From NCBI GenBank assembly GCA_944393725.1, contig CALYBC010000020.1, positions 6,103 through 70,102 on the forward strand: a DNA stretch of 64,000 bases, given 5' to 3'. The notes below the pieces were generated by a model. The model made no database searches. It was not told the origin of the DNA and saw only the letters and a list, made by a program, of their open reading frames with translations. This DNA comes from an uncultured Alphaproteobacteria bacterium. Lineage in GTDB: Bacteria; Pseudomonadota; Alphaproteobacteria; RF32; CAG-239. The position numbers and the translations under genes were made by a program. Positions 1 through 64,000 of this stretch are shown one piece after another; the first letter of the stretch is position 1; each line of letters starts with the position of its first letter.

Positions 1-1785
1 GTGAGCGCCGGTACCAACACCTGTGTTGCCTATACACCCAATCTTTTCGCCTTGTTTGACTTTACGTGAAGTGCCTGCCGCTCCGCCGCTACTCATTTTC
101 ATGTGTGCATAGTATGTTTTCCATGTATTGCCGCTTATGGAACCATGATCAATTATCGCATAATATCCATATCCCGTAACTGGTCCTGAGCCGTTTTTTC
201 TTTGAACCTTGTATGTTATAGTGCCCGGACCGGCTGCGACTACCGGATTGCATGGTGCCTTTGACCCTACGGCGGCATCTACACCGCTGTGTGTCTTTGA
301 GCATCCCTTACAAGGAGACGGGCGACAGCCAAACAGTGATGTTATCTGACCTCCAGCAAGACCTGGAATAAGCAAATTAGGTATTTGAGTTTGTGAAAAT
401 ACGGCTTCATTTTGCTTGGTAGCTGCAGCATCGTACTCCTTTTCCTCTTCGGTAAGGCCTGTATCTTCCTCGGTTTGTGAGGAATCCGGAAGCGGAGTTT
501 CTATTTGCGGAGTTTCTTTTTTTAATTCTTCTTCCAACATTGCAGTATCGTCATCGGTTATGGTATCCCAGCCTTCGGTATAGGATTTGATATCTTCGTC
601 CCAAAACTCCTGCCCCATAAGTGCGCCTACGCTCATAATCGGAGTAATGAAAAATTTACTGATTACACTAACTCCTTCGCTGATTACTATGTATGCAAGT
701 GCAACCTTAAATAACATCTTAAACAAGTCGTTTAGAATGTTACCGGTCTGAATTTCGGTGAATGATGAAACATTTTTTAGCCCCCAAAATGCAGCCCATA
801 GCAAAAATCCTACCAAGAGTATGCCGATACCGGCTTTTTGTGTTACGATTAAGCCTTTATTTGCTGCGTGTAAAAAGGCCGAGGTCAGCCTTTCTACAAC
901 CAAGCATGACCAGCAACCGGCCTGATATCTGGCCCTTAGCTGTTCGGAGGTCGGACAGGCCTGCAAAACCTTGGTCTCAATCTTTTTTGCTAATTTTTCC
1001 AGCTTTTCTTGCTTTTTGGTTTCTTGCGTTAACTCATATACTTCCGCTAGGCGGTTTTCGGTAGCTCTAACCATATTATCAAGCTCTATCTTGATGCTTT
1101 GATATTCACTTTCGTTTATGTAGCCATCTTTTTTCAAATTTTCCAGATTATTTTGCGCCTTTTGCGCTTGTCTTCTAAGATTGCGCCTGAACAATGTTTT
1201 ATTCATCGCTTTATCGTACCCCTCTTGGGTCGTATAAAGAGAAAGTTTGTCTAATGCCTCTTGCAGATATGTTGTATTGGGCAAATTGAAGAGGCCTTTT
1301 TCCGCAGCTGCCTCGTTTTTTGCGGCTTTCTCTAAAATCTTTTGGGTATTATCAGATAGCTTAATTTGTTCTTTATCGGCATAATAGTTACTTACTATTC
1401 TTTCTTTTTCTTCTGTACTATATTCTGCTTTGCTTGATTTTTTTAGTGCTTGCGTTTCTTCTTCTCCTGATAAGATTTTGCCGTCTTTATCAGTTGAGAT
1501 GCTAACTACATATTCTCCATTTTCCAGTGGCCTGTCTTTACCTACGCATTGGTATGTGGGCTCTTTCTCTACACACATGCCGCTCTCACTATCATGCCTT
1601 AGACAATCTGGTGAATCTTTGTGAATACATTGACTGGTATCAAGATTACAACTTGTATGACCACATAATATTGTTTCTGCCTTGGCTGCAGGAGAAAAAC
1701 CGTAAATGGCTACAAAAAACAGCACAAACATCATTATTTTGATGATGTGTCTGAATTTGATGATGTCGGCTCTGTTTTTTGTCAT
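1..1785 (-). CDS. Partial CDS (C-terminus lies off the left edge): Cys-rich N-domain, coiled coil and a VirB6-paralog-type CxxC/TM module, fused to an M23 (LytM) metallopeptidase domain
   Basis: Absent from the ORF track because there is no stop inside the window. The reverse complement of 1-1785 is one open frame (checked block by block for 1-960), starting at ATG 1785 with GGAGAA 6 nt upstream: MTKNRADIIKFRHIIKIMMFVLFFVAIYGFSPAAKAETILCGHTSCNLDTSQC... The middle part, AGCWSCLVVERLTSAF plus helices GIGILLVGFLLWAAFWGL and LFKVALAYIVISEGV, matches the CxxC-TM module of the neighbouring VirB6-like ORFs. The last ~110 codons give M23 motifs HSGVDAA, AAGPGTITY, GYGYYAIIDHG, TYYAHM and GEKIGCIGNTGVGTGAH. 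Confidence 0.75.
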   Translation of the reverse strand, partial: MTKNRADIIKFRHIIKIMMFVLFFVAIYGFSPAAKAETILCGHTSCNLDTSQCIHKDSPDCLRHDSESGMCVEKEPTYQCVGKDRPLENGEYVVSISTDKDGKILSGEEETQALKKSSKAEYSTEEKERIVSNYYADKEQIKLSDNTQKILEKAAKNEAAAEKGLFNLPNTTYLQEALDKLSLYTTQEGYDKAMNKTLFRRNLRRQAQKAQNNLENLKKDGYINESEYQSIKIELDNMVRATENRLAEVYELTQETKKQEKLEKLAKKIETKVLQACPTSEQLRARYQAGCWSCLVVERLTSAFLHAANKGLIVTQKAGIGILLVGFLLWAAFWGLKNVSSFTEIQTGNILNDLFKMLFKVALAYIVISEGVSVISKFFITPIMSVGALMGQEFWDEDIKSYTEGWDTITDDDTAMLEEELKKETPQIETPLPDSSQTEEDTGLTEEEKEYDAAATKQNEAVFSQTQIPNLLIPGLAGGQITSLFGCRPSPCKGCSKTHSGVDAAVGSKAPCNPVVAAGPGTITYKVQRKNGSGPVTGYGYYAIIDHGSISGNTWKTYYAHMKMSSGGAAGTSRKVKQGEKIGCIGNTGVGTGAH

Positions 1786-1806
1786 TGTTTTCTCCAATTA
1801 TATATA

Positions 1807-3111
1807 TTATTTGCGTCCCGCTATGCGAGCCATCTTGGCTTTGGCGGCAGAAGAGAGTTCATATGCTCTACCGGCCCAACGTATTAGCTTCCATGATGAC
1901 TGCGGTGCCAGTGATAAGCCGAAGGTTAATAAATTGCTTACACCTTTTAATATAGCGCCACCGATTGCCTGAGCTGCAGCCTTGAGGTTCTTTTGGAAGT
2001 TTGCACTCAAACCTACTCCGAGCAATGCCGAGGTTAACTGCTGAGAAACACCCATAGAACCATATATCAAGAAACCAATCAACAGCAGACATAAAAATCC
2101 GATGCTTATATCTTGCATATTGGCTTGAGCGTCTTCGGGATTAAATATACTGGGGTTGTTTTGTATTAAAGACACCATCGCCGTGAGCACCAATGCAATG
2201 ATTACGGAAAAACACATCATAAAGGCGGCAGAAGCCAAAATATGAACAAAACCTTTCTTGGTCCACTCCCTTGTGGGACCAAATGCGTAGCAAACTACAT
2301 AAAACGGTAGTAAAATTATGATTATTCCCATTTGGAATATGGTATCAACCAAGTAAAACGAGAATCCAATCTTAACAACCCAAAAAAACAGGTACAACAA
2401 TATTCCCATAATCTTACTGGTAATGTTTAACCCACCTTGGTTCATTACCTCTATGGCGATATCGCCACCAATGGTCAGATATCGGGAGGCCATCATTATC
2501 ATACAAAACATAGTATCTCTTATTGCCGTCGGAAATTCTCCGTTTTTAGATAAGAGGTCACCACCTATTGAGCAAGACATATCTACATCCGCTACATCTA
2601 TCGGAGTGCCAAAAACCTCAAAACCCTGATCAACGGCAGTGGTTAATGAAGTACTTAAAATATCGGTACCCAATTTTAGAAACGCCAGATAAACAGGAAA
2701 AACCAATGTATTGATTACATAAAGTATGCCCGTATTTGAGGAGGCCAATATTCCGCATATTCCGCAAACAAAAGCTTTGCGTATAATTTCGTTCCAGACC
2801 TCTCCGACATTGCTCTCGGTTACCGAACTTACATATTTTAGCAGTCGCAAAGCTAACCAAACCGAAAATGCTACCGCGATAACCGGCATGGCCGCAGATG
2901 TGAAGTTGCCGTACATGACTCCAACTTGTTTACTTACGGCATCAAATATGGTGGTTAGAATAACGCAACTTAAACAGTCTGCATCACTGGTATCAACTTC
3001 ACCGCTGGTAAGTTGGTCGGGTTCATCTGAGCAAGCGCTGATAAATAACACCGCAACCAAGATTATGGCCAGTTTGCTAAATTTGTGGAGTATGTTGCGC
3101 CATTTAGTCAT
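1807..3111 (-). CDS. TrbL/VirB6-like polytopic membrane protein with a lipoprotein-type signal
   Basis: 434 aa with a lipobox-like LFISAC. The motif CLSCVILTTIF is followed by at least 6 hydrophobic helices. LVDTIFQMGIIIILLPFYVVCYAFGPTREWTKKGF is colinear with LLDAVVQLGIVGALLPFLVASWPFKITSKYTASGF (3122..5452) and FMDALLQLSVIGAMMPLMIAGWPFRATSQYASTGF (47478..49520). An RBS lies upstream and the gap to the next gene is 21 nt. Confidence 0.65.
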   Translation of the reverse strand: MTKWRNILHKFSKLAIILVAVLFISACSDEPDQLTSGEVDTSDADCLSCVILTTIFDAVSKQVGVMYGNFTSAAMPVIAVAFSVWLALRLLKYVSSVTESNVGEVWNEIIRKAFVCGICGILASSNTGILYVINTLVFPVYLAFLKLGTDILSTSLTTAVDQGFEVFGTPIDVADVDMSCSIGGDLLSKNGEFPTAIRDTMFCMIMMASRYLTIGGDIAIEVMNQGGLNITSKIMGILLYLFFWVVKIGFSFYLVDTIFQMGIIIILLPFYVVCYAFGPTREWTKKGFVHILASAAFMMCFSVIIALVLTAMVSLIQNNPSIFNPEDAQANMQDISIGFLCLLLIGFLIYGSMGVSQQLTSALLGVGLSANFQKNLKAAAQAIGGAILKGVSNLLTFGLSLAPQSSWKLIRWAGRAYELSSAAKAKMARIAGRK

Positions 3112-3121
3112 AGTTATCTCC

Positions 3122-5452
3122 TTACTCCAGATTATCTAATTTGTTGCGGCTAGGTCTGTGACCTTGGTGCGAAGTATTATCAACATTTGCCGTTTTTGTG
3201 TTTTTATTGTTGTTGGCCGAGGTTGAAGCCGGACGCGTAGCCGCGTTGGTGTCAGGCGAAGATTGGTTGCCTCCGGTAACATTTGCCGCGTTTTGAGTTT
3301 GACCATTTGCTGAGCCCGGCCTGTTTTCGGAATTGGTCTGTGCGGTAGGTTTGCTGCCTACATTTGCGGTTGTTCCGCCTTGAGCGCCGGTACCGCTGGA
3401 ATTAGGACGACCACCGGATTCAGAGTTGGCCGAAACCGGTCTGCTGTTACCTACATTCGCAGTCTTTTGAGGCTGCCCACCGCCATTATTACTCTGCGTT
3501 CCTTGGCTACTGCCGCTTGCACCTCCTCCGAGTCTGTTTTTGATAAAACGGCGAACCGGACGCAGGGTGGCAAGTCCGACTCCTTTATCTACGGCTTTAT
3601 TTGCAACTTTTTTGGCTTTGTCTTCCATATATTCGCCTATAGCCTCTCTGGTCGGTGCCGAAACTTTGCTGGCAAATCCTTTAACGGCACTAGCCCCCAT
3701 AGTGGCAAAACTCGGAGCAACCGGCTTAATACCTCCGCTGGAAAATTTGTTCGTCAAATCTGATACTTTAGACATCAGCATAAAGCCTAAAATACAGGCA
3801 AATATAAACATCAAAAATTCTACGCTCAAAACATTGACTAATTTTTTGAGTTTGGCCGTATCCACATTGTCCAGAGCTTCTATCAGACCACTGATTCCTG
3901 AAGAATCTTTCAGGCTTAGCGAACTATCAATTAGCGAAATGGCAACCGTAACTATCATGCCTATCATCATGAAGTTAAATACGCTGTTTAAAAACATCTT
4001 GAAACCGGAGGCGGTGTATTTAGAGGTAATCTTAAACGGCCAGCTGGCAACTAAAAACGGCAGTAATGCTCCCACTATGCCAAGCTGCACAACCGCATCA
4101 AGCAGATAAAATACAAACGCCAGCGACATTAAAAATCCAAAAACCCAGAAAAATATGGCATAAATTCGGCATTCCAACCCTAAACCAAATTCAAAACTTG
4201 GGCGTCCTATTATATATCTGCCGCCAAGACACCACAGTGAACTACCGATACTTTGCAACATGGCGTATTTTAGATTAACACTATAGGCCAAATTTTCTAA
4301 AAGAGCGTAGGTGCTAAAACTGTAGAATATATTTTCAAAATTGCGAGAATAATCCGACGGCATAGTTTTATCTACAGCCGCAAAAGCTTCCGGCGTCAGA
4401 GCATCAACGCCAAAACGATTGGCAATACTCTGTATTTCTCCTCCGGATAGCATACTGGTGCCAAAACTTAAACCGGCATTCAATATTGGCAGGATGATAA
4501 ACGAGAATATATCACCATAATAAACCAGTAAAAAGTAAGCTATCATAAATTTGTAACTTTGCTGCAACATCTCGGTTATATATTTGGCGGCATCTTGTTT
4601 GGTTAAAGAGCTGACAAAAACAAGAGTCTTGAGAGCAAGCCATATTACCAAACCAACTGCTATAACCGTGGCAAAGCTTGACGCAAATTTTGTTGCGGAA
4701 AGCTGTGTTATGTCATCGGCAGCCGCATATATTACACCCATTAATGAGCAGAATCGGCACTTACTGTTGTTATAAAGCATAACCGGAATAACATCACAGC
4801 CGCGACCTTTGGCATCTCCGGCAATAACCCGCACTTCATTTCCGATTGCTTTAACACAATATTGGGAAATATTTCCCGAGGCATTTTTAGCTGCGTAGCA
4901 TTCTTTTATTTTGTATTCCTTCTCTTTGGTCGTTCTAACTTCTTTTGTTGAAAGATTGGTTAGCTCAATTTTTTTACTTAAATTTTTATGAGTGCTTAAA
5001 TCCACTTCTGTCCAACCTAGGAGCTCTTTTAGCTCTTTGATTCTCTTACTATCTGATCTACTTACGCACTCGTATCTGTATACGATTTTATTCTTAGAAG
5101 TATTGCTAAATAGTATTCTAAAACCATTAAATGTACTACCAATATCATATTCTTTAACCATACAAACAGATGTCTCAATATTACATAGTTCTTTACCGCA
5201 CTCAATGATATTGGTGGGACGCTCATTCTCGCTTTCGCCAAAAATCTCTGAAAACCGACTAAACTCTGAGCTGTTTTTTTTCATAAAATCCCAAGCATTT
5301 TCCGGAGATACGGCGTCAACTCCGGTGGTGGAAGCTTTGTCTGCGGCCGAACAAACACTGCCAAACAGCGGCTGAAGCACTATCGCTGCCGCCAGAATTA
5401 ATATATGCAGTAATTTATTCCTTTTTTTCACCATCTTCTTCATCCCTTGCAA
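3122..5452 (-). CDS. Large VirB6/TrbL-like membrane protein with a Cys-rich periplasmic N-domain and a G/S/N/T/Q-rich C-terminal tail
   Basis: 776 aa with a signal peptide (LHILILAAAIVLQPLFGSVCSA). N-domain IIECGKELCNIETSVC, then CRFCSLMGVIYAAADD, then multiple TM helices, including the conserved LPFLVASWPF block shared with the other VirB6-like ORFs. The C-terminal ~170 aa are low complexity (ANVG-type repeats). The start is uncertain: the track uses TTG 5452, and ATG codons occur at 5443 and 5434. Confidence 0.7.
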   Translation of the reverse strand: MQGMKKMVKKRNKLLHILILAAAIVLQPLFGSVCSAADKASTTGVDAVSPENAWDFMKKNSSEFSRFSEIFGESENERPTNIIECGKELCNIETSVCMVKEYDIGSTFNGFRILFSNTSKNKIVYRYECVSRSDSKRIKELKELLGWTEVDLSTHKNLSKKIELTNLSTKEVRTTKEKEYKIKECYAAKNASGNISQYCVKAIGNEVRVIAGDAKGRGCDVIPVMLYNNSKCRFCSLMGVIYAAADDITQLSATKFASSFATVIAVGLVIWLALKTLVFVSSLTKQDAAKYITEMLQQSYKFMIAYFLLVYYGDIFSFIILPILNAGLSFGTSMLSGGEIQSIANRFGVDALTPEAFAAVDKTMPSDYSRNFENIFYSFSTYALLENLAYSVNLKYAMLQSIGSSLWCLGGRYIIGRPSFEFGLGLECRIYAIFFWVFGFLMSLAFVFYLLDAVVQLGIVGALLPFLVASWPFKITSKYTASGFKMFLNSVFNFMMIGMIVTVAISLIDSSLSLKDSSGISGLIEALDNVDTAKLKKLVNVLSVEFLMFIFACILGFMLMSKVSDLTNKFSSGGIKPVAPSFATMGASAVKGFASKVSAPTREAIGEYMEDKAKKVANKAVDKGVGLATLRPVRRFIKNRLGGGASGSSQGTQSNNGGGQPQKTANVGNSRPVSANSESGGRPNSSGTGAQGGTTANVGSKPTAQTNSENRPGSANGQTQNAANVTGGNQSSPDTNAATRPASTSANNNKNTKTANVDNTSHQGHRPSRNKLDNLE

Positions 5453-5615
5453 AAGGGTTACCCAGAATAAAAAACGCCGCCAGAATCGAGGAAACGAATA
5501 ATACTATAGAAAGCCATTTAAACATATTGCTTGATATAAATTCAAACAAATCAATGCTGTATGCCAGAAATAACAACAAAATCATCAGTATTGTCCAGCC
5601 CCAGGCTTTAAGCAT
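5415..5615 (-). CDS. Small two-helix membrane protein, first ORF of the VirB6-like operon
   Basis: 66 aa with two hydrophobic helices and an acidic tail (DEEDGEKKE). AAGGAG-type RBS (AAGGAGACCAAAAATG). It overlaps the start of the next ORF. No family recognised. Confidence 0.4.
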   Translation of the reverse strand: MLKAWGWTILMILLLFLAYSIDLFEFISSNMFKWLSIVLFVSSILAAFFILGNPFARDEEDGEKKE

Positions 5616-5647
5616 TTTTGGTCTCCTTATTCCACTCTCTTATCATC

Positions 5648-5695
5648 ATAACATACAAATTACTTATAAAGTGTTACAGTTTTTTGATTTTTTAT
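5648..5695. promoter_or_regulatory. Conserved 48-bp cis element, copy A, immediately upstream of the VirB6-like operon
   Basis: ATAACATACAAATTACTTATAAAGTGTTACAGTTTTTTGATTTTTTAT matches 49564..49612 at 45 of 48 positions plus one extra T. Both copies lie 32-43 nt upstream of the first start codon of a minus-strand VirB6-like gene. Confidence 0.5.
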
Positions 5696-5715
5696 AATAA
5701 AAAAATTTCTACACA

Positions 5716-5746
5716 CTTTTTGTACACAAATTGTCCCTTTTTGTAC
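5716..5746. promoter_or_regulatory. Direct repeat CTTTTTGTAC x2 at 21-bp spacing (candidate operator) in the divergent regulator/VirB6 intergenic region
   Basis: CTTTTTGTAC occurs at 5716-5725 and 5737-5746. The core TGTACA is palindromic. TTTTTGTACA recurs at 12461-12470 and 42423-42432, in T4SS intergenic gaps. Confidence 0.3.
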
Positions 5747-5820
5747 TATTTTCTTGATTAATATCTGACTTGTATTAATATTGGGGTAAATATTTCAACT
5801 TTGTAATGAGGTAAAATATC

Positions 5821-6792
5821 ATGGAAGAAATTATTTTTCCCAACCAAATCAGAATGTATCGCCGTTTGAGAGGCCGCTCTATGCAAGAGCTTGCCGATCA
5901 TCTTAATGTTTCATTGTCGGCCATATCCAAAATCGAAAAAGGATATCGCAGAGTCGATCAAGAGCAGTTGGTAAAAGTATCGGAATTTCTTGATTGCCCA
6001 TTACAGGATTTGTTCGTTAATGAGCAAAATTCTCAACAAGAAATCGTGTTGGCATGGAAAAGAGAACAGGAAAGACGCAACAAAATCAATGAAAAAAGCG
6101 GTCTTAAAACCTTGGGTGCCGGTTTGCGTCAAATCAGAAATGAAAAGAATCTGACTTTGATTGAAGTTGCAGAAAATGCAGATATGACTTTGTCGGTTTA
6201 TCACCGTATTGAGATGGGGCAACGAGAAGTTTCGGAAAAAGAAATGAAGAACATTGCCAAAGCATTAAAAGTCTCTGTTGATGAACTAAAAGCACAAATT
6301 AAAGATTTGGATGAAAAGGGATTCTTGGAAGAAATTATCCAGAGGAATGATGCCAAGTATAAATTGTTGTCAACACCGCGAGGCGCTATTGCTTCTTTTG
6401 TTTCTGCGACCCAAGAACTGCCTAAAATTCAGGTTTTTGGCACTGCCGGCAAAAATGGCGATCTGTTAATCAATTTTAATGAAGAAGTTAAGAGAATTGC
6501 TTCTCCATTAAATCCGCAAAGTGCTAAAGACTGCTACGCTCTCAATCTTTGCACCAGAAGATTGGGCAATCTCTTGCCTGCTCGCTCAATATTGTTCGTC
6601 AATTCGCAAGAACCGGTTAGTGTTGGCGATATTGCAGTTTATTATACAAGCGAAAATGAGGCCAAAGTAGTATCAATCAGAGAAGATGAGGACGGAAATA
6701 TGTTTGGCATGCAATGGAATCCTGATGAGAAAATAACTCTGTCCAATGACGATATGACAAAACTTCATAAGGTTATTTTTATTAGCTTGTAG
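5821..6792 (+). CDS. Tandem XRE-family HTH transcriptional regulator with a LexA/CI (S24)-like C-terminal domain
   Basis: 323 aa with two HTH units (IRMYRRLRGRSMQELADHLNVSLSAISKIEKG; LRQIRNEKNLTLIEVAENADMTLSVYHRIEMG). The C-terminal ~120 aa have an S24-like layout (IQVFGTAG, VSVGDIAVYY, KVVSI) but no obvious catalytic Ser. Divergent from the VirB6-like operon and followed by a terminator. Confidence 0.8.
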   Translation: MEEIIFPNQIRMYRRLRGRSMQELADHLNVSLSAISKIEKGYRRVDQEQLVKVSEFLDCPLQDLFVNEQNSQQEIVLAWKREQERRNKINEKSGLKTLGAGLRQIRNEKNLTLIEVAENADMTLSVYHRIEMGQREVSEKEMKNIAKALKVSVDELKAQIKDLDEKGFLEEIIQRNDAKYKLLSTPRGAIASFVSATQELPKIQVFGTAGKNGDLLINFNEEVKRIASPLNPQSAKDCYALNLCTRRLGNLLPARSILFVNSQEPVSVGDIAVYYTSENEAKVVSIREDEDGNMFGMQWNPDEKITLSNDDMTKLHKVIFISL

Positions 6793-6805
6793 GATTGATT
6801 TTAGC

Positions 6806-6839
6806 AAAAAAAAGCCGCTCAAATGAGCGGTTTTTTTTT
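6806..6839. terminator. Bidirectional rho-independent terminator shared by the regulator (+) and the end of the T4SS gene train (-)
   Basis: A8 run, then stem CCGCTC (6815-6820), loop AAAT, stem GAGCGG (6825-6830), then a T9 run. It sits between convergent stops at 6792 and 6838. Confidence 0.75.
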
Positions 6840-7611
6840 ACAACGGAGGAATGTTTAACTGGACTATGCTTCCGGGGCTTATTTTACTGTTGGCATAGCG
6901 CATATTGCCGGTTTCTATCATAAAACGCTGTCTGCCGGTCATCTGTGCCGCCAGGTCATAAAAATCTTTGGCTCGCATGTCTTGTCGTTGTGGGTTCATT
7001 ATGTAGAGAACACATCCTTGAGCACGTTCGGCGATGCCGCATCTGGCTCGTCCTCTCGGAACTTCGGCGTTTACCACAACCCCCTGCAAACCGTTGCGAA
7101 CTATTTTTGATTCGGCAAAAACAAGTTTTCCGATAATTACCCCCATAAACAATGTGGCAACCAGTATTAAAGAAAGAGTTTTGACATTTAACCACCCGGG
7201 AAGTGATATATTAGACGCACTGCGACCGTAAACTTCGCTTTCGTATGTGTCCTCATCTATGTATTGCGGAGTTTCATACATATTGCCGGAATCGACTTCT
7301 CTTGAGGGGACATTGCCGCCATCAAGGTATTCATTTAATTCTGCCGAAGTTTCAATGTTTTCGCTATCATTATAATTATGCGGAGGAACCGTCGAAGTTT
7401 GCGGCATCGGTCTGGCAGGACTTGCAGACGGCGATGCCTGCCTGAATGGATTTGCTTGCGGCTGAGGAGCATGAGGCGGCTGTGCCGACGGTACAGGAGG
7501 GACTTGCGGCGTGACTGGTTGTGCCGATGTTTGCGGCAGAGTCCGGTTTATCGGTCTTTTTATTTTTTTTAGACGGGGTTGCCCAATATTATTAAGATTA
7601 TCCATTGCCAT
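6838..7611 (-). CDS. Pro/Gln-rich bitopic membrane protein, function unknown (last gene of the T4SS train)
   Basis: 257 aa. N-terminus PVTPQVPPVPSAQPPHAPQPQANP, single TM LSLILVATLFMGVIIGKLVF, and a ~90-aa C-terminal domain. The gap to the upstream gene is 9 nt. Confidence 0.55.
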   Translation of the reverse strand: MAMDNLNNIGQPRLKKIKRPINRTLPQTSAQPVTPQVPPVPSAQPPHAPQPQANPFRQASPSASPARPMPQTSTVPPHNYNDSENIETSAELNEYLDGGNVPSREVDSGNMYETPQYIDEDTYESEVYGRSASNISLPGWLNVKTLSLILVATLFMGVIIGKLVFAESKIVRNGLQGVVVNAEVPRGRARCGIAERAQGCVLYIMNPQRQDMRAKDFYDLAAQMTGRQRFMIETGNMRYANSKISPGSIVQLNIPPL

Positions 7612-7620
7612 TCCTATCTG

Positions 7621-8889
7621 CTATAAATTGTTTTTTAAGGTCTGGTCCGTCTTCATGGTTTTGATTACTCGCGGAACTATCATTATTATGGTTTCCGACT
7701 GTGGCGATTTTAGATCAAAAACCGTATTGGGAAGACCTATAATCAAGAAATTCTCGCCCAGTTTGCTCCGAATTGAATAATTGGCAATCTCACCGCGGGA
7801 AACTTCAATGGTAATATCGGAATAAATCTTGCTGTTTTCTTCAAACGAAGCTTTTGCCAGTAAGGTCATATTGGCAACAATTGAAGACTGATTCATGCAT
7901 TTTCCGATATCAAAACGAGAAAACCATAAATTGGGGACGACAAACTTGCCTTCACCCACATTTTCTACCCGAGCCTGTCTCATTAAGAATGAGGTCAATG
8001 AAGCAACATTGATATCATTCGAGGTCGTAAGCAGACGTCCCAACACACCGTTGCGGCTACTTTTGATTGAACCAAATTCAAATGTCTTGATTATTTGCTG
8101 CCACTCGATACCGTTGGGAGAATAAGGATACAGGTTAAATACTTTTACATCATAAGCCAGCAATACCGGATTTTCTTCAAAATAGTTTATCAGATTTAGG
8201 ATTTGGTTCTTTAATTCGAAATCAGCGTCAAAGGTTATGCTGTAGTCATCAAAATTGGTGGTAAAGTCTGTAATACCGGCTCCTCTTAAGACATCAAGGA
8301 TAGCCAAAAGTATAGTTCTGGATTGCGGAATGTATAAGCTGTAGTTAGCCTTACGAGATATCCGCATGGTTTGATTGACCGAGTTATATGTATAGTATAT
8401 TTCGGCTGCATCGCATAACATATTGATGACATCGGTTAAGCTTCCGCGTAAATTTTCGGCTGATATACTGGCATAGGGGGCATCTTTGGCTATCAATTTT
8501 ATACCGGCTTCTTTGGTAAGTTCAAGTAATGCTTTTTCTGCCGGCATAGTGTCAAATGAAAAGCCATTAACCTCAAACTTCGGCAGAGCATCATTTTCGC
8601 CATTTCTTACCAACTTAAACGCTTGGGAATTATATGGAATTGTAGATATCATTTCCTGAGTGTTCCAGTTGACAAAACACCGATATGGCGTTTCCAAATC
8701 CAACCTGTTGGCACCTTTGGGCGTGCGAATTACCGGATATGGTGTTTTTTTGACCTCCTGTGCATTATATGCAGGAACCTGTGCTTCGGCTTTTGGTTGC
8801 CGGGGATAATATTTGGACAAATCGCAACCGGAAAGAAAAAATGTTGCTATAGTTAAAATGTAAAAAATGCGTCTCATTGTCATAATCAA
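7621..8889 (-). CDS. Lipoprotein with secretin-like N0/N1 modules and a short, divergent secretin-like C-terminal domain
   Basis: 422 aa with lipobox FFLSGC. RGSLTDVINMLCDAAEIYYTYNSVNQTMRISRKANYSLYIP and SITFDADFELKNQILNLINYFEENPVLLAYDVKVFNL are colinear with GPLSGFLDEVSSRFGVWWKYDNKDIYFYRFITKTFVMYSLP and TITLTATPNDIKLVAKYVNEQNARLARQVAISVKIMQV of the secretin at 52141..53745. The C-terminus (ENFLIIGLP ... SETIIMIVPRVIK) resembles the end of a secretin domain. Confidence 0.5.
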   Translation of the reverse strand: MIMTMRRIFYILTIATFFLSGCDLSKYYPRQPKAEAQVPAYNAQEVKKTPYPVIRTPKGANRLDLETPYRCFVNWNTQEMISTIPYNSQAFKLVRNGENDALPKFEVNGFSFDTMPAEKALLELTKEAGIKLIAKDAPYASISAENLRGSLTDVINMLCDAAEIYYTYNSVNQTMRISRKANYSLYIPQSRTILLAILDVLRGAGITDFTTNFDDYSITFDADFELKNQILNLINYFEENPVLLAYDVKVFNLYPYSPNGIEWQQIIKTFEFGSIKSSRNGVLGRLLTTSNDINVASLTSFLMRQARVENVGEGKFVVPNLWFSRFDIGKCMNQSSIVANMTLLAKASFEENSKIYSDITIEVSRGEIANYSIRSKLGENFLIIGLPNTVFDLKSPQSETIIMIVPRVIKTMKTDQTLKNNL

Positions 8890-8897
8890 AATTGTGT

Positions 8898-9644
8898 TTA
8901 TTGCTGTTGCGGGCGAGGCTGACCGCCCTGGGGTTGCGGGCGAGGCTGACCGCCTTGGGTTTGCGGGCGAGGCTGACCGCCTTGGGATTGCGGGCGAGGC
9001 TGACCGCCTTGGGATTGCGGACGAGGCTGACCGCCTTGGGATTGCGGACGGGGCTGACCGCCTTGGGGTTGCGGACGAGGCTGACCGCCCTGGGGTTGCG
9101 GGCGAGGCTGACCGCCCTGGGGTTGCGGACGAGGCTGTGGAGCCGTAACATCGTCCTCATATTGCGTCTGCTCAATATTGTTCTGCTTCATCAACTTATT
9201 AATGACCTCATCCATCGACATACCGGCACCTGCCGTCGGGTCATCGGACTTATCTATTTCACCCAGAGCCTCCTTCATCTTGTTTAGCTCATTACCGTCT
9301 TGCTTTATCATGTCAGGAGAGGCATTTTGCTCAAGCTCAGATTTAAATTCTTTAAGGTTCTTTTTTAATGCATTTACACCACCGGCTATCTTCTTTTCAA
9401 CATAGCCAAATAAATCGGGGTGAGACAATATGTACTCTCCGGTTTCGCTTATTTCTTCCAAAACATCAAGTATGTAGGGATAGTACTTATATTCTTCCAT
9501 GGCAATATTGCCTTGACGAACACAACGAGCTGCAATACGAGAAATTGTCATATCGTAATACTCTTTGAGCAGAATATAATTGTCAACATACCAGGTGTCG
9601 CCTCCGACACCCTGCCCAGAGCTAAACTCTTTGTTTGTTTCCAT
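8898..9644 (-). CDS. Soluble protein with a C-terminal PRPQxQGGQ tandem-repeat tail, function unknown
   Basis: 248 aa with no TM or signal peptide. A non-repetitive N-domain of ~165 aa is followed by 8 full and 1 partial 9-aa repeats. The stop lies 8 nt before the next start. Confidence 0.65.
   Translation of the reverse strand: METNKEFSSGQGVGGDTWYVDNYILLKEYYDMTISRIAARCVRQGNIAMEEYKYYPYILDVLEEISETGEYILSHPDLFGYVEKKIAGGVNALKKNLKEFKSELEQNASPDMIKQDGNELNKMKEALGEIDKSDDPTAGAGMSMDEVINKLMKQNNIEQTQYEDDVTAPQPRPQPQGGQPRPQPQGGQPRPQPQGGQPRPQSQGGQPRPQSQGGQPRPQSQGGQPRPQTQGGQPRPQPQGGQPRPQQQ
8901..9134. repeat. 27-bp in-frame tandem repeat, about 8.7 copies
   Basis: Unit GGCTGACCGCC(C/T)TGGG(G/A/T)TTGCGG(G/A)CGA, head to tail. 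It encodes PRPQ(P/S/T)QGGQ on the minus strand. Confidence 0.9.
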
Positions 9645-9718
9645 AGCAAAGCCCTCACAAAACTTTATACATCTTTATATTAATCTAATTGAGCATTTTA
9701 GCTTTGTAAATCACTATT

Positions 9719-12385
9719 TTAATCTTTTAGAACACTATTTTGGTATGGGTCGAAATCTTCATCCTCGGATTGCAGTAATTTTAACTTCTGTGGCGGGCTT
9801 GCGGGTAAAGTTGTATTTACATCGCTTCCTGATACTTCTTCCGGCATATAGTCATCGGAATAGTTATCATCATCTTCAACATAAACCCACTCCCAGTCTT
9901 GATCGGAGTTGTCATTACCGGCATCACTGTCTGACGGATAGGCAGCATTGTCTGGCGCATAATCATACTTCTCATCCTGAGGAACAATTTCGTCATTTTG
10001 AGAAAAGTCTTCGTTACTTGAGGCATCAAATCCCCAATCGTTGGCCTCTTCACCTTCATAATCATCAGATATTCTGATATTTGAAGTTGCCAACTCGGAA
10101 TTGCCGTCATCTTGTGTGCTAAATCCCCAATCAAAACTGCTTTCATCTGATGATTGCTCTTGGTTATTTTCATCACCAGAGATATAATATTCACTGTTGG
10201 TTTCATCCGAGGTAACTGCACCGGCGTCAGGATGAGGAACCTCTTCATCCGGTACAGTCTGCGGGTCTGTGTCGGCCGGCTCTTCCGGTTGATATGTGTA
10301 ATCATATGAAGGCGGCTCGTTTTCGGCTAGAGCTACTGTTTCTGTCGTGCCCCCGAAAGCGTCTGAATTATCAAGGTTGTTGTCCACAGAATTTTCATAT
10401 TCGTTGGGTTGAAGCTCATCATAATGATCCTGTTCGGTTGAGGCGGAAACTTCCGGTAAATCTTCGTAATCAAACTCTCCATTCGGTAACTCCAACGCCG
10501 CATCAAGAGATTGTGTTGCCTCATTATTTGCAACCTCAAAACCGGTATTGATTTCTGCGGTCGTATTTTTTTTCTTTTTCTTTTTCTTCTTTTTCTTCGT
10601 AACCGCCCCATCAGATACATTATCTGCATAGTTACCATCTTCAAAGGTATTGTCATATGTATCTTTGGAGACTGTTATATCTTGCGGCTCGTATATATTT
10701 TTTTCTACCTCGGAACTGGCGAATCTGTCACTTTGGGCAATATTGGCAGTCGTTTCTTGTTTAATCTGAGTTACCAACATCGGAGTTAGGATTTCTTTAA
10801 TTCCACGAGTAAAAGCTTCTATTAATTCTTCATTTTTGCGATTGCTTAATTTTCCAAAAATCTCTCCCTGAGCTTCAATCGCTCGGGTGATGGCTTTTTC
10901 AAGATTTTTCTCGTTTGATGCTTGCAATGATGAAATCTTGTTAATTAACTTTTCTATAGCCTCTTGGTCGCCCGAAAATGCTACAGGCGTAATGTGCTCA
11001 CCTTGGCTTGATGGCTGCGTATGATTCTCTGAAACCTTGGATATAACCGCTTTAATTAATTTTTCTTGCGAATCGTTTATCATTTTAAGCAGTTTTGCAC
11101 TATCGGCTTCTTTTGACGGTGATTGAGATGGAGAATCTGACCTGTTGTTCAGATTTTTTAACAGCTCTTCTTGTGTGGCTTTGAAGGCTTCAATGAGATT
11201 TATGTTGTCGTTTGCTTTGTTTAGCGACATTTCCTCAACCTTATCAAGGCGCAAATTTATCTGTTTCTGCCCTTCTATCACTGCCTCTATGAGTTTTTGC
11301 GTGGTAGAATCATCATACGCGGGGAGCGGAGCGGCAACCGTTCCGTCAGCAAGTTTGATTCCGCTTAGTGACTGGCCTAAACTTTTCTGACTTTGAATAA
11401 TCGCGTCGCAAAGCTCCTTTATTTCCGATGAGGTGGAACCATTATCACGACTGGATTTCAGACCCTCGGTAATCGCACTGCAAAGCTCTTTTATTTCTTT
11501 GTTTTGGTCTTCCCTTATACTCAGGTAATTATCCGATATGGTTTGCAGAAGTTCTTTTATATCTATTCCGCTTATACTTTCTCCGCCTGATGATGTAACT
11601 ACAGGTGTTTTATCAGCAATTACCTTGCATAATTCCTTAAATTCCTGCTGATGCTCGTTGTAACCTTCTTTGATGTTTTTTGCAATGTATAATTGTGTTT
11701 TGCTTATGTCCTGAACAAGCTTATCTAAACTCTCTTTTTGGAGTTGGCTTTGGTACTGCATGAGCGGGTGCAGGCTTTTGGCAAAGTCAGAGGCAAAATT
11801 CTCGCCTAAACTTATATTAACTTTTCCCGCTCCGATTGATGATGCTCCACCGGCAGCATTGTTTCCAAGTTCTTTTATTATCTTCTCCAGACTTTCTCTC
11901 TGAGTTGCAGCTTGCTGCTGCAGAAGCCCGGCGATGATTCTGGTAAATTCCGTAGAAAAATCTTTATCAAAACTTATTTTACCACTTACTGCGGTAACCG
12001 GCTGTGCTGATGATGAAGGAGGAACAGCTCCGAAGGCCGTTGCTTGAGTTGTTGTGTCAAAAACAGGCGATGGAGATGACGGTGTGTCTACGGCTTCTTC
12101 GCTTCCTTTATTGCCGCTCAGTTCGTCTATATAGTCTTGTAACATGGCTCCGCCTGGCAAAGTTGAGAATATACTCTTTACATCTGGCGACAGCTCAAGT
12201 AGCATCTTATTGAAGGCTTCGCGGCGTTCTCCGCTTAGTATGTGCATTTGGCGATAAATGTTTAGAAACCTTTGTGCAACGACAACAGGATCCTCGTCGC
12301 CTTTACGCAACGCCTTTCTTCTTGCCTCCGTCGTTCTGTTGGTTTCTGCTACCATTCTTGCACAATTACCTTTCGCAATATACAC
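9719..12385 (-). CDS. 888-aa cytoplasmic-type hyper-acidic protein, function unknown (occupies the position after virB11 where virD4 often sits)
   Basis: No TM or signal peptide. Basic N-terminus, internal repeats (FKELCKVIADK, IKELCSAITEG, IKELCDAIIQS), a run of 10-11 Lys, then ~300 aa of D/E/N/S/Y-rich sequence with FDWGF, NDWGFD and DWEWVY motifs. No Walker motifs, so it is not VirD4. Confidence 0.7.
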   Translation of the reverse strand: MYIAKGNCARMVAETNRTTEARRKALRKGDEDPVVVAQRFLNIYRQMHILSGERREAFNKMLLELSPDVKSIFSTLPGGAMLQDYIDELSGNKGSEEAVDTPSSPSPVFDTTTQATAFGAVPPSSSAQPVTAVSGKISFDKDFSTEFTRIIAGLLQQQAATQRESLEKIIKELGNNAAGGASSIGAGKVNISLGENFASDFAKSLHPLMQYQSQLQKESLDKLVQDISKTQLYIAKNIKEGYNEHQQEFKELCKVIADKTPVVTSSGGESISGIDIKELLQTISDNYLSIREDQNKEIKELCSAITEGLKSSRDNGSTSSEIKELCDAIIQSQKSLGQSLSGIKLADGTVAAPLPAYDDSTTQKLIEAVIEGQKQINLRLDKVEEMSLNKANDNINLIEAFKATQEELLKNLNNRSDSPSQSPSKEADSAKLLKMINDSQEKLIKAVISKVSENHTQPSSQGEHITPVAFSGDQEAIEKLINKISSLQASNEKNLEKAITRAIEAQGEIFGKLSNRKNEELIEAFTRGIKEILTPMLVTQIKQETTANIAQSDRFASSEVEKNIYEPQDITVSKDTYDNTFEDGNYADNVSDGAVTKKKKKKKKKKNTTAEINTGFEVANNEATQSLDAALELPNGEFDYEDLPEVSASTEQDHYDELQPNEYENSVDNNLDNSDAFGGTTETVALAENEPPSYDYTYQPEEPADTDPQTVPDEEVPHPDAGAVTSDETNSEYYISGDENNQEQSSDESSFDWGFSTQDDGNSELATSNIRISDDYEGEEANDWGFDASSNEDFSQNDEIVPQDEKYDYAPDNAAYPSDSDAGNDNSDQDWEWVYVEDDDNYSDDYMPEEVSGSDVNTTLPASPPQKLKLLQSEDEDFDPYQNSVLKD

Positions 12386-12470
12386 ATAATGCGATACTTT
12401 ATATCAATCTTGTAAATTTAGGGTTAACAAACAGTACAAATTCTGCTGTTTTTCTATATTTTTTTGTACA

Positions 12471-13439
12471 TTAAGTAATTTCCGTAACCGCTCGAAGGTT
12501 ACCATCACGATTTATTTGTATAACGCGTAATTTGTGACGCATTTCTTCAATGGTCTTATTGCGATCAATTGTCGGATAGGTATGTAAAATTCTGTCGGTA
12601 AATGCTTGATATGCAGCCTCTGAACTTTCGGCGTGAATAGTTGCCAAACAGTTATCATGCCCTGACCCCATAAGCTCCCATATTGCTCCGGCATTGCTTG
12701 TTGATATCTCTCCGCCGATGATGGCATCGGGAGTAAAACGAACCACTAAGTCAATTACTTTGGCATATGTCAATGCGTTGGTTTGCTCGGTTCTTGATAA
12801 AGTTATATGTACTCTGTTTTTGTGCGGTACTATTAATTCTCGCGTATCTTCAATGGTTAAAATTCGCTTGTTGATGTCCAATATCTTCAATAAATTGTTT
12901 AAAAATGTTGTCTTACCGGTTGCCGTCGCACCGGAAACTAATATGTGGTCTCCACGACGGATACTCAGTAATAATCTCTCATAAGGGTCTTCCGGTTCTT
13001 TAATATCTTTGAGCGGATTTATTTTGTGCAGGTGACCGCCTTGCGTTAAACCATAATCGCCCAAGCCAAAAGAAACATCATCAGAGTGAATACGGATTGT
13101 TAAAGCTATGCCTCCGGTTAAATCATTATTGTCATACATGACGTTCTTGCCGCAAATTGCCGAAAAACGGTGTTCGCCGGGTATGGTGGCATAAACAACC
13201 GGGTTTCCCTGTATGGGGTCAAACGGCAATTCATAGGTGTTGGCTATAATGTATAATAAGTCGGTTAAGTATTCTTTACTTAATTTCTCATCTTTGTAGC
13301 TTGTCCAGGGATGGGCCCGTTTTCCGCGTAATCTTAACCATACCTCTCCGGCATGATTGATGGCAAGTTCTTCTATGCCATCTTGCTCATACCAATAAGA
13401 CAGCGGTCGTAAAATAGATTCCAAAACAGTAAAACTCAT
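12471..13439 (-). CDS. virB11: VirB11-family T4SS traffic ATPase
   Basis: 322 aa. Walker A GATATGKTT, Asp box ILTIEDTRELIV, Walker B RFTPDAIIGGEI, His box GHDNCLATIHAES. Confidence 0.92.
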   Translation of the reverse strand: MSFTVLESILRPLSYWYEQDGIEELAINHAGEVWLRLRGKRAHPWTSYKDEKLSKEYLTDLLYIIANTYELPFDPIQGNPVVYATIPGEHRFSAICGKNVMYDNNDLTGGIALTIRIHSDDVSFGLGDYGLTQGGHLHKINPLKDIKEPEDPYERLLLSIRRGDHILVSGATATGKTTFLNNLLKILDINKRILTIEDTRELIVPHKNRVHITLSRTEQTNALTYAKVIDLVVRFTPDAIIGGEISTSNAGAIWELMGSGHDNCLATIHAESSEAAYQAFTDRILHTYPTIDRNKTIEEMRHKLRVIQINRDGNLRAVTEIT

Positions 13440-13451
13440 TACTAAACTCCT

Positions 13452-16400
13452 CTAAAACAGTGCCGGAACACTACCGCTTTCTCCCGTATCGGCCGTGCTG
13501 CCTGCCGGCGTTTGCGGTGTGGTCGCTATATTCCCCGACGAACTCGGCGGCGGAGGCGGAACCAGCGTCTTATTTTTCTTGGGGGCATCATCTATCAACA
13601 GGGGTTGTGTATCAGCGGCAGCCGCTTCGACATTGGCCTCGTCCGGATCATACACAACCTGTGTACTTGAAGCTTTGGCAACATCCTCGCGTTGTTTCTG
13701 ACGGCTCTCTTGGTCAGTCTTAACATCGTCGATTAAGATTTCTGGCTTTTGATACTTTTGTGATTCTTCTTCGTCGCGCTCTACGCTTCTTAGCCATAAA
13801 TCAGTGTTCGGATAAACAATTATACGCGTTCCGGCCGGAATATAGGTCATTGCTTTTACATCTGTCTTATCGGCCAATATGTCATCAAACAATTCTTCCA
13901 TATCGTCCAAGAAATTCTGACGAGCGTCGTTGGCTGCCTGTTGTTTTGAGGTTTCAATTTCCCCTGCGGCGTCATCAGCAGAGGCAATAAAATATGATGC
14001 TCCCGAAGATAAAACCGTGGTTACTACCGGTAAGGTATATTTCTTGAAGAGTTGCTGGTCAACATAACCTAGAGCTCCTGCTCTACCTTGAGCATCCGCA
14101 GTTTGGCCGCTAAACACAAAGATGGAGCCGTCGGGTCTGATTAATCTTTCCCAACTGATTTGAACTCGGGCAGATTCCGAGGTTGCCTCAGCCGCCGCAG
14201 TTATGCTACCGAAACTTCCTATCATACGCGAACCGGCCGGAATTATTATGTTGCGGCCTTCTTCCGCATATACATTCCTCTCGACATAGGCAGTGATAGG
14301 AGCTGGATTGTTGGTATCTATCGCACGCGCGATTACGGCAGGAATCGGCTTATCGGAGAATATCATTTCGCTCATATCAACTCTCCATGAAGAAATCGAC
14401 TTCGGTATACCTTGCTCGGACCAATCTTTTTGGTAGCCGTCAAAAGCCTCTTTGCGAACACTTGAACCGATGTGCCCAACACTGATGTTTTGTCTTCTCT
14501 CTTGCATTGCCGCTTCAAGTGCTGCTCTGCGGGTCGGGTCGTATCTTTCGCCGGGGCCATAACCTCCACCGGGGCCTAAGTTGGCAGCACTACCTTCACC
14601 GACGCCGTAAGCTCCTCCGGGACCAAAGCTGCCGGCAGGAACAAATACTTTTCCGTCATCTTCTTTATCGCCAAAGTCTTCGGTACCTATCAGATTGCCC
14701 TCACTGTCTATTATTAAGCCGTCAGGTGTACGATATCCAATTATATTCCCTTTATCGTCAATAACCGTATCATTTTCCAAAATCTCACCAAGATACTCGC
14801 CGTCAGGGGTTAGAGCGATACCTAAAGATTTGTAATATTTGGGGTCTTCCAGCATTTTTAGTGCCGGTGATACATCTTCTTCTTGGGGCTGTTTTAGAGA
14901 ATCCAATATCGAAGTCTTATCAAACCAACTTCGTGTTTCGTCTTTTTCTGCGTCGGCCTTAGCTTTGGCTGCCGCTTCTGCTTCGGCCTTAGCTCTGGCC
15001 TCAGCCTCTGCCTTAGCTTTAGCCGCCGCCTCTGCTTCATCCACCGGAACCAATAGTTTATCTTTGTTAAAGTCATAATACTGTAATGGTCTTGCTTTAA
15101 CTATAAACTCGCCATTGTCTTTTACAATACTGCCACCGGAATTTATACTGCCTATAACATTGCCCAGATTGTCATAAACCTTACCATCTAAAGATAATTT
15201 TCCAAGAACCAAATTGGTATTGTCTCTGATATTGTAATCACGATTACCGCGACCAACTACTTGCTCCCCTTTTATAACAAAACCTAAATCATATTTGCCT
15301 AAGCTTTGGTTGTTGAAACCAAAAGCTTCGCCATTGCGGTTGACCAAACCTATAACTTGTCCGGAATTATCATAAATGTATAGATCATAGAGAGCATAAC
15401 CGATATTTTTTTCATCAGAAACAACATAGCCGTCGTAATTCACATCACCCAAAATCTCGCCTGTTGCCGATATTACCTTCCCTTGTGATGACACTCTGCC
15501 GATATATTTGTTAGACATATCAAAAGCAACCTTATACTTAAACAAATTTCCCAGAGGCAGACCGGCATTGGAATTAACATTATCATTGGGTTGCAGATAT
15601 CCTATGAGTTCATCATCATCATCGACTATTAAACCGTTTACCGTTGTGTATCCGATTATATTGCCGGCAAAGTCAATAACCGAATTAAACTCAACAGCCT
15701 TTCCGATTAGGGCTTTATTTTCGTTATATAGCTGTTTATTGTAGTCCAAACAGCCAACCTGACTACCAGTTTCATTATAAACTTTGCCGTCATTTGAAAC
15801 AAACCCTATGGTGCGACCATTAAAATCAACAACAGGCGATTGAGCTACTTTATAGCCGACCACAGCACCGCTGTCGCTGATAACAAAATCATTAGCCAAC
15901 AATTTGCCGACATATACATCTCTGTAGTTGTAAACATTTCCGTTAAAGGAAACAACGCCTATGGTTTCGCATTTGTCATTAACGGCTACACCTTGAGAAG
16001 ATAAATATCCGTTGACAATTCCGTTGTTGTCAGTACTGAGCATTCCTTCAACGACTTTACCTATTTTTGAGCCTGAGGAGTTTTTTACATTGCCGGCTAT
16101 GTCGGTGTACCCGATAAAATTACCGTTAAAGTCTAAAACCGTACCGCCATTATATGCAAAACCAATCTTGGGCATATAATTAAAATTACCTGATTGGGAT
16201 TTAGCTACGCTTGTATCCGGTAAGATTTTTCCAATATCGCTGAAAGAACGATCCAAAATGTTATTGTGATAGCTTATATTACCAAGAGTATTTCCATCAT
16301 TGTCAACAGCAACATAGTCCTTTATCTCTGAGGCAATTAGTTGGTTTTGCGGATTTAGCACATAGCCCGAGCCGACAATTTTACCGAGTTCAGCACCTTT

Positions 16401-17798
16401 GGAACTATAGGCTTTACCATCAAAGCCCAAATAAGACGAGATACTACCAAATGGTGTGTAAAAAGCCTTGGAAACGAGAGCTTGTCCGACCAAATTTCCG
16501 TCTGCGGAAAAGACATAACCTTGCGGCGAAACCGCAAGTGAGCTTTCTTTGCTCTTTATTTGGGAAGAGATTCCGCTAACGCCCAAAAATTTTCCGTCTG
16601 CCGAATATACCATTTGCGGAGAGCTAACAGCACCTATCATGCGGCCGGACAGATTATAGGCCTGGTTTCCGACCATATAACCTATAGAAGTGCCGCTTAG
16701 TGCAATAACACCGCCATTACTTAGGGCGTGCCCCACTAAAGCCCCTTTAAAATCAAATACCGGCCCGGTGGATATAATCTTACCCACAATTGCTCCAGAA
16801 CCGTCAGTTACGACACCTCTGGCTGCAATCAAGCCGCTGAACTTATCTCCTCTGGCGATATTGCCTTGCGGTAATAAACGACCAAGATATCTGCCGTTAA
16901 GATCGGTTGCCGTGGCAGAAAAACTTTCCGAACGACCACTTATATTGCCTTTAGCATCGATAATATATCCATCAGCGCGTATTTTACCTACCGACTTGTT
17001 ATCATCTATAATATCGCCGTTATAGCTAACGAAACCTAAATAAAAACCTTTGTCATCAAAAGCGTAGCCGCTGTTTACAATCCGACCGATAACCGCCCCG
17101 TCATTATTGTAAACAAAGCCATTGGCTCGTAAATGACCGATAACCACGGAATTAAAATCTGTAACCTCACCTCCGGGAACAACACTGCCAATGAAATCGC
17201 CGTTTAAGGATATTACCATGCGCGATGATATCAAACGCCCATCAAGTAAATAGTCATTACCGACTTTGCGATAAGCATAGCCGTCCGGAGTAACAATACC
17301 AATTTGCTGTCCGCTTAAATTTGCATACAAACCATCACCGGTAATGCGACCTGATATTTTTCCTTCGTCATTATAAACAAGGCCTGGAAACACAACTTGT
17401 CCTAAAATGTCAAAATATTCGTTAACCACCAAACCATTAGGTAGTGTTTTGCCCACAACTTGCCCCGAAGAACTCCTTACCGTCCCGTCGCTATTTACTT
17501 TACCCAAGAATCTGGCGTCATTTCCTATGGCTACGCCTTGCGGGACGACGCCGCCGATAATCTGCCCGTCGGAATCGAGAATAAGACTGTCTGCGGTTAT
17601 ATTGCCCAAAAGTTTGTTATCTAAACTTACAACCTTGCCGTCGGGAATTACTTTTCCTAAAACGGTGCCGTTAAAATCAATCGCCGTTATTTCTTGAGAA
17701 AACGCAGGACAAGCACAAACAATGACAGACAAAACAACTGCCGTAAAATTTATGAATAAATTATGTAGCTTCCTTATTTGCAATAATCTCATATTCAA
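13452..17798 (-). CDS. virB10: VirB10/TrbI-family protein with about 900 aa of beta-hairpin repeats and a TolA-like Ala/Lys/Glu helix between the membrane anchor and the barrel, plus a ~110-aa C-terminal tail
   Basis: 1448 aa with N-terminal anchor FINFTAVVLSVIVCACPAFS. Residues ~40-905 are 17-22-aa units (e.g. DFNGTVLGKVIPDGKVV, DSDGQIIGGVVPQGVAI). Next comes AEAAAKAKAEAEARAKAEAEAAAKAKADAE. The TrbI/VirB10 core (about 13760-14420) has the motifs IPAVIARAIDTNNPAPITAYVERNVY, IIIPAGSRMIGSFGS, RVQISWERLIRPDGS, DAQGRAGALGYVDQQL and IPAGTRIIVYPNTDL. The tail contains PPPPP. Confidence 0.9.
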   Translation of the reverse strand: MNMRLLQIRKLHNLFINFTAVVLSVIVCACPAFSQEITAIDFNGTVLGKVIPDGKVVSLDNKLLGNITADSLILDSDGQIIGGVVPQGVAIGNDARFLGKVNSDGTVRSSSGQVVGKTLPNGLVVNEYFDILGQVVFPGLVYNDEGKISGRITGDGLYANLSGQQIGIVTPDGYAYRKVGNDYLLDGRLISSRMVISLNGDFIGSVVPGGEVTDFNSVVIGHLRANGFVYNNDGAVIGRIVNSGYAFDDKGFYLGFVSYNGDIIDDNKSVGKIRADGYIIDAKGNISGRSESFSATATDLNGRYLGRLLPQGNIARGDKFSGLIAARGVVTDGSGAIVGKIISTGPVFDFKGALVGHALSNGGVIALSGTSIGYMVGNQAYNLSGRMIGAVSSPQMVYSADGKFLGVSGISSQIKSKESSLAVSPQGYVFSADGNLVGQALVSKAFYTPFGSISSYLGFDGKAYSSKGAELGKIVGSGYVLNPQNQLIASEIKDYVAVDNDGNTLGNISYHNNILDRSFSDIGKILPDTSVAKSQSGNFNYMPKIGFAYNGGTVLDFNGNFIGYTDIAGNVKNSSGSKIGKVVEGMLSTDNNGIVNGYLSSQGVAVNDKCETIGVVSFNGNVYNYRDVYVGKLLANDFVISDSGAVVGYKVAQSPVVDFNGRTIGFVSNDGKVYNETGSQVGCLDYNKQLYNENKALIGKAVEFNSVIDFAGNIIGYTTVNGLIVDDDDELIGYLQPNDNVNSNAGLPLGNLFKYKVAFDMSNKYIGRVSSQGKVISATGEILGDVNYDGYVVSDEKNIGYALYDLYIYDNSGQVIGLVNRNGEAFGFNNQSLGKYDLGFVIKGEQVVGRGNRDYNIRDNTNLVLGKLSLDGKVYDNLGNVIGSINSGGSIVKDNGEFIVKARPLQYYDFNKDKLLVPVDEAEAAAKAKAEAEARAKAEAEAAAKAKADAEKDETRSWFDKTSILDSLKQPQEEDVSPALKMLEDPKYYKSLGIALTPDGEYLGEILENDTVIDDKGNIIGYRTPDGLIIDSEGNLIGTEDFGDKEDDGKVFVPAGSFGPGGAYGVGEGSAANLGPGGGYGPGERYDPTRRAALEAAMQERRQNISVGHIGSSVRKEAFDGYQKDWSEQGIPKSISSWRVDMSEMIFSDKPIPAVIARAIDTNNPAPITAYVERNVYAEEGRNIIIPAGSRMIGSFGSITAAAEATSESARVQISWERLIRPDGSIFVFSGQTADAQGRAGALGYVDQQLFKKYTLPVVTTVLSSGASYFIASADDAAGEIETSKQQAANDARQNFLDDMEELFDDILADKTDVKAMTYIPAGTRIIVYPNTDLWLRSVERDEEESQKYQKPEILIDDVKTDQESRQKQREDVAKASSTQVVYDPDEANVEAAAADTQPLLIDDAPKKNKTLVPPPPPSSSGNIATTPQTPAGSTADTGESGSVPALF

Positions 17799-20700
17799 TT
17801 CCTCTGGTTTTTGGCGACCTCGCCTAAAACATATCCGGAAACATTTTTATCCAAATCTATAAATGAGCCGTTGCTCTTTATATAGCCAATATTTTCGCCA
17901 TTATTGTCAATAACTGTGCCATCATAAGATAACCGCCCTTTATATTTGCCGTCGTTGCCCAGTATTGTGGCTCCTATTTTATAAATTTTTCCCAATATCC
18001 TATCGTTCAAATCAATAGCCAATCCTCCGGACAGCATTCTGCCGATTATACTAGCATCTTTGCCGGTAATTGTGCCATCAAAATTTACATAACCCACAAC
18101 TTTATCATCATTGGATATTACTATGTCGCCACTTACTACCTCGCCGATAATTTTTCCGGATACTCCGATAATATTGTTGTCAGATAAAACTTTTCCTAAC
18201 GAAACACCGGCAAAATCAGTTACAGCACCGTCGGGAGACACCGATCCGATTACATTACCGCCAAAATCAACTGCAAACCCCGGATGTAGTATGTGGAGAT
18301 TTTTATCTGTTCCACCACCTGGCAGAATGGCCGTCACAATTTTCCCCGAGGGATCCAATACATCACCGAGCGAGTTAAGATATCCTTTATAATTTCCGAG
18401 GGCATCAATCATTATCCCTTCGGGTATTACTTCGCCGATGACTTCGCCGTCTTGGTTAACGACTTTTTTGTCGTGCGTTACCTGTGCCACATTTTTTCCA
18501 TCTAAACTTATTACCTTACCATCAGAAACAGCATAACCAATATATGAACCATCATAACCTATTGCGGCACCTTTTCTGATTAAACCGCCCTGATATTCGC
18601 CTTTCATATTAAAAAATTCGCCTTTGGCATTAAGCTTACCTAAGGTGTCGCCATAGCGGCTAAAGACTGTTCCGTCGTCGACTGAAGTTCCGACAACATT
18701 ACCCTTGGTATCAATAACTTCTCCTTGGAGCAATCTGGCGCCGTTTATATTGTTATATCGGCTCAAACCATTATTTTTTATGCTCCCTTGGGCAACTCCT
18801 TTGTTGTCATATATTTGCCCATCGGGAAACAATCGCCCGATAAGATTACCGCCGGAACTCGCAACAGAAGTTTTAGCAGGTACCGCAACGCCCAATATTT
18901 TGCCGCCTTCACCCAAAACAAAATTACCTGCCGTTAATCGTGCAGAGGGTTTGCCATATATGCGGACTTGCGCCTTATCATCAACACGGTTTATATATTC
19001 ACCTGAGGGCGTATAAGCGTAGCTTTCTCCTAATACGCGCCCTATATATACTCCCTTGGAATTAAATACATCGCCTAAGACCCCGACACAACCGACAGGA
19101 AGCTTGGCATCATTTATTACCATGTTGTCCATGCCTACTTTGCCAATATACCTGCCGTCTAAATCAACAGCTGCTCCTTGCTTGCCTACAGCCCCAATAA
19201 ATTCGCCGCGTTCGTTGAGTACACTGCCATCGGGATTTACACAGCCGACATAGCGATTGTTTAAGTCCTTGACTATGCCGGAATTATCAACCGTACCAAG
19301 CAAATTACAATTATTATCAAATACTCGACCGTTTTTTAGAGTTTCTCCGATGTAACGCCCCTCTGAACTCAAAACCACTCCCTCCGGAGTTATTTTATAA
19401 TTGGTTTCTTCATTGCCTTTTTTTATCTTGCCGTCTTTGTCCAAATACCCAATTTGATTGCATCCGTAGCCTATTATCATACCGGCTCGAACCATTTTAG
19501 CAACGACCTTGGCCCCATTGGGATCTTTGACTAAACCATTGGGCAACGCTCTGCCGACAATTTGGTCTTTATCGTTTTTGATACTGCCGTCATTTTGCAG
19601 TGTGCCCAACAAATTACCCTGCGGAGTTATGGCTATTTTATCAAACATAACCAACTGTCCTAACACATTGGTCGCCGAATCAAAAACTATTTCCTCTCCG
19701 GCATAGCCGATAACTTCACCGTCGAGATTTACTATCGTTCCGTCAGGAAGCATTTTGCCAATAACATTGCCATTGGCATCCAGAAGATTTCCGTTTTCAT
19801 CAACATATCCAATTATATTGCCGTTGGCGTCATAAGCAACGCGAACTTTTTTACCATCAAGAGGCGAAGATTTCTTTATTATGTTGCCGTTGGCATCAAC
19901 ATAGCCAACAATATTCCCGTTCGCGTCAACAACCGTACCGTCGGGTAAAACAACGCCTAATACATTGCCGTTTTCATCTAAGGCCACGCGTCCGGGCTGC
20001 GTAACTCTGCCTATAACCTTGCCATTGAGATCGACCACCGTACCGTCGGGCATAACACGGCCGATTACATTGCCGTTTTCATCAACAACCGTACCATCGG
20101 GTAGTACACGACCGATTACATTGCCGTTTTCATCATAGACATAGCCGGTTTCAACCGCCCGGCCGATGACTTTACCATCTTTGTCAACAACCGTGCCGTC
20201 GGGCAATACACGACCGATTACATTACCGTCTAAATCAACAACCGAGCCATCAGGATTGACATAACCGATTAAATTGCCAAACTCATCATATACGGCTCGC
20301 CGATTTTCTGCCACGCCGATTACATTACCGTCTTTGTCAACTATCAGGCCGTCGGGCCCAACTTTTCCGATTATATTGCCGTTAGCATCTCTTACAAAGC
20401 CGTCTTCGTCTATAACACCTATAATCTTACCATCCGGTCCTATGGCATAGCGAACACCTTTGGTATTTTTATCTGATGTTGTCGTGCCACCGGGAGCTGT
20501 TTCGCAATATGTACAGTCTTCTTTGGTAACAGCATTGCCCGTTACCGGAACTTTAGCAGCCTTAATACTTGAATTACCTAAATTTACTTCGTGCCAGGAA
20601 ACAATGAAATTGTTTTGCACATTGCCGGCGACCACCGGAACCCAACTCATCGTAATGTGGCAGGTCTTGTCGCCTTCCAATGTCATGCCGGTACAACGGT

Positions 20701-21100
20701 CGGTAAAAGTGAAGCCGGCGGCCGGCGGATCGGCTAATGATACAGAATCTATCTTGATTGCGGCTTTGCCGTTTGTACCCAGTGTCAAAACATTTTTTGC
20801 TTCGGTACCGAGTACAACCTCTCCTATCGGAACCGGATCGGGGGTGGTAGTAAGAGGTATCTCCCCTTCGATTGTGGAAAATTCTATGCTTTGCGTGGGC
20901 GTGGTAGTAGGAATTGCACCAAACACATCGGCGTTATCCGTAAATACCGGCTCTTCATATGTATCTATACTATCTCCGCTGTTTAGTAAGAGTAACAAAC
21001 CAAAAATAAATATCAGCAAAGAGGCAATACCAATCATCAAAATTATGGTATTGGTTTTTTTGACATATTTTTCGGAATGTGTTAACGGCTCTTTGCTCAT
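17795..21100 (-). CDS. 1101-aa membrane-anchored protein: Ig-like beta-sandwich domain plus about 880 aa of the same beta-hairpin repeat family as VirB10
   Basis: TM IILMIGIASLLIFIFGLLLLL. The segment PIGEVVLGTEAKNVLTLGTNGKAAIKIDSVSLADPPAAGFTFTDRCTGMTLEGDKTCHITMSWVPVVAGNVQNNFIVSW looks like a PapD/ASH/DUF1573-type sandwich. This is followed by repeats such as PDGTVVDKDGKVIGRAV, YDENGNVIGRVL and PDGTVVDENGNVIGRVM. Its stop overlaps the virB10 start by 4 nt. Confidence 0.8.
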   Translation of the reverse strand: MSKEPLTHSEKYVKKTNTIILMIGIASLLIFIFGLLLLLNSGDSIDTYEEPVFTDNADVFGAIPTTTPTQSIEFSTIEGEIPLTTTPDPVPIGEVVLGTEAKNVLTLGTNGKAAIKIDSVSLADPPAAGFTFTDRCTGMTLEGDKTCHITMSWVPVVAGNVQNNFIVSWHEVNLGNSSIKAAKVPVTGNAVTKEDCTYCETAPGGTTTSDKNTKGVRYAIGPDGKIIGVIDEDGFVRDANGNIIGKVGPDGLIVDKDGNVIGVAENRRAVYDEFGNLIGYVNPDGSVVDLDGNVIGRVLPDGTVVDKDGKVIGRAVETGYVYDENGNVIGRVLPDGTVVDENGNVIGRVMPDGTVVDLNGKVIGRVTQPGRVALDENGNVLGVVLPDGTVVDANGNIVGYVDANGNIIKKSSPLDGKKVRVAYDANGNIIGYVDENGNLLDANGNVIGKMLPDGTIVNLDGEVIGYAGEEIVFDSATNVLGQLVMFDKIAITPQGNLLGTLQNDGSIKNDKDQIVGRALPNGLVKDPNGAKVVAKMVRAGMIIGYGCNQIGYLDKDGKIKKGNEETNYKITPEGVVLSSEGRYIGETLKNGRVFDNNCNLLGTVDNSGIVKDLNNRYVGCVNPDGSVLNERGEFIGAVGKQGAAVDLDGRYIGKVGMDNMVINDAKLPVGCVGVLGDVFNSKGVYIGRVLGESYAYTPSGEYINRVDDKAQVRIYGKPSARLTAGNFVLGEGGKILGVAVPAKTSVASSGGNLIGRLFPDGQIYDNKGVAQGSIKNNGLSRYNNINGARLLQGEVIDTKGNVVGTSVDDGTVFSRYGDTLGKLNAKGEFFNMKGEYQGGLIRKGAAIGYDGSYIGYAVSDGKVISLDGKNVAQVTHDKKVVNQDGEVIGEVIPEGIMIDALGNYKGYLNSLGDVLDPSGKIVTAILPGGGTDKNLHILHPGFAVDFGGNVIGSVSPDGAVTDFAGVSLGKVLSDNNIIGVSGKIIGEVVSGDIVISNDDKVVGYVNFDGTITGKDASIIGRMLSGGLAIDLNDRILGKIYKIGATILGNDGKYKGRLSYDGTVIDNNGENIGYIKSNGSFIDLDKNVSGYVLGEVAKNQRN
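19927..20236. repeat. Near-identical 51-nt coding repeats inside the 1101-aa gene
   Basis: Units of the type AACAACCGTACC(G/A)TCGGG(T/C)A...ACACG(A/G)CCGATTACATTGCCGTTTTCATC occur at about 19927, 20033, 20084 and 20186. Confidence 0.8.
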
Positions 21101-21107
21101 ATGTACC

Positions 21108-22682
21108 TTATTGCGTCCTTACCACACTGCAGAACACTCCGTTGCGACCCAATTCGCCGCATATTTTATCGCCGGCATTTAAGTCTTTTACCGGACCTAC
21201 ACGAAGATGAAACAGTTCTTTACCTTGGCCGTCCGCCGGAGCATCAACCGAGAAAAACGGAGAGAATCCTCCTAAAATATCGCTATACTGCGAGGACAAC
21301 TTATCCCATAGCGTTTCAAGCTCATTTACATTAGAGTTAGCACCAAGCTCAATTGAAATATTTGAGTTGTCGCCTGAAACTATTCCCGTACCGTAAGTGT
21401 AATTTGGCTGAGGAACGGTAGATGTACCGGTGTTGCTTATTCTCTGCATCTTTGAGTAATCAAAATTATCGGCGACATTGGCGACATTCATACCGTTTTG
21501 ACCGCTTCTGGTATATTCCGGCACAATAATCTGGCTCTGTCCGGCTTGAATATCCATTTGTCCTCCGACTTGGAGCGGCGTGGCGTTGGCTTTGGCATTA
21601 TATCCCATAGTTTGCTGATTGGGAATAGCCGGTGCAACCTCCCATTGCGGCGGCAAGTAGTCTGCAGAATCGATAGCGTATTCCAGACCGCTTTCATCGG
21701 AGCGGCGCATCTTTATGCAAATAAGTCTTTTGCCGTTACGCAAGACCATGTCTCCGATACCCTCGACGATAATCAGTCTGTTGTCCGGCCCTTTGGTTCT
21801 GAAGCCGACCGGAACTTCGACTCTCTCGACAATCATACTGACAACCGGTCTTTGGGTCATATTCAAAGCTTTTTTACCTAAATCAATATAAGTAAAGATA
21901 TTGTCGCGCCATACTCTTTCGGGGGCTATAACGACATCATCGGGATTGGGAACATAAACCTCCAAATCAAATCTGAAGTCGCTGGGGTCGACAGGAATAC
22001 TTTTTATCCAATCGCTGTTTTGATTTCTTCTGGTGTAGGTCGAGGCAAGAGATTTTCCTCCCGATGACGACAAACCGCCGTTGGTAGCTCCGGCAACACC
22101 ACCTGACGGTAAGTTACCGCTTGGGCCGTTACCCTGACCATCAACAACCTCAATATCAATTATTGCGTTCGTAAGTCTTTCGGTATTAACGGCTTCGGAC
22201 TTCACATAAAAAACATATCGATTTCCGGAACGGCCGAAAACAATTATGTTGGTATCAACACCAACATTAGAACCTTTGCGAGGATATAGCAAAAGTGTGG
22301 ATGGGCCGGATATTTGCCCGTCAAATGTTGCACTGTCTCCAATAAATATATCTTCAATCAACTCCCACGAGGGGAAGTTAATCATAGTAATCATTCCCTC
22401 GCGAACTCTTATCGGTAAGACCAAATCCGGTGTCCAATAATATTTGGAATAGGCCGGCTTGCTCTGTCCCTCGCCTAAGTTCTGCAAAGGATCAAGCCAG
22501 GCTGCCTGCGTCATGCCGAGAGAATTGAAGCCGGCGTAGTTAAGATTCATCGGCGTGTAATTACCTTGAGCCTGCTCGGCACTGGCATCCATCATCTGCT
22601 GGTCAACCTGAGATTTGGCCTCAAAAGAAACCATCATCGCCAATACTAATAACAAAAATTTTATCTTTATATTTTTCGACAC
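21108..22682 (-). CDS. virB9: VirB9/CagX/TrbG-family protein with a C-terminal SPOR-like peptidoglycan-binding domain
   Basis: 524 aa with a signal peptide. VirB9 N-domain: YYWTPDLVLPIRVREGMITMINFPSWELIEDIFIGDSATF ... IIVFGRSGNRYVFYVKS. VirB9 C-domain: RVWRDNIFTYIDLG ... LIIVEGIGDMVLRNGKRLICIKM. The last ~85 aa, ISIELGANSNVNELETLWDKL ... FHLRVGPVKDLNAGDKICGELGRNGVFCSVV, fit the SPOR pattern. Confidence 0.88.
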   Translation of the reverse strand: MSKNIKIKFLLLVLAMMVSFEAKSQVDQQMMDASAEQAQGNYTPMNLNYAGFNSLGMTQAAWLDPLQNLGEGQSKPAYSKYYWTPDLVLPIRVREGMITMINFPSWELIEDIFIGDSATFDGQISGPSTLLLYPRKGSNVGVDTNIIVFGRSGNRYVFYVKSEAVNTERLTNAIIDIEVVDGQGNGPSGNLPSGGVAGATNGGLSSSGGKSLASTYTRRNQNSDWIKSIPVDPSDFRFDLEVYVPNPDDVVIAPERVWRDNIFTYIDLGKKALNMTQRPVVSMIVERVEVPVGFRTKGPDNRLIIVEGIGDMVLRNGKRLICIKMRRSDESGLEYAIDSADYLPPQWEVAPAIPNQQTMGYNAKANATPLQVGGQMDIQAGQSQIIVPEYTRSGQNGMNVANVADNFDYSKMQRISNTGTSTVPQPNYTYGTGIVSGDNSNISIELGANSNVNELETLWDKLSSQYSDILGGFSPFFSVDAPADGQGKELFHLRVGPVKDLNAGDKICGELGRNGVFCSVVRTQ

Positions 22683-22688
22683 TTTTTT

Positions 22689-23423
22689 CTACCCTACTTT
22701 ATTGCGGCTCAACGCATATCTATAAACCGTAAAACCAACCGGATTTTTTAGTCTATCGCCGTATTTCACGCTCTTGCGACGGTATCCGACATTAAGAGAG
22801 GCCGTCCAGTAGCCTATCTCCGGTTCTGCCGATGACGGATACATATCTCGAGTTTCGTACTCTACCTGCCAAACACCATCAGTAAGCTCGTTAACCGATA
22901 ATATTTTTACACTGCGTTCCATACCCTGATTTTTTATTATATCAACCGCCCTCTTGGCAACATTATCCAAAAAATCTTGGTAAACTCGGTTATCTGACAT
23001 TTCTTGTATCGGACCACCGGGCATCCAACGGGCTTCAACCTCGGCAACATCGCTGCTGAAAGTGCTGCGTAAAAGAACATACTCTCTGACAAAAACCTCG
23101 GTAATTGCTTTGCGATTTCTGAGCTCGGTGGTTATCGGCTGAATATTATAAACTTGTTCGGAACGATTTTGAAAGGTAAGCAGAAACGGCTCAATGCGGT
23201 ACAACGGAATAACCTGTAAAATTGCCAGTATCAAAACTATATTACAACATAAACTAAACGCCGTAATAACGGCAAATGCACGGGCAGTCCACAAATATCT
23301 TTTCTCGGCAATATTGGCAACAAAAACCTCATCGCGTACCGGTTTCTTTGCCTCCGGACGCCTAGAAGCATTTTGACTACCAATAAGCCTTGGCTGAGGT
23401 TTGTTTCCTTCTATTCCATCCAC
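22689..23423 (-). CDS. virB8: VirB8-family protein (paralog 2)
   Basis: 244 aa with N-terminal TM FAVITAFSLCCNIVLILAIL, then IEPFLLTF, FVREYVLLRSTF, and the C-terminal NPVGFTVYRY signature. Confidence 0.88.
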   Translation of the reverse strand: MDGIEGNKPQPRLIGSQNASRRPEAKKPVRDEVFVANIAEKRYLWTARAFAVITAFSLCCNIVLILAILQVIPLYRIEPFLLTFQNRSEQVYNIQPITTELRNRKAITEVFVREYVLLRSTFSSDVAEVEARWMPGGPIQEMSDNRVYQDFLDNVAKRAVDIIKNQGMERSVKILSVNELTDGVWQVEYETRDMYPSSAEPEIGYWTASLNVGYRRKSVKYGDRLKNPVGFTVYRYALSRNKVG

Positions 23424-23440
23424 CTTAGAGCTCCATTATA

Positions 23441-23629
23441 CTAAATCGTTGCTATAAACCAATCAGGTAAAGTTTTAGGCAATTCAATCTCCATGCAAGC
23501 ACATGGCGACAACTTTAGTTCATCGGCACCGGTACCAATACCGACAGGCTCCGGTTCATAGTAGGAACCATAACAACCTGACAAAGCCAGCAAACCGACA
23601 AATATCAACATTTTTAAGCGATTATTCAT
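23441..23629 (-). CDS. virB7: Small lipoprotein, VirB7-like by size and position
   Basis: 62 aa with lipobox LALSGC. It sits between two virB8 genes upstream of virB9. Confidence 0.6.
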   Translation of the reverse strand: MNNRLKMLIFVGLLALSGCYGSYYEPEPVGIGTGADELKLSPCACMEIELPKTLPDWFIATI

Positions 23630-23733
23630 AGATACACCTTCCTTTTAGCAGGACATACTTAGTCCTACAGACAGTATAAAGTTATACTGTTTTATTTTAA
23701 ATGTCTAACAGCTTAGATATACTTATCAACAAA

Positions 23734-24489
23734 TTAGAATATTTCGACTTCGGTCTGCGAATAACGGGTGACGGTGAAGCCTAACGGATTTATTAAACGC
23801 GTGGCAACAAATGCCCTTTCAGGGATAAAATATGCCGTGATGGATGAAGTCCAATATCTGACACGCAGTGTGGTTTCTTGCTGAGCTTGAGTCTTGCCTT
23901 GCTCATTATATAGATCATAGGTTTTGAAATCGACTTTCCACACGGCCGAGCGTTTGCCGCCCTGACGAGTCACCGAGATTATCTCGACCTCTCTGACCAA
24001 AGTTTGCTTGAAGATATTTTCCCAAACCTGTTTGGTGGCATTACCAAACTCATTATATACCTCGGGAGATGAAAGATAGTTTAACATTCCACCGCCCATC
24101 CAGCGACTGCGCATTTCAACCGGATCATTGATTATGGTATTGCGAAGAATTACATATTGCCGAATAAACATTTCAAGCAATTTATCTTTTGAGGTCATAT
24201 CTTGTGAGATAGCCTCATTGCGTACAATATTTTCCGATTCACTTTGATTGATTAGTAAAAACGGTTCAACCTCGACCATCGGAGCAAGTCTAAATAATGC
24301 CAATGACGCCATTACAAAGAACATCATGGATATTGTGGCCGTGACAATAAAAAAACGCGAAACCCACAGATAATATGTTTGGCGAAAAGTACTCTGCTCT
24401 TCTTCCAATTCGTTTATGTATTGCGGAGCTTTGGCATTGCCTTCTATGGCAAGGGTCTTTGTACCGCCCGAAAGCTGTCTGGTTTCCAT
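23734..24489 (-). CDS. virB8: VirB8-family protein (paralog 1)
   Basis: 251 aa with TM FFIVTATISMMFFVMASLALF, then VEPFLLINQ, MFIRQYVILRNT, and the C-terminal INPLGFTVTRY signature. Confidence 0.88.
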   Translation of the reverse strand: METRQLSGGTKTLAIEGNAKAPQYINELEEEQSTFRQTYYLWVSRFFIVTATISMMFFVMASLALFRLAPMVEVEPFLLINQSESENIVRNEAISQDMTSKDKLLEMFIRQYVILRNTIINDPVEMRSRWMGGGMLNYLSSPEVYNEFGNATKQVWENIFKQTLVREVEIISVTRQGGKRSAVWKVDFKTYDLYNEQGKTQAQQETTLRVRYWTSSITAYFIPERAFVATRLINPLGFTVTRYSQTEVEIF

Positions 24490-24504
24490 AAAATCGACCT
24501 CATT

Positions 24505-27500
24505 TTACCAATAATTTGCACAGTAGGGTTCGGTAGGATCATTATAATCATCCTCTTGTGCTTTTAAACTATTTTCATACTTATCTACAGCGGCACTATC
24601 GGCTTCGGCTTTTTTTATTTCGGAATTAATGTCGTCGATATCTGCCGTAACCGATGATACCTTCATAACATAATTTTTATCTTGTTCCATTACATATATC
24701 AAGGTATTTAAATCACCTATTTTTTCTTTTACCGGTTCATTATCCGTTGTATCCGTGGCCGATATTACTGCCTGTGCTGAGGATATTTTTTGTTTTTCTA
24801 TGTCTTTTAGCTTATTGACTGCAAGATTATAATCACTTTCGTTTCTTAGATCAAAATCTTCGGTGGGAGAAAATCCATATTCTTCAAGAGAAGCAACTAA
24901 ATCTTCCATATCTTTTTCATATCTTTGTTGGTATTCTTCCAAATTTTCTTTCTGTAGTTTTTCATTCTCGACATGGCGCAAAAAATCTCCGATCTGATTA
25001 CGAGAAATAGAGGCATGATTGCCCAGAGATATTTTATTTTTTTTGGCATCAGTCAGCTTGGTACTGTCCTCATTTGCCAACATGTCGGAATAAGTGTTAT
25101 ACAATCGTTTTCTTATTTTAAGATTATTTTTCTTATCGGCTTCCAATATCATACCAAGTTCACTATATTCACAGCCGGGTTTCTCTACACCGCTGGTATT
25201 TAAACCTAAATCGACTTTGGAATCGTACATGCTATGGTATAACTTACCGTTTTTGACTTTTACAAGTATACAACGCGGTAGTGAGCCTTTGGCTAAATCT
25301 TTACGAGCACGGTAATTGCCGCTGGTATTGATATCTAATACTTCGCTATAACCATCGACCACGCAGGGCATTATACCTCCGCGGGAAAAGGCTTCGTTAT
25401 AACAACCTATATCCAGAGCTTCTTTGAGATTAAAGTCGCTTTCAATAAAGGCATTTTGCTTTAACATATCCTGCCAAATTTGCGGAACTTCACCGCCATA
25501 GTTTAAGAATTCTGAAGCAGTAATACTTCTTTTTTCAAGACCTTTACCTGTCGGTTTGATTCCGCCAAAATCCGTACTGTCAAAGTGAAAAACCTCTCTG
25601 ACGGGCGGCAACGAATAGTCGGGAATTGCATACGGAGCTTTCATGTCCCTGGCCTTGGGCGCTGCTCCGACAAAAAATCCTTCGCTCTCGGTTCCGCTGT
25701 CTGTTGCCAATAATTTGGCATAAACAGCAACATTGTTGATTTCGACAACTCCGGAAAGACTGTAGGCTAAAGTTAGAGCCTTAAGCTTTGATATCATCTC
25801 GTTGTGTATGGCTACAATTTTGGAATGTGAGGACGGTAAGTACAGACTATCTCCCATTGCCATAATCCGATTATAGCTTTCATCTACGATAATATCTACC
25901 TGTTTGTACAACGCATTTAGTGAACGATTAGCGGCTGTCTCTGCCGAAAGCATGGTAAATACCACATCTATGGCCGGGTTATCTTCGGCTTTTTCTTTTA
26001 GAATTGCCCTTAAATTCTTTTTTACATCTTTGGCATAGTCTTCCGAACTGGCTGTGGCAGCCGTTGCAACATCTGCCTTAATCTTATCTGCCGCATCGGC
26101 TTTTTTATCCATACTATTGGCGGCACTTTCTTGCATCGCCAGCTTGGCTTCGGCTATCTTATCATCCAAAGATGCTAATTCCGTCTCGTATTTTGATAGT
26201 ATTTTTTTGTTGGATGATATACTGTTGTTTAGAGTTTTGATTCTGCTGTCATTGGTATTGGCTGATATGTTGGACTGAGCTACTTCACTCAAGGCATCAA
26301 CACCGATTATTTTTTCGTTATCGGCAGGAATTACCGTCGAATCGACATCAGGGTATACTACCTTGGCATTTACGGTACTATCCAGATCTTGAAGAGCATT
26401 ATCTTGTGCCACCGACCTCATGTCGGCAACTTCATCGCTGGCTGAAGAAATTTTACCGTTAACATCATCCATCTTGGCAATCAGCTCTTCGCGTTGTTTT
26501 TCCAGAGAATCAAGACTTGACTTCATTGAACCACTGTATTGCGATAAGGCGGCCGAACTATCTTGCTGATTTTGCAAAATCTTGGCAGCAGCCTCTTTTT
26601 GGATGTTGCGTAGATTTTGTTGATATTTAGTATCGGAAATATCCTGATTTTTACCTTGCAAACGAGATACAACTATGGCCAAAACATCATTTTTGGTGTA
26701 TTGTTTTAAGTACTCTTTTATATTTTCGTACTTGCGTTTCAGGTATTGACCATAGAAGCTTTTAGTATCGGTCCATATCATTTTATTATTATTGGGATTT
26801 CCCCATTTTTTGGGCTCTTGTGCTAACATTTTGGCCGCTTCGGCACCAATCTGCCATGACATCATATCACTTTTTCGACCTTCGTCTTGCGAGGTTTCTT
26901 GTTGGCTTTTGTTTATAGATACATCTATATTTTGTCCGGCTTCTTCAGATTTTTGCATGTCCGGATCATCGGATAATGCCTCCAATTCTTCGCTGTCTAA
27001 AGATATTTGCGCAACATCTTCGGCCTCAACCGTAGTGGTTTCGGCAGCCTTTGCCGTTTCATATGCATCTATCGCCCATGCAGATATTCCTTTGCGTAAA
27101 TCGTGGCGATTTACATTTTCTCCTAGTGAAACACCCGACCATACGGTTACCGGATTACTAAAGTAGTGTGAAAGGTATTTAATGGCACATTGCTCAGAGC
27201 TTTTTAACCTTTGAAGGCTTTCATTATAGTCATCTTGCATTTTTATAAGCTCTTCTGCCGTTTTGCGATATTCTTTTATCTGCTTAATCATATTGTGAGC
27301 ATTCATCGCCGTGGTAACATCGGTTTCGGCCGAGCTTAGGCTGTCAAGTGCGGCTAGTTTATCTTCGGCAGCGACTAAAGGATGTTCGTTATCGGCTTCG
27401 GCCGGAGATACAAATTCAACCGTCTGCTTTACCAATCTTATAGACTCATCATTTTGCATTACGGCAGCGGCTTCAATATCCGACAGACTGCCGGAAACCG

Positions 27501-28338
27501 AATTATAAGACACTTGTGCAAACGCTAAAGGAAAGCTTTGGCGAATACTAAAGGCATAATCTTGCCTTTTATGCGCTCTCTCAATTAGTGAGGAAGTATT
27601 GCCCGAAGATTTTGTCTGCACTTGCGGGGAAATTTTCTTCATCATTTGTACGGCTTTAAGGCGAGCTTTTAACGCGGCAACGCTTTCCCAAAGTCTGACG
27701 ACGCTGTCGTATGCTTCCAAAGTTTTGCCGTAGGCATATAAAACCTCGTTGTTGCCACCATCGTCACTGGAAGGATAGCCGCATAATTCTCCGTCTCCTT
27801 CGGCACAAGACTTAGCTATTTCGATTTTTGAACTAATTTCATTTTCAACATCTTGTTGCATGATTTTTGATGCTATATATATCGCGTATATATTGTTTAT
27901 ATAGAATAAATCGCGCTGCTTCATCACGGCATTTTTATGAGCTATACGGTCATTTTTGTAGGTTAGTAGTATCTCTTTCATTTTTTGGGCCATCTGGCGA
28001 ACTCTGATATCTTCTATATCGTAACCACAGTAGCCTGATTTGCTTTGACCGGGAAGACCGTCTACCTCTAGTATGGCTCCGCTTTTTATGTTGTTAAAGG
28101 TGGTTGTTGCGGCTGATTGCATGTTACTGATATCTGCTTTTCCTTGCAAAATTATTTGCTGGCTTTGATTTATGGTGCTTTGTAGATTTCCGGCTACCTG
28201 CGTTACTTCTTCAGGAATATCTAGTGTAATAGATGTGGGAAGAGCGTGATATGCAAAATCCCACGGCATTTGTGCATAAACACCGCTCGGAGCAAGGGAG
28301 ATAAATAAAATTAAAAAATATCCAACCAGCTTTTTCAT
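24505..28338 (-). CDS. 1277-aa secreted, largely alpha-helical/coiled-coil protein, function unknown (in the virB5/virB6 slot)
   Basis: Signal peptide MKKLVGYFLILFISLAPSGVYAQ. Long heptad-like Q/E/K/A/S-rich stretches. The SFPLAFAQV motif is shared with the 386-aa protein (SYPLAFASI). One C-x7-C loop (CAEGDGELC) and several further Cys in the C-terminal ~350 aa. Confidence 0.75.
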   Translation of the reverse strand: MKKLVGYFLILFISLAPSGVYAQMPWDFAYHALPTSITLDIPEEVTQVAGNLQSTINQSQQIILQGKADISNMQSAATTTFNNIKSGAILEVDGLPGQSKSGYCGYDIEDIRVRQMAQKMKEILLTYKNDRIAHKNAVMKQRDLFYINNIYAIYIASKIMQQDVENEISSKIEIAKSCAEGDGELCGYPSSDDGGNNEVLYAYGKTLEAYDSVVRLWESVAALKARLKAVQMMKKISPQVQTKSSGNTSSLIERAHKRQDYAFSIRQSFPLAFAQVSYNSVSGSLSDIEAAAVMQNDESIRLVKQTVEFVSPAEADNEHPLVAAEDKLAALDSLSSAETDVTTAMNAHNMIKQIKEYRKTAEELIKMQDDYNESLQRLKSSEQCAIKYLSHYFSNPVTVWSGVSLGENVNRHDLRKGISAWAIDAYETAKAAETTTVEAEDVAQISLDSEELEALSDDPDMQKSEEAGQNIDVSINKSQQETSQDEGRKSDMMSWQIGAEAAKMLAQEPKKWGNPNNNKMIWTDTKSFYGQYLKRKYENIKEYLKQYTKNDVLAIVVSRLQGKNQDISDTKYQQNLRNIQKEAAAKILQNQQDSSAALSQYSGSMKSSLDSLEKQREELIAKMDDVNGKISSASDEVADMRSVAQDNALQDLDSTVNAKVVYPDVDSTVIPADNEKIIGVDALSEVAQSNISANTNDSRIKTLNNSISSNKKILSKYETELASLDDKIAEAKLAMQESAANSMDKKADAADKIKADVATAATASSEDYAKDVKKNLRAILKEKAEDNPAIDVVFTMLSAETAANRSLNALYKQVDIIVDESYNRIMAMGDSLYLPSSHSKIVAIHNEMISKLKALTLAYSLSGVVEINNVAVYAKLLATDSGTESEGFFVGAAPKARDMKAPYAIPDYSLPPVREVFHFDSTDFGGIKPTGKGLEKRSITASEFLNYGGEVPQIWQDMLKQNAFIESDFNLKEALDIGCYNEAFSRGGIMPCVVDGYSEVLDINTSGNYRARKDLAKGSLPRCILVKVKNGKLYHSMYDSKVDLGLNTSGVEKPGCEYSELGMILEADKKNNLKIRKRLYNTYSDMLANEDSTKLTDAKKNKISLGNHASISRNQIGDFLRHVENEKLQKENLEEYQQRYEKDMEDLVASLEEYGFSPTEDFDLRNESDYNLAVNKLKDIEKQKISSAQAVISATDTTDNEPVKEKIGDLNTLIYVMEQDKNYVMKVSSVTADIDDINSEIKKAEADSAAVDKYENSLKAQEDDYNDPTEPYCANYW

Positions 28339-28348
28339 CTCTTTTCTC

Positions 28349-29704
28349 CTAGAACATCATACCACCGGAAACGCCGAGACTTCCGCTCAAATCAGATCCT
28401 ACATCTTGAACCTGTTCGACTATCTCTTTTCCGTCCTCAACTTTGTCTTGAACCCCTTGAACCGTATTTTGGGCAGATTCATAGGTGTTTTTGGCCTTAT
28501 CAACCACACTGCCGGCTTGTTCGATTATATTGCCACTTGTTTCTTCTTCCACTTCATAAGCACAAACATCCGTGGACGACATCGTAGGATCTACAGGAGT
28601 GTTGTTGGTTGCAATAATAACCATGGTTTCTGCTTCTATGGCCTTAAGTTCCATAATTAAATATGCTTGCAACGCGGTCATTTGATTGACTATATCTTTA
28701 ATGGCAAATTGAACCGTTTCTGATTTCCCGTTTACCGTTTCCGAGGTGGCGGAAATATTTTCTTGTGCTTCTTGCGTATCAATGGTCGAACTTATTGATG
28801 TGGTTGCCGCGGAATATGCATCCAAAACCGCATCATATCCGGCATCTTCTTTGGCTTCTTGCTTTTTAATACGATCAATCTCACCTACTTTCTCATCCGT
28901 CTTAAACGAAAATTCTTCCATCGATTTAGTTATTTCTTCCTCGGGGGACATCATCTCAACTTCTACATATGTGTCTGTCGTAAGTTTACCTAGCTCCATG
29001 GTTAAATCGGTAATTTTCTGTTTTTGTTTTTCCGTCTTTTCTTTATAGTCATCTTCTATGGATTGCGTGTCTGTGGCCAGAGCTTCTTCTATTGTTGCGC
29101 GTTCCGCGTTTAGGGAGCTTATGGCCGCCTCATTATCTTGCCTAAAAGCAGCAATATCCAGTTGTATAGCGGCTTTTCTATCCTCATCGTTTGTATTTGC
29201 CAATTCCTGCTCATAAATGGCCACACTGGTTTCAAAATTATCTTGGGCCTGCTTTATCTTTTCTTCCAAAACTTTACGCTCAGCCTCTGAGGAAGACTTT
29301 AAATCGGAAAGTTCCTGCTCCTTTTGCTTTTCGAGATTTCTTAGATTAATCCCTTCTTGGGCTATTTCTTTCGACAACAAGGCTATCTTGTACTCAGGCG
29401 AGTCTACTACCGCTCCCTTAACTTTGTTATATGTATCCAAAGCCTTATTATAAGTATCTTGTGCGTACTGTATTCCTTCCTTGGCGGCCTTTATTCCATC
29501 ACCGATGAAAGTTGCAAACTGTGATTCACTTATTTGTTCCATAACCGTTTGGTAATTTTCTTGCTGCTTTTGCACCCAATCAGAGAATTTACCGCCGGTT
29601 TTGCTTATATCTATCTTAAATATATCTTGAGCAATCGCGTTACTGCCGACAAATACCGTCAGCAATATGAGTGATAGAATAATGTTCCTTGCCTGTTTTT
29701 TCAT
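28349..29704 (-). CDS. 451-aa secreted coiled-coil protein, function unknown
   Basis: Signal peptide ending NAIAQD, E/K/Q/T-rich helical sequence, and a Gly-rich C-terminus (SLGVSGGMMF). 10-nt gaps to both neighbours. Confidence 0.7.
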   Translation of the reverse strand: MKKQARNIILSLILLTVFVGSNAIAQDIFKIDISKTGGKFSDWVQKQQENYQTVMEQISESQFATFIGDGIKAAKEGIQYAQDTYNKALDTYNKVKGAVVDSPEYKIALLSKEIAQEGINLRNLEKQKEQELSDLKSSSEAERKVLEEKIKQAQDNFETSVAIYEQELANTNDEDRKAAIQLDIAAFRQDNEAAISSLNAERATIEEALATDTQSIEDDYKEKTEKQKQKITDLTMELGKLTTDTYVEVEMMSPEEEITKSMEEFSFKTDEKVGEIDRIKKQEAKEDAGYDAVLDAYSAATTSISSTIDTQEAQENISATSETVNGKSETVQFAIKDIVNQMTALQAYLIMELKAIEAETMVIIATNNTPVDPTMSSTDVCAYEVEEETSGNIIEQAGSVVDKAKNTYESAQNTVQGVQDKVEDGKEIVEQVQDVGSDLSGSLGVSGGMMF

Positions 29705-29714
29705 ATTACTACCC

Positions 29715-30254
29715 TCACTTTAACACTTCACAATCTTCAACATATTCATATCGACCACCGGATAACGCACGAAAAGATGAGTAAGTATCCTCCGGTAACT
29801 TGTCCAGCTCATCTAATGCATCAAGCATTACAATACCTGCCTCAAAAGAGTTAATGATATTCAGACGACGAGAGATGTCCGCCATCCTTTGGACAATTTC
29901 TTTTTCAAGAATGGCTATTTCGTTGGAAACATCACCTGATGAAGAGGTATCAGTCTTTTCGGCTTCTATGTACGCGGATATCTTTAATGACTGTGCATAT
30001 AAATTGGAAACATAATTGGTCAACACATCGTATTTATTTTGGGTCGCCGTGGTTGCTTGGCCGCGTCCTGGCTTAACCAATCTGGCAATTAAACAGCGAT
30101 AGTAACTGTTATCTTCAATATCAGAATCGCCAACCGGAGATAACCATAGTAACTCGGGATCTCCCTTAACCTGAGATTTGGCATAAGATAATGTCGAACA
30201 GCACATAATCAGAGCCAATATAATAACCGTAATGTTAAAAAACTTACCTAACAT
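29715..30254 (-). CDS. 179-aa secreted protein, small member of duplicated module copy 2
   Basis: Signal peptide ILALIMCCSTLSYAKS. NYVSNLYAQSLKISAYIEAEK ... RRLNIINSFEAGIVML parallels DYVGEYIYKSVKSLVSSGEYE ... SSINLINVNNILSVL of 31398..31961. Confidence 0.65.
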   Translation of the reverse strand: MLGKFFNITVIILALIMCCSTLSYAKSQVKGDPELLWLSPVGDSDIEDNSYYRCLIARLVKPGRGQATTATQNKYDVLTNYVSNLYAQSLKISAYIEAEKTDTSSSGDVSNEIAILEKEIVQRMADISRRLNIINSFEAGIVMLDALDELDKLPEDTYSSFRALSGGRYEYVEDCEVLK

Positions 30255-31380
30255 TTGCTTTCTCCAATATTTGTGCCGGTTGCAATGTTTTTTGCTGGCT
30301 GACGGCAGGGGTTAAGACCAACCCTTCGGACGTAATCTTAGCTCTGTTGGCTCCGGTGTCTGTTCCTTTATAGTTGCTTAATTGCTGTTGAATGCTCATA
30401 GAGCTTGTTGCCTCGACGGTGGTTTTAGGCGTGGATTTGTTCTCTGCCGCCGCTTTCATGACATCTGTCAATGAAACCGATGATGATTCCTGCTCAATAC
30501 TTTCAAATTGTGTGGGAACCGCTATTGATTGAGTTTTTGTTGCGTCTTGAGCTAAAACTGCCGCCGATGTGATTGCTTCGGCTTTGCCTGCTATAGCCGG
30601 CTGTTCTGAACTGATTGTGGGAGAAGCAGTTATAATTTCTGTAGGAGAAATTGTTGCTGGCGAAACGGTCGCTTGCGGAATAGTGCTTACCCTCTCTACT
30701 CTTTGAGCCGGCATAAATGTCGCCTGATTATCATTGTTTGTCACTTGCGAGGCTTTTATTGTGGCGGTTATCGGCGTAACAGCTGTCGGCTCGGCTTTTT
30801 CATTTTGTGTGTTTGTGTCAGTAATTTCGGTTTCGTTACTGGCTGCAGCGTTATCCGTATTTTCTTCCGGCACGGCTTCTTGGGTATTGTCATCCGTACC
30901 GGTTGCTTCTTTGATGGTGCCTGCGACCTCTTTGCCCGTATCTATTATATCCTCGACTTCTGATTTGTAGTTACGGTACATATCTCTTATCTCGTTTCCT
31001 TCCGCAATTGCTTCATCTGCCATAGCCTTATACTCCAAGGCTTTTGCATTCAAGCGATTGTATTTTTCCAGCAATTCTTCTTTGCGTTCTTTGGCGGTTT
31101 CTATGCGATCTTGAACTTTTTCGGCTTTTTCTTTGACGACTTCGGCTTTTTCTTTGTATTTTTCCAGACGGCCGAGATTTATGTTGTCAAGGCTCAAACT
31201 TACTTTAGTCGTAAGAATTTTACGCGCTATTCCCGAATATTTCTTTTGAACCAGCCCTGCCTGTTTGAGATAACTGTTACTCTGGGTAAGAACATTAGAC
31301 AGCAAATCGGTTCCTGCAAAAGCTCTTTGCCCTTGCAGCAAAAACATAAAAGCTATCCATGTTGCTATCCAAACTCTCAT
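30244..31380 (-). CDS. 378-aa secreted coiled-coil protein, large member of duplicated module copy 2
   Basis: Signal peptide ending RAFAGT. KEKAEKVQDRIETAKERKEELLEKYNRLNAKALEYKAMADEAIAEG parallels KEKLQEKLDKIEEYKKKAEEYKAMALSYKEEAEE ... EYKAMAEEGIE of 31971..33131. T/S/A/Q-rich C-terminal half. Confidence 0.7.
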   Translation of the reverse strand: MRVWIATWIAFMFLLQGQRAFAGTDLLSNVLTQSNSYLKQAGLVQKKYSGIARKILTTKVSLSLDNINLGRLEKYKEKAEVVKEKAEKVQDRIETAKERKEELLEKYNRLNAKALEYKAMADEAIAEGNEIRDMYRNYKSEVEDIIDTGKEVAGTIKEATGTDDNTQEAVPEENTDNAAASNETEITDTNTQNEKAEPTAVTPITATIKASQVTNNDNQATFMPAQRVERVSTIPQATVSPATISPTEIITASPTISSEQPAIAGKAEAITSAAVLAQDATKTQSIAVPTQFESIEQESSSVSLTDVMKAAAENKSTPKTTVEATSSMSIQQQLSNYKGTDTGANRAKITSEGLVLTPAVSQQKTLQPAQILEKANVR

Positions 31381-31397
31381 TTCTCCCTCTCTCTAAA

Positions 31398-31961
31398 TCA
31401 GGATGGTGGCAGTGCCAAATCATTATCTTCGGTATTAACATCAACTTGCGGAACCAAAACAGATAATATATTATTAACATTGATGAGGTTTATGCTGGAA
31501 GCCCGCAAATCTATCGCCTCCAAAAACAACGAGGAATTATCAGACGAGATTTTGTTATTTGCCTCCATCTTTTCGCGGCTGTCATTATCTAAACTAACCG
31601 TTTCTAATGGATTTTCTCCGATTAACTCATCTATATGATCTTCATACTCTCCCGACGAAACCAAAGATTTGACAGATTTATATATATATTCTCCGACATA
31701 GTCGTGCATTATTGCCGAGCGCTCCGCGTCATATGATACATAGCCAGTTATAATACCTGTCTTATAGTCATAAGCCAGTCTGTTTATACAATCACCGGTA
31801 ATTATGGGATCACCGGAGCTTAATCCACATCTTTTGGCTAAAACTTCCGACACGATTAAATTACCGTTGGCATCACGGCCATTATCGGCCATTGCGGCTA
31901 AGGCGGCGAATGAACCAAGGCTAAAACCTAAAAAAAACAGATATTTAAGATATTTTAGCAT
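31398..31961 (-). CDS. 187-aa secreted protein, small member of duplicated module copy 1
   Basis: Signal peptide FFLGFSLGSFAALAAMA. Paralogous to 29715..30254 (see that entry). Confidence 0.65.
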   Translation of the reverse strand: MLKYLKYLFFLGFSLGSFAALAAMADNGRDANGNLIVSEVLAKRCGLSSGDPIITGDCINRLAYDYKTGIITGYVSYDAERSAIMHDYVGEYIYKSVKSLVSSGEYEDHIDELIGENPLETVSLDNDSREKMEANNKISSDNSSLFLEAIDLRASSINLINVNNILSVLVPQVDVNTEDNDLALPPS

Positions 31962-31970
31962 CTGTGCCTC

Positions 31971-33131
31971 CTATTCTTCCTCTTCCTGAGGCAGATCAGC
32001 ATAAATATATGAATTATATGATTGTATACCGAGTTGCCGTGCCCATAAACGGCGTAGAGAGTTGTATCGAGTACCAATGATGCGGTTCATCTCCTTGGCG
32101 TATGCCCAAGCAGAATCTACGGTCTCCATATTGGATGTTGTTACGGGGTCCACCATATTGTTCTTAAAAGTTAAGCTTTCATTATATATGGCAAAAGCTT
32201 CCAAAAAAGAAGCCGTAACATATTCAACATAGCCGTTCATAAAATCTGTTCTTACAGTTGACTTTTCTTGCATATCCGCACCGTCTGAAACTTCGGAATT
32301 TAGCTTTTGGTTAATTTCGGTCAGACACTCGTCAAACTTGCCTTCTTCTGCCGATTCCTCATAATTTAAGTCGCAATATACAGAGATACTATCGGGAACG
32401 ATAAGTACTTTATCGGGAGTACTCCCGCCTTTTAGGGCGTCTATTTCCAGTATGCTGGCAAACGCTAACGGATAACTTGTTTTAATGCGGTGAGGAGTTA
32501 AAAATGAACTCTGAAAAGTTGAACGGGTGGGGGTAGGAGTTGCTTCTTGGGCATTATTTCCGGTGCCAAGCAAATCTCCATCTATTGCAAAATCGCTTTG
32601 TGCGGAATCTACAGCTCCGTTTACCTGATTTTCAATATTGGAGCTTACACCGGCTGCTATTTCATCGGCGTTTTCAACAGTGTCAACAACCGTGTTGCTT
32701 ACATCTTTTACCGTTTCAATCCCTTCTTCGGCCATCGCTTTATATTCTTTGGCTGTGTCTATAGTATCCTCGGCCAACCCCTTGTAGTATGCAACCCGCT
32801 CTTCGGCTTCTTCTTTATATGATAAGGCCATGGCTTTGTATTCTTCGGCTTTTTTCTTGTATTCTTCAATTTTATCTAGCTTTTCTTGTAGCTTTTCTTT
32901 TTGATTACTGATAAATTCAGAAACACTTTTCTTTGCCGTTCCTATGGCTGCCATAGTTTTTTGATATTGCGTAACTTGCGTGATACTTTCTTTGACATTG
33001 TTAATGGTATTGCTGACCTCGGTTGCAGCCTGAATAGTGCCGGGAATATCCGCAGTAGGAATAATGGCGTAAGATGAGCGCGAAAAAAATATGCCAGCTA
33101 ATATCGCAAGTGTCTTTATGTGCCTGTTCAT
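31971..33131 (-). CDS. 386-aa secreted helical protein, large member of duplicated module copy 1; possibly VirB5-like
   Basis: Signal peptide ending SSYA. The mature N-terminus IIPTADIPGTIQAATEVSNTINNVKESITQVTQYQ resembles the IPV-D...Q-rich start of VirB5/TraC-type minor pilins. It is the first gene after virB4. Confidence 0.6.
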   Translation of the reverse strand: MNRHIKTLAILAGIFFSRSSYAIIPTADIPGTIQAATEVSNTINNVKESITQVTQYQKTMAAIGTAKKSVSEFISNQKEKLQEKLDKIEEYKKKAEEYKAMALSYKEEAEERVAYYKGLAEDTIDTAKEYKAMAEEGIETVKDVSNTVVDTVENADEIAAGVSSNIENQVNGAVDSAQSDFAIDGDLLGTGNNAQEATPTPTRSTFQSSFLTPHRIKTSYPLAFASILEIDALKGGSTPDKVLIVPDSISVYCDLNYEESAEEGKFDECLTEINQKLNSEVSDGADMQEKSTVRTDFMNGYVEYVTASFLEAFAIYNESLTFKNNMVDPVTTSNMETVDSAWAYAKEMNRIIGTRYNSLRRLWARQLGIQSYNSYIYADLPQEEEE

Positions 33132-33209
33132 CTCTGTTCTCCCCGTCAGTCAACTTACCTACATTTTATCATATTTCCGGCATAGATTAAATAGGTCAAC
33201 TGCCTTTTG

Positions 33210-35639
33210 CTAAAGATTTAAATATTTTGTAACAAAGTTGTCTTCGCCATATTCTTTTATCAATTCTTCTACCAACAAAACATTTTTTCTTCCGGAATTA
33301 TATATTTTGAGATAGGGTCCTAATCCGCTTAAATCGACATCTAAAATCACGGATTCACCTGTCGCCGGTCTGGACAAAAGAATTGCATACGGAAAATCAC
33401 GGTAGCTTTTACCAAAAATAAAGTCTGTTTCTGCCTCGGTTAAGTTCCAGTTCAAATAATCTTCCGGCATGGCTTGAGGGTTACGGAAAAAGATTACGGT
33501 TTGGCATTGGCCGCGAATGACCTCGCCGACACCGAGCTTATCAATAATATTGGGTTGTTGAAACGCACATAAATATGCTTGGCGTTTTTTACGACCTTCT
33601 TGCAAACCGATGGCAAAATAGTCTCTAAACATCGGGTGTTTTAACATTGGCGCCGTTTCATCAATCATAATCAGTGACGGTACGCCGGTGTCACCGGTTT
33701 CGGACTGTATGCGGTGCATAATATAGCTAATTACGGCCGGAGCCAAAGTCTCGTCTTCAAATATGTGGGTAAAGTCAAATGCCATAAAACGTTTGCTCTT
33801 TAAGTCCAAACTATCGTCTTGAGAATTGAAAATATTACCATACTGATCGGGATTTACCCATTTAAATAGTTCGCGACGCATATTGCCGGTCGGAGAAAAG
33901 CAACTCTTGTAAAGATTGCTCATAATTCTTTCCTCGGGCCGCAAATAATCAAAAGCCGTGGTTACCGCACGAGCAATTTCTTTTTCGGAAACAGCATCAT
34001 CAACAAGCGTGATGGCTCGCATCCAACGACGCAGAAAAGCTCGGTTGTTGGGGGTGTTAGCACAAGCAAACGGATTCAAAGAAACATTTTTTTCGTCGCC
34101 CTCAAAGCCTACATAGGCTCCTTTGATCGCACGTGTAAATATTTCGGCACCGCGGTGACGGTCAAAGAAAAAAACTTTCAAATCGGCATGACGCATGGCT
34201 TGTCCGGCCAAGAAAGTAAGCAATGTCGTCTTACCTTGACCGGTCGGTCCAATAATGCAACAGTGGGCAACCGCAGAATCTTCTGAGGATACATGGAACT
34301 GAAATCGATATGCCGAACCGGAGGTCGTACGAAATACGGTAATCGCTCCCGGACCCCAGTCTGATTTAGAAAAACCTTCCGACGGTTTATCAAAGGAAAC
34401 TGCCGTTGCGACAACTCTTGATAGGTAACGATAGGTTCTGGGCAAAGTTTCATATGTGGGAAACTGGTTGAAGAATGTCGCTTGAGCAACCCACCCTTCT
34501 CTGACGGGGGTTACACTGAATAAACGGCATATTCGCTGGACTTCACTTTCGGCATTATCTATTTCTTCTTTGCTTTCACCTCTTAACATTATTGCCATGG
34601 CATATTCGGTTAAAGCTTGGTGGTCACTGTCGCTTTCTTCAATCGCCGAAAGAACTTCGCTGTATTGGTCAATAACATCACCGGAAAAACTGGTCATCGC
34701 GGCCATTCTTTGCTGTTGTAATAATAACGCACGGGCTTGCGGCTTAAATATGGGGCGAATGTTGTGCAACAAGACCAATTCACAGTCTATTGCCAACAAA
34801 GAAGACACCATTGCTTCGTCCATGTAATCGCCGGATGAGCGTATTCCCATAACGACTTCATACAATTCTTTGTCGCCGGAGAAAAATTTGATAATACCCT
34901 CTTCTCCGGTAAAGTGAATATGATCTGCCGTTAACAGCTGATTAAGTTGCGCCCCGACGGCACCTCTGACTTTGGGCTTGGGCCTTGATACCGGTGAACA
35001 CAGCTTTGAATAGACAATAAACGGACTATCATCAGCCGAACTTCCCTCTTCCTCAATTAAAGGCTTGACGCCATAATCATTTAGAGTTGCAACCAATGAC
35101 TGCGAGGCATAGTTTAAGTCTTTAAGATTTTCATCTCGGTCGGCGACCGAAAGAACTATGTAGTGCGTGTTGAAGAATACTCGATTAATGTTCTCTTGCC
35201 AAACCTCCGATATCTGCTCCAGCAACGGATTATTAAAGTTGCTGACATTTTCTTCCAGAGGTACTTTTTCTCTTATAGTGATTACACGGCAGGTAACCTG
35301 TAAGTCGGACATACCGTCTATCCATGACTTTCTGGCTTCCAGCATAGAGGCTACTTTTTCTTCCGTGGCAAAGGCCAAATCGGCTCCGGTAACCCTAAAC
35401 ACACGAGCCAGAGCACCATTATAGCAGCGAATCGTCATACCGTCGGAAAGAAGCTTTTCAAACGGCATAAAATCCGAAACGCGAGACTCTCTCGGATGGG
35501 GTAAGACTAAGTGGCCGAACTTGGTTGCCCAAAAGCCGGCAAATGCTGCTGCCGAAATAAATCCTATAACGGCAACCAATATTTCAAAACTTGACAGACC
35601 TTCAACGAAGATCGAAAAAAAATCATAATCAGGGTGCAA
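33210..35639 (-). CDS. virB4: VirB4/TrbE/CagE-family T4SS ATPase
   Basis: 809 aa with N-terminal TM, Walker A GPTGQGKTT, and Walker B PSLIMIDETAP. It overlaps virB3 by 11 nt. Confidence 0.93.
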   Translation of the reverse strand: MHPDYDFFSIFVEGLSSFEILVAVIGFISAAAFAGFWATKFGHLVLPHPRESRVSDFMPFEKLLSDGMTIRCYNGALARVFRVTGADLAFATEEKVASMLEARKSWIDGMSDLQVTCRVITIREKVPLEENVSNFNNPLLEQISEVWQENINRVFFNTHYIVLSVADRDENLKDLNYASQSLVATLNDYGVKPLIEEEGSSADDSPFIVYSKLCSPVSRPKPKVRGAVGAQLNQLLTADHIHFTGEEGIIKFFSGDKELYEVVMGIRSSGDYMDEAMVSSLLAIDCELVLLHNIRPIFKPQARALLLQQQRMAAMTSFSGDVIDQYSEVLSAIEESDSDHQALTEYAMAIMLRGESKEEIDNAESEVQRICRLFSVTPVREGWVAQATFFNQFPTYETLPRTYRYLSRVVATAVSFDKPSEGFSKSDWGPGAITVFRTTSGSAYRFQFHVSSEDSAVAHCCIIGPTGQGKTTLLTFLAGQAMRHADLKVFFFDRHRGAEIFTRAIKGAYVGFEGDEKNVSLNPFACANTPNNRAFLRRWMRAITLVDDAVSEKEIARAVTTAFDYLRPEERIMSNLYKSCFSPTGNMRRELFKWVNPDQYGNIFNSQDDSLDLKSKRFMAFDFTHIFEDETLAPAVISYIMHRIQSETGDTGVPSLIMIDETAPMLKHPMFRDYFAIGLQEGRKKRQAYLCAFQQPNIIDKLGVGEVIRGQCQTVIFFRNPQAMPEDYLNWNLTEAETDFIFGKSYRDFPYAILLSRPATGESVILDVDLSGLGPYLKIYNSGRKNVLLVEELIKEYGEDNFVTKYLNL

Positions 35640-35919
35640 ATTTGTTCCCCTTCACTTTATAGAGGTTGGTTGTTTTCTTGGCACTTTGGCCATATGCCTG
35701 AATCATTGCTGAAATATGCGGTTCTTTAATACCCATAAAAACGCTTATCACATGCCCCAAAACCAGAGATGCCATAAACCATATCGGGTTGACATTAAAT
35801 GTCCCCATAAACATAAACATTATCGGAAATTGCACACCTAAATTGAGCAGAACCGGCAAAAACGGTCCCCACAGAATCTTGGGTGGATTTGCAACTGCCT
35901 TTAATATTACTGCGCGCAT
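35629..35919 (-). CDS. virB3: VirB3-family protein
   Basis: 96 aa: PPKILWGPFLPVLLNLGVQFPIMFMFMG and a second helix, then KEPHISAMIQAY. Positioned directly upstream of, and overlapping, virB4. Confidence 0.8.
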   Translation of the reverse strand: MRAVILKAVANPPKILWGPFLPVLLNLGVQFPIMFMFMGTFNVNPIWFMASLVLGHVISVFMGIKEPHISAMIQAYGQSAKKTTNLYKVKGNKFAP

Positions 35920-36013
35920 ATCATTTCTCTTTCAAACTACAGCCGTATTTATGATAAAACATCCGTTATTTTTTCGCAACAACACAAATAATTTTATCCT
36001 ACCATATTTGAAG

Positions 36014-36063
36014 CAAAAAAACGGAAGCATTACATACCTTTGTGGTAGAGCATACTTCCGTTT
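36014..36063 (-). terminator. Candidate intrinsic terminator/attenuator between the pilin-type genes and virB3
   Basis: On the minus strand, AACGGAAGTAT ... ATGCTTCCGTT forms an 11-bp stem with one G-U pair and a 21-nt loop with an inner TACC/GGTA pairing, followed by T7. It lies 24 nt after the stop of the 1853-aa gene. Confidence 0.5.
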
Positions 36064-36086
36064 TATGAATAATGCGTTAACTTGTT

Positions 36087-39000
36087 TTAGCCATACAACT
36101 CTTTTTCAAGTCTTCTGACCTCGGCAACCGATTTATCATAATTGCTTTGTGCGGTGCTTAACTTGTTTCTGGCCTGATTTAACTTGCTTTGGTAATCATC
36201 ATACAAAGCCTTGGCCTCTTTATACTCATCGTAAAGCTGAGCTGCTCGTCTAAGACCGGCCTCATCACCTTCTTGCAGGCTGTTCTTGGCTTGCGTATAT
36301 CTCAATGCCGCATTATCCACTACATTTCTTTGTTGCGACACCAGTCTCTCATATTTATTGATGTCTGATGACGCTTCCTGCATGTCTGCTTGGTATTGGC
36401 GTTGTTTATATTTTTCGGATTCCAAAGCCTTGCGTTGATAATCACTTTCATAACTTTGCAATTCGCTGTTAAGAGCATCATACTCCTGCTTGGCGGCAGC
36501 AGCCTCGCTAGCGGCCAAAGAGTACTGACTTGCCAAACGATCAGCTAGTTGGCAATCGCTTGCACTGCCGCTTTGTTGACAACGCTGCAATGCCTTTTGG
36601 TATTCATTATAAGCGTTGTTGGCAACCGCCTCTTTCTCGTTCTTGTTATATTCGGCCACATCAGTCTTATTTTTTTGCTCGACATAGCTGTTTTTAGAGG
36701 CCTGAGCTACCGCATTGGGGTTGGTTTCGCTTTCATACTGATTAACCAGTATCTGATTTGCGACATCCTCACTTGAGGTTAAGCGGCTATCACCGGTTTG
36801 ATTGACATCTTCTTGAGTATAAGAGTCAAGTCTGTCGGCGGCGTCATTAGCTTCGGAGTATGCACTGTTATAATCGCGTTGGGCTTGTTCTTTTTGCTTA
36901 GACAAGTCATTATACTCGCTTGTCTTTTCTTCATACTCATCTTTTTTGTCGCTCATTTCGGCAAGCTTGCTTTCGTACTCGCGTCTTAATTGGTTAATTT
37001 CAGACTGGCTGGCTCCGCTTGATACCGCCTGATTGTAGGCGTCTTGTGCGGCTTGAGCATCTTTCATAGCTTGATTGTACTCATCTTTGGCCGTGTTCAT
37101 ATCATTTTGGGCACTATCAATCTTGCCATTAACTTCATCAAGTGTCGCTTTGGCGTTTTCAGATTTTTCTTTAGCGTTTTCCAAATCGCGTTGAGCCTGA
37201 TTTTGGTTGGCAGTAAGAGCATTTTGATATGCGTCTTCGGCCTTGTTCTTAGCTGCGTCATAATCGTTTTTGGTCTGCTCAAGTTGATCTTTTTTATTGT
37301 TGAGAGCGGCATTGGCTGCAGACGAAGCCTCTCTGGCGGTTGTACATAGCGAACTTGTGGGATCGTTTGCACAGGCTCTGTCAGCACTCTGCTGTTTACT
37401 TGCAGCCTCTTGTTCAAGTTGTTTTACCTGTTGTTCTTGACTGTTGACCGCAGAATAGAGGGCGTCGGCTTCGGACATGGCTTGCTCGTACTGACTGTTG
37501 GCAATTTCAGCCTCGTGTTCAAGTCTTTGAGCTTCTTGCTCTTGCTCATAAGCAAGTTGTTGCTCCATCTCTTTTAATTTTTGGTCCTCGGCGTTGCTTA
37601 CCAGCTTATTGGCCGTATCCTCAGAGGTCTCATAGCGACTGTCGCCGGTGGCATTCTCTTTCTCATTTACATAAGAGGTTAAAGTATTGGCGGCATCAAG
37701 AGCCTTTTGACGAGCACTAGCACACTCGGCACTACCGGGGTTCTTGTCGCAAATGCTGTCTGCATCCTTAGCTGCTTTTTCGTAATCATCTTCAGCCTTG
37801 GAAATGTTGCTTTCTAACGCTTCATTATAAGCGTGTTCCATTGATCTCTTGGCATCATCATACTCATCTTTGGTCTTGCTTAATTGATCTTCTTTGGCCT
37901 GCAATGAATCTTCAACTGCTTGCAAGCTGTTGCGTGAAGCCTGACACAAAGGCGAAGTATCATCATCACCGTTACAATTTTGCTCAACTGCCTTTTCGGC
38001 ACTGGCTTTTTGATTTTGCAACTGCTTAACTTCTTGTTCTTGCTTTTGCATATCGTTATACATATTGCTTACTTGTTCGCTTTTAGCTCGATAATCCTCG
38101 TTTTTGCCGGCATTGCTTTCACGATAAGCCTGATCGGCAGCGGCCTGAGCCTGAGCACGACCTTGCTGTACTTGTTGTTCCTTCTTTTCGGCTCTTACAT
38201 CATTTATACTCTTGCCTCCTCCAAGAATCGGGGCACTTTCTACGGCATTGGTAACGACACCTACCTGCATCAAACCATCTTGAGCAAAGCTGTTTAGTTG
38301 TGAAGATTTATCACTGATGTCTGACGCTAAATCATTAGCAAAAGTCAAGCCATTGCTTGCTCCTACTATCTGTTCCGTAGTAACACTGTTGCCATATTCG
38401 TCGACAATTACATTACCAGCATAATCGGTTAGTTCGACTTCTTCTTTAGCAACGGCTCCGGTTTCTGCATCCCACTTTTGTCCTTTAATAGCGGCGTCAA
38501 GAGCGTTGGTTGCTTCGCCGGAATTTCTTTTGTCTTGGAGTTGCTGTTGCTGCTCAACACTCTTGCCCATATCTTGGACATTGTTAGATATGGTAGAAAT
38601 AGCATTGGTAACAGAGCCGACTGCTCCGGTAGTTGTGGAAACCGCAGTATTAACATTGCTCAAAATAATGCCGGTATTGGTCACAATCTCGGTTAAGCTG
38701 GCGCCTTTCATATTTTGTGCAGCTTGTTTAATGTTGGCAACAGTATCTTTTACCGTATCAACTCGGGCTTTCATATCCTGAGCCACTGCAACCGTAGTCT
38801 TAACCGTATCAGCAGCTTTTTTGGCCGTTGAAATAACATCTTTAACACAACTGGTAAAGTTGCCCCAACCAGAGCCGCTGGTTCCTTGGCAGAATTTACG
38901 AGCTTCCGCTTCTTGACCACCGCCAATATCACCGCCGGAATAGTATGCTTCCATGCGTTTGGTATAATCGGCGTCTATTGCCTCGCTAAAATCGTACAAA

Positions 39001-41648
39001 CCTTTGGTTGTCGTTGCAATATCACCATAAACATAGTAGCTGTCATTAAAGGCATTGGCTAAACGACTTCTGTCATCACCGTCAGTACCTGCAGTCTTGG
39101 CACCATCTTTCCAATATCCGATATAATATCCGTCAGCACCACCGTTGCCGACCATATATTCAATCAACCGCCCCATGTTAGCTACAAGAAACAAGCCCAT
39201 GGCGATATTGGCAAACCATTTCCAACTCAGCTTATTGAATATGGCCATCCAAGCAAAGCCGATTAAACCAAAACCGGCAAATATGTATACTAAGGGCTTG
39301 AGGCCAACGACAATTCGAGCTGCACGACGGGTTATCTTCTCTAAGACATCGTCACCGGTATCGTAACTGAAATCCCCTTGATATCCGCCCAAACTTGATA
39401 CTGCCGGACGCTGTTTTTTATCAATATTAACTATGCCAAAGCTATTGGGAGATTCCGTACCTTCTTTTAGGGCTCGCTCGGCCGCGGCGACCTCGTTCCC
39501 GTAGCGCATTCTCATTTCGCATTCGCGGTCGCCATTGCAAGTTGTATCTATATATTTGGCGAGTTCTTCATCTCTGGCTCTGAGGGCTTCCATACATTCT
39601 TGGCTGCTGGAACCGTATTGACGACAAGTTGCGGCGGCTTGTTCAGAGGCTTGATCGTAAGCTTCACTATAGGCATCGGATAATATGGATTGATTTGCCG
39701 CAGCTTCTTTTTCTTCGGCGGCTTTAAGGGCTTCTTGAGCCGCTTTACAAGTCTCGGATTCCGGATCGTCGGCACAGGCAAGCTCTGCGTTAGTTTTGGC
39801 GGCTTCGAGCTCCAGTCTGGCTTTTTCATAATTGAGGGAATTAAGCTCTTTTTGAGCCGCGGCACAATCCTCTGATTTCGCATTGCCGCCGGCACAAGCC
39901 TCTTGCATTTTTTGATTGGCTTCGTCTATTTCGGCTTGCACCTGACTTTGTTGTTGCTGGTTTACACCTAAAGATTGTTCTTGGCTCTGTTGATTAGCCG
40001 CATCTGAGTTGTCTTTAGCACTTTCATATGCAGCATCAGCATCTTCTTGAGCTTGTTTGGCTGCATCTCTTTCTTCTACGGCAGCAGCTACTTTATCTTT
40101 TGCAGCTTGACAAGCTTCTGATGTGGGATCTCCACAAGCGGCAGCCATTTGATCAAGAGCGTCTTGATATGCTTTTTCGGCATTTTTAACTCTATTATCA
40201 GCTGCATTTTTAGCATTGCTTGCCGCAGATAATTCATTATCGGCATCGACTTTGTTTTTATTGGCTTTTGCCGCCGCACAATTAGGATCGCTCTCATCAC
40301 AATTTGCCAAAGCATTTTCTGCCGCTTGCTTTTGTTCATTGTAGGAATCGCTTCTCTGTTTGTCGGAATCGGCTTTGCTTTGAGCGGAGTTGTAAGCTGC
40401 TTCGGCCTCGGAATAAGCGGCAGTAGCTTGTTTACATTCTTTACTGTTGGGTTTAAGACAGGCGGCATCAACACGTGCTTCGGCATCAGCCAAAGCAGTC
40501 TCGGCTGCCTTAGCCGCGGCAGCTGAGGCTTCAGCGTCTTTTGCGGCCTGATCGGCACCGGCAGCAACCGCCGCATAATCATCTACTGCCGTGCTAATAT
40601 CTTCTTTGTAGCCTTGGTCTCTTTGTTCTTTTGCGGTCTTGTCCGCCGCATCCTTTGCCGAATCAGAAATCATCTGCTCCTGCTGCTTACGGAGGTTTTC
40701 ATCGTGTTCCATTTCTTGGTAGGTACTGTTTGCCTTGGCATTAGCTAATTCTTGCTGGGCTTTTTCGCATTTGGACGGATTATACTTTGGGCTGCTTTTA
40801 GAGCAGTAGTCATCAACCTTCCCTTGCGCCTTGTCTACTTTTTGCTGAGCTTTTTCTTCGGCTTTTTCTTGTTTTTTCTGGGTCTTTGCATCAGCCTTAT
40901 CTAACTCGGATTGAGCTTTTTGCTCGGCAGCTAATGCCTCGGCTTCTTGTTGCTTAGATAACTCTAAATCTCTTTGTTTTTCATTTAATGTATTGTTAGC
41001 TATGTTAACATTTGCTGCGGCAGTTATACACTCCATTGAATTGGGATCTTTTGCACAAAGGTTTTGCATATCCTCTCTGGCTTGTTGGGCGTTCTGTTGA
41101 GCCTGTTGCAATTCATTATTGGCTTTGTTTACGCTTTCGCTAGCTTGCTCACGATATGATACAGCATCGCCATAATTAGATCTTGCCTGATCACTCTTCG
41201 CTCCAGCTTTGTCGGCGGCTTTGTCGGCGAGGGTATCTTTGCCGGTACCGTTTGTTTGTTCTGCGGTTTTGCTATTGTTTTCATTTATTTTTGCTTCACA
41301 CTCGGTACTTACTTTTTTCTGTGCATCACTAACTTTTTGAGCCTGATCTGATTGAACCTGTTCATATTTTTTTTGAGCCACATCTTTTTGTGCCAATGCA
41401 GTCTGATAACCAGAGCAATAGGTTAATTCTATACCATCACATGAAGCTTGAGCTTTTGAAACTGCGGAATTGGCTTTGGATAATTCTTCTTGAGCTTTTT
41501 TTAGCTCGGCAGATTGTGTTTTCTGCGCCTTTTTATAGTCATCTTGTGCTTGCTTACACGCATCTGCAGCAAAAGAGGTATTGACAGAAAAAGCCATTAC
41601 CATGCCGATAAGCATTATTACCTTACTTATTTTAGATAATTTTATCAT
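36087..41648 (-). CDS. 1853-aa protein: signal peptide, ~770-aa coiled-coil arm, VirB2/TrbC-like two-helix hairpin, ~1000-aa coiled-coil arm
   Basis: Signal peptide IMLIGMVMAFSVNTSFA. Central VGLKPLVYIFAGFGLIGFAWMAIFNKLSWKWFANIAMGLFLVANMGRLIEYMVG (WKW at about 39216-39224) is colinear with the cores of the 113-aa and 229-aa VirB2-like ORFs. The flanks are A/E/K/Q/D-rich, with about 16 C-x5-14-C loops (e.g. CLKPNSKEC, CGDPTSEAC, CADDPESETC, CDKNPGSAEC, CANDPTSSLC). Confidence 0.8.
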   Translation of the reverse strand: MIKLSKISKVIMLIGMVMAFSVNTSFAADACKQAQDDYKKAQKTQSAELKKAQEELSKANSAVSKAQASCDGIELTYCSGYQTALAQKDVAQKKYEQVQSDQAQKVSDAQKKVSTECEAKINENNSKTAEQTNGTGKDTLADKAADKAGAKSDQARSNYGDAVSYREQASESVNKANNELQQAQQNAQQAREDMQNLCAKDPNSMECITAAANVNIANNTLNEKQRDLELSKQQEAEALAAEQKAQSELDKADAKTQKKQEKAEEKAQQKVDKAQGKVDDYCSKSSPKYNPSKCEKAQQELANAKANSTYQEMEHDENLRKQQEQMISDSAKDAADKTAKEQRDQGYKEDISTAVDDYAAVAAGADQAAKDAEASAAAAKAAETALADAEARVDAACLKPNSKECKQATAAYSEAEAAYNSAQSKADSDKQRSDSYNEQKQAAENALANCDESDPNCAAAKANKNKVDADNELSAASNAKNAADNRVKNAEKAYQDALDQMAAACGDPTSEACQAAKDKVAAAVEERDAAKQAQEDADAAYESAKDNSDAANQQSQEQSLGVNQQQQSQVQAEIDEANQKMQEACAGGNAKSEDCAAAQKELNSLNYEKARLELEAAKTNAELACADDPESETCKAAQEALKAAEEKEAAANQSILSDAYSEAYDQASEQAAATCRQYGSSSQECMEALRARDEELAKYIDTTCNGDRECEMRMRYGNEVAAAERALKEGTESPNSFGIVNIDKKQRPAVSSLGGYQGDFSYDTGDDVLEKITRRAARIVVGLKPLVYIFAGFGLIGFAWMAIFNKLSWKWFANIAMGLFLVANMGRLIEYMVGNGGADGYYIGYWKDGAKTAGTDGDDRSRLANAFNDSYYVYGDIATTTKGLYDFSEAIDADYTKRMEAYYSGGDIGGGQEAEARKFCQGTSGSGWGNFTSCVKDVISTAKKAADTVKTTVAVAQDMKARVDTVKDTVANIKQAAQNMKGASLTEIVTNTGIILSNVNTAVSTTTGAVGSVTNAISTISNNVQDMGKSVEQQQQLQDKRNSGEATNALDAAIKGQKWDAETGAVAKEEVELTDYAGNVIVDEYGNSVTTEQIVGASNGLTFANDLASDISDKSSQLNSFAQDGLMQVGVVTNAVESAPILGGGKSINDVRAEKKEQQVQQGRAQAQAAADQAYRESNAGKNEDYRAKSEQVSNMYNDMQKQEQEVKQLQNQKASAEKAVEQNCNGDDDTSPLCQASRNSLQAVEDSLQAKEDQLSKTKDEYDDAKRSMEHAYNEALESNISKAEDDYEKAAKDADSICDKNPGSAECASARQKALDAANTLTSYVNEKENATGDSRYETSEDTANKLVSNAEDQKLKEMEQQLAYEQEQEAQRLEHEAEIANSQYEQAMSEADALYSAVNSQEQQVKQLEQEAASKQQSADRACANDPTSSLCTTAREASSAANAALNNKKDQLEQTKNDYDAAKNKAEDAYQNALTANQNQAQRDLENAKEKSENAKATLDEVNGKIDSAQNDMNTAKDEYNQAMKDAQAAQDAYNQAVSSGASQSEINQLRREYESKLAEMSDKKDEYEEKTSEYNDLSKQKEQAQRDYNSAYSEANDAADRLDSYTQEDVNQTGDSRLTSSEDVANQILVNQYESETNPNAVAQASKNSYVEQKNKTDVAEYNKNEKEAVANNAYNEYQKALQRCQQSGSASDCQLADRLASQYSLAASEAAAAKQEYDALNSELQSYESDYQRKALESEKYKQRQYQADMQEASSDINKYERLVSQQRNVVDNAALRYTQAKNSLQEGDEAGLRRAAQLYDEYKEAKALYDDYQSKLNQARNKLSTAQSNYDKSVAEVRRLEKELYG

Positions 41649-41688
41649 GGCTACCTCCTGTCTTTATTTCTGGTCCTTATAAATTGTT

Positions 41689-42378
41689 TTATTCCGTCGT
41701 CATCTCTTCCAAACCTGCCTCTTCGGCTATTTGGGATTCCGATGATGATCCACCATAGGGGACACTAATCCACCCTCCGCCGGAAACACTTTCGGTATAG
41801 TTATCATTAAATTCTTGTGTACTCATCGATGTAGGAGCGGTTATGGTATTGGTAATGAGTTTGTCATCAAAATCAGGACAGCCGGTTATCATTACCACAA
41901 TTTCTCCGGCAGAGGCGATTACTACCAGCGAGATGATTATCGCGCCCAACCACTTCCAGTTTAGGTTGCCGAAAAAGCCTCCGACAGCCACTGCGATAAT
42001 ACCAAAACCGGCTACAACATATATCAAATCGCGCAGTCTCTTGAAAATTAAAACACCCGTGTTGACAAGCTGAGAAAATGCTCCGCCGCTGGTACCACAA
42101 AAGGTGGCATTTTGTTCGGCTCCCGCTCCTTGGCCTTTTACCACAACATCTGTTTTTTCTTCTTGGGTTTTAGTTTCTTCTTGAGCCGGAGTTTCTTCTT
42201 TAGGTTGAGAATTACTGTTTTCTTCTGGAGCATTCATACAAACCCAATTAATACACACCTGCCCCTCGTCACAACCGCATAAATCCGATGACATCTGTGC
42301 ATACACATTTCCAGTGCCATAGATGCAAACAAACAAGGCTATAAGAAGCACTTTTAATATGTCTTTTATCTTATACAT
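41689..42378 (-). CDS. 229-aa VirB2/TrbC-domain paralog with a Cys-rich, acidic N-terminal extension
   Basis: Signal peptide, then LCGCDEGQVCINWVCM, then an E/T/Q-rich linker, then LIYVVAGFGIIAVAVGGFFGNLNWKWLGAIIISLVVIASAGEIVVMITG. Confidence 0.75.
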   Translation of the reverse strand: MYKIKDILKVLLIALFVCIYGTGNVYAQMSSDLCGCDEGQVCINWVCMNAPEENSNSQPKEETPAQEETKTQEEKTDVVVKGQGAGAEQNATFCGTSGGAFSQLVNTGVLIFKRLRDLIYVVAGFGIIAVAVGGFFGNLNWKWLGAIIISLVVIASAGEIVVMITGCPDFDDKLITNTITAPTSMSTQEFNDNYTESVSGGGWISVPYGGSSSESQIAEEAGLEEMTTE

Positions 42379-42481
42379 CTTATCCTCCTATTTGCCTTGG
42401 TTCGCTTTATTGACTGAGTTTGTTTTTGTACATCATTACTTGTATAAAAATAAATCCAGCCTGCTTTTGTTTAGGCCTTGA

Positions 42482-42511
42482 GCCCCGAGGCTTTTGCAAA
42501 AGCCTCGGAGC
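42482..42511 (-). promoter_or_regulatory. Perfect 24-nt palindrome (stem-loop) just downstream of virB2
   Basis: CCGAGGCTTTTGCAAAAGCCTCGG at 42485-42508, 17 nt after the virB2 stop. No T-run follows on the coding strand, so a processing/stability hairpin or weak attenuator is more likely than a full terminator. Confidence 0.45.
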
Positions 42512-42525
42512 CCTGACCAAACTCA

Positions 42526-51431: not shown

Positions 51432-52154
51432 ATGATGGGAAAATCTATTCAAAGGATTGCAAAGATGTACTTAAAAAAGAATTGTCTTCTGGCGGCGTTG
51501 TCTGTTGTCGCGTTGGGTGGGTGTAGTAATACCTACACTCTCTGGAGTTTGCCTTGGGAGGATGATGAACCGCAGGTAGAAGAAGTGGTGATATATACTC
51601 AGGAAGGCAACCAGCCCGTGCCGGCTGTTGCACCGACTGAGCAAAAAAACACCAATGACCGTTTTGTGGATTATAGAATGACCGATGCCGATTATAGGGA
51701 ATTCGGAGAGAGAGAGGTCACTGACCAGTATATCTTGGCAAATGGCGTAGGTAGCAATATGGCGGCCGCAATTCCGCCGACAATCGAAGAAGAGGTTACC
51801 GACTATGAGGAAGCCGTAAATGAGGCAATTTCCGATGCGGAAAATGCAAGTTCCGGTAATACCGAATACAACAGCGGCGACGACGCAGTAGAGGATTGGT
51901 TGGCCGAGGAAGGTTCTACTTTGAAGGGATTACTTTCGGATTGGTGCGAGAGATCGGGTTGGAGATTGGTTTGGAATTCCAACAGGAATTATACATTGGC
52001 TGCCGGAGCTATGTTCAGAGGAAGATTTGCCGATGTATCTTCGGCTCTAATTAGGAATTTTGCCAGAGCCAAACCGGCACCCATGGCCACTTTTTATAAA
52101 GGAAACCGCGTCTTAGTGGTTGAAACAAGGGAGGATGAAAATGCTTATAACTAA
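51432..52154 (+). CDS. PilL/TcpQ-like lipoprotein of type IVb pilus systems
   Basis: 240 aa with lipobox VALGGC and an acidic linker. The C-terminal LKGLLSDWCERSGWRLVWNSNRNYTLAAGAMFRGRFADVSSALIRNF ... YKGNRVLVV fits the TcpQ/PilL C-terminal pattern. Sits directly upstream of the secretin. Confidence 0.6.
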   Translation: MMGKSIQRIAKMYLKKNCLLAALSVVALGGCSNTYTLWSLPWEDDEPQVEEVVIYTQEGNQPVPAVAPTEQKNTNDRFVDYRMTDADYREFGEREVTDQYILANGVGSNMAAAIPPTIEEEVTDYEEAVNEAISDAENASSGNTEYNSGDDAVEDWLAEEGSTLKGLLSDWCERSGWRLVWNSNRNYTLAAGAMFRGRFADVSSALIRNFARAKPAPMATFYKGNRVLVVETREDENAYN

Positions 52155-53745
52155 TTTGAAAAAGATAGGTGTTGGTATTTGTGCCGTCACTATCGTTGCT
52201 TCCTGCTCTATTTCTACTACCATGGACGATGTGGTCGAAAAAAATATTGAGGCGGCCTCAGCATTGCGTGAAGGAGCAAAGGCTCCGACTAAGATTGCCA
52301 ACCAGGACTTGGTTAAAGTTAACGATGATATTTGGCTGGGTAATACCAGTAAAATTGAATACGAAGGAGAGCCTTTACCTTCGTATTTAGAGGCAAATGA
52401 CGGCATCACTTTGGTTTCTAATCGCCCCATCAGCCTGTACGAAATTGGGGATATGCTTAATAAGACAACAGGTCTTGGTATCAGATATTCATATGATTTG
52501 GAGGCTGATGTCAGAGCAAAAGGAGAAAGCAACAAGCCTTCTTCTTTACTGCCGACCGGCGGAGAGTGGGCCTCTCCGGATACTATGGTGGTGTCATATC
52601 AAGGGCCTTTGAGCGGCTTCTTGGATGAAGTGTCTTCGCGTTTTGGTGTTTGGTGGAAATATGACAACAAGGATATCTACTTCTATCGCTTTATAACCAA
52701 AACTTTCGTTATGTATTCCTTGCCGACAAAACCGAATATGAATGTTAACATTGGCGGTTCTGCTTCGGGAAGCGGCGGATCGTCGTCCATCAGTTTGACA
52801 TCGTCGATTGATGTGGAGATGTGGACACAGTTTGAAAAAACCATTTCTTCAATGATTGGCTCCGACGCAAAATTAACCGTTTCTCCTTCAGACGGAACCA
52901 TTACATTAACGGCAACCCCTAATGATATAAAATTGGTCGCCAAATATGTAAATGAGCAAAACGCCCGCTTGGCAAGGCAAGTTGCCATTTCGGTAAAGAT
53001 TATGCAGGTTACAATAAGTGATTCTGATTCTTACGGTCTTGATTTGAAGGCAACATTCGATGATGGTGTTACTTCGGTTGGAATTACCGGAACACAAGGA
53101 ATCACTGCATCCGATGATTTGTCTAATGCGATATCTTGGGGTATATTAAAAGATAATTGGTCTGCCGATGCTATTATGCAGGCAATATCTAAGAAAAACA
53201 GAACCACTCTGATCACCAGCGGTACGGTAACTACTTTGAATAATAAACCAGCGCCGATTCAAGTAACGCAGAAACAAAATTACATTTCTGAGATGACAAA
53301 GACAAATAACGGCACCGATGGAGATAATTATGATATCTCTGTTACAACAGAGGAAATCGAAACCGGTTTCACTTTGGACGTGTTACCTAGAATTTTGGAG
53401 CACGGAAGAATGTTGGTTATGTTTAATATGACATTATCAGATTTGATTTCTCTTGAAAAGGTAAGCTTCGGAAATGAAGATGAAAACCAATACATCCAAA
53501 ACCCGAAAGTTGAATCTCGAGCCTTTACGCAAGAGGTGGCTTTGAGCTCCGGTGAATCGTTGATTTTGACCGGATATGAAAAGACATCCGATGAAACGAA
53601 TAAGACCGGAACAGGTTCGGCAGAATCTTCTCTGTTGGGCGGAAATGCAGACGCTTCAAGAGAACGCAATATTTTGGTTATTGTTTTGACGCCTGTAGTT
53701 TTGGAAACTCCGTTGTCACCGGAAACCAGAATGACCATGAACTAG
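52141..53745 (+). CDS. Lipoprotein secretin of the type IVb pilus class (R64 PilN / BfpB-like)
   Basis: Lipobox IVASC. N0/N1-like modules, then a secretin C-domain: TLITSGTVTTLNNKPAPIQV, GFTLDVLPRIL, GESLILTGY, ERNILVIVLTPVVL. Start uncertain: 52120 TTG, 52135 or 52141 ATG, with GGGAGG at 52129. Confidence 0.85.
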   Translation: MLITNLKKIGVGICAVTIVASCSISTTMDDVVEKNIEAASALREGAKAPTKIANQDLVKVNDDIWLGNTSKIEYEGEPLPSYLEANDGITLVSNRPISLYEIGDMLNKTTGLGIRYSYDLEADVRAKGESNKPSSLLPTGGEWASPDTMVVSYQGPLSGFLDEVSSRFGVWWKYDNKDIYFYRFITKTFVMYSLPTKPNMNVNIGGSASGSGGSSSISLTSSIDVEMWTQFEKTISSMIGSDAKLTVSPSDGTITLTATPNDIKLVAKYVNEQNARLARQVAISVKIMQVTISDSDSYGLDLKATFDDGVTSVGITGTQGITASDDLSNAISWGILKDNWSADAIMQAISKKNRTTLITSGTVTTLNNKPAPIQVTQKQNYISEMTKTNNGTDGDNYDISVTTEEIETGFTLDVLPRILEHGRMLVMFNMTLSDLISLEKVSFGNEDENQYIQNPKVESRAFTQEVALSSGESLILTGYEKTSDETNKTGTGSAESSLLGGNADASRERNILVIVLTPVVLETPLSPETRMTMN

Positions 53746-53767
53746 CTTCTTTGCAGGAGATAAAAAA

Positions 53768-55102
53768 GTGCTTGATGAAGCAAAGCTGTTAGAAGACGAT
53801 TTTGAGGGGGGAACCTCTCGTAAGACTTGGGGTACATCAATTAATGTCGATGGCATTAATTATGCCACGAGTTTGTTCTGGCAGCCTTTACAGAACGCCA
53901 AGGATTATTTGCAGGAAGTCGAGGATGCATCAAACAGCATCTTGGAGGGAGCGGATTTATTCTGTATCAAAGGCGGAAAGGCTCCCCAGTTCGGTATTTG
54001 CGTATCGCATGAAGGGTTTAAAAAGGGGCAATCATCGGCCGTGGTGGCTTTAGTTACGGCGTTGTCGGATGTGTCTTCTTTTGTTGCCGTGTTCAAAACT
54101 AAAGAGGGATGGTGGTATACCTGCGTTCGTAACGACATCATCTTGTCTGATGGTGATATGCTGTTTTTAAACGAAGAAGAAGCAAAAAATCAGTTCTTGT
54201 CAATGTTGGCCGTGCCCGATTGGGGCAAAAAAATTGCTCCGGCAGAATGGGGAATTGAAGATACAGAAGATGCCGACTTGGGAGAGCTGCTCTCTCGAGG
54301 TGCCAAGGCTAAACTGCAAAAGATAAAAGGGCTTCGCGGGTCGAAACTGATTGCTGTTGTGGCAGTATCGGCTGTGGTTGGATTGTGGCTGGTTTCGACT
54401 TTGGTTGATAAAATATTTTTCACGCCGGTTAAAAAACCGGTATCAGTTCCGGTACGGCCCAAGGTGATTCAGCCGGTTGAAGTTAAAGAAGTTCCTAAAC
54501 CGTGGGAGAAAATTGCCGACCCCGCAGAAATTATGAACAGTTGCTTTGAGGGAATAAATCAACTGGTGCAAATACTGCCTCCGGGGTGGAAAATCGGCTT
54601 GATAAGCTGCTCAAACAACTCTGTGGCCACATCTTGGAAACGCGAATTCGGAATTATGGATTGGATGCGTGATGCCTTGGAAAAATCAGAAATCAAATTT
54701 GCAGGTTATCAATTTGATAATACCGGAAACAATATTACGGCCTCTATAAATCTGAAACCAGCACCGCAATTATTATCTCCTCCGGAATATAATATGGTTG
54801 ATTTACGCAATAAGATAAACAACCAGTTTCAGGCTTTGGGTTTGCAGATTGCTCTGTCGGAAGAAACGATTAAGACCAGTGCGCCTAAACCGGTCGCAAC
54901 CAAAGGCAAGGGTCCGGCGGCCAGAGTTCCCGCTCAGCAGCCTGCCGTATTCAAGGTGCTAAAATTTTCGTTTAATTCTCCACATGACCCAACAATTTGG
55001 GCAAAATTGTTAACAAAATATTCAGGTCTTGAGTTTAGACTGATAACCTATTCACCAGACAATAATGTTTGGCATTATGAAGGAGCTATATATGTCTTGT
55101 AA
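53768..55102 (+). CDS. Bitopic assembly protein, PilO-like (R64/PAPI-1 type) by size and synteny
   Basis: 444 aa, GTG start with AGGAG RBS, and a central TM LIAVVAVSAVVGLWLVSTLV. The position after the secretin matches the pilL-N-O-P-Q-R-S order. Confidence 0.45.
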   Translation: MLDEAKLLEDDFEGGTSRKTWGTSINVDGINYATSLFWQPLQNAKDYLQEVEDASNSILEGADLFCIKGGKAPQFGICVSHEGFKKGQSSAVVALVTALSDVSSFVAVFKTKEGWWYTCVRNDIILSDGDMLFLNEEEAKNQFLSMLAVPDWGKKIAPAEWGIEDTEDADLGELLSRGAKAKLQKIKGLRGSKLIAVVAVSAVVGLWLVSTLVDKIFFTPVKKPVSVPVRPKVIQPVEVKEVPKPWEKIADPAEIMNSCFEGINQLVQILPPGWKIGLISCSNNSVATSWKREFGIMDWMRDALEKSEIKFAGYQFDNTGNNITASINLKPAPQLLSPPEYNMVDLRNKINNQFQALGLQIALSEETIKTSAPKPVATKGKGPAARVPAQQPAVFKVLKFSFNSPHDPTIWAKLLTKYSGLEFRLITYSPDNNVWHYEGAIYVL

Positions 55103-56417
55103 GAATTTAAATTTATTATTGGTGACAATCTTTTGTTCTTTGACGCTAGCGGCGGGACAAATAAATGCTCAGGGCTTGGTTTCTTTGTCAGAAGAAGCCA
55201 TGTTTGACGATGGGTTGGATACGGAAATGGAGCTGCCGACACCGGAAGTTCCTAATATAGAGCAAACAAATAAGCAACCTTCACCTGAGTTGCCTGTTCT
55301 CAATGCTTCAGAAACAGCAGTATCCGCTCCGGCAAACGATGATGTTGATGTCAGCAAACTTGACATAATAGAAGAAGATAATGGTAAAACCGATGAATTG
55401 ACTTTGTTGGCCGAGCAAGAAAACGCTACGGCCGAAGGTACGGACTTGTTTTCGCAGATGTCTGATATTGAAAAAAGGACTGCTCTTTTGAATTTGGAGT
55501 TAAAGAGAGAAAAGCTTAAAAATGAAATCGAGGCCGTAAAAAATCAGCGGCGTCAGGCTTTACAACAAGAAAAAGAGAGAATCGAGCAGCAAAAGCTTAA
55601 AAATCTGGCTTTTGAGAAGGAACAAGAGCAAAAGGTTTTAGTTGAACAGCAAAAATTGCGTGATTTGGATATAAAATTCGAAACTTTGCGTCAGGAAAGA
55701 GTGTTGGGAGCATACAAAAATAAAATGCTTGAAGAAAATCAACTGTGGATTGCCAATAATGCAAAGTTTTATAAGCAAATTGAAGATTTGAGAAATTCTA
55801 AAAAAGCTCTGTTGGAAGATATGAAAACCAAAGTCGCGACCTTAAATACGGCAGCTCTGGAAGCCAAAAAATCTTTTATGGCCAAGGTTGATGAATATGA
55901 AAAAGATGCTGAAAACTTGCGTACGCAAATTGAAATATTGCGCCAAAGAACCGAGGCTTTGGAAAGAGAAAATGCCCAGATGAAAAGCAACCCATTTGCA
56001 AACGGTGCTACCGCTAATGCCGGCGACGATGGTGCGGAAAAGAAAGATTCGGCAAACGAACCCGTAGAAACCGATTTATCACAGCTTTATGCCGTTACCG
56101 AGATTAGAGGTCAAGGTGGTGAGTTAATCGCAAAACTGTTAAATACCGGTGGAGTTTCTTTCTATGTTAAGAAGGGTACGGTTTTGCAGTCAGGACATAT
56201 TGTCGATGAAATAACTACGACCTATGTTGCGGCAACAAAGGGAGCTAATAAAAGTTATCTGTATTTCTCTGCCGGAGGCATAGTTCCTATGGAAACGACT
56301 GGGTTCCAGCTTGATCCGGAAGTCGCGGCCAAAATGCAAGCAACACAGGCACAGGGCGGCAATGCTACCGGCGTTAGCGGTAATAGCAGAGCGGGATTAA
56401 TTTCAACTCCTTTGTAA
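55092..56417 (+). CDS. Secreted coiled-coil protein with a PilP-like C-terminal beta domain
   Basis: Preferred start ATG 55092 (GAAGGAG RBS). Signal peptide LLLVTIFCSLTLAAGQINA and a long coiled coil. C-terminus VTEIRGQGGELIAKLLNTGGVSFYVKKGTVLQSGHIVDEIT fits the PilP pattern. Confidence 0.5.
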   Translation: MSCKNLNLLLVTIFCSLTLAAGQINAQGLVSLSEEAMFDDGLDTEMELPTPEVPNIEQTNKQPSPELPVLNASETAVSAPANDDVDVSKLDIIEEDNGKTDELTLLAEQENATAEGTDLFSQMSDIEKRTALLNLELKREKLKNEIEAVKNQRRQALQQEKERIEQQKLKNLAFEKEQEQKVLVEQQKLRDLDIKFETLRQERVLGAYKNKMLEENQLWIANNAKFYKQIEDLRNSKKALLEDMKTKVATLNTAALEAKKSFMAKVDEYEKDAENLRTQIEILRQRTEALERENAQMKSNPFANGATANAGDDGAEKKDSANEPVETDLSQLYAVTEIRGQGGELIAKLLNTGGVSFYVKKGTVLQSGHIVDEITTTYVAATKGANKSYLYFSAGGIVPMETTGFQLDPEVAAKMQATQAQGGNATGVSGNSRAGLISTPL

Positions 56418-56444
56418 CTTTAATTTAATTGGTTAAGGTGGAAA

Positions 56445-58118
56445 ATGGAAAATTCTGACGAACAGGAAAAAACCGTATCCCAAGCCGAGGCTCCTGCCTC
56501 GGCTGTTCCTGCGTCTGATGAGGATAATAAAGCTTCGGAAAAAGAAAAAGGTTCAATAACCGAGGAATATTTTTCTAACAATAATAAACTTCTTACTCTG
56601 CCCGGCTCACCGCTGGCGGTCAATGATGATACCAGAAGACTTTTAGCATTGTTTTCCGACGGCCGTTTTTTGGTGGTTGAAGCTCACAAGTTTGACGGAC
56701 GCGTTTTAAGCTTTGAAGTTTTAGCGCGTAAGAAAAAAGTTGCTATCGCCAAGCCAACTTATGTTTCGCAAAATGAATTAAATGCCATTTACGCTATCGG
56801 CGAACGTGCACAGGCTGCCGAAGAGGTTTCGGCCGATGCCGAACTTGATCAACTGCAAATGCAAAAGGACTTTGTTAATGTGGTGGCCAGAGCGGCAAGC
56901 AAAAAGGTGTCGGATATCCATGTCGTGGTAGCAGATAATACCGTAATTATGTTTAGAGTTAACGGTATGATGCAGGTAGAGATGGAATACAACAAAGAGT
57001 GGGGCGAATCATTTGTGCGTGCGGCGTTTGCTTCGGCGGATATTTCCGATTCCAACTATGCCCAAAACGAATTTCAGGGAGCCCAAAAATTAGGTTCTAC
57101 ACCTTTGAGAGGATCTAAAGGTAAACTGATGTTGCCACACAATGTTTTGGCAATTCGTTTGCAATTTAACCCGATTGCTTTTGGTTCGCAATATTTGGTT
57201 ATGCGTTTGCTTTATGCCGATGATAATCCCGACGGTTCCGGCGATTTAGCGGCTCTTGGATTTGGCCAGTTTGAGGAAGATTTATTTTATCGTTTGCGAG
57301 CCGTTCCGGTCGGAATGAGCATCGTGGCAGGTCCTACCGGTTCTGGAAAATCTACCACTTTACAAAGAAACATGATTAAGCTTTTGCAAGAAAAAAATTA
57401 TGAGCTTAATTTGTTGACGGTGGAAGATCCTCCGGAATACCCGATTCCGGGGGCAAGACAAATGCCGGTTACCAATGCCAATACCGAAGAAGAAAAAGCC
57501 GAGCAGTTCACTAAAGCGTTATCGGCGGCATTACGTTCTGACCCCGATGTTATTATGGTGGGCGAGATTAGAGCATTGGCGGCGGCTCAGCTTACTTTCC
57601 AAGGTGCTTTGTCCGGTCACGGAATGTGGTCAACCCTGCACGCCAACTCTGCTCCGGCAATTATTAACCGCTTTAGGGATATGGGGGTTGAAACCTTTAA
57701 ACTACTTGACCCCGAGTTGATTAAAGGACTGATTTCTCAACGCTTATTCCGAAAACTTTGCCCACATTGCCGAATGTCGGTTAAAGAAAGACAGAATGAT
57801 CCGTCATTTAATCGCTTGCGTACCGCTCTGGGGGACTTTGGCGTGGAAAATACTTATGTTCGCGGACCGGGATGCAAATTTTGTAACGGTACTGGTATTA
57901 AGGGACGCATGTGCGTGCCGGAGATTATTCTGCCCGATGCGACATTCTTGGAGTTGATGATTAAGGGCGAAACCAGACGAGCAATTGATTATTGGACATC
58001 GGATTTAAACGGCAGAACCCTAAAAGAAGCCGCTATGGAACGAATGCTCAAAGGGCTTATTGATTTGGATGAAGTTGAAAGATGGTGCGGATTGCTTGAT
58101 CAGCGTCCGGCATACTAG
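56445..58118 (+). CDS. GspE/PilB-family pilus assembly ATPase (R64 PilQ equivalent)
   Basis: 557 aa: Walker A GPTGSGKST, Asp box LTVEDPPEY, Walker B DPDVIMVGEIR, His box GHGMWSTLHANSA, and the tetra-Cys motif CPHC ... CKFC. Confidence 0.92.
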   Translation: MENSDEQEKTVSQAEAPASAVPASDEDNKASEKEKGSITEEYFSNNNKLLTLPGSPLAVNDDTRRLLALFSDGRFLVVEAHKFDGRVLSFEVLARKKKVAIAKPTYVSQNELNAIYAIGERAQAAEEVSADAELDQLQMQKDFVNVVARAASKKVSDIHVVVADNTVIMFRVNGMMQVEMEYNKEWGESFVRAAFASADISDSNYAQNEFQGAQKLGSTPLRGSKGKLMLPHNVLAIRLQFNPIAFGSQYLVMRLLYADDNPDGSGDLAALGFGQFEEDLFYRLRAVPVGMSIVAGPTGSGKSTTLQRNMIKLLQEKNYELNLLTVEDPPEYPIPGARQMPVTNANTEEEKAEQFTKALSAALRSDPDVIMVGEIRALAAAQLTFQGALSGHGMWSTLHANSAPAIINRFRDMGVETFKLLDPELIKGLISQRLFRKLCPHCRMSVKERQNDPSFNRLRTALGDFGVENTYVRGPGCKFCNGTGIKGRMCVPEIILPDATFLELMIKGETRRAIDYWTSDLNGRTLKEAAMERMLKGLIDLDEVERWCGLLDQRPAY

Positions 58119-58133
58119 TTTGAGGGCGATAAA

Positions 58134-59270
58134 ATGGTTGATGAAGAACTGTTAAGTAAGAAAAAGAACTCAAAATCTTTGCAAAAGGCTATGCGTAACC
58201 TTAACAAAGCTGAGGAAATGTACGCTCGCTTTATGATTATGTTTGCCCATAAAACCAGATTGAAACTATATCGCAAAATCGCCTCTTTGATGCGTAACCG
58301 CTTTTCTTTGATGGATGCTCTGGACATGTTGCATGACGGAGCATCAAACGGCGGCAAAAATCCCGGTGAACCATTAGCAATTGCCATTGCGGCTTGGGGC
58401 AGAAGCTTAAATAACGGTAATACTTTTTCCGATGCTTTGAAAGGGTGGGCTCCAGATCGGGAAAGATTAATGCTTTCGGTGGGCGATGTATCGGACTTGG
58501 AAGGTGCTTTATTAAACTTGATTAAAGTTACCGAAGGTTCAACCAAAATGATCAGACCGATTATCGGTGCGATTGCTTATCCGAGTTTTTTAATGATGAT
58601 GGCAATTTTGATTATTTATGCCATCGGTGTATACATGGTGCCGCCGATGATTGATGCGGCTCCGAATGTCAGGTGGAGAGGGCTGGCAAAAGATTTGGTA
58701 GATTTATCGGCTTGGATTAAAGATAACTGGATGATTGCCTTTTCTTCCTTGCCGATACTGATGGCAGTAATATATTTTACCATCAGTATATGGACCGGAA
58801 AAATCAGAGCCATTTTTGATAATATCCCACCATGGTCATTATATAAGACTTTTACCGGAATCAGCTGGCTTTTGGCTATGGCTGCTCTGGTAAAAGGCGG
58901 AACTCCGGTGTCGACGGCTTTGCGTGCGTTGCGTCGTGATGCGACCAGATATTTGAAAGAACGAATTGATAAAACTTTGGTCTATGTAAATAACGGCGAT
59001 AACTTGGGGCAGGCACTTGCCAAAACCGGCTTGATGTTTCCGGATAAGGAAATTATTGACGATTTGAAAATTTATTCTGAGTTGGATAACTTTGAAGAGG
59101 CTTTGGATAATCTGGCTAACGAGTGGCTGGAAGAATCGGTTTATACTATTGAAGAAAAAGCCGGAATTCTTAACATGGTGGCATTGTTGGCTATCGGTGG
59201 TGTTATCGCTTGGGCAGTTATGGGTACCTTTGATATGCAAGATCAGATTACCAGCAGTATGGGAACTTAG
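58134..59270 (+). CDS. GspF/PilC-family inner-membrane platform protein (R64 PilR equivalent)
   Basis: 378 aa with two T2SSF-like repeats (FSLMDALDML ... GNTFSDAL ... GDVSDLEGAL; VSTALRAL ... GDNLGQAL ... ELDNFEEAL) and three TM segments. Confidence 0.82.
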   Translation: MVDEELLSKKKNSKSLQKAMRNLNKAEEMYARFMIMFAHKTRLKLYRKIASLMRNRFSLMDALDMLHDGASNGGKNPGEPLAIAIAAWGRSLNNGNTFSDALKGWAPDRERLMLSVGDVSDLEGALLNLIKVTEGSTKMIRPIIGAIAYPSFLMMMAILIIYAIGVYMVPPMIDAAPNVRWRGLAKDLVDLSAWIKDNWMIAFSSLPILMAVIYFTISIWTGKIRAIFDNIPPWSLYKTFTGISWLLAMAALVKGGTPVSTALRALRRDATRYLKERIDKTLVYVNNGDNLGQALAKTGLMFPDKEIIDDLKIYSELDNFEEALDNLANEWLEESVYTIEEKAGILNMVALLAIGGVIAWAVMGTFDMQDQITSSMGT

Positions 59271-59279
59271 GAAGTGATT

Positions 59280-59870
59280 ATGGGAAAAATAAAAGCCTTT
59301 TTTACAATTTTGTGGGTGATGATTTGCCAGTGGAAAGTTGCCATAATCTCGGCGGTGATTGTGTTTGCCTTAGCTTTGTCACTATTGGCAATAGTACGCG
59401 GGCAGCAAAATGTCGGAGCTTTTGAGGCCGGTAATCAGGTAACAATTTTGGCAAAAAATATCTGCGGCGCTTATAAAATGCGGCCGGATTTTTGGGGGCT
59501 CAGCACTCAAGAGGTCATCGACCAAAAATTATATCCGGCAGATATGCGGGTAGAAAACGGTAAGTTAAAGGGATATTTTGCCAATGATGTGGAAATTGGG
59601 GCTGATGAAAGCGGTATGGCAGTTATGCCCTCAATGCGAAGCTTTGTGATTGCTTATAACGGTTTGAATAAAAAGCAATGCGTAGCCTTAGCGTCGCATC
59701 AGTTTGAACATGATTTTTGGCTTTCGGTGAGTGAGCTGACAATCAAAAGCAATAAATCAGAGCAGGTTTTCAGCTGGAGCAGTGAGGAGTTTGCCTTGCC
59801 GGCAGAGCGAAAAGTTGTTACGAAGATATGCGATGATGTCAATAAAGTAATTTTTAGGTTTGAACAGTAA
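59280..59870 (+). CDS. Pilin-fold paralog without a canonical prepilin cleavage motif (minor pilin candidate)
   Basis: Preferred ATG 59280 (AGGAAG RBS). Hydrophobic helix VAIISAVIVFALALSLLAIV. QVTILAKNICGAYKMR and IAYNGLNKKQCVALAS parallel QITMTLMNVRTAYASS and ISMAGLTQDACVSLAT of the pilin at 59983..60585. Confidence 0.5.
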   Translation: MGKIKAFFTILWVMICQWKVAIISAVIVFALALSLLAIVRGQQNVGAFEAGNQVTILAKNICGAYKMRPDFWGLSTQEVIDQKLYPADMRVENGKLKGYFANDVEIGADESGMAVMPSMRSFVIAYNGLNKKQCVALASHQFEHDFWLSVSELTIKSNKSEQVFSWSSEEFALPAERKVVTKICDDVNKVIFRFEQ

Positions 59871-59982
59871 AATTGTTTACTTTATTTTAAGCTATTTGTG
59901 TATACACTAAGCGTAAATTTAGTTTTTGGTTGTATAAAAACAAATATGAGTGTAGAATAAATATATTAGGAATACTTAATTT

Positions 59983-60585
59983 ATGGAGTATAAAGAAATG
60001 TTATCAGGTGCTAAAACAAATGAATCCGGTCGTTCGATGGTGGAGATGCTTGGTGTGTTAGCGATTATCGGCGTTTTGTCGGTCGGTGGTATTGCCGGTT
60101 ATTCTAAAGCAATGGCAAAATTCAAGCTCACCAAGGCTCAAGACCAGATAACCATGACTCTAATGAATGTGCGTACGGCTTATGCCTCTAGTCCTACTTA
60201 TGAAGGTATGACAAGTAAGCTCGTTGGAGATTATAATTTAGCTTCTTCTGATATGATTGTTAAAGATCAAGATGGTAGTGTTACTGGTTTAATTGGTGCT
60301 TTTGGAGGAACGGTGCAGGTTGCTTCATGCGGAGGAGGTGAATGTAATTGTACCCTTTCTGAAGGTTCAACGGCAGATGGGTATTTCTGCATTTCTATGG
60401 CTGGGTTAACTCAGGACGCTTGTGTTTCTTTAGCTACTTCTGACTGGGGTGCTGATGGATTGGTTGGTATGACAGTTGGCGATGGAAATCAAACATCATC
60501 TACTGATTTGCCGATGAGCATGGCTACGGCTGTTACCCAATGTGAGACTGATGACACTACATCGATTACTTGGGTATATTACTAG
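59983..60585 (+). CDS. Type IV (IVb-like) prepilin
   Basis: The leader ends ...TNESG. The mature N-terminus is RSMVEMLGVLAIIGVLSVGGIAGY, with Glu at +5. C-terminal Cys pairs are present. An alternative start at ATG 59998 has GGAG 9 nt upstream. The gene has its own AT-rich upstream gap and a downstream terminator. Confidence 0.82.
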   Translation: MEYKEMLSGAKTNESGRSMVEMLGVLAIIGVLSVGGIAGYSKAMAKFKLTKAQDQITMTLMNVRTAYASSPTYEGMTSKLVGDYNLASSDMIVKDQDGSVTGLIGAFGGTVQVASCGGGECNCTLSEGSTADGYFCISMAGLTQDACVSLATSDWGADGLVGMTVGDGNQTSSTDLPMSMATAVTQCETDDTTSITWVYY

Positions 60586-60608
60586 CTATATAGCTTGATG
60601 AAAAATAT

Positions 60609-60638
60609 GAGCCTCGTTGCACCTGACGGGGCTCTTTT
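60609..60638 (+). terminator. Rho-independent terminator after the pilin gene
   Basis: GAGCCTCG (60609-60616), 10-nt loop, CGGGGCTC (60627-60634), then TTTT. Confidence 0.65.
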
Positions 60639-60641
60639 AGT

Positions 60642-61511
60642 ATGAAGGATAAATTGATTATGATGACGGCATTGGTTTTGGAAGGCGGGGCTAAACGAGG
60701 TATCTATACCGCCGGGGTGTTGGATGTGTTGCTTGAAAATAACATTATGACCGATGCCGTGTTCGGGGTGTCGGCGGGGGCTATACATGGCTGTACTTAT
60801 GTGGCCAAACAAAACGGTCGTTCAATCCGTTATAACCTCAAATACGGTAACGACCCCAGATTTATGAGCCTTAAAAATTGGCTAAAAACCGGAAATGTGG
60901 TCGATACAGAATTTTGTTATCATGAATTGCCCGATGTCCTCGACCCGTTTGACCATGATACTTTTGAAAGCAACAAATGTAAATTTTTTGCCGTTTGCTC
61001 CAATATAGAAACCGGAAAAGCCGAATATATCCACTGCCCATCATTACGAGGGGATAATATCAATTATCTAAGAGCCTCGGCTTCTCTGCCGTTTTTTTCG
61101 CAAATTGTTAAGGTTGGCGGACTAAAATTATTGGACGGCGGTATTTGCGACAGTATCCCGCTTGAGGCCGCTCAAAATATGGGATATAACCGTAATATCG
61201 TGATTTTGACCCGACCGGACGGTTATCGCAAGCCTCCGGCTCATAACGGTTGGTTGGCTAACTTGGTGTATCGAAAATATCCTTTGTTTGCCAAAGCTAT
61301 TGCCCAAAGGCATATTATGTATAATCAAGAGCTTGATTATGTTGCCGCGGCGGAAAAAAGCGATAACACTTTAGTTTTGCGGCCGTCAAAAAAAATAAAA
61401 ATCGGCAAGATGGAGCGTAACTTGGATCTTGTCAAGCAGATGTATGAGCTGGGCCGTTTTGATGCTTTAAATGGTCTTGAACGAATCAAAAAGTTTTTGG
61501 AGCAAAATTAG
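60642..61511 (+). CDS. Patatin-like phospholipase family protein
   Basis: 289 aa: oxyanion GGAKRG, nucleophile GVSAGA, catalytic Asp in LLDGGICDSIPL. Confidence 0.88.
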   Translation: MKDKLIMMTALVLEGGAKRGIYTAGVLDVLLENNIMTDAVFGVSAGAIHGCTYVAKQNGRSIRYNLKYGNDPRFMSLKNWLKTGNVVDTEFCYHELPDVLDPFDHDTFESNKCKFFAVCSNIETGKAEYIHCPSLRGDNINYLRASASLPFFSQIVKVGGLKLLDGGICDSIPLEAAQNMGYNRNIVILTRPDGYRKPPAHNGWLANLVYRKYPLFAKAIAQRHIMYNQELDYVAAAEKSDNTLVLRPSKKIKIGKMERNLDLVKQMYELGRFDALNGLERIKKFLEQN

Positions 61512-61538
61512 ATTCTCGGGTCAAGCCCGAGAATGACA
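61511..61538. repeat. 28-bp palindromic repeat, copy 1
   Basis: GATTCTCGGGTCAAGCCCGAGAATGACA (stem ATTCTCGGG / CCCGAGAAT). Identical copies at 61908-61935 and 62073-62100. Confidence 0.9.
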
Positions 61539-61598
61539 AAGAAAGGAAAATAAGCCCGAGAATGATAACACCACAAAGTGTGACAATAAATATTGAAC

Positions 61599-61886
61599 CT
61601 ACTGTATGGAATCATATAAATCTTTCCACTCGGGGTTTTTATCATTTATCAGACTAAGTTTCCATTGTCGTGTATAGTGTTTTAAGTTCTTTTCTCGTTG
61701 TATAGCCTGTATTTCACTGTCAAATACTTCATAATAGACCAGAATATTAAGATTGTATCGTTTTGTAAATCCTTCTATCAGTTTATTTTTATGCTCATAA
61801 ACTCGACGACATAAATCATTAGTTACACCAATATATAATGTACCATCTGGCTTATTACTCATTATGTAAACATAAATGTTCTTCAT
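61599..61886 (-). CDS. GIY-YIG nuclease superfamily protein
   Basis: 95 aa: IYVYIMSNKPDGTLYIGVTNDLCRRVYEHK ... AIQREKNLK. Confidence 0.85.
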   Translation of the reverse strand: MKNIYVYIMSNKPDGTLYIGVTNDLCRRVYEHKNKLIEGFTKRYNLNILVYYEVFDSEIQAIQREKNLKHYTRQWKLSLINDKNPEWKDLYDSIQ

Positions 61887-61907
61887 ATTGCGATTTTACA
61901 TTTATTA

Positions 61908-62190
61908 GATTCTCGGGTCAAGCCCGAGAATGACATAAAAAACACCACCCGAGAATGACATAAAAAACACCACCTGAGAATGACATTTGTTTTTCCGTCA
62001 CCCTCGGACACCACAAACCCGTCACCCTCGGACTTGTTCCGAGGGTCTCATAAACCTTAGCCCCCTTAATGAGATTCTCGGGTCAAGCCCGAGAATGACA
62101 TAAAAAAACAAGCCCGAGAATGACATAAAAAAAACACCACCCGAGAATGACAATAAAAAGCACACGCACGAGAATGACAAAATGTGCTAT
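61908..62190. repeat. Repeat-rich intergenic block: two more 28-bp palindromes, ~25-bp tandem units carrying GAGAATGACA, and a second palindrome family
   Basis: 28-bp copies at 61908-61935 and 62073-62100. CCGAGAATGACATAAAAAACACCAC-type units occur about 7 times. CCGTCACCCTCGGA occurs twice, with the palindrome CCCTCGGACTTGTTCCGAGGG at 62025-62045. Confidence 0.85.
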
Positions 62191-62204
62191 GCTTAAAAAT
62201 AACA

Positions 62205-62780
62205 CTACCCCTGATTAAGGCTCCATTTGCCGTCTTCCCACACAATATGAAACAGTGCCGTGTTGGGCATTTTGTGCGGACCATAACCAAAGGCTAATAG
62301 AAAATAACGCATAGAGCCACTGTGTGAGGCAACTCCGATTACATTTTCTTTGGCTGCAAGCATTTTCTCAAACCCCTTGAACATCCTCTGTTGCATCTCA
62401 AGCTTGCTTTCTCCTTCTGGCCATCTGGTGTCAAGCTTATTTTCATCACCATACCACTCCTGCCATAACTTGGGGTATCGGGCGGCAATATCCGTTTTTA
62501 ACATGCCTTCGCAAACCCCTAAACAGCCTTCCCGTAGTTCCGGCAAAGGTATTACCTTCAAATGTTGCGAGGCCGCCGCTATTTGTGCGGTTTCTAAAGC
62601 TCTTTGCAAAGGAGAGGAATATATTACTTCAAGCCCCAAAGGCTTTAACTTTTCGGCTAGAACTTCGGCCTGGCTAACTCCGGTGGCATTTAACGGTAAA
62701 TCTACTCCGCAACCTTGCCATCTGCCTTCTTTGTTGTAGTCGGTTTCGCCATGACGAAACATATAAAAATCTTTACGCAT
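62205..62780 (-). CDS. Histidine phosphatase (phosphoglycerate mutase-like) family protein
   Basis: 191 aa: RHGETDYN motif and a downstream SHSGSMR histidine. Overlaps the murI stop by 8 nt. Confidence 0.82.
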   Translation of the reverse strand: MRKDFYMFRHGETDYNKEGRWQGCGVDLPLNATGVSQAEVLAEKLKPLGLEVIYSSPLQRALETAQIAAASQHLKVIPLPELREGCLGVCEGMLKTDIAARYPKLWQEWYGDENKLDTRWPEGESKLEMQQRMFKGFEKMLAAKENVIGVASHSGSMRYFLLAFGYGPHKMPNTALFHIVWEDGKWSLNQG

Positions 62781-63564
62781 TTTCTCTCTCTTCTACCTCT
62801 ACTTCGGGAAATAATCTTAATGCGGTTTGGCGGTAATGCTCATTTAGCTTGCTTACCAAAATCTGCAGACTGCCTCCTCTGCTCAAACATATGTCAATTT
62901 CCATATGTCGGTATAAATAATCTTTGAGTTTTGCTCCCATCAATTCATCTTGCGATACAACCTTGACCCGCTCGGGCAAAGCTTGACGAATTGCTTGTTT
63001 GAGCAATGGGTAATGGGTACAACCTAATATCAAAGAATCTATATCAGAAAAGCTTTTGGCATATTCTTGTGCCTTGCTCTCGGCTAGAGCAAAATCATTG
63101 TTCTCAATTGCCGGAACCAACTCGGGAGCCGCCGTTTCGATAACTTCTAAATCGGGCTTTATCTTTTTTAGTTCGGTTTGATAAATATGTGAGCGAACCG
63201 TGGCTTGAGTTGCCAAAACTCCGACTTTGACGGCATTGTCACTTAGAGCCTCTTCAACTGTGGGAATCACTACACCCAAAACCTTAATATCAGGGGCGTA
63301 TTCGGGAATAAATCTCTGCTGTAGGTATCTTAAAGCTATGGATGTTGCGGTATTGCAAGCTATAATGATAATACCGCATTTTTGTGAAATCAGGTATTTT
63401 ATTGCCTCTATGCTATAGGATAAAATTTGTCCGGAAGTTTTTTCGCCATAGGGTAAGTGAGCCGTGTCGCCATAATATACATAGTCGTATTCGGGCATGG
63501 CTTCTACAAACGCCTTGGTAATAACCAGGCCGCCTAAACCGGAATCAAAAACCCCAATTTTCAT
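62773..63564 (-). CDS. murI: Glutamate racemase
   Basis: 263 aa: FDSGLGGL, IIIACNTAT, LILGCTHYPLL. Confidence 0.9.
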   Translation of the reverse strand: MKIGVFDSGLGGLVITKAFVEAMPEYDYVYYGDTAHLPYGEKTSGQILSYSIEAIKYLISQKCGIIIIACNTATSIALRYLQQRFIPEYAPDIKVLGVVIPTVEEALSDNAVKVGVLATQATVRSHIYQTELKKIKPDLEVIETAAPELVPAIENNDFALAESKAQEYAKSFSDIDSLILGCTHYPLLKQAIRQALPERVKVVSQDELMGAKLKDYLYRHMEIDICLSRGGSLQILVSKLNEHYRQTALRLFPEVEVEERENA

Positions 63565-63660
63565 ATATCTTGCCTCGTTTGTTTTAGATCGTCGGGTATA
63601 TTAAAAACTTTTGTTTGGGTTGGCAAGCAGATATTTGATGTTTTTGTTATAACAGATTGC

Positions 63661-63686
63661 AAAAAGCCGGAAACTCTGTTCCGGCC
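63661..63686 (-). terminator. Rho-independent terminator just 3' of the tRNA fragment
   Basis: On the minus strand: GCCGGAA, loop CAGAGT, TTCCGGC, followed by TTTTT. Confidence 0.6.
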
Positions 63687-63697
63687 TTTACTAGAAT

Positions 63698-63747
63698 TGG
63701 TGGGAGTGGCAGGACTCGAACCTGCGACCTCTACGATGTCAACGTAA
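63698..63747 (-). pseudogene. 3' fragment (anticodon arm to CCA) of tRNA-Val(GAC); the 5' half is absent
   Basis: The reverse complement reads TTACG TTGACAT CGTAG AGGTC GCAGG TTCGAGT CCTGC CACTCCC A CCA: anticodon stem-loop with GAC, variable loop, T-arm, 3' acceptor strand. The expected 5' acceptor strand GGGAGTG and the D-arm are not found in the next 150 nt, which are AT-rich. Confidence 0.7.
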
Positions 63748-63902
63748 ATTCTATTTGTTTTATATTATTTTCTTATTTACTCTTATATATGATAATTACT
63801 TATTTTTCAATGATTTTATGTTGACTTATGTTTTCTCAGCGATTATGTTAAATGAATAAATTTACTAAAATCAGTTACCTATCTGTTACCTGAGAGGGAG
63901 AC

Positions 63903-64000
63903 ATGCCAAAATTATCTAAAAGCTTTGTAAATCAAATTAAGGACCTTACTTATAAAGACAAAACCTTTACTGATGATGAAATCAAAAAATTAGCTATTCG
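63903..64000 (+). CDS. Partial CDS (N-terminal 32 codons) of an integrase with an Arm-type (DUF4102-like) N-terminus
   Basis: GAGGGAG RBS. MPKLSKSFVNQIKDLTYKDKTFTDDEIKKLAIR fits the KLT-x-FV-x-IK ... D-x-E-(I/L)-KG(F/L)-x-(I/L)R pattern of P4-type integrase N-termini. Lies 155 nt from the tRNA fragment. Confidence 0.5.
   Translation, partial: MPKLSKSFVNQIKDLTYKDKTFTDDEIKKLAI

Follow-up and report, generated by a model that had tools for sequence, protein, structure and literature searches.

[quoted passage not shown] That Rickettsiales retain VirB6 in four or five copies has been an open question since 2009; in Rickettsia, virB6a-d are arrayed and two VirB8 genes are present, and Orientia has its virB6e outside the a-d array (PMC2653234). 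Features of this Rickettsiales vir homolog (rvh) type have been described as a Rickettsiales signature (PMC11077975). LytM/M23 is listed among the domains of the VirB1-like hydrolases of Gram-positive systems (PMC12857230).

The DNA analysed here (the window, 64 kb in full) comes from an uncultured chicken-gut alphaproteobacterium that encodes five divergent VirB6 paralogs, four in one operon and one unlinked. Rvh-like features are thus found in uncultured Alphaproteobacteria that are abundant in the gut of chickens, ruminants and humans. The literature searched contained no earlier description of the T4SS of these bacteria or of type IV secretion in RF32. On balance, the array and virB6-5 probably encode specialised extended-VirB6 subunits of the adjacent T4SS, with a wall hydrolase built in, and would supply VirB6, the inner-membrane anchor and stalk base, for that machine. 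The family offers an identifiable enzyme (M23, and a VgrG3-like glycosidase in relatives) in defined VirB6 slots, an invariant Cys tetrad predicted to be periplasmic, and a dedicated promoter element tying the unlinked paralog to the array.

Organization of the locus

All genes of the VirB6 array lie on the minus strand (table 1). Positions 1-5615 hold most of a conserved operon of five genes, in which a gene for a 66-aa membrane protein is followed by virB6-1, virB6-2, virB6-3 and virB6-4; the window covers the first three and a half, virB6-3 being cut by its edge and virB6-4 (877 aa), the fourth array gene, lying directly beyond. Intergenic gaps in the array are 10-21 nt, as in a tight operon. 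The 66-aa gene is present in most related loci, mostly directly 5' of the array, and is a called gene in locus L081. VirB3 was considered for its product and ruled out, a VirB3-like 96-aa ORF being found immediately before VirB4 at 35629-35919. The four paralog ORFs listed in the initial annotation all exist; their strand, the fourth array gene and the 66-aa first gene had been missed, and virB6-1 had been started at the upstream TTG instead of the called ATG.

VirB6-1 consists of a signal peptide, a beta-rich N-domain with six Cys, a Cys tetrad, the VirB6 core and a tail of ~200 aa that is disordered, basic and rich in Gly, Asn and Ser. In the minimal VirB6-2, just ~40 aa precede helix 1 and the tail measures 77 aa. 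The full product of virB6-3 was identified as P0156 (997 aa, 100% identity over 595 aa). The part inside the window contains, in order, a signal peptide (AKA/E), a beta knot with six Cys, a coiled coil of ~170 aa and the Cys triad C277/C291/C294, after which come anchor helices 1-2, an acidic linker and an M23 domain. The WPF block (AFPLVMGLWPF) and the remaining VirB6 core follow the M23 insert in the full protein. VirB6-3 had been taken for a shorter protein sharing only the CxxC-TM module, an effect of the edge cut, and a stand-alone M23 peptidase with a borrowed CxxC-TM module was ruled out by the whole VirB6 core past M23. The unlinked VirB6-5 has a signal peptide (ASA/Q), the Cys knot, the tetrad, MPLMIAGWPF and a basic Gly/Ala-rich tail. 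In VirB6-1, VirB6-3 and VirB6-5 the N-domains measure 180-275 aa and the tails 90-210 aa, and VirB6-3 has a central insert of ~370 aa; all three are extended VirB6 proteins by the above definition.

The neighbouring T4SS train is chromosomal and of P-type, with VirB2, VirB3, VirB4, two VirB8 (22689-23423 and 23734-24489), VirB9, VirB10 and VirB11; a TrbC pilin and the VirB3-like ORF are among the members present. VirB4 and VirB9 are each found once in the window. No match to SLT/VirB1, VirB5 or VirB6 profiles was obtained for the unannotated train ORFs scanned, ten of which were re-scanned at E<=1. A divergent VirB5 may have escaped the profiles, and the gene of a VirB1-type transglycosylase may lie elsewhere in the genome.

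Table 1. Positions of the VirB6 genes, motifs and regulatory elements in the window.
Feature	Position	Strand	Remarks
virB6-3 (P1)	1..1785	-	first 595 of 997 codons in window, rest past edge
M23 (LytM-type) endopeptidase domain in virB6-3 loop	1..330	-	residues ~486-595 in window, extends to ~640 outside
CWSC of virB6-3 (C291, C294)	904..915	-	64/64 orthologs, together with C277 and loop C739
virB6-2 (P2), 434 aa, minimal paralog	1807..3111	-	Pfam TrbL E 1.9e-7; lipoprotein signal, lipobox ISAC, C27
virB6-1 (P3), 770 aa	3122..5434	-	ATG start 5434; longest ORF from TTG 5452
CRFC of virB6-1 (C232, C235)	4748..4759	-	Cys in 120/122 aligned family members
66-aa gene, first in operon	5415..5615	-	two hydrophobic helices; RBS AAGGAG; 3' end overlaps virB6-1 start
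VirB6 box, ~49 nt, AAAAAATCAAAAAACTGTAACACTTTATAAGTAATTTGTATGTTATGAT	5645..5693	-	near-invariant across species
TAGTACAAAAAGGGACAATTTGTGTACAAAA, direct repeat of GTACAAAAA, the two copies 21 nt apart	5718..5748	-	divergent intergenic region
Divergent regulator, 323 aa, two Xre-type HTH and C-terminal domain	5821..6792	+	Pfam HTH_3 twice, E 4.5e-29
Terminator-like hairpin, CCGCTCATTTGAGCGG and T-run	6815..6830	-	just 3' of last T4SS train gene (6838-7611)
virB6-5 (P4), 680 aa, unlinked paralog	47478..49520	-	Pfam TrbL E 1.2e-6
VirB6 box, second copy	49562..49610	-	ends TGT-TATAAT, 41 nt upstream of virB6-5 ATG

VirB6 identity of the paralogs

Pfam TrbL/VirB6 (PF04610, gathering cut-off 25.9) was matched by VirB6-2 (31.5 bits), VirB6-5 (28.8 bits) and VirB6-4 (38.7 bits). 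VirB6-1 and VirB6-3 gave no direct match and were tied to the other paralogs by BLASTP and by profile A2, which finds exactly four genes within the window, those of VirB6-1, VirB6-2, VirB6-3 and VirB6-5. Identity between paralogs is 21-32%. BLASTP aligned VirB6-1 with VirB6-5 at E 6e-72 (32% identity over 461 aa); VirB6-2 aligned with VirB6-5 at E 4e-16, and VirB6-3 with VirB6-5 at E 2e-9 over CxxC, TM1 and TM2 and at E 7e-4 over the N-terminal Cys knot. At least five hydrophobic helices and a large loop past the second were found from hydropathy and AlphaFold helices, as in the VirB6 topology.

The AlphaFold model of VirB6-1 has a core with pLDDT mostly above 90. Its best PDB matches in Foldseek were R388 TrwI/VirB6 chains (E 1e-4, probability 1.0, TM-score on target 0.51-0.59), headed by 8rt9_F, 8rtd_L and 7o3v_F-J, so that all five VirB6 chains of 7o3v were among the matches. 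The VirB6-3 model matched the VirB6 fold more weakly (probability 0.35-0.51). As modelled, the link to solved VirB6 structures is by fold only, the family being too remote for sequence methods; a search of PDB sequences with the family profile returned noise only. The VirB6/TrbL identity proposed in the initial annotation is thus borne out by profile for VirB6-2, VirB6-4 and VirB6-5 and by fold to TrwI for VirB6-1, and the relationship it had read among the four window paralogs is confirmed.

No NCBIfam model matched any of the VirB6 paralogs, and tblastn with VirB6-2 against 72,556 plasmids gave no match. Among 1.84 billion proteins the family profile finds only 1558 representatives.

The block read in the initial annotation as LP(F/L)h(V/I)AxWPF is present in VirB6-1 (LPFLVASWPF) and VirB6-5 (MPLMIAGWPF), is replaced by LPFYVVCYAF in VirB6-2, and has the further copy in VirB6-3 given above. 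The Trp is conserved in classes 1, 3 and 5 and is Y or F in classes 2 and 4. It may correspond to the conserved Trp of A. tumefaciens VirB6 that is reported to be essential.

A conserved cysteine tetrad

All four CxxC motifs (CWSC, CLSC, CRFC and CFFC) are present as first described. The expression CxxC-(20-45)-hhhW[LA]A[LFA] matched VirB6-1, VirB6-3 and VirB6-5, none of the other window ORFs scanned (61 in all, each of 120 aa or more) and 0 of 300 shuffles. VirB6-2 (CLSC, 32 aa, FSVWLAL) fits the signature by eye and fails the expression because of a Ser. The spacing had been put at ~20 aa; it is 32 aa in all four (by expression in VirB6-1, VirB6-3 and VirB6-5, by hand count in VirB6-2). The N-terminal knot, CG-x(2-6)-CN-x2-T-x2-C, is found in VirB6-1, VirB6-3 and VirB6-5 only, as proposed. 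A survey of relatives identified the motif as a family-wide feature of this VirB6 clade and not a generic one of an unrelated membrane family.

The motif belongs to a Cys tetrad, C-x12-14-C-x2-C ahead of the first anchor helix and one loop Cys, located in the helix that precedes hydrophobic helix 3. Four of the five paralog classes have the tetrad as an invariant feature (classes 1 and 3, 64/64; class 4, 63-64/64; class 5, 13/13), and all four Cys are present in 118 of 122 aligned family members. In 122 further representatives the pre-helix triad C-x(9-18)-CxxC, scored without the loop Cys, was found in 120. The tetrad is C219/C232/C235/C408 in VirB6-1 (776-aa numbering), where the AlphaFold model places CRFC at the N-terminal end of a long helix (235-281) leading into anchor helix 1, and C184/C197/C200/C362 in VirB6-5. 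VirB6-2 has CLSC at 46-49, two Cys in the loop (C180, C203) and an invariant CxxCG that opens helix 2 (C116, C119). Its CLSC, present here as annotated, is not a class feature: the second Cys is conserved in only 17/64 VirB6-2 orthologs, most of which read CWQ, and this rules out a CxxC universal to the five classes.

A Sec or lipoprotein signal peptide is found on each paralog, and therefore the variable N-domain and the Cys are predicted to face the periplasm, the topology being based on the signal peptides, the Cys-rich N-domain and the K/R-rich tails. A check of the topology had been called for in the initial annotation, and the predicted topology places CxxC and N-domain extensions on the periplasmic side. 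Each paralog would thus be exported, its N-domain and central loop serving as slots that accept extra (cargo) domains.

The tetrad most likely forms two disulfides, with a pairing that we infer, stapling the N-domain and central loop onto the anchor helix. Six further conserved Cys (an even number) lie in the N-domain and are likewise predicted to be periplasmic; four such Cys beside six are typical of disulfide-bonded exported domains. It is rather unlikely that the tetrad is instead a metal site of the Cys4 zinc type, although a CxxC accompanied by two other invariant Cys is a pattern well known from metal sites, or a redox-active CxxC, for which the location at a helix N-terminus, as in thiol oxidoreductases, would speak. 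A thioredoxin fold was not found, and one Cys of the pair is all that the VirB6-2 class retains; in favour of both, the hosts are gut organisms (chicken gut), in which the periplasm may be less oxidising.

Promoter element and regulator

The array is preceded by a box of ~49 nt (VirB6 box). Its last part is an extended -10 (TGT-TATGAT, 5645-5653), and the 66-aa gene has its ATG 29 nt further downstream. The box occurs twice in the window, with 0 copies expected by chance, once ahead of the array and once ahead of virB6-5. A search for it before the T4SS train and at other sites found no copy; in related loci it likewise lies upstream of VirB6 units only, including 13/13 single-gene loci (12 true singletons and the truncated array L002). 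The TAGTACAAAAAGGGACAATTTGTGTACAAAA repeat is conserved in arrangement A loci, occurs as a single copy in the window and is a candidate operator.

The regulator gene is situated between the train and the array and is divergently transcribed. It is always linked to the array, in three arrangements, and its median identity is 76.5% vs 33.6% for VirB6-1 (64 loci). Probably the five VirB6 genes are co-regulated via the box, by this tightly linked two-HTH regulator. The terminator-like hairpin, the divergent regulator and the confinement of the box to the array and the unlinked paralog agree with the separate operon under a different upstream element that was annotated initially. 'Uncoupled' from the train holds for transcription and not for position, the array starting only ~1.2 kb past the train end in the window and in 17 loci.

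RNA-seq runs were sought for the operon, and the sequence was found in DNA metagenome runs only. An Rfam scan of four related loci returned nothing.

Conservation and subunit arrangement

Eighty related loci were kept, all from uncultured gut Alphaproteobacteria or proteobacteria MAGs and including Ca. Scatocola, filed under Rhodospirillales. They comprise 63 four-gene arrays and 12 singletons. Most of the loci other than those with the train nearby have the array linked to the regulator and an 888-aa gene; in most arrangement B loci the flanks fetched hold these two (and the next gene in three), not VirB10/B11.

The 4+1 gene set matches the pentameric stoichiometry of VirB6. If the five paralogs were present in one copy each, they could form a heteropentameric stalk base whose periplasmic N-domains take the place of the undetected VirB5 tip and VirB1. 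R388 VirB6 is a pentamer (PMC12857230), and 7o3v_F-J all match the VirB6-1 model; Rickettsia likewise retains five copies (PMC2653234). The 4+1 layout is repeated in the 7 genomes where both units were captured, one promoter element is common to all five genes, and VirB5 was not detected in the train. This arrangement is nevertheless doubtful: Anaplasmataceae manage with four VirB6 (PMC2653234), the paralogs vary more than twofold in size (434-997 aa) and the count of five could be coincidence. If true, the 4+1 set would be one structural unit, not a set of alternatives. We hold as equally tentative the wider proposal that a lineage of gut commensal Alphaproteobacteria outside Rickettsiales has a T4SS with a heteropentameric stalk base of five co-regulated, disulfide-stapled extended VirB6 proteins, which carry hydrolases and replace VirB1 and VirB5; a five-subunit stalk would make the 4+1 likeness to rvh a matter of common ancestry, with an rvh-type architecture older and wider than Rickettsiales, or of convergence on a solution with five different subunits.

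Order and class identity of the four array genes are fixed in the 63 arrays, and the shared promoter element and tight operon point to simultaneous expression. Both argue against paralogs that act as alternatives, whether as separate homo-oligomers, as machines differing in substrates or partners, or as secretion regulators. That reading is unlikely, even with the high divergence of the paralogs, the fast evolution of VirB6-1 (median identity 33.6% across loci vs 94% for VirB11, found in 17 loci) and the hypothesis that duplicated rvh components autoregulate secretion (PMC11077975).

Peptidoglycan hydrolase domains

The VirB6-3 sequence is that of a complete VirB6 whose large loop, predicted to be periplasmic, carries an M23 domain with an intact active site. 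PF01551 (cut-off 28.7) was matched at E 1.6e-10 and 41.5 bits by the window part and at E 1.8e-15 and 57.4 bits by a full ortholog. Foldseek matched the domain to the DipM LytM domain, LytM and lysostaphin (probability 1.0) and also to EnpA. All residues for zinc binding and catalysis, in the pattern HxxxD, H, HxH, are present (H499, D503, H561, H595, H597); the window holds HSGVD and H561, and HLH begins at its last codon. The five residues are conserved in all 26 aligned loop-type copies and in 21-22/22 N-domain-type copies, one of which is gapped at two positions.

M23 is present in 47/63 arrays, a VgrG3-C-like domain (PF21277, E 1e-24) in 16/63 and at least one of them in 51/63. Relatives bear M23 and/or the VgrG3-C-like glycosidase in the VirB6-4 N-domain, and some combine peptidase and glycosidase. 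In the other 12/63 arrays a recognisable hydrolase domain is absent, as is a stand-alone M23 within the flanks fetched, so the hydrolase is dispensable or supplied from elsewhere. No prior description of a VirB6 with M23 or another peptidoglycan hydrolase was found in the literature searched.

The loop M23, predicted to be active, would bring a peptidoglycan hydrolase to the assembly site. With hydrolases carried in VirB6 slots the machine may therefore bring its own, the job of VirB1 elsewhere; we infer such a VirB1-like role, together with co-assembly of the paralogs. For one kind of extended VirB6 domain at least, the M23 insert of VirB6-3 points to a function that can be tested.

Antibacterial effector activity is known for VgrG3-C and for certain M23 domains, and PF21277 is named after the C-terminus of the T6SS spike VgrG3. 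That these domains are toxins cleaved off VirB6 and delivered to gut competitors by a killing T4SS is very unlikely, despite the RHS-repeat and beta-flower proteins encoded in the train, the killing role proposed for rvh of free-living basal Rickettsiales (PMC11077975) and the peptidoglycan hydrolases used as effectors by the Xanthomonadales killing T4SS (PMC6536674): M23 lies here between two hydrophobic-helix sets of a polytopic protein, where it is ill placed for export; the M23-bearing gene has no evident immunity gene beside it; and an effector-like C-terminal signal domain was not found, nor, in the window, a VirD4 coupling protein.

Comparison with known systems

The paralogs share with VirB6/TrbL proteins (A. 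tumefaciens VirB6, R388 TrwI) a polytopic hydrophobic-helix core, Pfam scores above threshold for 3/5 paralogs, a fold match to the TrwI chains of the R388 stalk, array genes adjoining VirB4/B8/B9/B10/B11 and, around the third and fourth helices, an aromatic block that is conserved as (W/Y/F)-(P/A)-F. Unlike canonical VirB6, they are 2-3 times longer, have a cleavable or lipoprotein signal peptide, a Cys-rich N-domain predicted to be periplasmic with the invariant tetrad, and long disordered basic tails, and are five in number under their own promoter element.

VirB1 transglycosylases and Gram-positive PrgK/TraG-type proteins (SLT, CHAP, muramidase, LytM) are likewise wall hydrolases dedicated to a T4SS; here the hydrolase is within a VirB6 loop or N-domain of a Gram-negative VirB-type system. 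The same enzyme domains, PF21277 (in relatives) and M23, occur in the VgrG3 C-terminus (T6SS) and in killing-T4SS effectors. Here they are covalently embedded in a membrane subunit, and an immunity gene or effector translocation domain was not seen.

The VirB6 array and its T4SS resemble, but may not belong to, the Rickettsiales rvh system, an apt parallel in the initial annotation. Both have four arrayed large VirB6 and a fifth, divergent domains flanking the core and protein sizes of 670-1150 aa, two VirB8 genes, and VirB6 as the fastest-evolving component (PMC2653234, PMC11077975). The rvh system has no VirB5 analog, and here the train ORFs scanned gave no match to VirB5 profiles; VirB4 and VirB9, duplicated in rvh, each occur once in the 64-kb window. 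For RvhB6a-e, the literature searched mentions neither hydrolase domains nor a Cys tetrad. In contrast to rvh, the hosts are uncultured gut Alphaproteobacteria outside Rickettsiales, and the array lies past the train end with its own promoter, whereas the rvh virB6 genes follow virB3-virB4.

Homology of the paralogs and the complete operon

The four ORFs named in the initial annotation (virB6-1, virB6-2, virB6-3 and the unlinked virB6-5) were present, every one on the minus strand. VirB6-1 and VirB6-5 aligned over 461 residues with 32% identity (E 6e-72), VirB6-5 was also matched by VirB6-2 (E 4e-16), and VirB6-3 matched VirB6-5 over the CxxC, helix 1 and helix 2 (E 2e-9) and over the N-terminal Cys knot (E 7e-4); judged by these alignments, the four ORFs are homologous. 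Of the 61 scanned window ORFs (>=120 aa), only these genes carried the signature CxxC-spacer-hhhW(L/A)A(L/F), which occurred in 0 of 300 shuffles. Its spacer, initially put at about 20 aa, was 32 residues long (by regular expression in VirB6-1, VirB6-3 and VirB6-5, by hand count in VirB6-2), and the proposed knot CG-x-CN-x2-T-x2-C was confined to VirB6-1, VirB6-3 and VirB6-5, being absent from VirB6-2. Assignment to TrbL/VirB6 by profile held above the Pfam threshold for VirB6-2 and VirB6-5 but not for VirB6-1, which had no profile match. Against the PDB, the AlphaFold model of VirB6-1 (122 sequences; mean pLDDT 74.8, core mostly >90) matched TrwI/VirB6 chains from the R388 secretion system best (E 1e-4, probability 1.0). 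The paralogs are VirB6 homologues in sequence and in fold, and no further VirB6 was found in the window with the family profile A2. The initial observation was confirmed with these corrections, and its interpretation was supported and extended.

The window edge truncates virB6-3, whose full-length product (P0156) is 100% identical over the 595 window residues. Downstream of helix 2 follow an acidic linker, a Peptidase_M23 domain (approx. residues 486-640), a second linker and the remaining VirB6 core including AFPLVMGLWPF; because the core resumes after M23, the protein is a full VirB6 whose large central loop contains an inserted M23 peptidase. By fold, this peptidase matched the DipM LytM domain, LytM, EnpA and lysostaphin, and all zinc and catalytic residues are present (HSGVD, YAHM, HLH), leaving its predicted active site intact.

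The whole unit was read from L081 (the same or a near-identical strain) and L001 (a relative, VirB6-1 77% identical). It encodes, in order, a 66-aa two-helix protein, VirB6-1 (770 aa), VirB6-2 (434 aa), VirB6-3 (997 aa, with M23) and VirB6-4 (877 aa, TrbL E 1e-9), with intergenic gaps of 10-21 nt and with the VirB6-1 start overlapped by the 66-aa gene.

Family survey

Homologues of VirB6-1 fell into 122 clusters, mostly of unnamed metagenomic proteins. One genome per species was scanned, giving 202 loci, of which 80 were kept; all 80 come from uncultured gut Alphaproteobacteria or 'proteobacteria' MAGs (e.g. CAG:495, 'Azospirillum sp. 51_20' and Candidatus Scatocola), and the sequence studied here from chicken gut metagenomes. 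The kept loci held 63 complete four-gene arrays of fixed class order (about 790, 440, 935 and 925 aa) together with 12 VirB6-5-class singletons, array and singleton co-occurring in seven genomes. The gene set is a conserved 4+1. Searched exhaustively with a profile, 1.84 billion representatives yielded only 1558 proteins at E<=1e-3, of which 747 reached E<=1e-30, and the VirB6 family found here is, by these scores, a compact clade distant from canonical VirB6.

For L040, L044, L045, L049, L053, L054 and about 30 other loci, many independent assemblies stop 1.4-2.2 kb upstream of the array. These ends (first ~250 nt; array not beside VirB10/B11) carry interspecies-conserved sequence with TTGACA on the opposite strand, which suggests a repeated unit, e.g. 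an rRNA operon, breaking the assemblies; an Rfam scan of four such loci gave no match.

Cysteine tetrad and topology

As aligned here, the truly conserved feature is not the CxxC alone but a tetrad, consisting of a Cys, 12-14 residues, the CxxC before helix 1, and one Cys in the helix preceding the third hydrophobic helix (C219, C232, C235 and C408 in VirB6-1). It was kept in 64/64 proteins of class 1, 64/64 of class 3, 63-64/64 of class 4 and 13/13 of class 5 (classes 1-5 being VirB6-1 to VirB6-5). All four cysteines were found in 118 of 122 aligned family members and the pre-helix triad, scored alone with the loop Cys left out, in 120 of 122 further representatives; six additional N-domain cysteines were kept in about three quarters of VirB6-1/VirB6-5-type proteins. 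In class 2 the lipobox supplies the first Cys (64/64). Of the CxxC claimed for VirB6-2 the first Cys is conserved, but the second was found in only 17/64, with CWQ in most orthologues. The second hydrophobic helix of class 2 (helix 2) begins with an invariant CxxCG of its own (residues 116-119 of VirB6-2, 64/64), and there are two loop cysteines. This CxxCG, which lies on the cytoplasmic or membrane side, is separate from the periplasmic cysteines.

Signal peptides, Cys-rich N-domains and K/R-rich tails together predict a periplasmic location for the N-domain, tetrad and central loop. In R388 VirB6 only two N-proximal helices are in the membrane and the remainder is a periplasmic pentamer (PMC12857230), so that the side of the C-terminal tails is uncertain here; the predicted periplasmic loop and N-domain hold with either topology. 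In the VirB6-1 model the long helix 235-281 has the CxxC at its N-terminus, and C408 lies approximately 20 residues ahead of the next hydrophobic helix, which places both about equally far above the membrane. The simplest reading of the modelled tetrad would be two disulfides, fixing the N-domain and the loop to the anchor helix; that the same four cysteines form a Cys4 metal site instead is considered unlikely.

Promoter element and regulator

The 'different upstream element' proposed initially is real. A ~49-nt intergenic element that hardly varies between species, the VirB6 box (AAAAAATCAAAAAAYTGTAACACTTTWTAAGTAATTTnTnTGnTATRAT, with an extended -10 at its end), has exactly two copies in the window, one before the 66-aa gene and one before virB6-5, where none is expected by chance; it is absent from the train promoter region. 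Its 22-nt core (<=3 mismatches) was found upstream of 13/13 single-gene loci and 31/67 arrays and in no other place in related loci, a distribution that joins the unlinked virB6-5 to the array; the most distant clade had no core match at up to 3 mismatches.

A two-HTH regulator gene was linked to the array in 3/3 arrangements (divergent upstream, co-directional downstream, and as first gene of an inverted block), with a median identity of 76.5% versus 33.6% for the VirB6 genes. No family could be assigned to its C-terminal ~130 aa. The two-HTH protein would act at the VirB6 box. Over 64 species-level loci the regulator is 71-96% identical and VirB6-1 23-77%, and the linkage survives at least two inversions. 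Two GTACAAAAA direct repeats, conserved in loci with a divergent regulator, may be an operator for the tandem-HTH protein.

Features of the window and their coordinates
Feature	Position	Strand	Remark
virB6-3 (truncated)	1-1785	-	
virB6-2	1807-3111	-	
virB6-1	3122-5452	-	
VirB6 box, copy 1	5645-5693		
GTACAAAAA repeats	5718-5748	-	21 nt apart, between regulator gene and box
Two-HTH regulator gene	5821-6792	+	between train and array
Terminator-like hairpin	6830..6815		directly after last train gene
T4SS train	6838-42867	-	upstream of array
Four-gene block, gene	6838-7611	-	257 aa
Four-gene block, gene	7621-8889	-	422 aa, lipoprotein
Four-gene block, gene	8898-9644	-	248 aa
Four-gene block, gene	9719-12385	-	888 aa
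Enlarged outer-membrane core components	13452-22682	-	
Giant protein	36087-41648	-	1853 aa, coiled-coil and Cys-rich
TrbC/VirB2-like protein	41689-42378	-	229 aa, weak match (E 1.4e-5, under Pfam cut-off)
GC-rich hairpin	~42470-42515		follows pilin-like ORF
Pilin-like ORF	42526-42867	-	113 aa, signal peptide and two hydrophobic helices
virB6-5	47478-49520	-	
VirB6 box, copy 2	49562-49610		
Type IVb pilus locus	49686-61511	+	diverges from virB6-5

The adjoining secretion system

The train is of P-type T4SS. It opens with a VirB2-like pilin, a TrbC-domain protein, the 1853-aa protein, a VirB3-like ORF and VirB4, continues with six unannotated genes, two VirB8, VirB9 with a SPOR domain, a beta-flower/RHS protein and VirB10, and ends with VirB11 and four unannotated genes. 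Profiles for VirB1, VirB5, VirB6 and VirD4 gave no match in the train, the ten unannotated ORFs being re-scanned at E up to 1, and no VirD4-type coupling protein was detected anywhere in the window. The paralogs would be the VirB6 subunits of this system, itself without a detected VirB6. Five different subunits match the R388 VirB6 pentamer in number, and a heteropentamer is conceivable, if improbable; slightly less probable still is that the paralogs form alternative homo-oligomeric machines.

An internal stretch of the 1853-aa giant (GFGLIGFAWMAIFNKLSWKWFANIAMGL...) strongly resembles the 113-aa small pilin (GFGLVGIAFAAIFGKVNWKWFAALAVGL...), and the head of the train seems to carry three VirB2-like genes. 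The outer-membrane core components are much enlarged: in the 1448-aa VirB10, beta-flower repeats take up ~1100 aa ahead of the TrbI domain, the beta-flower/RHS-repeat protein between VirB9 and VirB10 has 1101 aa, and the SPOR domain at the VirB9 (CagX) C-terminus is peptidoglycan-binding. No family could be assigned to the four-gene block; within the flanks fetched, the block's 888-aa gene (and in a few loci the 248-aa one) accompanies the regulator and array in most arrangements, sometimes inverted.

The unlinked virB6-5 lies 42 kb away, flanked by a XerD-like recombinase gene and the type IVb pilus locus (TcpQ-like, secretin, PilO-like, T2SSE ATPase, T2SSF platform and bundlin-like pilin). 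These pilus neighbours are absent beside the singleton VirB6 genes of other species.

Hydrolase domains in relatives

Depending on the species set, M23 lies in the loop of the third paralog or in the N-domain (residues ~90-240) of the fourth. A VgrG3-C-like glycosidase domain (PF21277, E 1e-24) was found in 16 arrays, in 15 of them in the fourth-paralog N-domain and in L019, the exception, in the N-terminus of the third paralog; M23 accompanied it in 12/16, in 11 as a tandem within one N-domain. At least one hydrolase domain was present in 51/63 arrays. In the remaining 12 the same loop position holds an unrelated ~200-aa insert or no insert, and no stand-alone M23 was found near them. The third-paralog loop behaves as a domain-swapping slot. 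In L003 (12838-15609), L008 (13755-16772) and L011 (14222-17275), the third-paralog M23 gives way, at this position, to an unrelated stretch of ~200-240 aa that matches no Pfam family; L004 and L012 lack a loop insert.

All five catalytic residues were kept in all aligned M23 copies (26 loop-type; 21-22/22 N-domain-type, one gapped at two positions). Identity was ~27% between the types and ~38-40% within them, which makes the two placements old or independent. The hydrolase domains would open the wall locally, the role of VirB1 elsewhere; that they are released antibacterial toxins is very unlikely.

Comparison with known systems

The paralogs are extended-VirB6 proteins as defined in PMC12857230. 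In Gram-positive systems, LytM-type domains occur in VirB1-like hydrolases that are separate proteins (PMC12857230); no report of one inside VirB6 was found in the literature searched.

Among known systems, rvh of Rickettsiales comes closest. Five VirB6 genes of 670-1150 aa are present in Rickettsia, with a-d arrayed; Orientia virB6e lies outside the a-d array, and rvh has two VirB8 genes, no VirB5, and VirB6 as its most variable component (PMC2653234, PMC11077975). Neither hydrolase inserts nor a Cys tetrad in RvhB6 were reported in the literature searched. In contrast to rvh, the hosts here are not Rickettsiales, the array has its own promoter beyond the end of the train, and the 64-kb window holds one VirB4 and one VirB9; because of these differences the system was not filed as rvh.

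Follow-up and report, generated by a model that had tools for sequence, protein, structure and literature searches.

How does a T4SS without a recognizable VirB1 get through the peptidoglycan of the cell that builds it, and why should a membrane subunit of such a system carry an M23-type peptidoglycan hydrolase? Both questions are raised by a gene that runs off the left edge of the 64-kb window (here and below, the whole stretch of DNA analysed, 64 000 nucleotides). Translation of window positions 1–1785 shows that the minus strand contains no stop codon from an ATG at 1785 to base 1, that is, over 595 codons. The initial annotation, which had pointed to an ORF missed by the supplied track, is borne out in this respect; the ORF is missing because the track leaves out ORFs that run off the end of the sequence. 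The complete gene consists of 997 codons and encodes a T4SS subunit of the extended VirB6-like type that carries an M23 insert; the first 595 codons (1..1785, minus strand) lie inside the window and the other 402 extend past its left edge. The whole gene was found at positions 5671–8664 of an independent related contig (L001) that matches all 1785 nt with 100% identity, and the full-length protein of 997 amino acids (P0001) likewise shows 100% identity. A Shine–Dalgarno sequence, GGAGA (1791..1795, minus strand), can be read 5 nt upstream of the ATG, and the TAA of the preceding VirB6-like gene (1807–1809) is located 21 nt before it.

Given that the window truncates the gene and that all the data are metagenomic, the union of the two modules might be an artefact: the contig could be misassembled, the gene could be a frameshifted pseudogene, or an M23 gene with a housekeeping role could simply adjoin a VirB6 gene. 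This explanation is hardly credible. A stop codon or frameshift between the transmembrane module and the M23 domain, named as the point at which the initial annotation could fail, does not exist: the frame is open and L001 is identical. Furthermore, 24 independent species-level genomes and 57 protein clusters show the M23 architecture without interruption, and dN/dS values indicate purifying selection on every segment of the gene. The independent contigs and the purifying selection thus lead to the rejection of both misassembly and pseudogenization.

Layout of the protein

All the features described in this section are encoded on the minus strand. The protein starts with a basic N-tail followed by a hydrophobic segment (aa 1–36, 1678..1785; hydropathy) that resembles a signal peptide in having a basic n-region, a hydrophobic stretch at 17–33 and the motif AKA followed by E; the N-tail has a net charge of +2.9 across 40 homologues, and the segment is probably a Sec signal peptide or an N-terminal anchor. 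Next come a predicted periplasmic Cys-rich beta module (aa 37–95, 1501..1677), with six cysteines at 41–80 and beta strands in the AF2 model, and a helical, ‘coiled-coil-like’ region, also predicted to be periplasmic (aa 96–276, 958..1500; AF2 secondary structure), in which a long helical stretch spans aa 108–275 and which evolves the fastest of all segments (dN/dS 0.18). The first block of the VirB6 core (aa 277–395, 601..957), delineated from the paralogue alignment, invariant columns, hydropathy and hhalign, includes the invariant C277, the C291-x-x-C294 motif and two hydrophobic helices. The CxxC motif itself, C291-W-S-C294 (904..915), marks the N-terminus of a long helix that runs on into the first membrane helix, and in the phmmer alignment it is found at the matching position in all four other VirB6-like paralogues.

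The central loop, predicted to be exposed to the periplasm, opens with an acidic, partly disordered linker (aa 396–475, 361..600; sequence and AF2 model, with pLDDT <50 at 398–407 and 429–442), which is followed by the M23/LytM metallopeptidase domain (aa 476–595 in the window, 1..360, with the full end at approximately aa 612), identified by Pfam PF01551, PDB sequence matches and Foldseek. Every feature listed in the initial annotation (signal peptide, Cys-rich, helical and CxxC–transmembrane parts, acidic linker, M23 domain) was found, with a single correction that concerns their arrangement. The M23 domain had been taken for the C-terminal end, but leftward extension with L001 and P0001 adds 402 residues, among them the main VirB6 core. 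The M23 region is a roughly 300-aa insert between the CxxC/two-helix block (277–395) and the main hydrophobic core (701–960), and the hydrophilic loop between the hydrophobic blocks measures about 370 aa. Hydropathy and the AF2 model place the hydrophobic helices at approximately 314–336, 353–378, 764–811, 818–843 and 887–909. The enzyme is therefore built into the middle loop of a VirB6 and is not a C-terminal fusion. Averaged over the homologues, the loop has a net charge of −9.4 and 8.4 cysteines, and the C-tail has a net charge of +10.9; the acidic, Cys-rich loop and the strongly basic tail both count for the proposed topology.

VirB6 kinship and the T4SS cluster

Judged from its sequence, the gene product belongs to a divergent VirB-type T4SS as an extended VirB6 subunit. 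VirB6 paralogues form a conserved tandem array here, with the target as its third gene, and phmmer aligns the target to each paralogue in two collinear blocks, which are spaced by 20–80 aa in the paralogues and by 315 aa in the target. The first gene of the array encodes a 776-aa VirB6-like paralogue (3122..5452, minus strand) that has no Pfam match of its own and aligns to the target in the two blocks with 40.8 bits (99.8% probability in hhalign). The second gene, immediately upstream of the target, encodes a 434-aa VirB6/TrbL paralogue (1807..3111, minus strand; CxxC at 46) that matches Pfam TrbL with 31.5 bits and the target with 17.6 bits. An 877-aa paralogue reaches 50.8 bits to the target and 36.1 bits to Pfam TrbL, and a fifth, unlinked VirB6/TrbL paralogue of 680 aa (47478..49520, minus strand) reaches 47.5 and 28.8 bits, respectively. 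In hhalign comparisons of the target with the paralogue families, the probabilities lie within the 98.4–99.8% range, and two such families pass Pfam TrbL, those of the 877-aa (99.4%) and the 434-aa (98.4%) paralogues.

VirB6 membership is established here by transitive homology because the target and the insert-free cores miss the Pfam TrbL profile (PF04610; curated cut-off 25.9 bits). P0001 has no match to this profile at E ≤ 0.1, and none was obtained at E ≤ 1 for the excised core or for three natural insert-free orthologues, with relatives scoring 25.9 bits, exactly the cut-off (P0049), and 22.0 bits (P0009). Foldseek comparison with the TrwI/VirB6 protein of R388 gave a weak, not significant match (7o3v_I, E 0.45, probability 0.66, TMt 0.41), and weak matches recur with 8rtd_H and 8rt9_F. 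As expected of a VirB6, the protein is polytopic, with about five hydrophobic helices, and is encoded inside a T4SS cluster; the extended VirB6 proteins as defined in PMC12857230 combine at least five hydrophobic helices with a large hydrophilic domain in a central or C-proximal position, and this one has both, the domain being central. A tblastn search of 72 556 plasmids produced no match to either the excised core or the 434-aa TrbL paralogue.

The rest of the T4SS operon (12471..42378, minus strand; Pfam and NCBIfam) encodes a VirB2-like protein, a 1853-aa protein, VirB4, proteins without assignment, two VirB8 proteins, a VirB9–SPOR protein, a beta-flower/RHS protein, a beta-flower–VirB10 protein and VirB11. 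There is one VirB4 and one VirB9, and the genes form one contiguous cluster, in which VirB5 has no match. VirD4 was not detected in the window; the 888-aa ORF that follows VirB11 was considered for this role and dropped given that neither Pfam, NCBIfam nor PDB supports it. The absence of VirB1, claimed in the initial annotation, was confirmed for the window ORFs of at least 150 aa, which give no SLT/VirB1 or lysozyme signal (ten unannotated ORFs were scanned to E = 1, the other ORFs to E = 0.001–0.01), and the target protein itself contains no detectable SLT domain. The identification of a VirB6-paralogue CxxC/transmembrane module joined to a complete M23 domain, inside a T4SS cluster that shows no VirB1, was correct. 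The T4SS recurs in uncultured Alphaproteobacteria of the gut and rumen (39 species-level genomes), with related loci compared over ±10 kb each, in addition to the whole window. Promoter-like sites in L001 occur at chance level; terminator-like sites are modestly above the shuffled mean, and none explains the array.

The M23 active site and its exchangeable slot

The Pfam Peptidase_M23 profile (PF01551; curated cut-off 28.7 bits) is exceeded by both the window fragment (41.5 bits) and the full protein (56.6 bits), and a PDB sequence search likewise matches the domain to M23 peptidases. The AF2 model of aa 480–615 (block-mean pLDDT ∼73–91) has the LytM beta-sheet fold, and Foldseek retrieves the LytM domain of DipM (E 6.5e-5), 6jmx (E 8.9e-5), lysostaphin (E 8.3e-4) and zoocin A (E 2.3e-3). 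The zinc-binding HxxxD motif is H499-S-G-V-D503 (277..291, minus strand); the catalytic histidine of M23 enzymes is H561 (103..105, minus strand), within a YAHM motif that aligns to YAHM/YAHL of M23 structures; and the first histidine of H-L-H, H595, is the last codon of the window (1..3, minus strand), with H597 just outside. All five residues (H499, D503, H561, H595 and H597) are kept in 29 of the 29 M23-bearing homologues, down to 30% domain identity, and in a wider set, every one of the 57 proteins with an M23 domain has both HxxxD and HxH. The dN/dS of the M23 domain, 0.041, is the same as that of the membrane core. Zinc-dependent peptidoglycan endopeptidase activity is predicted from these intact motifs, with the proviso that motifs alone are no proof of activity. 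A phage source of the M23 module was considered and rejected, the similarity being generic and at most about 41% identity.

Among the relatives, the loop can be occupied by M23, by a Cys/His domain, by a third type of domain, by nothing or, in one lineage, by a genuine SLT domain of the VirB1 type, and the type of insert swaps patchily among close relatives and sister lineages. The insert is missing in 3 of the 39 species (L029, L030 and L035) and in many wider relatives, and in 76 related proteins, the loop is only 17–70 aa long. The SLT domain, found in the equivalent loop of P0090 (53.4 bits vs a cut-off of 21.3), has readable ES, GLMQ and AYNAG motifs, and the gene sits in an equivalent VirB6 array; the same loop additionally shows a sub-threshold GDSL/SGNH match (possible GDSL hydrolase). 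An intact M23 domain also occurs in L039 and L040, where it is joined to a different VirB6 paralogue and at a different periplasmic position. The alternative insert, with its conserved Cys/His, is probably NlpC/P60-like, a provisional assignment that is not statistically secure: one of nine sequences has a weak NlpC_P60 Pfam match, a PDB profile search found nothing, and Foldseek comparisons with PDB and BFVD yielded no significant match, the weak matches being consistently enriched in papain-like and NlpC/P60 folds. The third loop type (P0144, P0154 and P0170) has no Pfam or PDB match.

Could the M23 domain be a non-catalytic LytM that binds peptidoglycan and so anchors or positions the VirB6 platform, or one that regulates another hydrolase? 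There is precedent in the degenerate LytM domains of EnvC, NlpD, DipM and PrgK, the last of these inactive and regulatory (PMC11323569); the top structural match is the regulatory DipM domain, and the SPOR wall-binding domain on VirB9 indicates that wall anchoring matters to the machine. However, regulatory LytM domains lack HxxxD/HxH (PMC11323569), whereas here the five catalytic residues vary neither among the 29 homologues nor between the two independent fusion geometries, and the slot can also hold an SLT domain with intact motifs. Degeneration of the metal site, against which the initial annotation had cautioned, is rejected, given the intact HxxxD and H-x-H and the invariant active site, and a non-catalytic role for the domain retains only a slim chance.

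The reading that we prefer, with a probability of about 0.6, is that the M23-bearing VirB6 is a machine-tethered substitute for VirB1, at most a functional analogue and not a member of the VirB1 family. The signal peptide would be followed by the periplasmic Cys-rich/helical domain, from which the CxxC would lead into two membrane helices; the chain would then emerge as a periplasmic loop of about 370 residues that presents the M23 (LytM-type) zinc endopeptidase between flexible linkers, and would then run through the hydrophobic core conserved in VirB6 to a basic tail in the cytoplasm. Thus tethered, the enzyme may cut peptide cross-links of the producer's own peptidoglycan at the site of assembly of the VirB6 platform or stalk, and may make a local opening for the channel, a task that normally falls to VirB1, a soluble lytic transglycosylase. 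Such local opening of the wall is what VirB1 does, although it is in many cases dispensable (PMC12857230). The initial annotation had left the choice between a VirB1 substitute and a delivered effector; the comparative evidence favours the former because an SLT domain occupies the slot in P0090, the active site is completely conserved, the dN/dS is low and the insert has no co-varying immunity gene, and the delivered effector is disfavoured. Several points count against the substitute: a separate VirB1-like transglycosylase may be encoded at another place in the genome, as has been proposed for Rickettsia (PMC2653234); the target itself misses the Pfam TrbL threshold; the identity of the alternative insert is not statistically secure; the existence of insert-free relatives suggests that the domain is dispensable or replaced elsewhere; and the patchy swapping of inserts is also the pattern expected of a weapon-like module.

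M23, NlpC/P60-like and SLT domains are also typical of antibacterial effectors. Conceivably, then, the domain is freed at the flexible linkers, or is carried out with the stalk or pilus, and attacks the wall of a recipient, competitor or prey bacterium, similarly to the peptidoglycan-hydrolase effectors of bacteria-killing T4SSs. The cassette-like change of insert type between sister lineages and the disordered linkers on both sides of the M23 domain in the AF2 model are compatible with this possibility, and VirB1* is an example of a processed fragment of a T4SS subunit (PMC2653234). Against it, the M23 domain sits between membrane/hydrophobic segments of a structural subunit, the dN/dS of 0.04 implies no diversifying selection, and VirD4 is among the components not detected in the window; the hallmarks of X-Tfe effectors (a separate secreted protein, a C-terminal VirD4-binding domain and an adjacent immunity gene) are not found. 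The immunity-like neighbour that the initial annotation proposed to look for is absent: with all ORFs of at least 70 aa clustered across 38 loci, no ORF family co-varies with the insert type (the best uncorrected p, 0.012, comes from short antisense ORFs and is not convincing), and the neighbouring genes abut, with no room for an immunity gene at the locus, although such a gene could lie elsewhere in the genome. A weapon or penetration module is, on this evidence, unlikely. More doubtful still is an exchangeable ‘warhead’ slot, with the five VirB6 paralogues forming a hetero-pentameric stalk base in which a single enzyme-bearing protomer might breach both the own wall and that of a contacted bacterium; if true, widespread uncultured Alphaproteobacteria of the human gut would possess a T4SS whose lytic device is built in and can be swapped as a cassette.

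What the large hydrophilic, central domains of extended VirB6 proteins contribute has yet to be established (PMC12857230), and for one such family the locus offers a concrete, testable answer, namely, that the central domain would be a wall hydrolase within the stalk/platform subunit. The exchange of M23 for a probable Cys peptidase or SLT suggests a different T4SS route through the sacculus, closer to that of Gram-positive systems, and the natural series of M23, alternative, SLT and empty loops lends itself to dissecting the wall remodelling that is coupled to T4SS assembly. More broadly, the locus flags a lineage-wide, highly divergent T4SS of gut and rumen Alphaproteobacteria that is known here from uncultured MAGs alone.

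Comparison with known systems

In the literature, no VirB6 with an M23 or other hydrolase domain was found, and nothing on a T4SS of this gut lineage. A close likeness is to RvhB6a–e of the Rickettsiales and the VirB6 paralogues of Anaplasma and Ehrlichia, which are likewise tandem arrays of large VirB6/TrbL-domain proteins with big hydrophilic additions (PMC2653234, PMC12857230); the Rickettsia VirB6 proteins span 674–1154 aa (PMC2653234). Both systems are alphaproteobacterial, with a chromosomally conserved T4SS and a duplicated VirB8. In contrast, no enzymatic domain is assigned to the extended VirB6 proteins of Rickettsiales in these two sources, whereas here the addition is an intact M23 or another hydrolase; the rvh system, which has no VirB5, has duplicated VirB4 and VirB9 and genes scattered in islets, unlike the contiguous cluster with one copy each of VirB4 and VirB9; and the carriers here are gut and rumen MAGs rather than Rickettsiales.

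With VirB1, the protein shares the proposed job, the local opening of the producer's peptidoglycan for assembly, and, in P0090, an SLT domain in the slot. However, VirB1 is a separate, soluble periplasmic SLT that cleaves glycan strands, and in Gram-negative bacteria every VirB1 homologue known so far is a soluble SLT enzyme of the GAMMA class (2025 review, PMC12857230), whereas the M23 domain, which targets peptide cross-links, is a covalent part of VirB6. Lysostaphin, LytM, ShyA/MepM and Csd3 have the fold and the HxxxD / H / HxH site in common with the target, but these free M23 enzymes are secreted or lipid-anchored stand-alone proteins that serve growth, shape or killing, and none is located inside a polytopic secretion subunit.

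Membrane-tethered wall enzymes of T4SSs are otherwise represented by PrgK (pCF10) and TraG (pIP501), with LytM, SLT and CHAP-type modules (PMC11323569, PMC12857230). PrgK, with its single transmembrane helix, is a separate protein and no VirB6; its LytM domain has degenerated and lacks activity, whereas the M23 domain described here is intact; compared with both PrgK and TraG, the present cluster is alphaproteobacterial, encodes VirB9 and VirB10 of an outer-membrane complex, and has VirB6 as the carrier. Even so, the set of modules found in the VirB6 slot (M23, probable NlpC/P60-like, SLT) bears a striking resemblance to that of the Gram-positive T4SS hydrolases.

The complete gene and the VirB6-like core

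As the initial annotation had claimed, an uninterrupted frame of 595 codons begins at ATG 1785 and fills window positions 1-1785 on the reverse strand; the ORF is absent from the mechanical ORF lists because these omit frames that run off the end of a sequence. The start codon is credible, with GGAGA readable 5 nt upstream of the ATG, which lies 21 nt past the TAA of the preceding gene. The fragment is 100% identical to a 997-residue database protein (P0001), encoded by an independent metagenome contig, L001 (5671-8664), that matches the window at 100% identity across the 1785 nt. The parts proposed from the fragment can all be recognized, namely a signal-peptide-like N-terminus (basic N-tail, then a hydrophobic segment ending AKA/E), a beta-rich module with six cysteines in residues 41-80, a long helical region for the claimed coiled coil, the CxxC-membrane module (C291-W-S-C294, then a pair of hydrophobic helices), an acidic linker, and the M23 motifs. 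The fragment scores 41.5 bits against Peptidase_M23 (curated Pfam threshold, 28.7), HxxxD occupies residues 499-503, and the window edge indeed cuts at H595, the first histidine of HxH.

After the M23 domain of the full protein (residues 476-612; Pfam, 56.6 bits), the chain runs on for 385 residues, in which a set of four to five long hydrophobic helices (764-811, 818-843, 887-909) precedes a basic tail. Alignment with each of the four VirB6-like paralogues yields two collinear blocks (residues 277-395 and 701-960), separated by 315 amino acids in this protein compared with 20-80 in the paralogues; therefore, the M23 domain and its linkers represent an insertion in the central loop. Thus, the proposed fusion of a VirB6-type module with M23 is real, but the peptidase does not form the C-terminus.

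Although the protein, its excised core and three natural insert-free orthologues all score under the Pfam TrbL threshold, it is filed here as an extended member of the VirB6 family. Two of its orthologues have TrbL scores of 25.9 and 22.0 bits; it is matched at 50.8 bits by the 877-residue downstream paralogue (TrbL, 36.1 bits) and at 17.6 bits by the 434-residue upstream paralogue (1807-3111, minus strand; TrbL, 31.5 bits); and, in profile-profile comparisons, its core family matches paralogue families 1, 2 and 4 with probabilities of 99.8%, 98.4% and 99.4%. These comparisons argue strongly for homology to TrbL-passing proteins. In Foldseek searches, the AF2 model (mean pLDDT 72.7) matches the R388 TrwI/VirB6 chains repeatedly but weakly (best E, 0.45).

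The side of the membrane was judged from charge and cysteine content across 40 homologues, which imply a periplasmic N-terminal domain (net charge -6.0; mean of 3.0 cysteines) and central loop (-9.4; 8.4), and a cytoplasmic C-tail (+10.9; about 0). This topology agrees with that of Agrobacterium tumefaciens VirB6, which was reportedly mapped by Jakubowski et al. in 2004 as N-out and C-in, the central periplasmic loop being large. The R388 structure is also consistent with it: there, only the two N-proximal helices hold VirB6 in the membrane, and the remainder builds the base of the periplasmic stalk (PMC12857230). By both models, the insert would exit into the periplasm right after the second membrane helix.

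A CxxC motif is aligned in all five VirB6-like paralogues (CWSC, CLSC, CRFC, CFFC, CTLC) immediately ahead of the first membrane helix, on the minus strand at 904-915 and, with approximate coordinates taken from residue numbers, in the regions 2974-2985, 4748-4759 and 48921-48932 and within L001 8674-11307. Within the family of the M23-bearing protein, C277, C291 and C294 are invariant. The model places CxxC at a helix N-terminus, the usual location of redox-active or metal-binding motifs of this kind. The genome encodes five such paralogues (window 1-5452 and 47478-49520, minus strand; L001 8674-11307). Rickettsia likewise has five RvhB6 proteins (PMC2653234) and R388 VirB6 is a pentamer (PMC12857230), so that, speculatively, the five could form a hetero-pentameric stalk base.

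Conservation of the M23 domain

All PDB sequence matches of the protein are M23 peptidases (9m7n Gp16, 3slu, 6muk, Csd3/TagE, ShyA), and Foldseek matches of the model include the DipM LytM domain, a Campylobacter peptidoglycan peptidase, lysostaphin and zoocin A. In the first homologue set, where the M23 domains diverge down to 30% identity, H499, D503, H561, H595 and H597 are invariant in 29 of the 29 M23-bearing members; HxxxD and HxH are kept in all 57 M23-bearing proteins of a wider set. Relative to the closest orthologue (dS 0.47), dN/dS of the M23 segment is 0.041, equal to that of the membrane core (0.020 and 0.043) and far below that of the N-terminal domain (0.183). The domain looks catalytically competent. 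The degenerate LytM considered in the initial annotation was not found, the metal site being intact, and a non-catalytic domain with an anchoring or regulatory role is quite unlikely given the invariant active site. Selection on the gene and its recovery on independent contigs make an assembly or annotation artefact extremely improbable.

A slot with exchangeable contents

With one genome scanned per species, 39 loci were detected, all in metagenome-assembled genomes of uncultured gut or rumen Alphaproteobacteria, and 37 of these contain a tandem array of four VirB6-like genes (about 780, 440, 1000 and 850 amino acids); in the window, the fifth paralogue lies at 47478-49520. The loop of the third gene product holds M23 in 24 loci, an alternative domain of about 240 residues in 10, and only 30-50 residues in 3. 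In the remaining two (L039 and L040), it is the next paralogue that bears an intact M23 domain, in its N-terminal periplasmic part, a second, independent fusion geometry. Insert types are patchy on the core tree, with alternative/M23 (L036/L008, L022/L012) and alternative/empty (L031/L030, L032/L035) sister pairs, implying repeated swaps and losses. The alternative domain combines a conserved cysteine at a helix N-terminus with an invariant histidine and Asn/Asp in papain-like hydrolase order; it has one weak Pfam match, to NlpC_P60, and its non-significant Foldseek matches show a consistent enrichment of NlpC/P60, CHAP and endolysin proteins. It is probably, although not securely, a cell-wall cysteine peptidase.

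Among 1.84 billion representative proteins, searched exhaustively with a profile, 225 relatives were found at E<=1e-30. When 189 family proteins were sorted with local HMMs, the loop contained M23 in 57 and the alternative domain in 25, was short (17-70 residues) in 76 and large but matched by neither HMM in 4; a single core block was detected in the other 27, which are incomplete or divergent. Three of the four large-loop proteins (P0144, P0154, P0170) share a further insert of about 320 residues in the same loop (P0144 residues about 397-716), which contains a conserved AFGAHQLD motif and matches nothing in Pfam or among PDB sequences. The fourth, P0090 (1661 residues; L041 10001-14986), whose gene closes an equivalent array of large TrbL-type genes, carries in exactly this slot a genuine SLT lytic transglycosylase domain (PF01464, 53.4 bits; cut-off, 21.3) with readable ES, GLMQ and AYNAG motifs. 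The VirB6 loop therefore is a slot for cell-wall hydrolase modules. The P0090 loop also includes a stretch similar to the alternative insert and a GDSL/SGNH-hydrolase-like segment (29.7 bits, under the 32.9 cut-off), speculatively a peptidoglycan O-acetyl esterase, which would make three putative wall-active modules.

The secretion operon and the role of the insert

The gene belongs to a 43-kb minus-strand T4SS operon that encodes VirB2-like, VirB4, two VirB8, VirB9, VirB10 and VirB11 proteins, all scoring far under the NCBI equivalog cut-offs, so this T4SS is highly divergent. The VirB9/CagX homologue (21108-22682, minus), the outer-membrane core subunit, ends in a SPOR domain (PF05036, 22.4 bits; cut-off, 21; residues 440-522), a predicted peptidoglycan-binding module, which suggests physical coupling of the machine to the sacculus. 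The 1448-residue VirB10/TrbI homologue (13452-17798, minus) has about ten beta-flower repeats N-terminal of the TrbI domain, and the adjoining 1101-residue protein (17795-21100, minus) contains beta-flower, DUF3659 and RHS repeats; such giant repeat proteins are unusual within a T4SS operon. Proteins of 1853 (36087-41648, minus) and 1277 residues (24505-28338, minus) have no Pfam match. A regulator bearing a tandem pair of HTH_3 (Cro/C1-type) domains is encoded divergently (5821-6792, plus) mid-operon, just upstream of the VirB6 array, an arrangement conserved in L001. Elsewhere in the window are a type IVb pilus cluster (51432-60585, plus; TcpQ-like, secretin, PilO-like, T2SSE ATPase, T2SSF platform and two bundlin/PilS-like pilins) and an adjoining patatin-like phospholipase gene (60642-61511, plus).

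No VirD4 or relaxase could be detected in any part of the window; the 888-residue ORF directly after VirB11 (9719-12385, minus), at a plausible position for a coupling protein, matches nothing in Pfam, NCBIfam or PDB. This lack of a detectable VirD4, the low dN/dS and the internal position of the domain argue against a delivered or target-directed lytic module, which we regard as unlikely despite the cassette-like insert polymorphism and flexible linkers that favor it. The adjacent immunity-like gene sought on this account was not found, which also counts against such a module: genes abut or overlap, and no neighbor is linked to insert type.

The most economical reading, to which we assign a probability of roughly 60%, is that in this lineage a wall-opening enzyme is built into the VirB6 platform, from where the tethered M23 domain would cleave the peptide cross-links that surround the stalk as it forms. 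In line with the initial annotation, no SLT or lysozyme signal was found in the T4SS-cluster ORFs of at least 150 residues (E up to 0.001-0.01, and up to E = 1 for ten rescanned unannotated ORFs). For Rickettsia, a VirB1-like gene at a separate genomic site has been proposed (PMC2653234); such a gene outside the window could count against the wall-opening reading. VirB1 disrupts peptidoglycan locally, letting the channel form, and is often non-essential (PMC12857230); some species do without the insert, which accords with this but also weakens the wall-opening reading.

Tandem extended VirB6 paralogues are known in Rickettsiales (PMC2653234), T4SS-dedicated wall hydrolases have been described as well, and a 2025 review describes the role of extended-VirB6 domains as unknown (PMC12857230). 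Literature searches returned no paper on a hydrolase domain within a VirB6, nor any on the T4SS of this gut lineage. Known from sequence and structure prediction, a VirB6 with a built-in hydrolase is a finding of genuine interest for specialists in T4SSs. In PrgK, a Gram-positive T4SS hydrolase, the LytM domain is degenerate and inactive (PMC11323569), whereas the M23 site described here is intact. Every known Gram-negative VirB1 homologue is a soluble SLT enzyme, and membrane-anchored LytM, SLT or CHAP enzymes are a Gram-positive trait (PMC12857230); in contrast to VirB1, the present protein carries a membrane-tethered M23 domain within VirB6, and in one lineage, that of P0090, the same slot houses VirB1's own enzyme type.

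Follow-up and report, generated by a model that had tools for sequence, protein, structure and literature searches.

The window, a 64,000-nucleotide stretch of DNA from an uncultured alphaproteobacterium, contains an operon encoding VirB2, VirB4, a VirB6-like protein, two copies of VirB8, VirB9 with a SPOR domain, a partner protein, VirB10 and VirB11, and on this gene content the system is a chromosomal P-type (VirB-like) type IV secretion system (T4SS) of uncultured gut Alphaproteobacteria. The synteny of the operon is kept in ~70 of 80 species loci, and relatives of the VirB10 open reading frame (ORF) are present in at least 193 species of uncultured gut Alphaproteobacteria, with all of the organisms compared being uncultured MAGs. 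The virB10 region has the following features:

12471-13439, minus strand: VirB11-type ATPase, directly downstream of virB10 (domain matches and synteny)
13452-17798, minus strand: virB10 ORF, 1448 aa counted from the first TTG, predicted C-terminal piece of a split giant VirB10
13455-13778, minus strand: C-terminal tail, aa 1341-1448 (~110 aa), with an acidic segment, a VVYD motif, PPPPP, a Ser/Thr-rich stretch and an invariant terminal [SG][IV]P[AQ]LF
13779-14537, minus strand: VirB10 C-terminal domain, aa 1088-1340, with an N-terminal helix, the TrbI barrel (Pfam, aa 1146-1336) and a putative antenna helix pair at ~aa 1248-1310
14538-14645, minus strand: Gly-rich motif FVPAGsFGPGGAYGvG...NLGPGGGYGPGERYDP, aa 1052-1087, family-invariant in the orthologue alignment
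14685-14837, minus strand: three extra hairpin units, aa 988-1038, in the 17-aa register (pLDDT >90)
14838-14927, minus strand: conserved connector, aa 958-987, with W958 and SPALK.LE..KY.KSLGIAL (orthologue alignment)
14928-15092, minus strand: PLQYY boundary motif and hypervariable zone, aa 903-957, the only such zone among the orthologues
14943-15044 (approximate), minus strand: Ala/Glu/Lys helix, aa 919-952, inside the hypervariable zone, predicted at low pLDDT
15093-17693, minus strand: array of 51 x 17-aa beta-hairpin units, aa 36-902, forming 17 three-hairpin superrepeats of the Pfam beta-flower/DUF3659 class
17694-17792, minus strand: predicted cleavable Sec signal peptide, aa 3-35, with cleavage between ...CPAFS and QE (-3/-1 rule over orthologues)
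17795-21100, minus strand: upstream partner ORF, 1101 aa, predicted N-terminal piece of the split VirB10 (domain matches, conservation, alignment to the single-chain form)
17831-20446, minus strand: partner array of ~51 hairpins, aa 219-1090 (repeat profile)
20984-21049, minus strand: partner transmembrane (TM) helix, aa 18-39 (22 aa), in a conserved N-terminus
within 17795-21100, minus strand: partner conserved cytoplasmic motif LTHSEKYVKKTN (orthologue conservation)
within 17795-21100, minus strand: partner weak ASH/Ig-like domain and DCxxC motif
21108-22682, minus strand: VirB9/CagX homologue with a C-terminal SPOR domain (domain matches and synteny), the expected partner of the VirB10 barrel

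The true start of virB10 is probably the ATG at 17792, which lies 2 nt past the TGA of the upstream gene, is preceded by AGAGG and coincides with the orthologue starts. A TrbI/VirB10 core at the C-terminus, recognised in an earlier note on this DNA, was borne out by domain searches, which place a bona fide C-terminal domain of this type between virB9 and virB11 (Pfam, E = 1.6e-34). The ComB10 structure 2bhv was matched (4.9e-18), as were chains of CagY, TrwE and TraF, while the NCBIfam VirB10/ComB10 models match with scores under their curated cut-offs and the AF2 model of the domain is poor (pLDDT 50). The extra repeats, Gly-rich stretch and PPPPP-containing tail listed in the same note were all located in the ORF. 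The Gly-rich stretch is kept almost residue by residue and is thus a motif as opposed to a floppy linker, and the terminal Phe of the tail is retained in the clade of single-chain orthologues (see below) as well.

About 50 hairpin units had been proposed to replace the usual Pro-rich linker, and the register of 17 aa is indeed continuous from aa 36 to ~902, equivalent to 51 units, with 47 positive matches to the unit HMM spaced mostly by 17 aa. The repeats are genuine, and their periodicity lies well outside the range of shuffled sequences: the Gly autocorrelation at lag 17 is 0.425, compared to a maximum of 0.152 in 2000 shuffles (lags 5-39). The unit consensus, DGxVVDxDGxVIGxVxP with a [DNEQ]xxG motif at the hairpin tip, is close to the one first proposed, though the units are strictly 17 aa and not 17-22 aa. 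The array has a superperiod of three units (z ~7, reached by 0 of 2000 permutations; mod-5 z -0.14). The novelty originally ascribed to the repeat type did not hold up, as profile matches assign it to the known, YD-like class of beta-flower families: PF21785 (beta-flower; 200.6 bits), PF21784 (40.3 bits) and DUF3659 were all matched, and RHS/YD repeat models match the partner (3.9e-20 and 8e-18) and some orthologues. In the strict sense, the repeats were not found to be an established VirB10 insert; the family is known, and none of the papers in the library searched connects beta-flower repeats with VirB10.

The earlier note had suggested comparing the repeat number across genomes, and no variation was seen: EITAI and PLQYY lie 867-871 aa apart in ~45 species, with a single exception (812), and the array has just two insert columns and zero deletions in 65 aligned orthologues. 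The number of array units is, on these alignments, fixed across the lineage. Conservation is highest at the mature N-terminus (0.78-0.85, compared to 0.53-0.65 mid-array). A search for DNA-level repeats in the array part of the gene found none, and the sole DNA-level tandem repeat of virB10 falls in the hypervariable zone. Within this zone, the position of the Ala/Glu/Lys helix given previously (14948-15040) was essentially right. The helix resembles TolA in composition, but no TolA match was found in Pfam or NCBIfam and 2-12 canonical hairpin units take the place of the helix in most orthologues, with a zone length of 122-381 aa across species. The zone may serve as an adjustable hinge between array and barrel.

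An ordered beta body, in preference to a flexible linker, is favoured by the AF2 prediction, which spanned 965 residues (10% disordered) with a pLDDT of 87.8, a pTM of 0.83 and no low-confidence linkers, the array itself having a pLDDT of ~90 and consisting of ~102 strands of 4-6 aa with turns of 4 aa. Foldseek detected local similarity to the YD sheets of Rhs, teneurin and Tc proteins (E = 1e-17 to 1e-10), while among the best 50 matches there was no global fold match in the PDB, with TM-scores of at most 0.15 to any chain (0.05-0.09 for Rhs-type shells). The model suggests that the array is one rigid all-beta body, which is probably compact, as indirectly suggested by the high pTM, an rmsd of ~29 Å across ~1000 columns to Rhs shells of 80-100 Å, and the lack of tolerance for gained or lost units.

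The array had been placed between a membrane anchor and the barrel, and here the description needs correction. Based on the signal-peptidase -3/-1 rule, all 89 distinct orthologue N-termini conform (pattern AxA followed by QE), with A/S at -1 in 87 and A/V at -3 in 78, a median uncharged run of 15 aa and invariant sequence that starts directly past the predicted cleavage site. The hydrophobic segment at the N-terminus is therefore probably a cleavable signal peptide, for which ‘anchor’ is the wrong word; if it were instead an uncleaved signal anchor, there would be two chains, each anchored in the inner membrane. The canonical VirB10 N-terminus, a cytoplasmic motif and one TM helix, is encoded by the translationally coupled upstream gene, as judged from its conserved sequence, a gene missing from the earlier note. 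The repeat block and the VirB10 core lie on one ORF in 80 of 80 loci. The separate upstream ORF holds a second array in addition to the anchor.

The partner array likewise has a three-unit superperiod (z 4.2), and the partner gene has a DNA period of 153 nt. There are single-chain orthologues of 2100-2600 aa (at least 120 clusters) that are colinear with the partner plus the virB10 ORF and stand alone between virB9 and virB11; in one such locus the order is VirB8-VirB8-VirB9-2213-aa VirB10-VirB11, with no separate partner (locus L081). Partner aa 6-1090 align with aa 7-1032 of the single-chain protein P0148 (3e-105) and VirB10 aa 38-1338 with its aa 901-2171 (5e-111). These colinear orthologues in the same slot indicate that the window holds a split giant VirB10. 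Of six single-chain forms measured, four have arrays spanning ~97-101 unit lengths and the remaining two gave 72 and 83, compared to 51 + 51 + 3 here, the spans being lower bounds set by the outermost positive unit-HMM matches. Partner length ranges from 1056 to 1842 aa across species, and the two arrays are thus not equal in every species. The C-terminal end of the partner is among its best-conserved parts and, together with the conservation peak at the mature VirB10 N-terminus, fits an interface at the split point. In the searchable literature, no description was found of a VirB10 split in two genes, each with a block of ~51 hairpins.

The barrel domain is homologous to that of canonical VirB10/TrbI/ComB10 proteins (A. 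tumefaciens VirB10, pKM101 TraF, R388 TrwE and H. pylori ComB10), and the operon slot between virB9 and virB11 is common to both, as presumably is the role in the outer-membrane core ring. In canonical proteins, one chain of 380-630 aa combines a TM anchor at the N-terminus with a Pro-rich linker; here ~54 hairpins replace the linker, a separate upstream gene encodes the anchor and ~51 more hairpins, and the chain begins with a predicted signal peptide and gains the conserved 110-aa tail ending in Phe. CagY of the H. pylori Cag T4SS is likewise a VirB10 homologue of giant size in which large repeat regions precede the barrel, and its C-terminal domain is detectably homologous (8cb2, 2.8e-6). 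CagY is a single chain whose mostly alpha-helical repeats are encoded by recombining DNA direct repeats, in contrast to the beta-hairpins, absence of DNA repeats in the array, fixed unit number and two-piece protein seen here. DotG/IcmE of the Legionella Dot/Icm system, a machine with large extra periplasmic rings, also has a VirB10-like C-terminal domain after a long block of short tandem repeats, but those repeats are pentapeptides (no pentapeptide Pfam match was found in the VirB10 ORF) as opposed to 17-aa beta-flower/YD-like hairpins, and the system here is P-type, not I-type. Rhs/YD shells (T6SS Rhs, Tc toxin BC and teneurin) share the long meander of ~17-20-aa beta-hairpins and are the best local structural matches, whereas the protein here has shorter strands, no Rhs core or toxin and no global fold match to them. 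The beta-flower families PF21785 and PF21784 were described computationally in 2023 by Durairaj et al., with function not known, as single small barrels of ~100 aa with 4-, 5- or 6-fold symmetry (PMC10584680). The array differs in having 51 contiguous hairpins, a superperiod of three and not five units, and a predicted single 870-aa body fused to a secretion-system core protein.

On balance, we favour, with moderate confidence, the interpretation that a giant VirB10 of a P-type T4SS is split over two genes, that this ORF encodes the piece nearer to the outer membrane, and that the arrays form a rigid periplasmic body. The virB10 product would be exported by Sec and its signal peptide cleaved, after which the C-terminal domain would enter the outer-membrane core ring with VirB9 and the hairpin array would fold into a single rigid, probably compact all-beta body. 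This body may dock non-covalently on the array of the inner-membrane-anchored partner, such that the docked pair re-creates the VirB10 bridge from inner to outer membrane. With ~100 hairpins per VirB10 equivalent and a dozen or more copies per machine, a number assumed from other T4SSs, the arrays could surround the channel with an ordered periplasmic ring or cage of very large size.

A less probable alternative is that the 51 hairpins form an open solenoid rod of tens of nanometres, an extended rigid spacer or molecular ruler that holds the inner-membrane complex at a fixed, unusually long distance from the outer-membrane ring or carries the machine across a thick envelope. A strictly invariant array length is expected of a ruler, the array lacks internal linkers, and its three-hairpin superperiod is reminiscent of hairpin solenoids with three units per turn, choline-binding and clostridial toxin repeat domains among them. 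However, a pTM of 0.83 over 965 residues would hardly be expected of a rod of 300-400 Å, the rmsd to compact Rhs shells speaks against a long rod, no solenoid or CROP chains occur among the best 50 Foldseek matches, two arrays placed end to end would be much longer than any known periplasm is wide, and open solenoids usually accept changes in unit number. It is improbable that the arrays bind peptidoglycan or another envelope polymer, anchoring or threading the machine through the cell wall as do the cell-wall-binding hairpin repeats of Gram-positive surface proteins. The SPOR peptidoglycan-binding domain of the neighbouring VirB9 does suggest that the machine engages the sacculus, but CW_binding, LysM, SPOR and OmpA-like matches are all absent from the VirB10 ORF in Pfam and NCBIfam, ~100 hairpins per subunit go far beyond the need of a wall anchor and the fixed unit number would be left unexplained.

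Two further possibilities appear very unlikely. One is that the array is a surface-exposed variable region for host interaction or immune evasion, as has been proposed for the CagY repeats. CagY provides a precedent in a VirB10 homologue with large repeat regions and a homologous C-terminal domain, and the organisms here are host-associated gut bacteria, but the array lacks DNA-level repeats, its unit number is invariant and its sequence well conserved, with variation only in aa 903-957, and it lies N-terminal to the barrel, which is the periplasmic side in every solved VirB10. There is as slight a chance of an Rhs/YD-type encapsulation shell that cages cargo or toxin on the secretion channel, despite the top Foldseek matches to Rhs, teneurin and Tc-toxin shells and the RHS/YD matches of the partner and some orthologues, given TM-scores of just 0.05-0.09, the absence in Pfam of an Rhs core, plug, aspartyl-protease or toxin domain, and strands far shorter than those of the shells. 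That an assembly artefact broke a single giant gene by a frameshift or stop, as the existence of single-chain orthologues might suggest, is effectively refuted by independent assemblies, in which all 80 species-level loci have two ORFs with a conserved signal peptide on the second.

If the split giant VirB10 does form a rigid periplasmic body, its hairpin arrays would play a part like that of the periplasmic rings in the Cag and Dot/Icm machines and would not act as a flexible linker.

The giant VirB10 of the window belongs to a minus-strand cluster of VirB-type T4SS genes, where it occupies the slot between virB9 and virB11, a synteny that is conserved across loci. The features of the region are as follows.

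1807-3111 and 47478-49520, minus: additional TrbL/VirB6-like genes outside the main operon
5821-6792, plus: double HTH_3 (Xre-type) regulator, divergent, near the distal end of the T4SS region
9719-12385, minus: low-complexity protein of 888 aa, very acidic and with 11 consecutive Lys, directly downstream of VirB11
12471-13439, minus: VirB11
13452-17798, minus: window VirB10, called as an ORF of 1448 aa with a TTG start listed
17795-21100, minus: partner, the upstream ORF of 1101 aa, with a cytoplasmic motif, a TM helix, a weak ASH/choice-of-anchor-D Ig-like domain, DCxxC and about 51 hairpins
21108-22682, minus: VirB9/CagX with a C-terminal SPOR domain
between VirB9 and the 1277-aa ORF, minus: two VirB8 genes
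24505-28338, minus: 1277-aa ORF, no Pfam or NCBIfam match, syntenic in 69 of 80 loci
between the 1277-aa ORF and VirB4, minus: several ORFs without assignment
33210-35639, minus: VirB4
36087-41648, minus: 1853-aa ORF, no Pfam or NCBIfam match
41689-42378, minus: VirB2-like pilin
43085-47477: housekeeping genes (ROK kinase, LuxS, MTA/SAH-nucleosidase-like phosphorylase, Xer-type tyrosine recombinase)
52120-59270, plus: type IVb-pilus/R64 thin-pilus-like cluster (secretin, PilO-family accessory protein, T2SSE ATPase, T2SSF platform protein)

The order VirB6-like/VirB8/VirB8/VirB9-SPOR/partner/VirB10/VirB11 is retained in about 70 of 80 loci, with the VirB9 gene conserved at its position in 72 of the 80 (by tblastn for the gene, not for the SPOR domain). 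A SPOR (peptidoglycan-binding) domain on VirB9 is, to our knowledge, unusual. The 1277-aa ORF may be an extended VirB6-like protein, and the extra VirB6-like genes and duplicated VirB8 are reminiscent of the duplicated genes in the rvh system of Rickettsiales. The 888-aa acidic protein has no family match, shows little conservation (found in 42 of 80 loci at 24-83% identity) and could be an effector or accessory factor, while the HTH_3 regulator may control the cluster. Neither a VirD4-type coupling protein nor a relaxase was found among the ORFs scanned. The T4SS can be placed on the chromosome because many relatives of the window VirB10 occur on contigs of hundreds of kilobases, and the flanking housekeeping genes are consistent with this location. 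The type IVb-pilus/R64-like cluster adjoins the T4SS.

The C-terminal TrbI/VirB10 core described in the earlier note was recovered by Pfam as PF03743 (1.6e-34, aa 1146-1336) and by a PDB sequence search as ComB10 (2bhv, 4.9e-18) along with CagY, TrwE, TraF and VirB10 chains, all of these matches being confined to aa 1142-1344 and none falling in the repeat region. The NCBIfam VirB10 model scored 8.9e-28, yet under its equivalog cut-off. The ComB10 alignment continues through the region of a putative antenna helix-loop-helix inserted in the barrel (aa 1266-1310), and AlphaFold2 (AF2) predicted two long helices at about aa 1248-1310 with a pLDDT of 33-64; the model of aa 900-1448 (pLDDT 50, pTM 0.27) is confident for the three C-terminal hairpins only. 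The overall layout given in the note is borne out, with the repeats, a helix (aa 919-952), a Gly-rich stretch (aa 1052-1087) and a 110-aa tail with PPPPP all present around this core. The Gly-rich segment is conserved near residue-for-residue in the family alignment and is thus a motif, not a floppy linker. In the clade with separate partner and VirB10 genes, the last residues of the tail are an invariant [SG][IV]P[AQ]LF (window aa 1443-1448, 13455-13472, minus). A terminal Phe, which recalls an outer-membrane beta-barrel protein signal or a PDZ ligand, is also retained in a clade of single-chain forms (..DRMF, ..PRLF, ..FGFF).

The repeats preceding the core have a strict period. Glycine autocorrelation over aa 36-905 peaked at a lag of 17 (0.425), with more peaks at 34 and 51, against a maximum at any lag of 0.152 in 2000 shuffles. 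The 17-aa register runs from aa 36 to about 902 as an array of 51 beta-hairpin units, in agreement with the roughly 50 estimated previously, and three additional units lie at aa 988-1038. The unit consensus is DGxVVDxDGxVIGxVxP. The repeat type had been considered unlike known families, a view overturned by matches to PF21785 (5-fold beta-flower; 5.2e-60, 200.6 bits, cut-off 38, 10 stretches), PF21784 (4-fold beta-flower; 40.3 bits, cut-off 25) and DUF3659 in Pfam. The 8, 10 or 12 strands of a beta-flower (clan CL0395) form a closed shallow barrel that has 4-, 5- or 6-fold symmetry, with a semi-conserved [DNEQ]xxG at the hairpin tip (PMC10584680); the window units belong to the class by HMM score and tip motif (consensus positions 6-9, D/N-x-D/N/S-G), but their sequence periodicity does not reveal the defining symmetry. 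When units were compared profile to profile, their similarity followed a 3-unit superperiod (peaks at lags 3, 6, 9, 12 and 15), with a mod-3 statistic (z ~7) reached by none of 2000 permutations, and showed no periodicity of 4 or 5 units (z -0.46 and -0.14; mod 6, z 3.5). Judged by sequence, this superperiod points to an array of 17 three-hairpin modules, not ten 5-fold flowers, and the string of discrete 5-fold beta-flowers suggested by the Pfam name was rejected as a probable description on the same periodicity.

The array is also of fixed length. Across 65 sequences of 46-88% identity its 867 aa are nearly indel-free (2 insert columns, 0 deletions), and its boundary motifs, EITAI and PLQYY, lie 867-871 aa apart in about 45 species (812 in a single exception), so that a comparison of repeat number across genomes, as proposed in the earlier note, revealed constancy. 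An AF2 model of aa 36-1000 with 65 aligned orthologues predicted a repeat block that is ordered all through (mean pLDDT 87.8, pTM 0.83), consisting of about 102 strands of 4-6 residues each with 4-residue turns and no low-confidence linker to about aa 905. When this model was compared with the PDB using Foldseek, the best matches were the YD shells of Rhs, teneurin and Tc-toxin proteins (E 1e-17 to 1e-10), with TM-scores to these shells of 0.05-0.09 and a maximum of 0.15 among the 50 chains listed. As modelled, the array sheet is locally YD-like and its overall fold is without a solved counterpart among the 50 best PDB matches listed; any of the listed folds was rejected as a global match, the similarity being that of local hairpin sheets only.

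Three indirect signs in the model and alignment speak for a compact, closed array body and against a long rod: a very high pTM although 10% of residues are disordered, an rmsd of ~29 Å over ~1000 aligned columns against shells of 80-100 Å, and the strictly invariant unit number, strict invariance being typical of closed repeat folds. An extended ruler rod formed by the array is, on these same three grounds, unlikely, and a cell-wall-binding module is more improbable still. No DNA-level repeats occur in the VirB10 array, the only ones within the gene being 24-30-nt repeats in the helix segment, which argues that the array is ancient and fixed, in contrast to the repeats of cagY, which recombine. 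Given this and the invariant unit number, there is very little chance that the array is a CagY-like variable surface region. An Rhs-type shell, for which the local YD-like sheet might speak, is just as improbable considering the low TM-scores, the rmsd of ~29 Å and the lack of an Rhs core or toxin domain in Pfam searches; the window VirB10 has no RHS match at E<=0.01, while PF05593 is found in the partner and some orthologues.

The family alignment has one hypervariable zone, between PLQYY and W958, and the span from PLQYY to the Gly-rich motif ranges from 122 to 381 aa across VirB10 orthologues. Most orthologues have 2-12 canonical units (DENGNxIGxxDxxGNxVD) in this zone, the window and its nearest relatives have an Ala/Glu/Lys helix alone, and one further subgroup has the helix plus units. 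Because the zone is filled with units in most orthologues, the helix (low-complexity, with low AF2 pLDDT) can be regarded as lineage-specific filler. Its presence had been described correctly as an Ala/Glu/Lys helix, but the proposed resemblance to TolA domain II was rejected, as Pfam and NCBIfam returned no TolA match.

The N-terminus of the window VirB10 departs from that of a canonical VirB10. The TTG listed as start shares nucleotides with the partner's stop codon, and the ATG two codons on (17792) is the likelier start, as it is preceded by AGAGG and agrees with the starts of orthologues. Orthologue N-termini comprise a short basic stretch, an uncharged run (median 15 aa) and AxA|QE, with an invariant QEITAIxFxG directly after the predicted cleavage site. 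When the -3/-1 residue rule was applied to 89 distinct N-termini, position -1 was A in 80 and S in seven (A/S in 87 of 89) and position -3 was A in 57 and V in 21 (A/V in 78 of 89), a signature that fits a cleavable Sec signal peptide and not a VirB10 signal anchor. Neither a cytoplasmic N-terminus nor a single inner-membrane TM helix was found on the window VirB10 polypeptide itself, and the anchor that the earlier note had placed there appears to reside, with the conserved cytoplasmic motif, on the partner ORF. The Pro-rich periplasmic linker is likewise absent and, as had been claimed, hairpin arrays stand in its place, the sole Pro run being the PPPPP of the C-terminal tail.

The partner, whose N-terminus is conserved in 35 species, matches beta-flower models (9.7e-62) and RHS/YD models (PF05593, 3.9e-20; TIGR01643, 8e-18). 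Its repeats (aa 219-1081) are colinear with aa 39-892 of VirB10 (26% identity, E 5e-62) and have the same 3-unit superperiod (z 4.2). Positions 19926-20357 of the partner gene, the only portion of either array with residual DNA repeats, have tandem periods of 51 nt and 153 nt (3 x 17 aa) at 66-76% identity, providing independent support for a 3-unit duplication module.

A library-wide search for single-chain forms, using the VirB10 C-terminal domain (aa 1085-1448) as the query, recovered ordinary VirB10s of 380-630 aa besides the window family, a clade of proteins of 2085-2406 aa that carry this domain C-terminally, and intermediates of 1235-1498 aa; beta-flower arrays and TrbI were present in all five proteins scanned from the long clade and intermediates. 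One single-chain orthologue, P0148 (2287 aa), starts like the partner, with the same cytoplasmic motif (LSSSEQYVKNSN in P0148, LTHSEKYVKKTN in the partner), TM helix, Ig-like domain and DCxxC. Partner aa 6-1090 align to P0148 aa 7-1032 (3e-105) and window VirB10 aa 38-1338 to aa 901-2171 (5e-111). Single-chain forms (2063-2609 aa) make up at least 120 clusters from uncultured Alphaproteobacteria, named by NCBI as 'hypothetical protein', 'TrbI/VirB10 family protein' or 'DUF3659 domain-containing protein', and at one locus (L081) a 2213-aa form stands alone between VirB9 and VirB11. Positive hits of a unit HMM span about 97-101 unit lengths in four of six single chains measured (about 72 in P0339 and 83 in P0319), compared to 51+51+3 units in the window. 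The L081 locus also has two adjacent genes with mTERF domains (25063-26642), a mainly eukaryotic organellar family that is unusual in bacteria.

From this colinearity, the window contains a two-gene version of the giant VirB10, in which the partner would be the membrane-anchored N-terminal piece and the window VirB10 the C-terminal piece with its own predicted signal peptide. Fission is a simpler reading than fusion, since single chains retain the topology of a canonical VirB10. Conservation within the VirB10 array is highest at its mature N-terminus, as would be the case for an interface at the split point. A frameshift artefact was rejected as the source of the split based on the species-genome scan and synteny across loci, and an assembly artefact is hardly credible.

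Relatives of the window VirB10 are widespread, with 971 of 8000 scored candidates at E<1e-5 and the beta-flower plus TrbI architecture in >120 clusters of 1448-1711-aa proteins, named exclusively 'hypothetical protein [Alphaproteobacteria bacterium]' except for one 'YD repeat-containing protein'. With each GTDB species represented by one genome, a scan identified 193 relatives, nearly all from uncultured gut or rumen Alphaproteobacteria MAGs (three record titles differ) with human, mouse, deer, rabbit and ruminant hosts (e.g., 'Proteobacteria bacterium CAG:495'). These genomes probably belong to the GTDB order RF32.

The window VirB10 shares its C-terminal domain and operon position with the VirB10 family, and differs from canonical members in that the polypeptide has neither a TM anchor nor a Pro-rich linker. 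The earlier note was right to name DotG/IcmE and CagY as precedents with a different repeat type, though the likeness is loose, that of a VirB10 with a giant repeat region, and the repeat type, fixed unit number and split all differ. DotG has pentapeptide repeats, whereas the window period is 17 aa with no pentapeptide family match, and CagY repeats derive from recombining DNA direct repeats, while the window array is without DNA tandem repeats. No description of a beta-flower/DUF3659-bearing VirB10 or of an RF32 T4SS was found in the literature searched, and the only paper found on the repeat class is a 2023 survey of the AlphaFold database (PMC10584680).

A plausible mechanism, which we consider somewhat favoured as a whole chain, is that the C-terminal VirB10 piece would be exported by Sec and its barrel would enter the outer-membrane ring with VirB9-SPOR, that the rigid VirB10 array would dock on the partner array and so restore the inner-to-outer-membrane bridge, and that many copies would assemble into a large ordered periplasmic ring or cage. 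The data show directly what the domains are, how they are arranged, that the array is invariant and that the two pieces are colinear with single-chain forms; signal-peptide cleavage, docking, compactness, stoichiometry and the role as a cage are inferences. A more far-reaching version is offered tentatively, with the odds somewhat against it: a naturally split VirB10 with an inner-membrane half (cytoplasmic motif, TM helix, Ig-like domain and 51 hairpins) and an outer-membrane half (51 hairpins and the barrel) joined solely by array docking, of which at least a dozen copies would form a new giant closed periplasmic cage, in a T4SS conserved across an entire order of gut Alphaproteobacteria.

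VirB10 is currently modelled as the only T4SS subunit to cross both membranes in a single chain, passing the energy state of the inner-membrane ATPases on to the outer-membrane gate. In a gut-bacterial lineage of at least 193 species-level genomes, the short VirB10 linker has become ~100 beta-hairpins, and in one clade VirB10 appears to have been cut in two, with a predicted signal peptide on the distal piece. For structural biologists of the T4SS, the main points are this natural split and an insert of such size and predicted rigidity. The protein represents a third, structurally distinct type of giant VirB10 beside CagY and DotG, and through it the beta-flower/DUF3659 repeats appear for the first time in a clear cellular setting, as a structural component of a secretion machine. 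The results point to a conserved, uncharacterised T4SS in common uncultured members of the human and animal gut microbiota. The split VirB10 is a natural experiment on the need for covalent continuity and, if the split reading is true and the machine is active, signalling from the ATPases to the gate would proceed without a continuous VirB10 chain.

What the first reader, a model, noticed from the sequence alone, without database searches (positions are those of the whole stretch)
17795..21100. 1101-aa partner protein built from the same repeat family, translationally coupled to virB10
This protein lies between virB9 and virB10, a position normally empty. It has an N-terminal TM anchor and an Ig-like sandwich domain with a C-x-x-x-x-x-x-x-x-x-x-C pair (TDRCTGMTLEGDKTC). 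After that come about 880 aa of the VirB10-type hairpin repeats, here in their most regular 17-aa form (PDGTVVDENGNVIGRVL). Its stop overlaps the virB10 start (ATGA, 17795-17798). Two adjacent proteins carrying ~1800 aa of one repeat family suggests they co-assemble into one repeat-based structure attached to the T4SS core.
Basis: partly seen in the sequence, partly recalled or inferred. Interest (0 to 1): 0.8.

Follow-up and report, generated by a model that had tools for sequence, protein, structure and literature searches.

The report
Split giant VirB10, inner-membrane half
The 1101-residue "partner" is the inner-membrane-anchored front half of a giant, repeat-filled VirB10 secretion-system protein that split into two genes in a widespread group of uncultured gut bacteria, so the one protein thought to span the whole cell envelope here comes in two pieces.

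Summary
The ORF is real: 17795..21100, minus strand, 1101 aa. It has a short cytoplasmic tail, one TM helix, an ASH/PapD-like beta-sandwich with an invariant C-x10-C pair, and about 50 beta-hairpins of 17 aa. The next gene, virB10, carries the same hairpin family (Pfam Bflower_2, E 1e-61 and 5e-60).

The claimed ATGA overlap is wrong. The stop is TGA (17797-17795). The likely virB10 start is the ATG at 17792, 2 nt downstream, and its Shine-Dalgarno lies inside the partner's last codons.

The decisive result is comparative. In 72 of 72 species-level gut and rumen alphaproteobacterial MAG loci with both genes complete, the gene directly precedes virB10. In three basal lineages there is no separate gene. 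There, one giant VirB10 of 1507-2350 aa carries the same tail, TM and ASH module at its N-terminus, then hairpins, then the TrbI barrel. The window's two proteins align colinearly to the two halves of such a protein (E 2e-131 and 2e-117).

The split VirB10s have gained a Sec-type signal peptide. A rooted tree gives one derived fission.

So this is VirB10's own N-terminal half. Non-covalent reassembly with the outer-membrane half is inferred, not shown. I found no publication describing it.

The parts
17795..21100 (-). Whole gene: N-terminal half of a split giant VirB10 (1101 aa plus TGA stop)
   Evidence: ORF list and translation. Full-length orthologues at 67-79% and about 40% identity. Colinear with residues 1-1090 of the unsplit VirB10 P0156, E 2e-131. 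dN/dS about 0.02 against the nearest species.
21050..21100 (-). Cytoplasmic N-terminal tail, res 1-17 (MSKEPLTHSEKYVKKTN)
   Evidence: L6, T7, Y12, K15 and T16 are invariant in 24 orthologues. The block conservation of 0.84 over 77 species is among the highest in the protein. The tail also aligns with the N-terminus of unsplit VirB10 P0069. A cytoplasmic location is inferred from the basic residues that precede the TM.
20984..21049 (-). Single transmembrane helix, about res 18-39
   Evidence: It is the only strongly hydrophobic segment in the protein: 19-aa Kyte-Doolittle windows above 1.6 span res 13-46, peak 3.03. The AF2 model has a helix at 11-39.
20528..20851 (-). ASH/PapD-like beta-sandwich, res 84-191, with invariant C136-x10-C147
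   Evidence: AF2 strands at 84-191, pLDDT 70-82. Foldseek matches the CEP192 ASH domain 6fvi (TMt 0.65) and the HYDIN PapD-like domain 2e6j (TMt 0.70), prob 1.0. Pfam ASH and NCBIfam choice_anch_D hits are below their cut-offs. The Cys residues are invariant.
20504..20515 (-). Invariant C196-x-x-C199 motif after the sandwich
   Evidence: Invariant in 24 orthologues and in the 11-member N-module alignment. Aligned to Cys pairs in unsplit P0156, P0186, P0069 and P0261, but not P0220.
17828..20461 (-). Array of about 50 beta-hairpins of 17 aa (res 214-1091), beta-flower-type sequence family
   Evidence: Pfam Bflower_2 at 206 bits, plus Bflower, DUF3659 and RHS_repeat hits. Period-17 autocorrelation z 9-14. 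AF2 gives 98 short strands, with 10-residue-block pLDDT mostly 82-93 over res 500-1090. Invariant Cys at 547, 598, 620 and 671.
19691..20461 (-). Most regular 17-aa units (res 214-470). Probably where length varies between species.
   Evidence: HMM built from the seed units scores 13-30 bits only in this stretch. The DNA tandem repeat of period 51 at 19926-20357 has 66-76% matches. The A1 alignment needs 1608 columns for a 1101-aa reference and its consensus is undefined in an inserted stretch of this N-proximal part. Partner length is 1037-1839 aa. The location of the length variation was not mapped directly.
17798..17878 (-). Conserved C-terminal segment (res 1075-1101, ...KSNGSFIDLDKNVSGYVLGEVAKNQRN); proposed docking end
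   Evidence: Nearly invariant in the 24 orthologues. Block conservation is 0.89 over the 77 species. An interface role is inferred.
17801..17804 (-). Shine-Dalgarno (GAGG) for virB10, inside the partner's last codons
   Evidence: Sequence. GGAGGA or GAAGGA is seen at the same place in nearly all of the 72 related junctions.
13452..17792 (-). virB10 C-terminal half (1446 aa from ATG 17792): signal peptide, about 50 hairpins, Ala/Lys/Glu-rich coiled coil, TrbI barrel, Pro-rich tail
   Evidence: Translation. Pfam TrbI E 1.6e-34 and Bflower_2 E 5e-60. The C-terminal domain matches PDB chains ComB10, CagY, TrwE and TraF. Residues 45-1377 are colinear with P0156 892-2102, E 2e-117.
17697..17792 (-). 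Sec-type signal peptide of the split VirB10 (res 1-32, ...PAFS|QEITAIDFNG)
   Evidence: In 77 orthologues the first 20 residues are weakly conserved (block conservation 0.26). Each N-terminus has a basic stretch, a hydrophobic stretch and an AxA-like site, followed by an almost invariant mature N-terminus QEITAI(D/N)FNG. No signal-peptide predictor was available and cleavage is untested.
13791..14363 (-). TrbI/VirB10 beta-barrel domain
   Evidence: Pfam PF03743 at 119.9 bits, NCBIfam T4SS_VirB10 and ComB10 hits (below their cut-offs), and PDB 2bhv E 5e-18.
21108..22682 (-). virB9 (CagX domain plus C-terminal SPOR), immediately upstream with a 7-nt gap
12471..13439 (-). virB11 ATPase, immediately downstream of virB10
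   Evidence: Pfam T2SSE. tblastn hits annotated virB11 on plasmids.

Best explanation
The gene encodes the N-terminal half of a giant VirB10 that underwent gene fission.

Ancestral form (still a single ORF in basal relatives): cytoplasmic tail, TM helix, ASH-like sandwich, 45-100 beta-hairpins of 17 aa, TrbI barrel.

The split: in the common ancestor of a large clade of gut and rumen Alphaproteobacteria, the ORF broke inside the hairpin array.
- The upstream piece (this gene) kept the tail, the TM, the ASH domain and about 50 hairpins.
- The downstream piece kept about 50 hairpins plus the outer-membrane barrel, and acquired a Sec signal peptide.
- The two are translated as a coupled pair, because the Shine-Dalgarno for virB10 lies in the last codons of this gene.

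Likely function (inferred):
- This protein supplies the 'Cyto' and 'IM' parts of VirB10. These contact VirB4, VirD4 and VirB6 at the inner membrane.
- Its disulfide-stabilised periplasmic hairpin array docks non-covalently onto the hairpin array of the exported C-terminal half. The conserved new C-terminus would meet the conserved new mature N-terminus.
- That docking would rebuild the inner-to-outer-membrane bridge that VirB10 normally forms as one chain.
For: Shown:
- Same repeat family and same period in both proteins.
- In all 72 species-level loci with both genes complete, the gene directly abuts virB10. The N-module was found in 194 genomes.
- Three lineages have no separate gene. Their VirB10s (P0069 1507 aa, P0186 2350 aa, P0156 2201 aa; also P0220 and P0261) carry the homologous tail, TM and ASH module at residues 1 to about 205, then Bflower repeats, then TrbI.
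- Partner 1-1072 aligns to P0156 1-1090 (E 2e-131) and VirB10 45-1377 to P0156 892-2102 (E 2e-117).
- The partner's Cys pattern with spacing 51-22-51 recurs at the matching place in P0156.
- P0156 is not an assembly artefact: its cluster holds 141 members, the 15 listed being 2201-2202 aa, seen on many contigs.
- Split VirB10s begin with a variable signal-peptide-like segment followed by an invariant mature end. Unsplit ones have the N-terminal TM as their one strong hydrophobic segment; P0186, P0220 and P0261 also show weaker internal windows just above the cut-off.
- In an NJ tree of VirB9, VirB11 and TrbI rooted on a canonical plasmid system, the split clade is monophyletic in 200 of 200 bootstraps and the unsplit forms in 0 of 200.
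- Purifying selection is strong on every part (dN/dS about 0.02).
- The two termini created by the split are among the most conserved segments.

Established knowledge: canonical VirB10 spans from cytoplasm to outer membrane and has Cyto, IM, Arches, I-layer and O-layer subdomains (PMC12624023).
Against: - No physical evidence shows that the two halves bind each other. The tools returned no inter-chain prediction and no model coordinates.
- Part of the C-terminal conservation (RRN) is forced by the embedded Shine-Dalgarno.
- The split pair holds more hairpins (about 100) than some unsplit proteins (about 46 in P0069). Fission was therefore accompanied by expansion or internal duplication, and the exact break point cannot be mapped, because local alignments near it are register-ambiguous.
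- The outgroup is distant (40% identity in VirB11). The basal position of L089 has only 70% bootstrap support.
- Signal-peptide cleavage is judged by eye, not by a predictor or an experiment.
Confidence: 0.75

Rival explanations
1. It is a true accessory partner. The separate gene is ancestral, and the single-ORF giants in L089, L091 and L093 arose by gene fusion. In this reading the protein is an added scaffold rather than part of VirB10.
For: Fused and split forms both exist. The direction of change rests on a rooted NJ tree with a distant outgroup, and one key node has 70% support.
Against: - Unsplit forms are never monophyletic (0 of 200 bootstraps), so at least two independent fusions would be needed against one fission.
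- Canonical VirB10s, including the outgroup's 548-aa protein, begin with a tail and a TM anchor (PMC12624023). The split VirB10s lack this and have a signal peptide in its place.
Confidence: 0.1
2. After fission the N-half became independent (neofunctionalised). It would be an inner-membrane-anchored periplasmic scaffold or cell-wall or ligand binder that no longer contacts the VirB10 barrel half. The T4SS would then work with an outer-membrane-only VirB10.
For: - The downstream VirB10 has its own export signal and could reach the outer-membrane complex alone.
- The lengths of the two proteins are essentially uncorrelated (r = -0.21).
- Hairpin repeats of this kind resemble cell-wall-binding or CROP-type repeats locally (PMC10584680).
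Against: - Adjacency is kept in all 72 complete pairs and near-universal translational coupling has been kept since the clade's origin.
- The cytoplasmic tail is invariant, which fits retained contacts at the inner-membrane complex.
- Both new termini are highly conserved.
- Fused forms in sister lineages imply a joint function.
Confidence: 0.12
3. It is an artefact or a pseudogene: one giant virB10 broken by a sequencing or assembly error or by a recent inactivating mutation. A programmed frameshift or read-through that restores one chain is a variant of this idea.
For: One related locus (L008) does show a false split caused by a scaffold gap.
Against: - The same break occurs in 72 independent species-level genomes. 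Each has a conserved C-terminus, an embedded Shine-Dalgarno and a signal peptide on the downstream ORF.
- dN/dS is about 0.02 on both genes.
- The stop-to-start gap varies (-1, 1, 2, 3 or 4 nt), so there is no conserved frame relation for recoding.
Confidence: 0.02
4. It is an Rhs/YD-repeat shell protein of the polymorphic-toxin type that happens to be encoded in the T4SS operon.
For: Pfam RHS_repeat (72 bits) and NCBIfam YD_repeat_2x hits. The top low-probability Foldseek hits of the fragment model are Rhs effectors.
Against: - No toxin-domain family was hit in the Pfam or NCBIfam scans. An Rhs core or aspartyl-protease motif was not searched for specifically.
- The 17-aa period matches the beta-flower models far better (206 bits).
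- Foldseek probability is at most 0.15 and TM at most 0.16 against Rhs cocoons.
- The protein is orthologous to the N-half of VirB10.
Confidence: 0.01

Closest known systems
Canonical VirB10 / TrwE / TraF (P-type T4SS; PF03743 TrbI)
   Same: - Same operon slot, between virB9 and virB11.
- Taken together, the pair reproduces the VirB10 layout: short cytoplasmic tail, one TM helix, a periplasmic spacer, and a C-terminal barrel that matches ComB10, TrwE and TraF structures.
- The partner corresponds to the 'Cyto plus IM' subdomains described in PMC12624023.
   Different: - Canonical VirB10 is one chain of about 380-550 aa with a Pro-rich spacer.
- Here the spacer is about 1700 aa of beta-hairpins plus an ASH-like domain.
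- The chain is cut in two, and the barrel half is exported by a signal peptide.
- The partner alone has no TrbI domain.
Helicobacter pylori CagY (VirB10 orthologue with large repeat regions)
   Same: It is a VirB10 homologue enlarged about four-fold by internal repeats upstream of the barrel domain (PMC5954226). CagY's C-terminal domain is among the PDB matches of the window's VirB10.
   Different: - CagY is a single gene.
- Its middle repeat region undergoes in-frame recombination during infection, which changes T4SS function (PMC5954226).
- Here the repeats are only 66-76% alike at the DNA level and are under strong purifying selection (97% aa identity with saturated dS).
- Its repeats are described as a different set of sequence motifs; I did not compare the two directly.
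Legionella Dot/Icm DotG with DotF
   Same: - DotG is a VirB10-type protein enlarged by a variable repeat region upstream of its TrbI domain (PMC6761968).
- DotF is a separate component of the core complex together with DotG (PMC7511231, PMC3676331). From my own knowledge, not checked here, it is a single-pass inner-membrane protein.
- So the system resembles a two-protein bridge from inner to outer membrane.
   Different: - DotG repeats are pentapeptide repeats.
- From my own knowledge, not checked here, DotG keeps its own N-terminal membrane anchor.
- I know of no evidence that DotF derives from DotG. Here the two proteins are demonstrably halves of one ancestral gene.
Beta-flower proteins (Pfam PF21784, PF21785, PF21786; clan CL0395; Durairaj et al. 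2023, PMC10584680)
   Same: Sequence family of short beta-hairpins with a [DNEQ]xxG turn. The hits are strong (206 and 200 bits against a cut-off of 38).
   Different: - The described beta-flowers are small closed barrels of about 100 aa with 4-6 hairpins, known only from predictions and with no known function.
- Here about 50 hairpins run in tandem in each of two T4SS proteins.
- Whether they close into flowers or form a continuous rod could not be determined (no coordinates were returned; no 5-unit super-period).
ASH / PapD-like / MSP-type Ig domains (PF15780; NCBIfam choice-of-anchor D)
   Same: The fold of residues 84-191 matches them (Foldseek prob 1.0, TMt 0.65-0.70). The representative-library search found proteins with up to 36 copies of the same domain type.
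   Different: The sequence scores are below the curated cut-offs (18.8 against 27 bits; 25.2 against 45 bits). I found no report of this domain in a VirB10, though I did not search for one specifically.

Membership tests
VirB10/TrbI family (PF03743) | C-terminal TrbI beta-barrel domain | tested here: not met
   The 1101-aa protein has no TrbI hit in Pfam or NCBIfam and no PDB sequence match. The domain lies in the next gene (119.9 bits).
VirB10/TrbI family (PF03743) | N-terminal short cytoplasmic tail plus a single inner-membrane TM helix | tested here: met
   There is one hydrophobic segment (Kyte-Doolittle windows res 13-46) preceded by KK, and an AF2 helix at 11-39. The topology is inferred, not measured.
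VirB10/TrbI family (PF03743) | Homology to (part of) a bona fide VirB10 | tested here: met
   Residues 1-1072 align to residues 1-1090 of P0156, a 2201-aa protein with a C-terminal TrbI domain that is encoded between virB9 and virB11 (E 2e-131). The same holds for P0186, P0220, P0069 and P0261.
VirB10/TrbI family (PF03743) | Position in a virB-type operon between virB9 and virB11 | tested here: met
   The order is virB8, virB7-like, virB8, virB9, this gene, virB10, virB11 in the window and in all related loci examined.
Beta-flower (PF21785 Bflower_2, clan CL0395) | Profile match above the Pfam gathering score; hairpin unit with a [DNEQ]xxG turn | tested here: met
   206.2 bits against a cut-off of 38, in 7 stretches. 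Units such as PDGTVVDENGNVIGRVL carry D/N-x-x-G turns.
Beta-flower (PF21785 Bflower_2, clan CL0395) | Closed shallow barrel of 4-6 hairpins | tested here: inconclusive
   The AF2 models are confident (fragment pLDDT 87, pTM 0.74), but no coordinates were returned. No PDB fold match was found (TM at most 0.16). No 4-, 5- or 6-unit super-period is visible in the sequence.
Rhs/YD-repeat proteins | YD repeats forming a cocoon, with an Rhs core and a C-terminal toxin | tested here: not met
   The repeat profile hits (72 bits), but no toxin domain was detected in the family scans and an Rhs core motif was not searched for specifically. Foldseek probability to Rhs structures is at most 0.15 and TM at most 0.16.
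ASH/PapD-like domain (PF15780) | Profile match above the gathering score | tested here: not met
   18.8 bits against a cut-off of 27 (E 0.0019). NCBIfam choice_anch_D gives 25.2 bits against 45.
ASH/PapD-like domain (PF15780) | Seven- to eight-stranded Ig-like sandwich superposable on solved ASH domains | tested here: met
   Foldseek hits 6fvi, 2e6j and 7ptb at prob 1.0, with TMt 0.65-0.70 for the single-domain targets 6fvi and 2e6j. The model's pLDDT is 70-82 in this region.
Sec-exported protein (for the downstream VirB10 half) | Cleavable N-terminal signal peptide: basic stretch, hydrophobic stretch and an AxA site | tested here: inconclusive
   The pattern was seen by eye across the N-termini of the split VirB10s printed, followed by an invariant QEITAI mature end. 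No predictor was available and cleavage is untested.

The most novel reading that the evidence does not exclude
A natural two-piece VirB10.
- The energy-sensing inner-membrane anchor and the outer-membrane gate are separate polypeptides.
- They re-join through complementary beta-hairpin (beta-flower-type) arrays.
- If copy numbers match the roughly 14-fold outer-membrane cores solved for other T4SSs (my assumption, not tested), this would build a periplasmic scaffold of tens of chains with about 900 repeat residues each.
- The system belongs to a T4SS that is very common in uncultured human-gut Alphaproteobacteria.

If true, this gives the beta-flower fold its first biological role. It also gives a built-in test of whether VirB10 must be covalently continuous to couple ATPases to the outer-membrane gate.
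Probability: 0.4. Interest if true: 0.8.

Novelty: new variant of a known kind. Interest (0 to 1): 0.66.

Why it matters
VirB10 is described as the key T4SS component. [quoted passage not shown]

Here that covalent continuity has been lost and the loss has been kept under strong selection. The clade holds at least 72 species-level genomes, and one VirB10 variant alone is seen on 230 contigs. This is a natural experiment on how that coupling works.

It also places the beta-flower repeat family in a defined machine. That family has so far been a purely predicted fold with no known function. The result shows that periplasmic spacers of T4SSs can grow to about 1700 residues.

Practically, public MAG annotations call these proteins 'DUF3659 domain-containing' or 'hypothetical'. 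They could be re-annotated as the VirB10 N-terminal and C-terminal halves.

Tried and rejected
- A 17-aa seed HMM built from the regular units found only the first 15 or so units. BLOSUM autocorrelation was needed to show the period across both arrays.
- I looked for a super-period of 4, 5 or 6 units that would indicate discrete beta-flowers. None was found.
- I tried to map the break point by local alignment of the partner's C-terminus and the VirB10 N-terminus to the unsplit proteins. The hits were register-ambiguous repeat matches only.
- L008 looked like a relative with a short 276-aa partner. It is a scaffold-gap artefact of the 2201-aa gene seen intact in L093.
- Foldseek of the whole model and of a C-terminal fragment against the PDB matched nothing for the hairpin array. 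A PDB sequence search also found nothing.
- Profile comparison of the N-module with the N-terminal region of a canonical plasmid VirB10 gave only a weak hit around the Cys pair (E 0.011, probability 3.9%). I treat it as a lead, not as evidence.
- Literature searches for an RF32 T4SS or a split VirB10 found nothing relevant.
- I considered a chimeric or linked two-chain AF2 run. I did not run it, because the tool returns no PAE or coordinates, so an interface could not be judged.
- Read-through or frameshift fusion is rejected because the stop-to-start spacing varies in frame between species.

Full report
**1. What is in the window**

The minus-strand ORF 17795..21100 encodes 1101 aa. It lies in a virB-type operon whose members, read 5' to 3' on the minus strand, are:
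- a VirB2-like gene (41689-42378)
- virB4 (33210-35639)
- several large genes with no family match
- two virB8 paralogues (23734-24489 and 22689-23423), separated by a 62-aa lipoprotein gene (23441-23629; LALSGC lipobox)
- virB9 (21108-22682; CagX plus SPOR)
- the gene in question
- virB10 (TrbI domain at the C-terminus)
- virB11 (12471-13439)

**2. Checking the observation**

The protein has these parts:
- A 17-residue basic tail.
- One strong hydrophobic segment (Kyte-Doolittle windows res 13-46, peak 3.03), which the AF2 model folds as a helix at 11-39.
- A low-confidence linker.
- A beta-sandwich at 84-191.
- 98 short strands from 217 to 1091, which is about 49 hairpins of roughly 17.9 aa each.

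The whole-protein model has mean pLDDT 77 and pTM 0.61, and 10-residue-block pLDDT is mostly 82-93 over residues 500-1090.

Foldseek against the PDB matches only the sandwich. The hits are ASH/PapD-like domains of CEP192 and HYDIN (prob 1.0, TMt 0.65-0.70).

The motif TDRCTGMTLEGDKTC is C136-x10-C147. All eight cysteines (136, 147, 196, 199, 547, 598, 620, 671) are invariant in 24 orthologues. That fits a periplasmic, disulfide-bonded protein.

Period-17 autocorrelation is strong across the whole array of this protein (z 9.4-14.5). It is also clear across VirB10 residues 30-930 (z 5.6-9.3), and absent from the N-module and from the TrbI part.

Both proteins hit the same Pfam families: Bflower_2 (206 and 200 bits against a cut-off of 38), Bflower, DUF3659 and RHS_repeat. 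BLASTP aligns partner 219-1081 with VirB10 37-890 (E 2e-62).

The 'ATGA' overlap is not there. The sequence reads ...CAGAGGAATTGAATATGAGA....
- The stop is TGA at 17797-17795.
- TTG at 17798 is only the mechanical first start codon.
- The ATG at 17792 has GAGG 8 nt upstream and is the likely start, 2 nt after the stop.

**3. Relatives**

A protein search found full-length orthologues at 67-79% and about 40% identity. It also found many giant VirB10s with the same repeats. One of these, named 'Azospirillum sp.' in an NCBI MAG, is seen on 230 contigs.

A scan of one genome per species with the N-module profile found 194 genomes. The 80 returned were nearly all gut, rumen or faecal MAGs labelled Alphaproteobacteria, proteobacterium, 'Azospirillum sp.' or Candidatus Scatocola; one carries a Bacteroidaceae label.

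In all 72 loci where both genes are complete, this gene is directly followed by virB10. The gap is 1-4 nt in 63 of them and -4 to +6 nt in 69. GGAGGA is embedded in the last codons (...AKNRRN*). Lengths vary: 1037-1839 aa for this protein and 1398-1886 aa for VirB10, with r = -0.21.

**4. The decisive finding**

Three other lineages have the same operon but no separate gene between virB9 and virB10. They are L089 (P0069, 1507 aa), L091/L092 (P0186, 2350 aa) and L093 (P0156, 2201 aa).

- Each of these VirB10s starts with a homologue of the partner's tail, TM and ASH module. For P0069 the match is E 2e-23 over 187 aa. P0156, P0186, P0220 and P0261 match at residues 1 to about 205 in an all-against-library search. 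The module is followed by Bflower repeats and ends with TrbI.
- The window's two proteins align colinearly to the two halves of P0156. Partner 1-1072 aligns to 1-1090 (E 2e-131), and VirB10 45-1377 aligns to 892-2102 (E 2e-117).
- The partner's cysteine spacing of 51-22-51 recurs at the corresponding place in P0156 (528, 578, 600, 651).
- The unsplit ORF is not an artefact. The P0156 cluster holds 141 members, and the 15 listed are 2201-2202 aa and come from many samples.
- An apparent short partner in L008 is a scaffold gap in that same gene.

**5. What changed at the split**

Every split VirB10 begins with about 25-35 poorly conserved residues. The first 20 have block conservation 0.26. Each has basic residues, a hydrophobic stretch and an AxA-like site. 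An almost invariant QEITAI(D/N)FNG..GKVIPDGKVV follows.

I read this as a Sec signal peptide. No predictor was available, and cleavage is inferred.

The unsplit proteins have the N-terminal TM as their one strong hydrophobic segment; three of the five also show weaker internal windows just above the cut-off. So the barrel half has lost the membrane anchor, and this gene retains it.

The new C-terminus of this protein (block conservation 0.89) and the new mature N-terminal 160 residues or so of VirB10 (about 0.8, similar to the TrbI domain) are among the most conserved parts. The middle of the VirB10 array is the least conserved (0.42-0.55).

**6. Direction of change**

I built an NJ tree from VirB9, VirB11 and TrbI (852 columns). 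It is rooted on a canonical Sphingosinicella plasmid system, in which virB9 is directly followed by a 548-aa virB10 that has an N-terminal TM.

- L089 is placed basally, then L091 and L093, then a single split clade.
- The split clade is monophyletic in 200 of 200 bootstraps.
- The unsplit forms are monophyletic in 0 of 200.
- L089 lies outside the rest in 140 of 200.

Canonical VirB10s carry the tail and TM (PMC12624023). Taken together, this points to one fission at the base of the gut clade.

**7. Selection**

Against the nearest species, amino-acid identity is 94-95% while synonymous sites are saturated. dN/dS is about 0.02 for the N-module, the regular repeats, the degenerate repeats and the VirB10 repeats.

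At the DNA level only the first repeats form a detectable tandem array (period 51, 66-76% matches). These are conserved structural repeats, not CagY-like recombining ones.

**8. Mechanism**

Shown: the identity of the protein as the VirB10 N-half, the shared repeats, the coupling and the conservation.

Inferred:
- The protein sits N-in in the inner membrane.
- Its tail takes over the contacts of VirB10 'Cyto/IM' with VirB4, VirD4 and VirB6 (PMC12624023).
- Its disulfide-stabilised hairpin array extends into the periplasm.
- The array re-associates non-covalently with the array of the exported barrel half, probably through the two conserved new termini, and so restores the bridge from inner to outer membrane.

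Fused forms in sister lineages are the classical genomic argument for such an interaction.

The three-dimensional form of the arrays is undecided. It could be strings of closed beta-flowers or a continuous rod. A fragment model (residues 836-1101) is confident (pLDDT 87, pTM 0.74), but no coordinates were available. The PDB has no counterpart: the best hits are Rhs and clostridial CROP hairpin repeats at prob 0.15 or less and TM 0.16 or less. No 4-6-unit super-period shows in the sequence.

**9. Comparison with known systems**

- The pair together is a VirB10. This protein alone fails the family's defining TrbI domain but is homologous to the N-half of true VirB10s.
- CagY is the closest case of repeat enlargement. 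It is a single gene, and its middle repeat region recombines in frame during infection (PMC5954226).
- DotG with DotF is the closest two-protein analogy. DotG has pentapeptide repeats upstream of its TrbI domain (PMC6761968). I know of no evidence that DotF derives from DotG.
- The repeats belong to the beta-flower sequence family (PMC10584680). That family is known only from predictions and has no assigned function.
- I found no paper on this T4SS, on an RF32-type gut alphaproteobacterial T4SS, or on a split VirB10. Public records name the protein 'DUF3659 domain-containing'.

**10. Verdict**

It is wrong that this gene is an added partner: it is half of VirB10.
- Novelty: a new variant of a known kind.
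- Interest: moderate to high.

Noticed in passing
window 23441-23629 (-): A 62-aa ORF with a lipobox (MNNRLKMLIFVGLLALSGC...) sits between the two virB8 paralogues. An ORF of 58-65 aa holds the same position in every related locus (L001, L003, L005, L007, L089-L093). It is probably the VirB7 lipoprotein. No family hit was recorded for it.
   Followed up: partly
window 21108-22682 (-), residues 440-522: VirB9 carries a C-terminal SPOR (peptidoglycan-binding) domain (Pfam E 1.6e-4, just above the cut-off). The orthologue in L001 has a faint hit to the same domain. I do not know of this in canonical VirB9 proteins.
   Followed up: no
window 13452-17792 (-): residues about 915-950 (DNA 14947-15035) and the last 110 residues or so: VirB10 has an Ala/Lys/Glu-rich, TolA-like coiled-coil segment between the hairpin array and the barrel. 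It is also a 24-30-nt DNA tandem repeat. After the TrbI domain there is a Pro-rich tail (PPPPPSSSG...PALF), and its last residues are conserved (0.83).
   Followed up: no
P0156 (locus L093 10001-16606), residues 528-651 and 1103-1227: The four-cysteine pattern with spacing 51-22-51 occurs twice in the unsplit 2201-aa VirB10, 575 aa apart. This suggests a large internal duplication of the hairpin array before or around the time of the split. The window's VirB10 keeps one Cys pair with spacing 73 (608 and 681).
   Followed up: partly
window 9719-12385 (-): An 888-aa ORF directly follows virB11, where virD4 sits in the Sphingosinicella plasmid operon used as outgroup (L094). It has no Pfam or NCBIfam family. 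No VirD4 or relaxase family was hit among the window ORFs I scanned, which were most but not all of them.
   Followed up: partly
window 1807-3111 (-), 47478-49520 (-), 24505-28338 (-), 36087-41648 (-): There are several VirB6/TrbL-like genes: two with Pfam hits, plus a 1277-aa gene in the virB6 position. A 1853-aa protein has weak TrbC/VirB2-like matches next to a 229-aa VirB2-like gene. Together with the duplicated virB8, this expansion of paralogues is reminiscent of Rickettsiales rvh systems.
   Followed up: no
window 49686-61511 (+): A separate cluster on the plus strand contains a secretin (52120-53745), a PilO-type pilin accessory protein (53768-55102) and a T2SSE-type ATPase (56445-58118). 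It looks like a type IVb (thin-pilus-like) pilus or related secretion system.
   Followed up: no
window 5821-6792 (+): A regulator with two HTH_3 domains lies near the T4SS genes. A similar double-HTH gene lies next to the T4SS loci L005 and L007, so it may be the system's regulator.
   Followed up: no
L094 7353-8999 (Sphingosinicella plasmid VirB10), residues 104-142: This canonical-size VirB10 has, just after its TM helix, a C-x11-C segment (TTDCTAGKPLPMGQRCTATVTFDP) that weakly resembles the partner's ASH-domain Cys pair (hhalign E 0.011, probability 3.9%). It hints that an Ig-like module after the TM may be older than the repeat expansion.
   Followed up: partly
representative-library hits, e.g. 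P0121 (4358 aa, 36 stretches), P0128, P0129, P0130: The ASH-like domain of the N-module has hundreds of relatives arranged as long tandem arrays in very large proteins elsewhere in the metagenomic protein universe. These were not examined.
   Followed up: no
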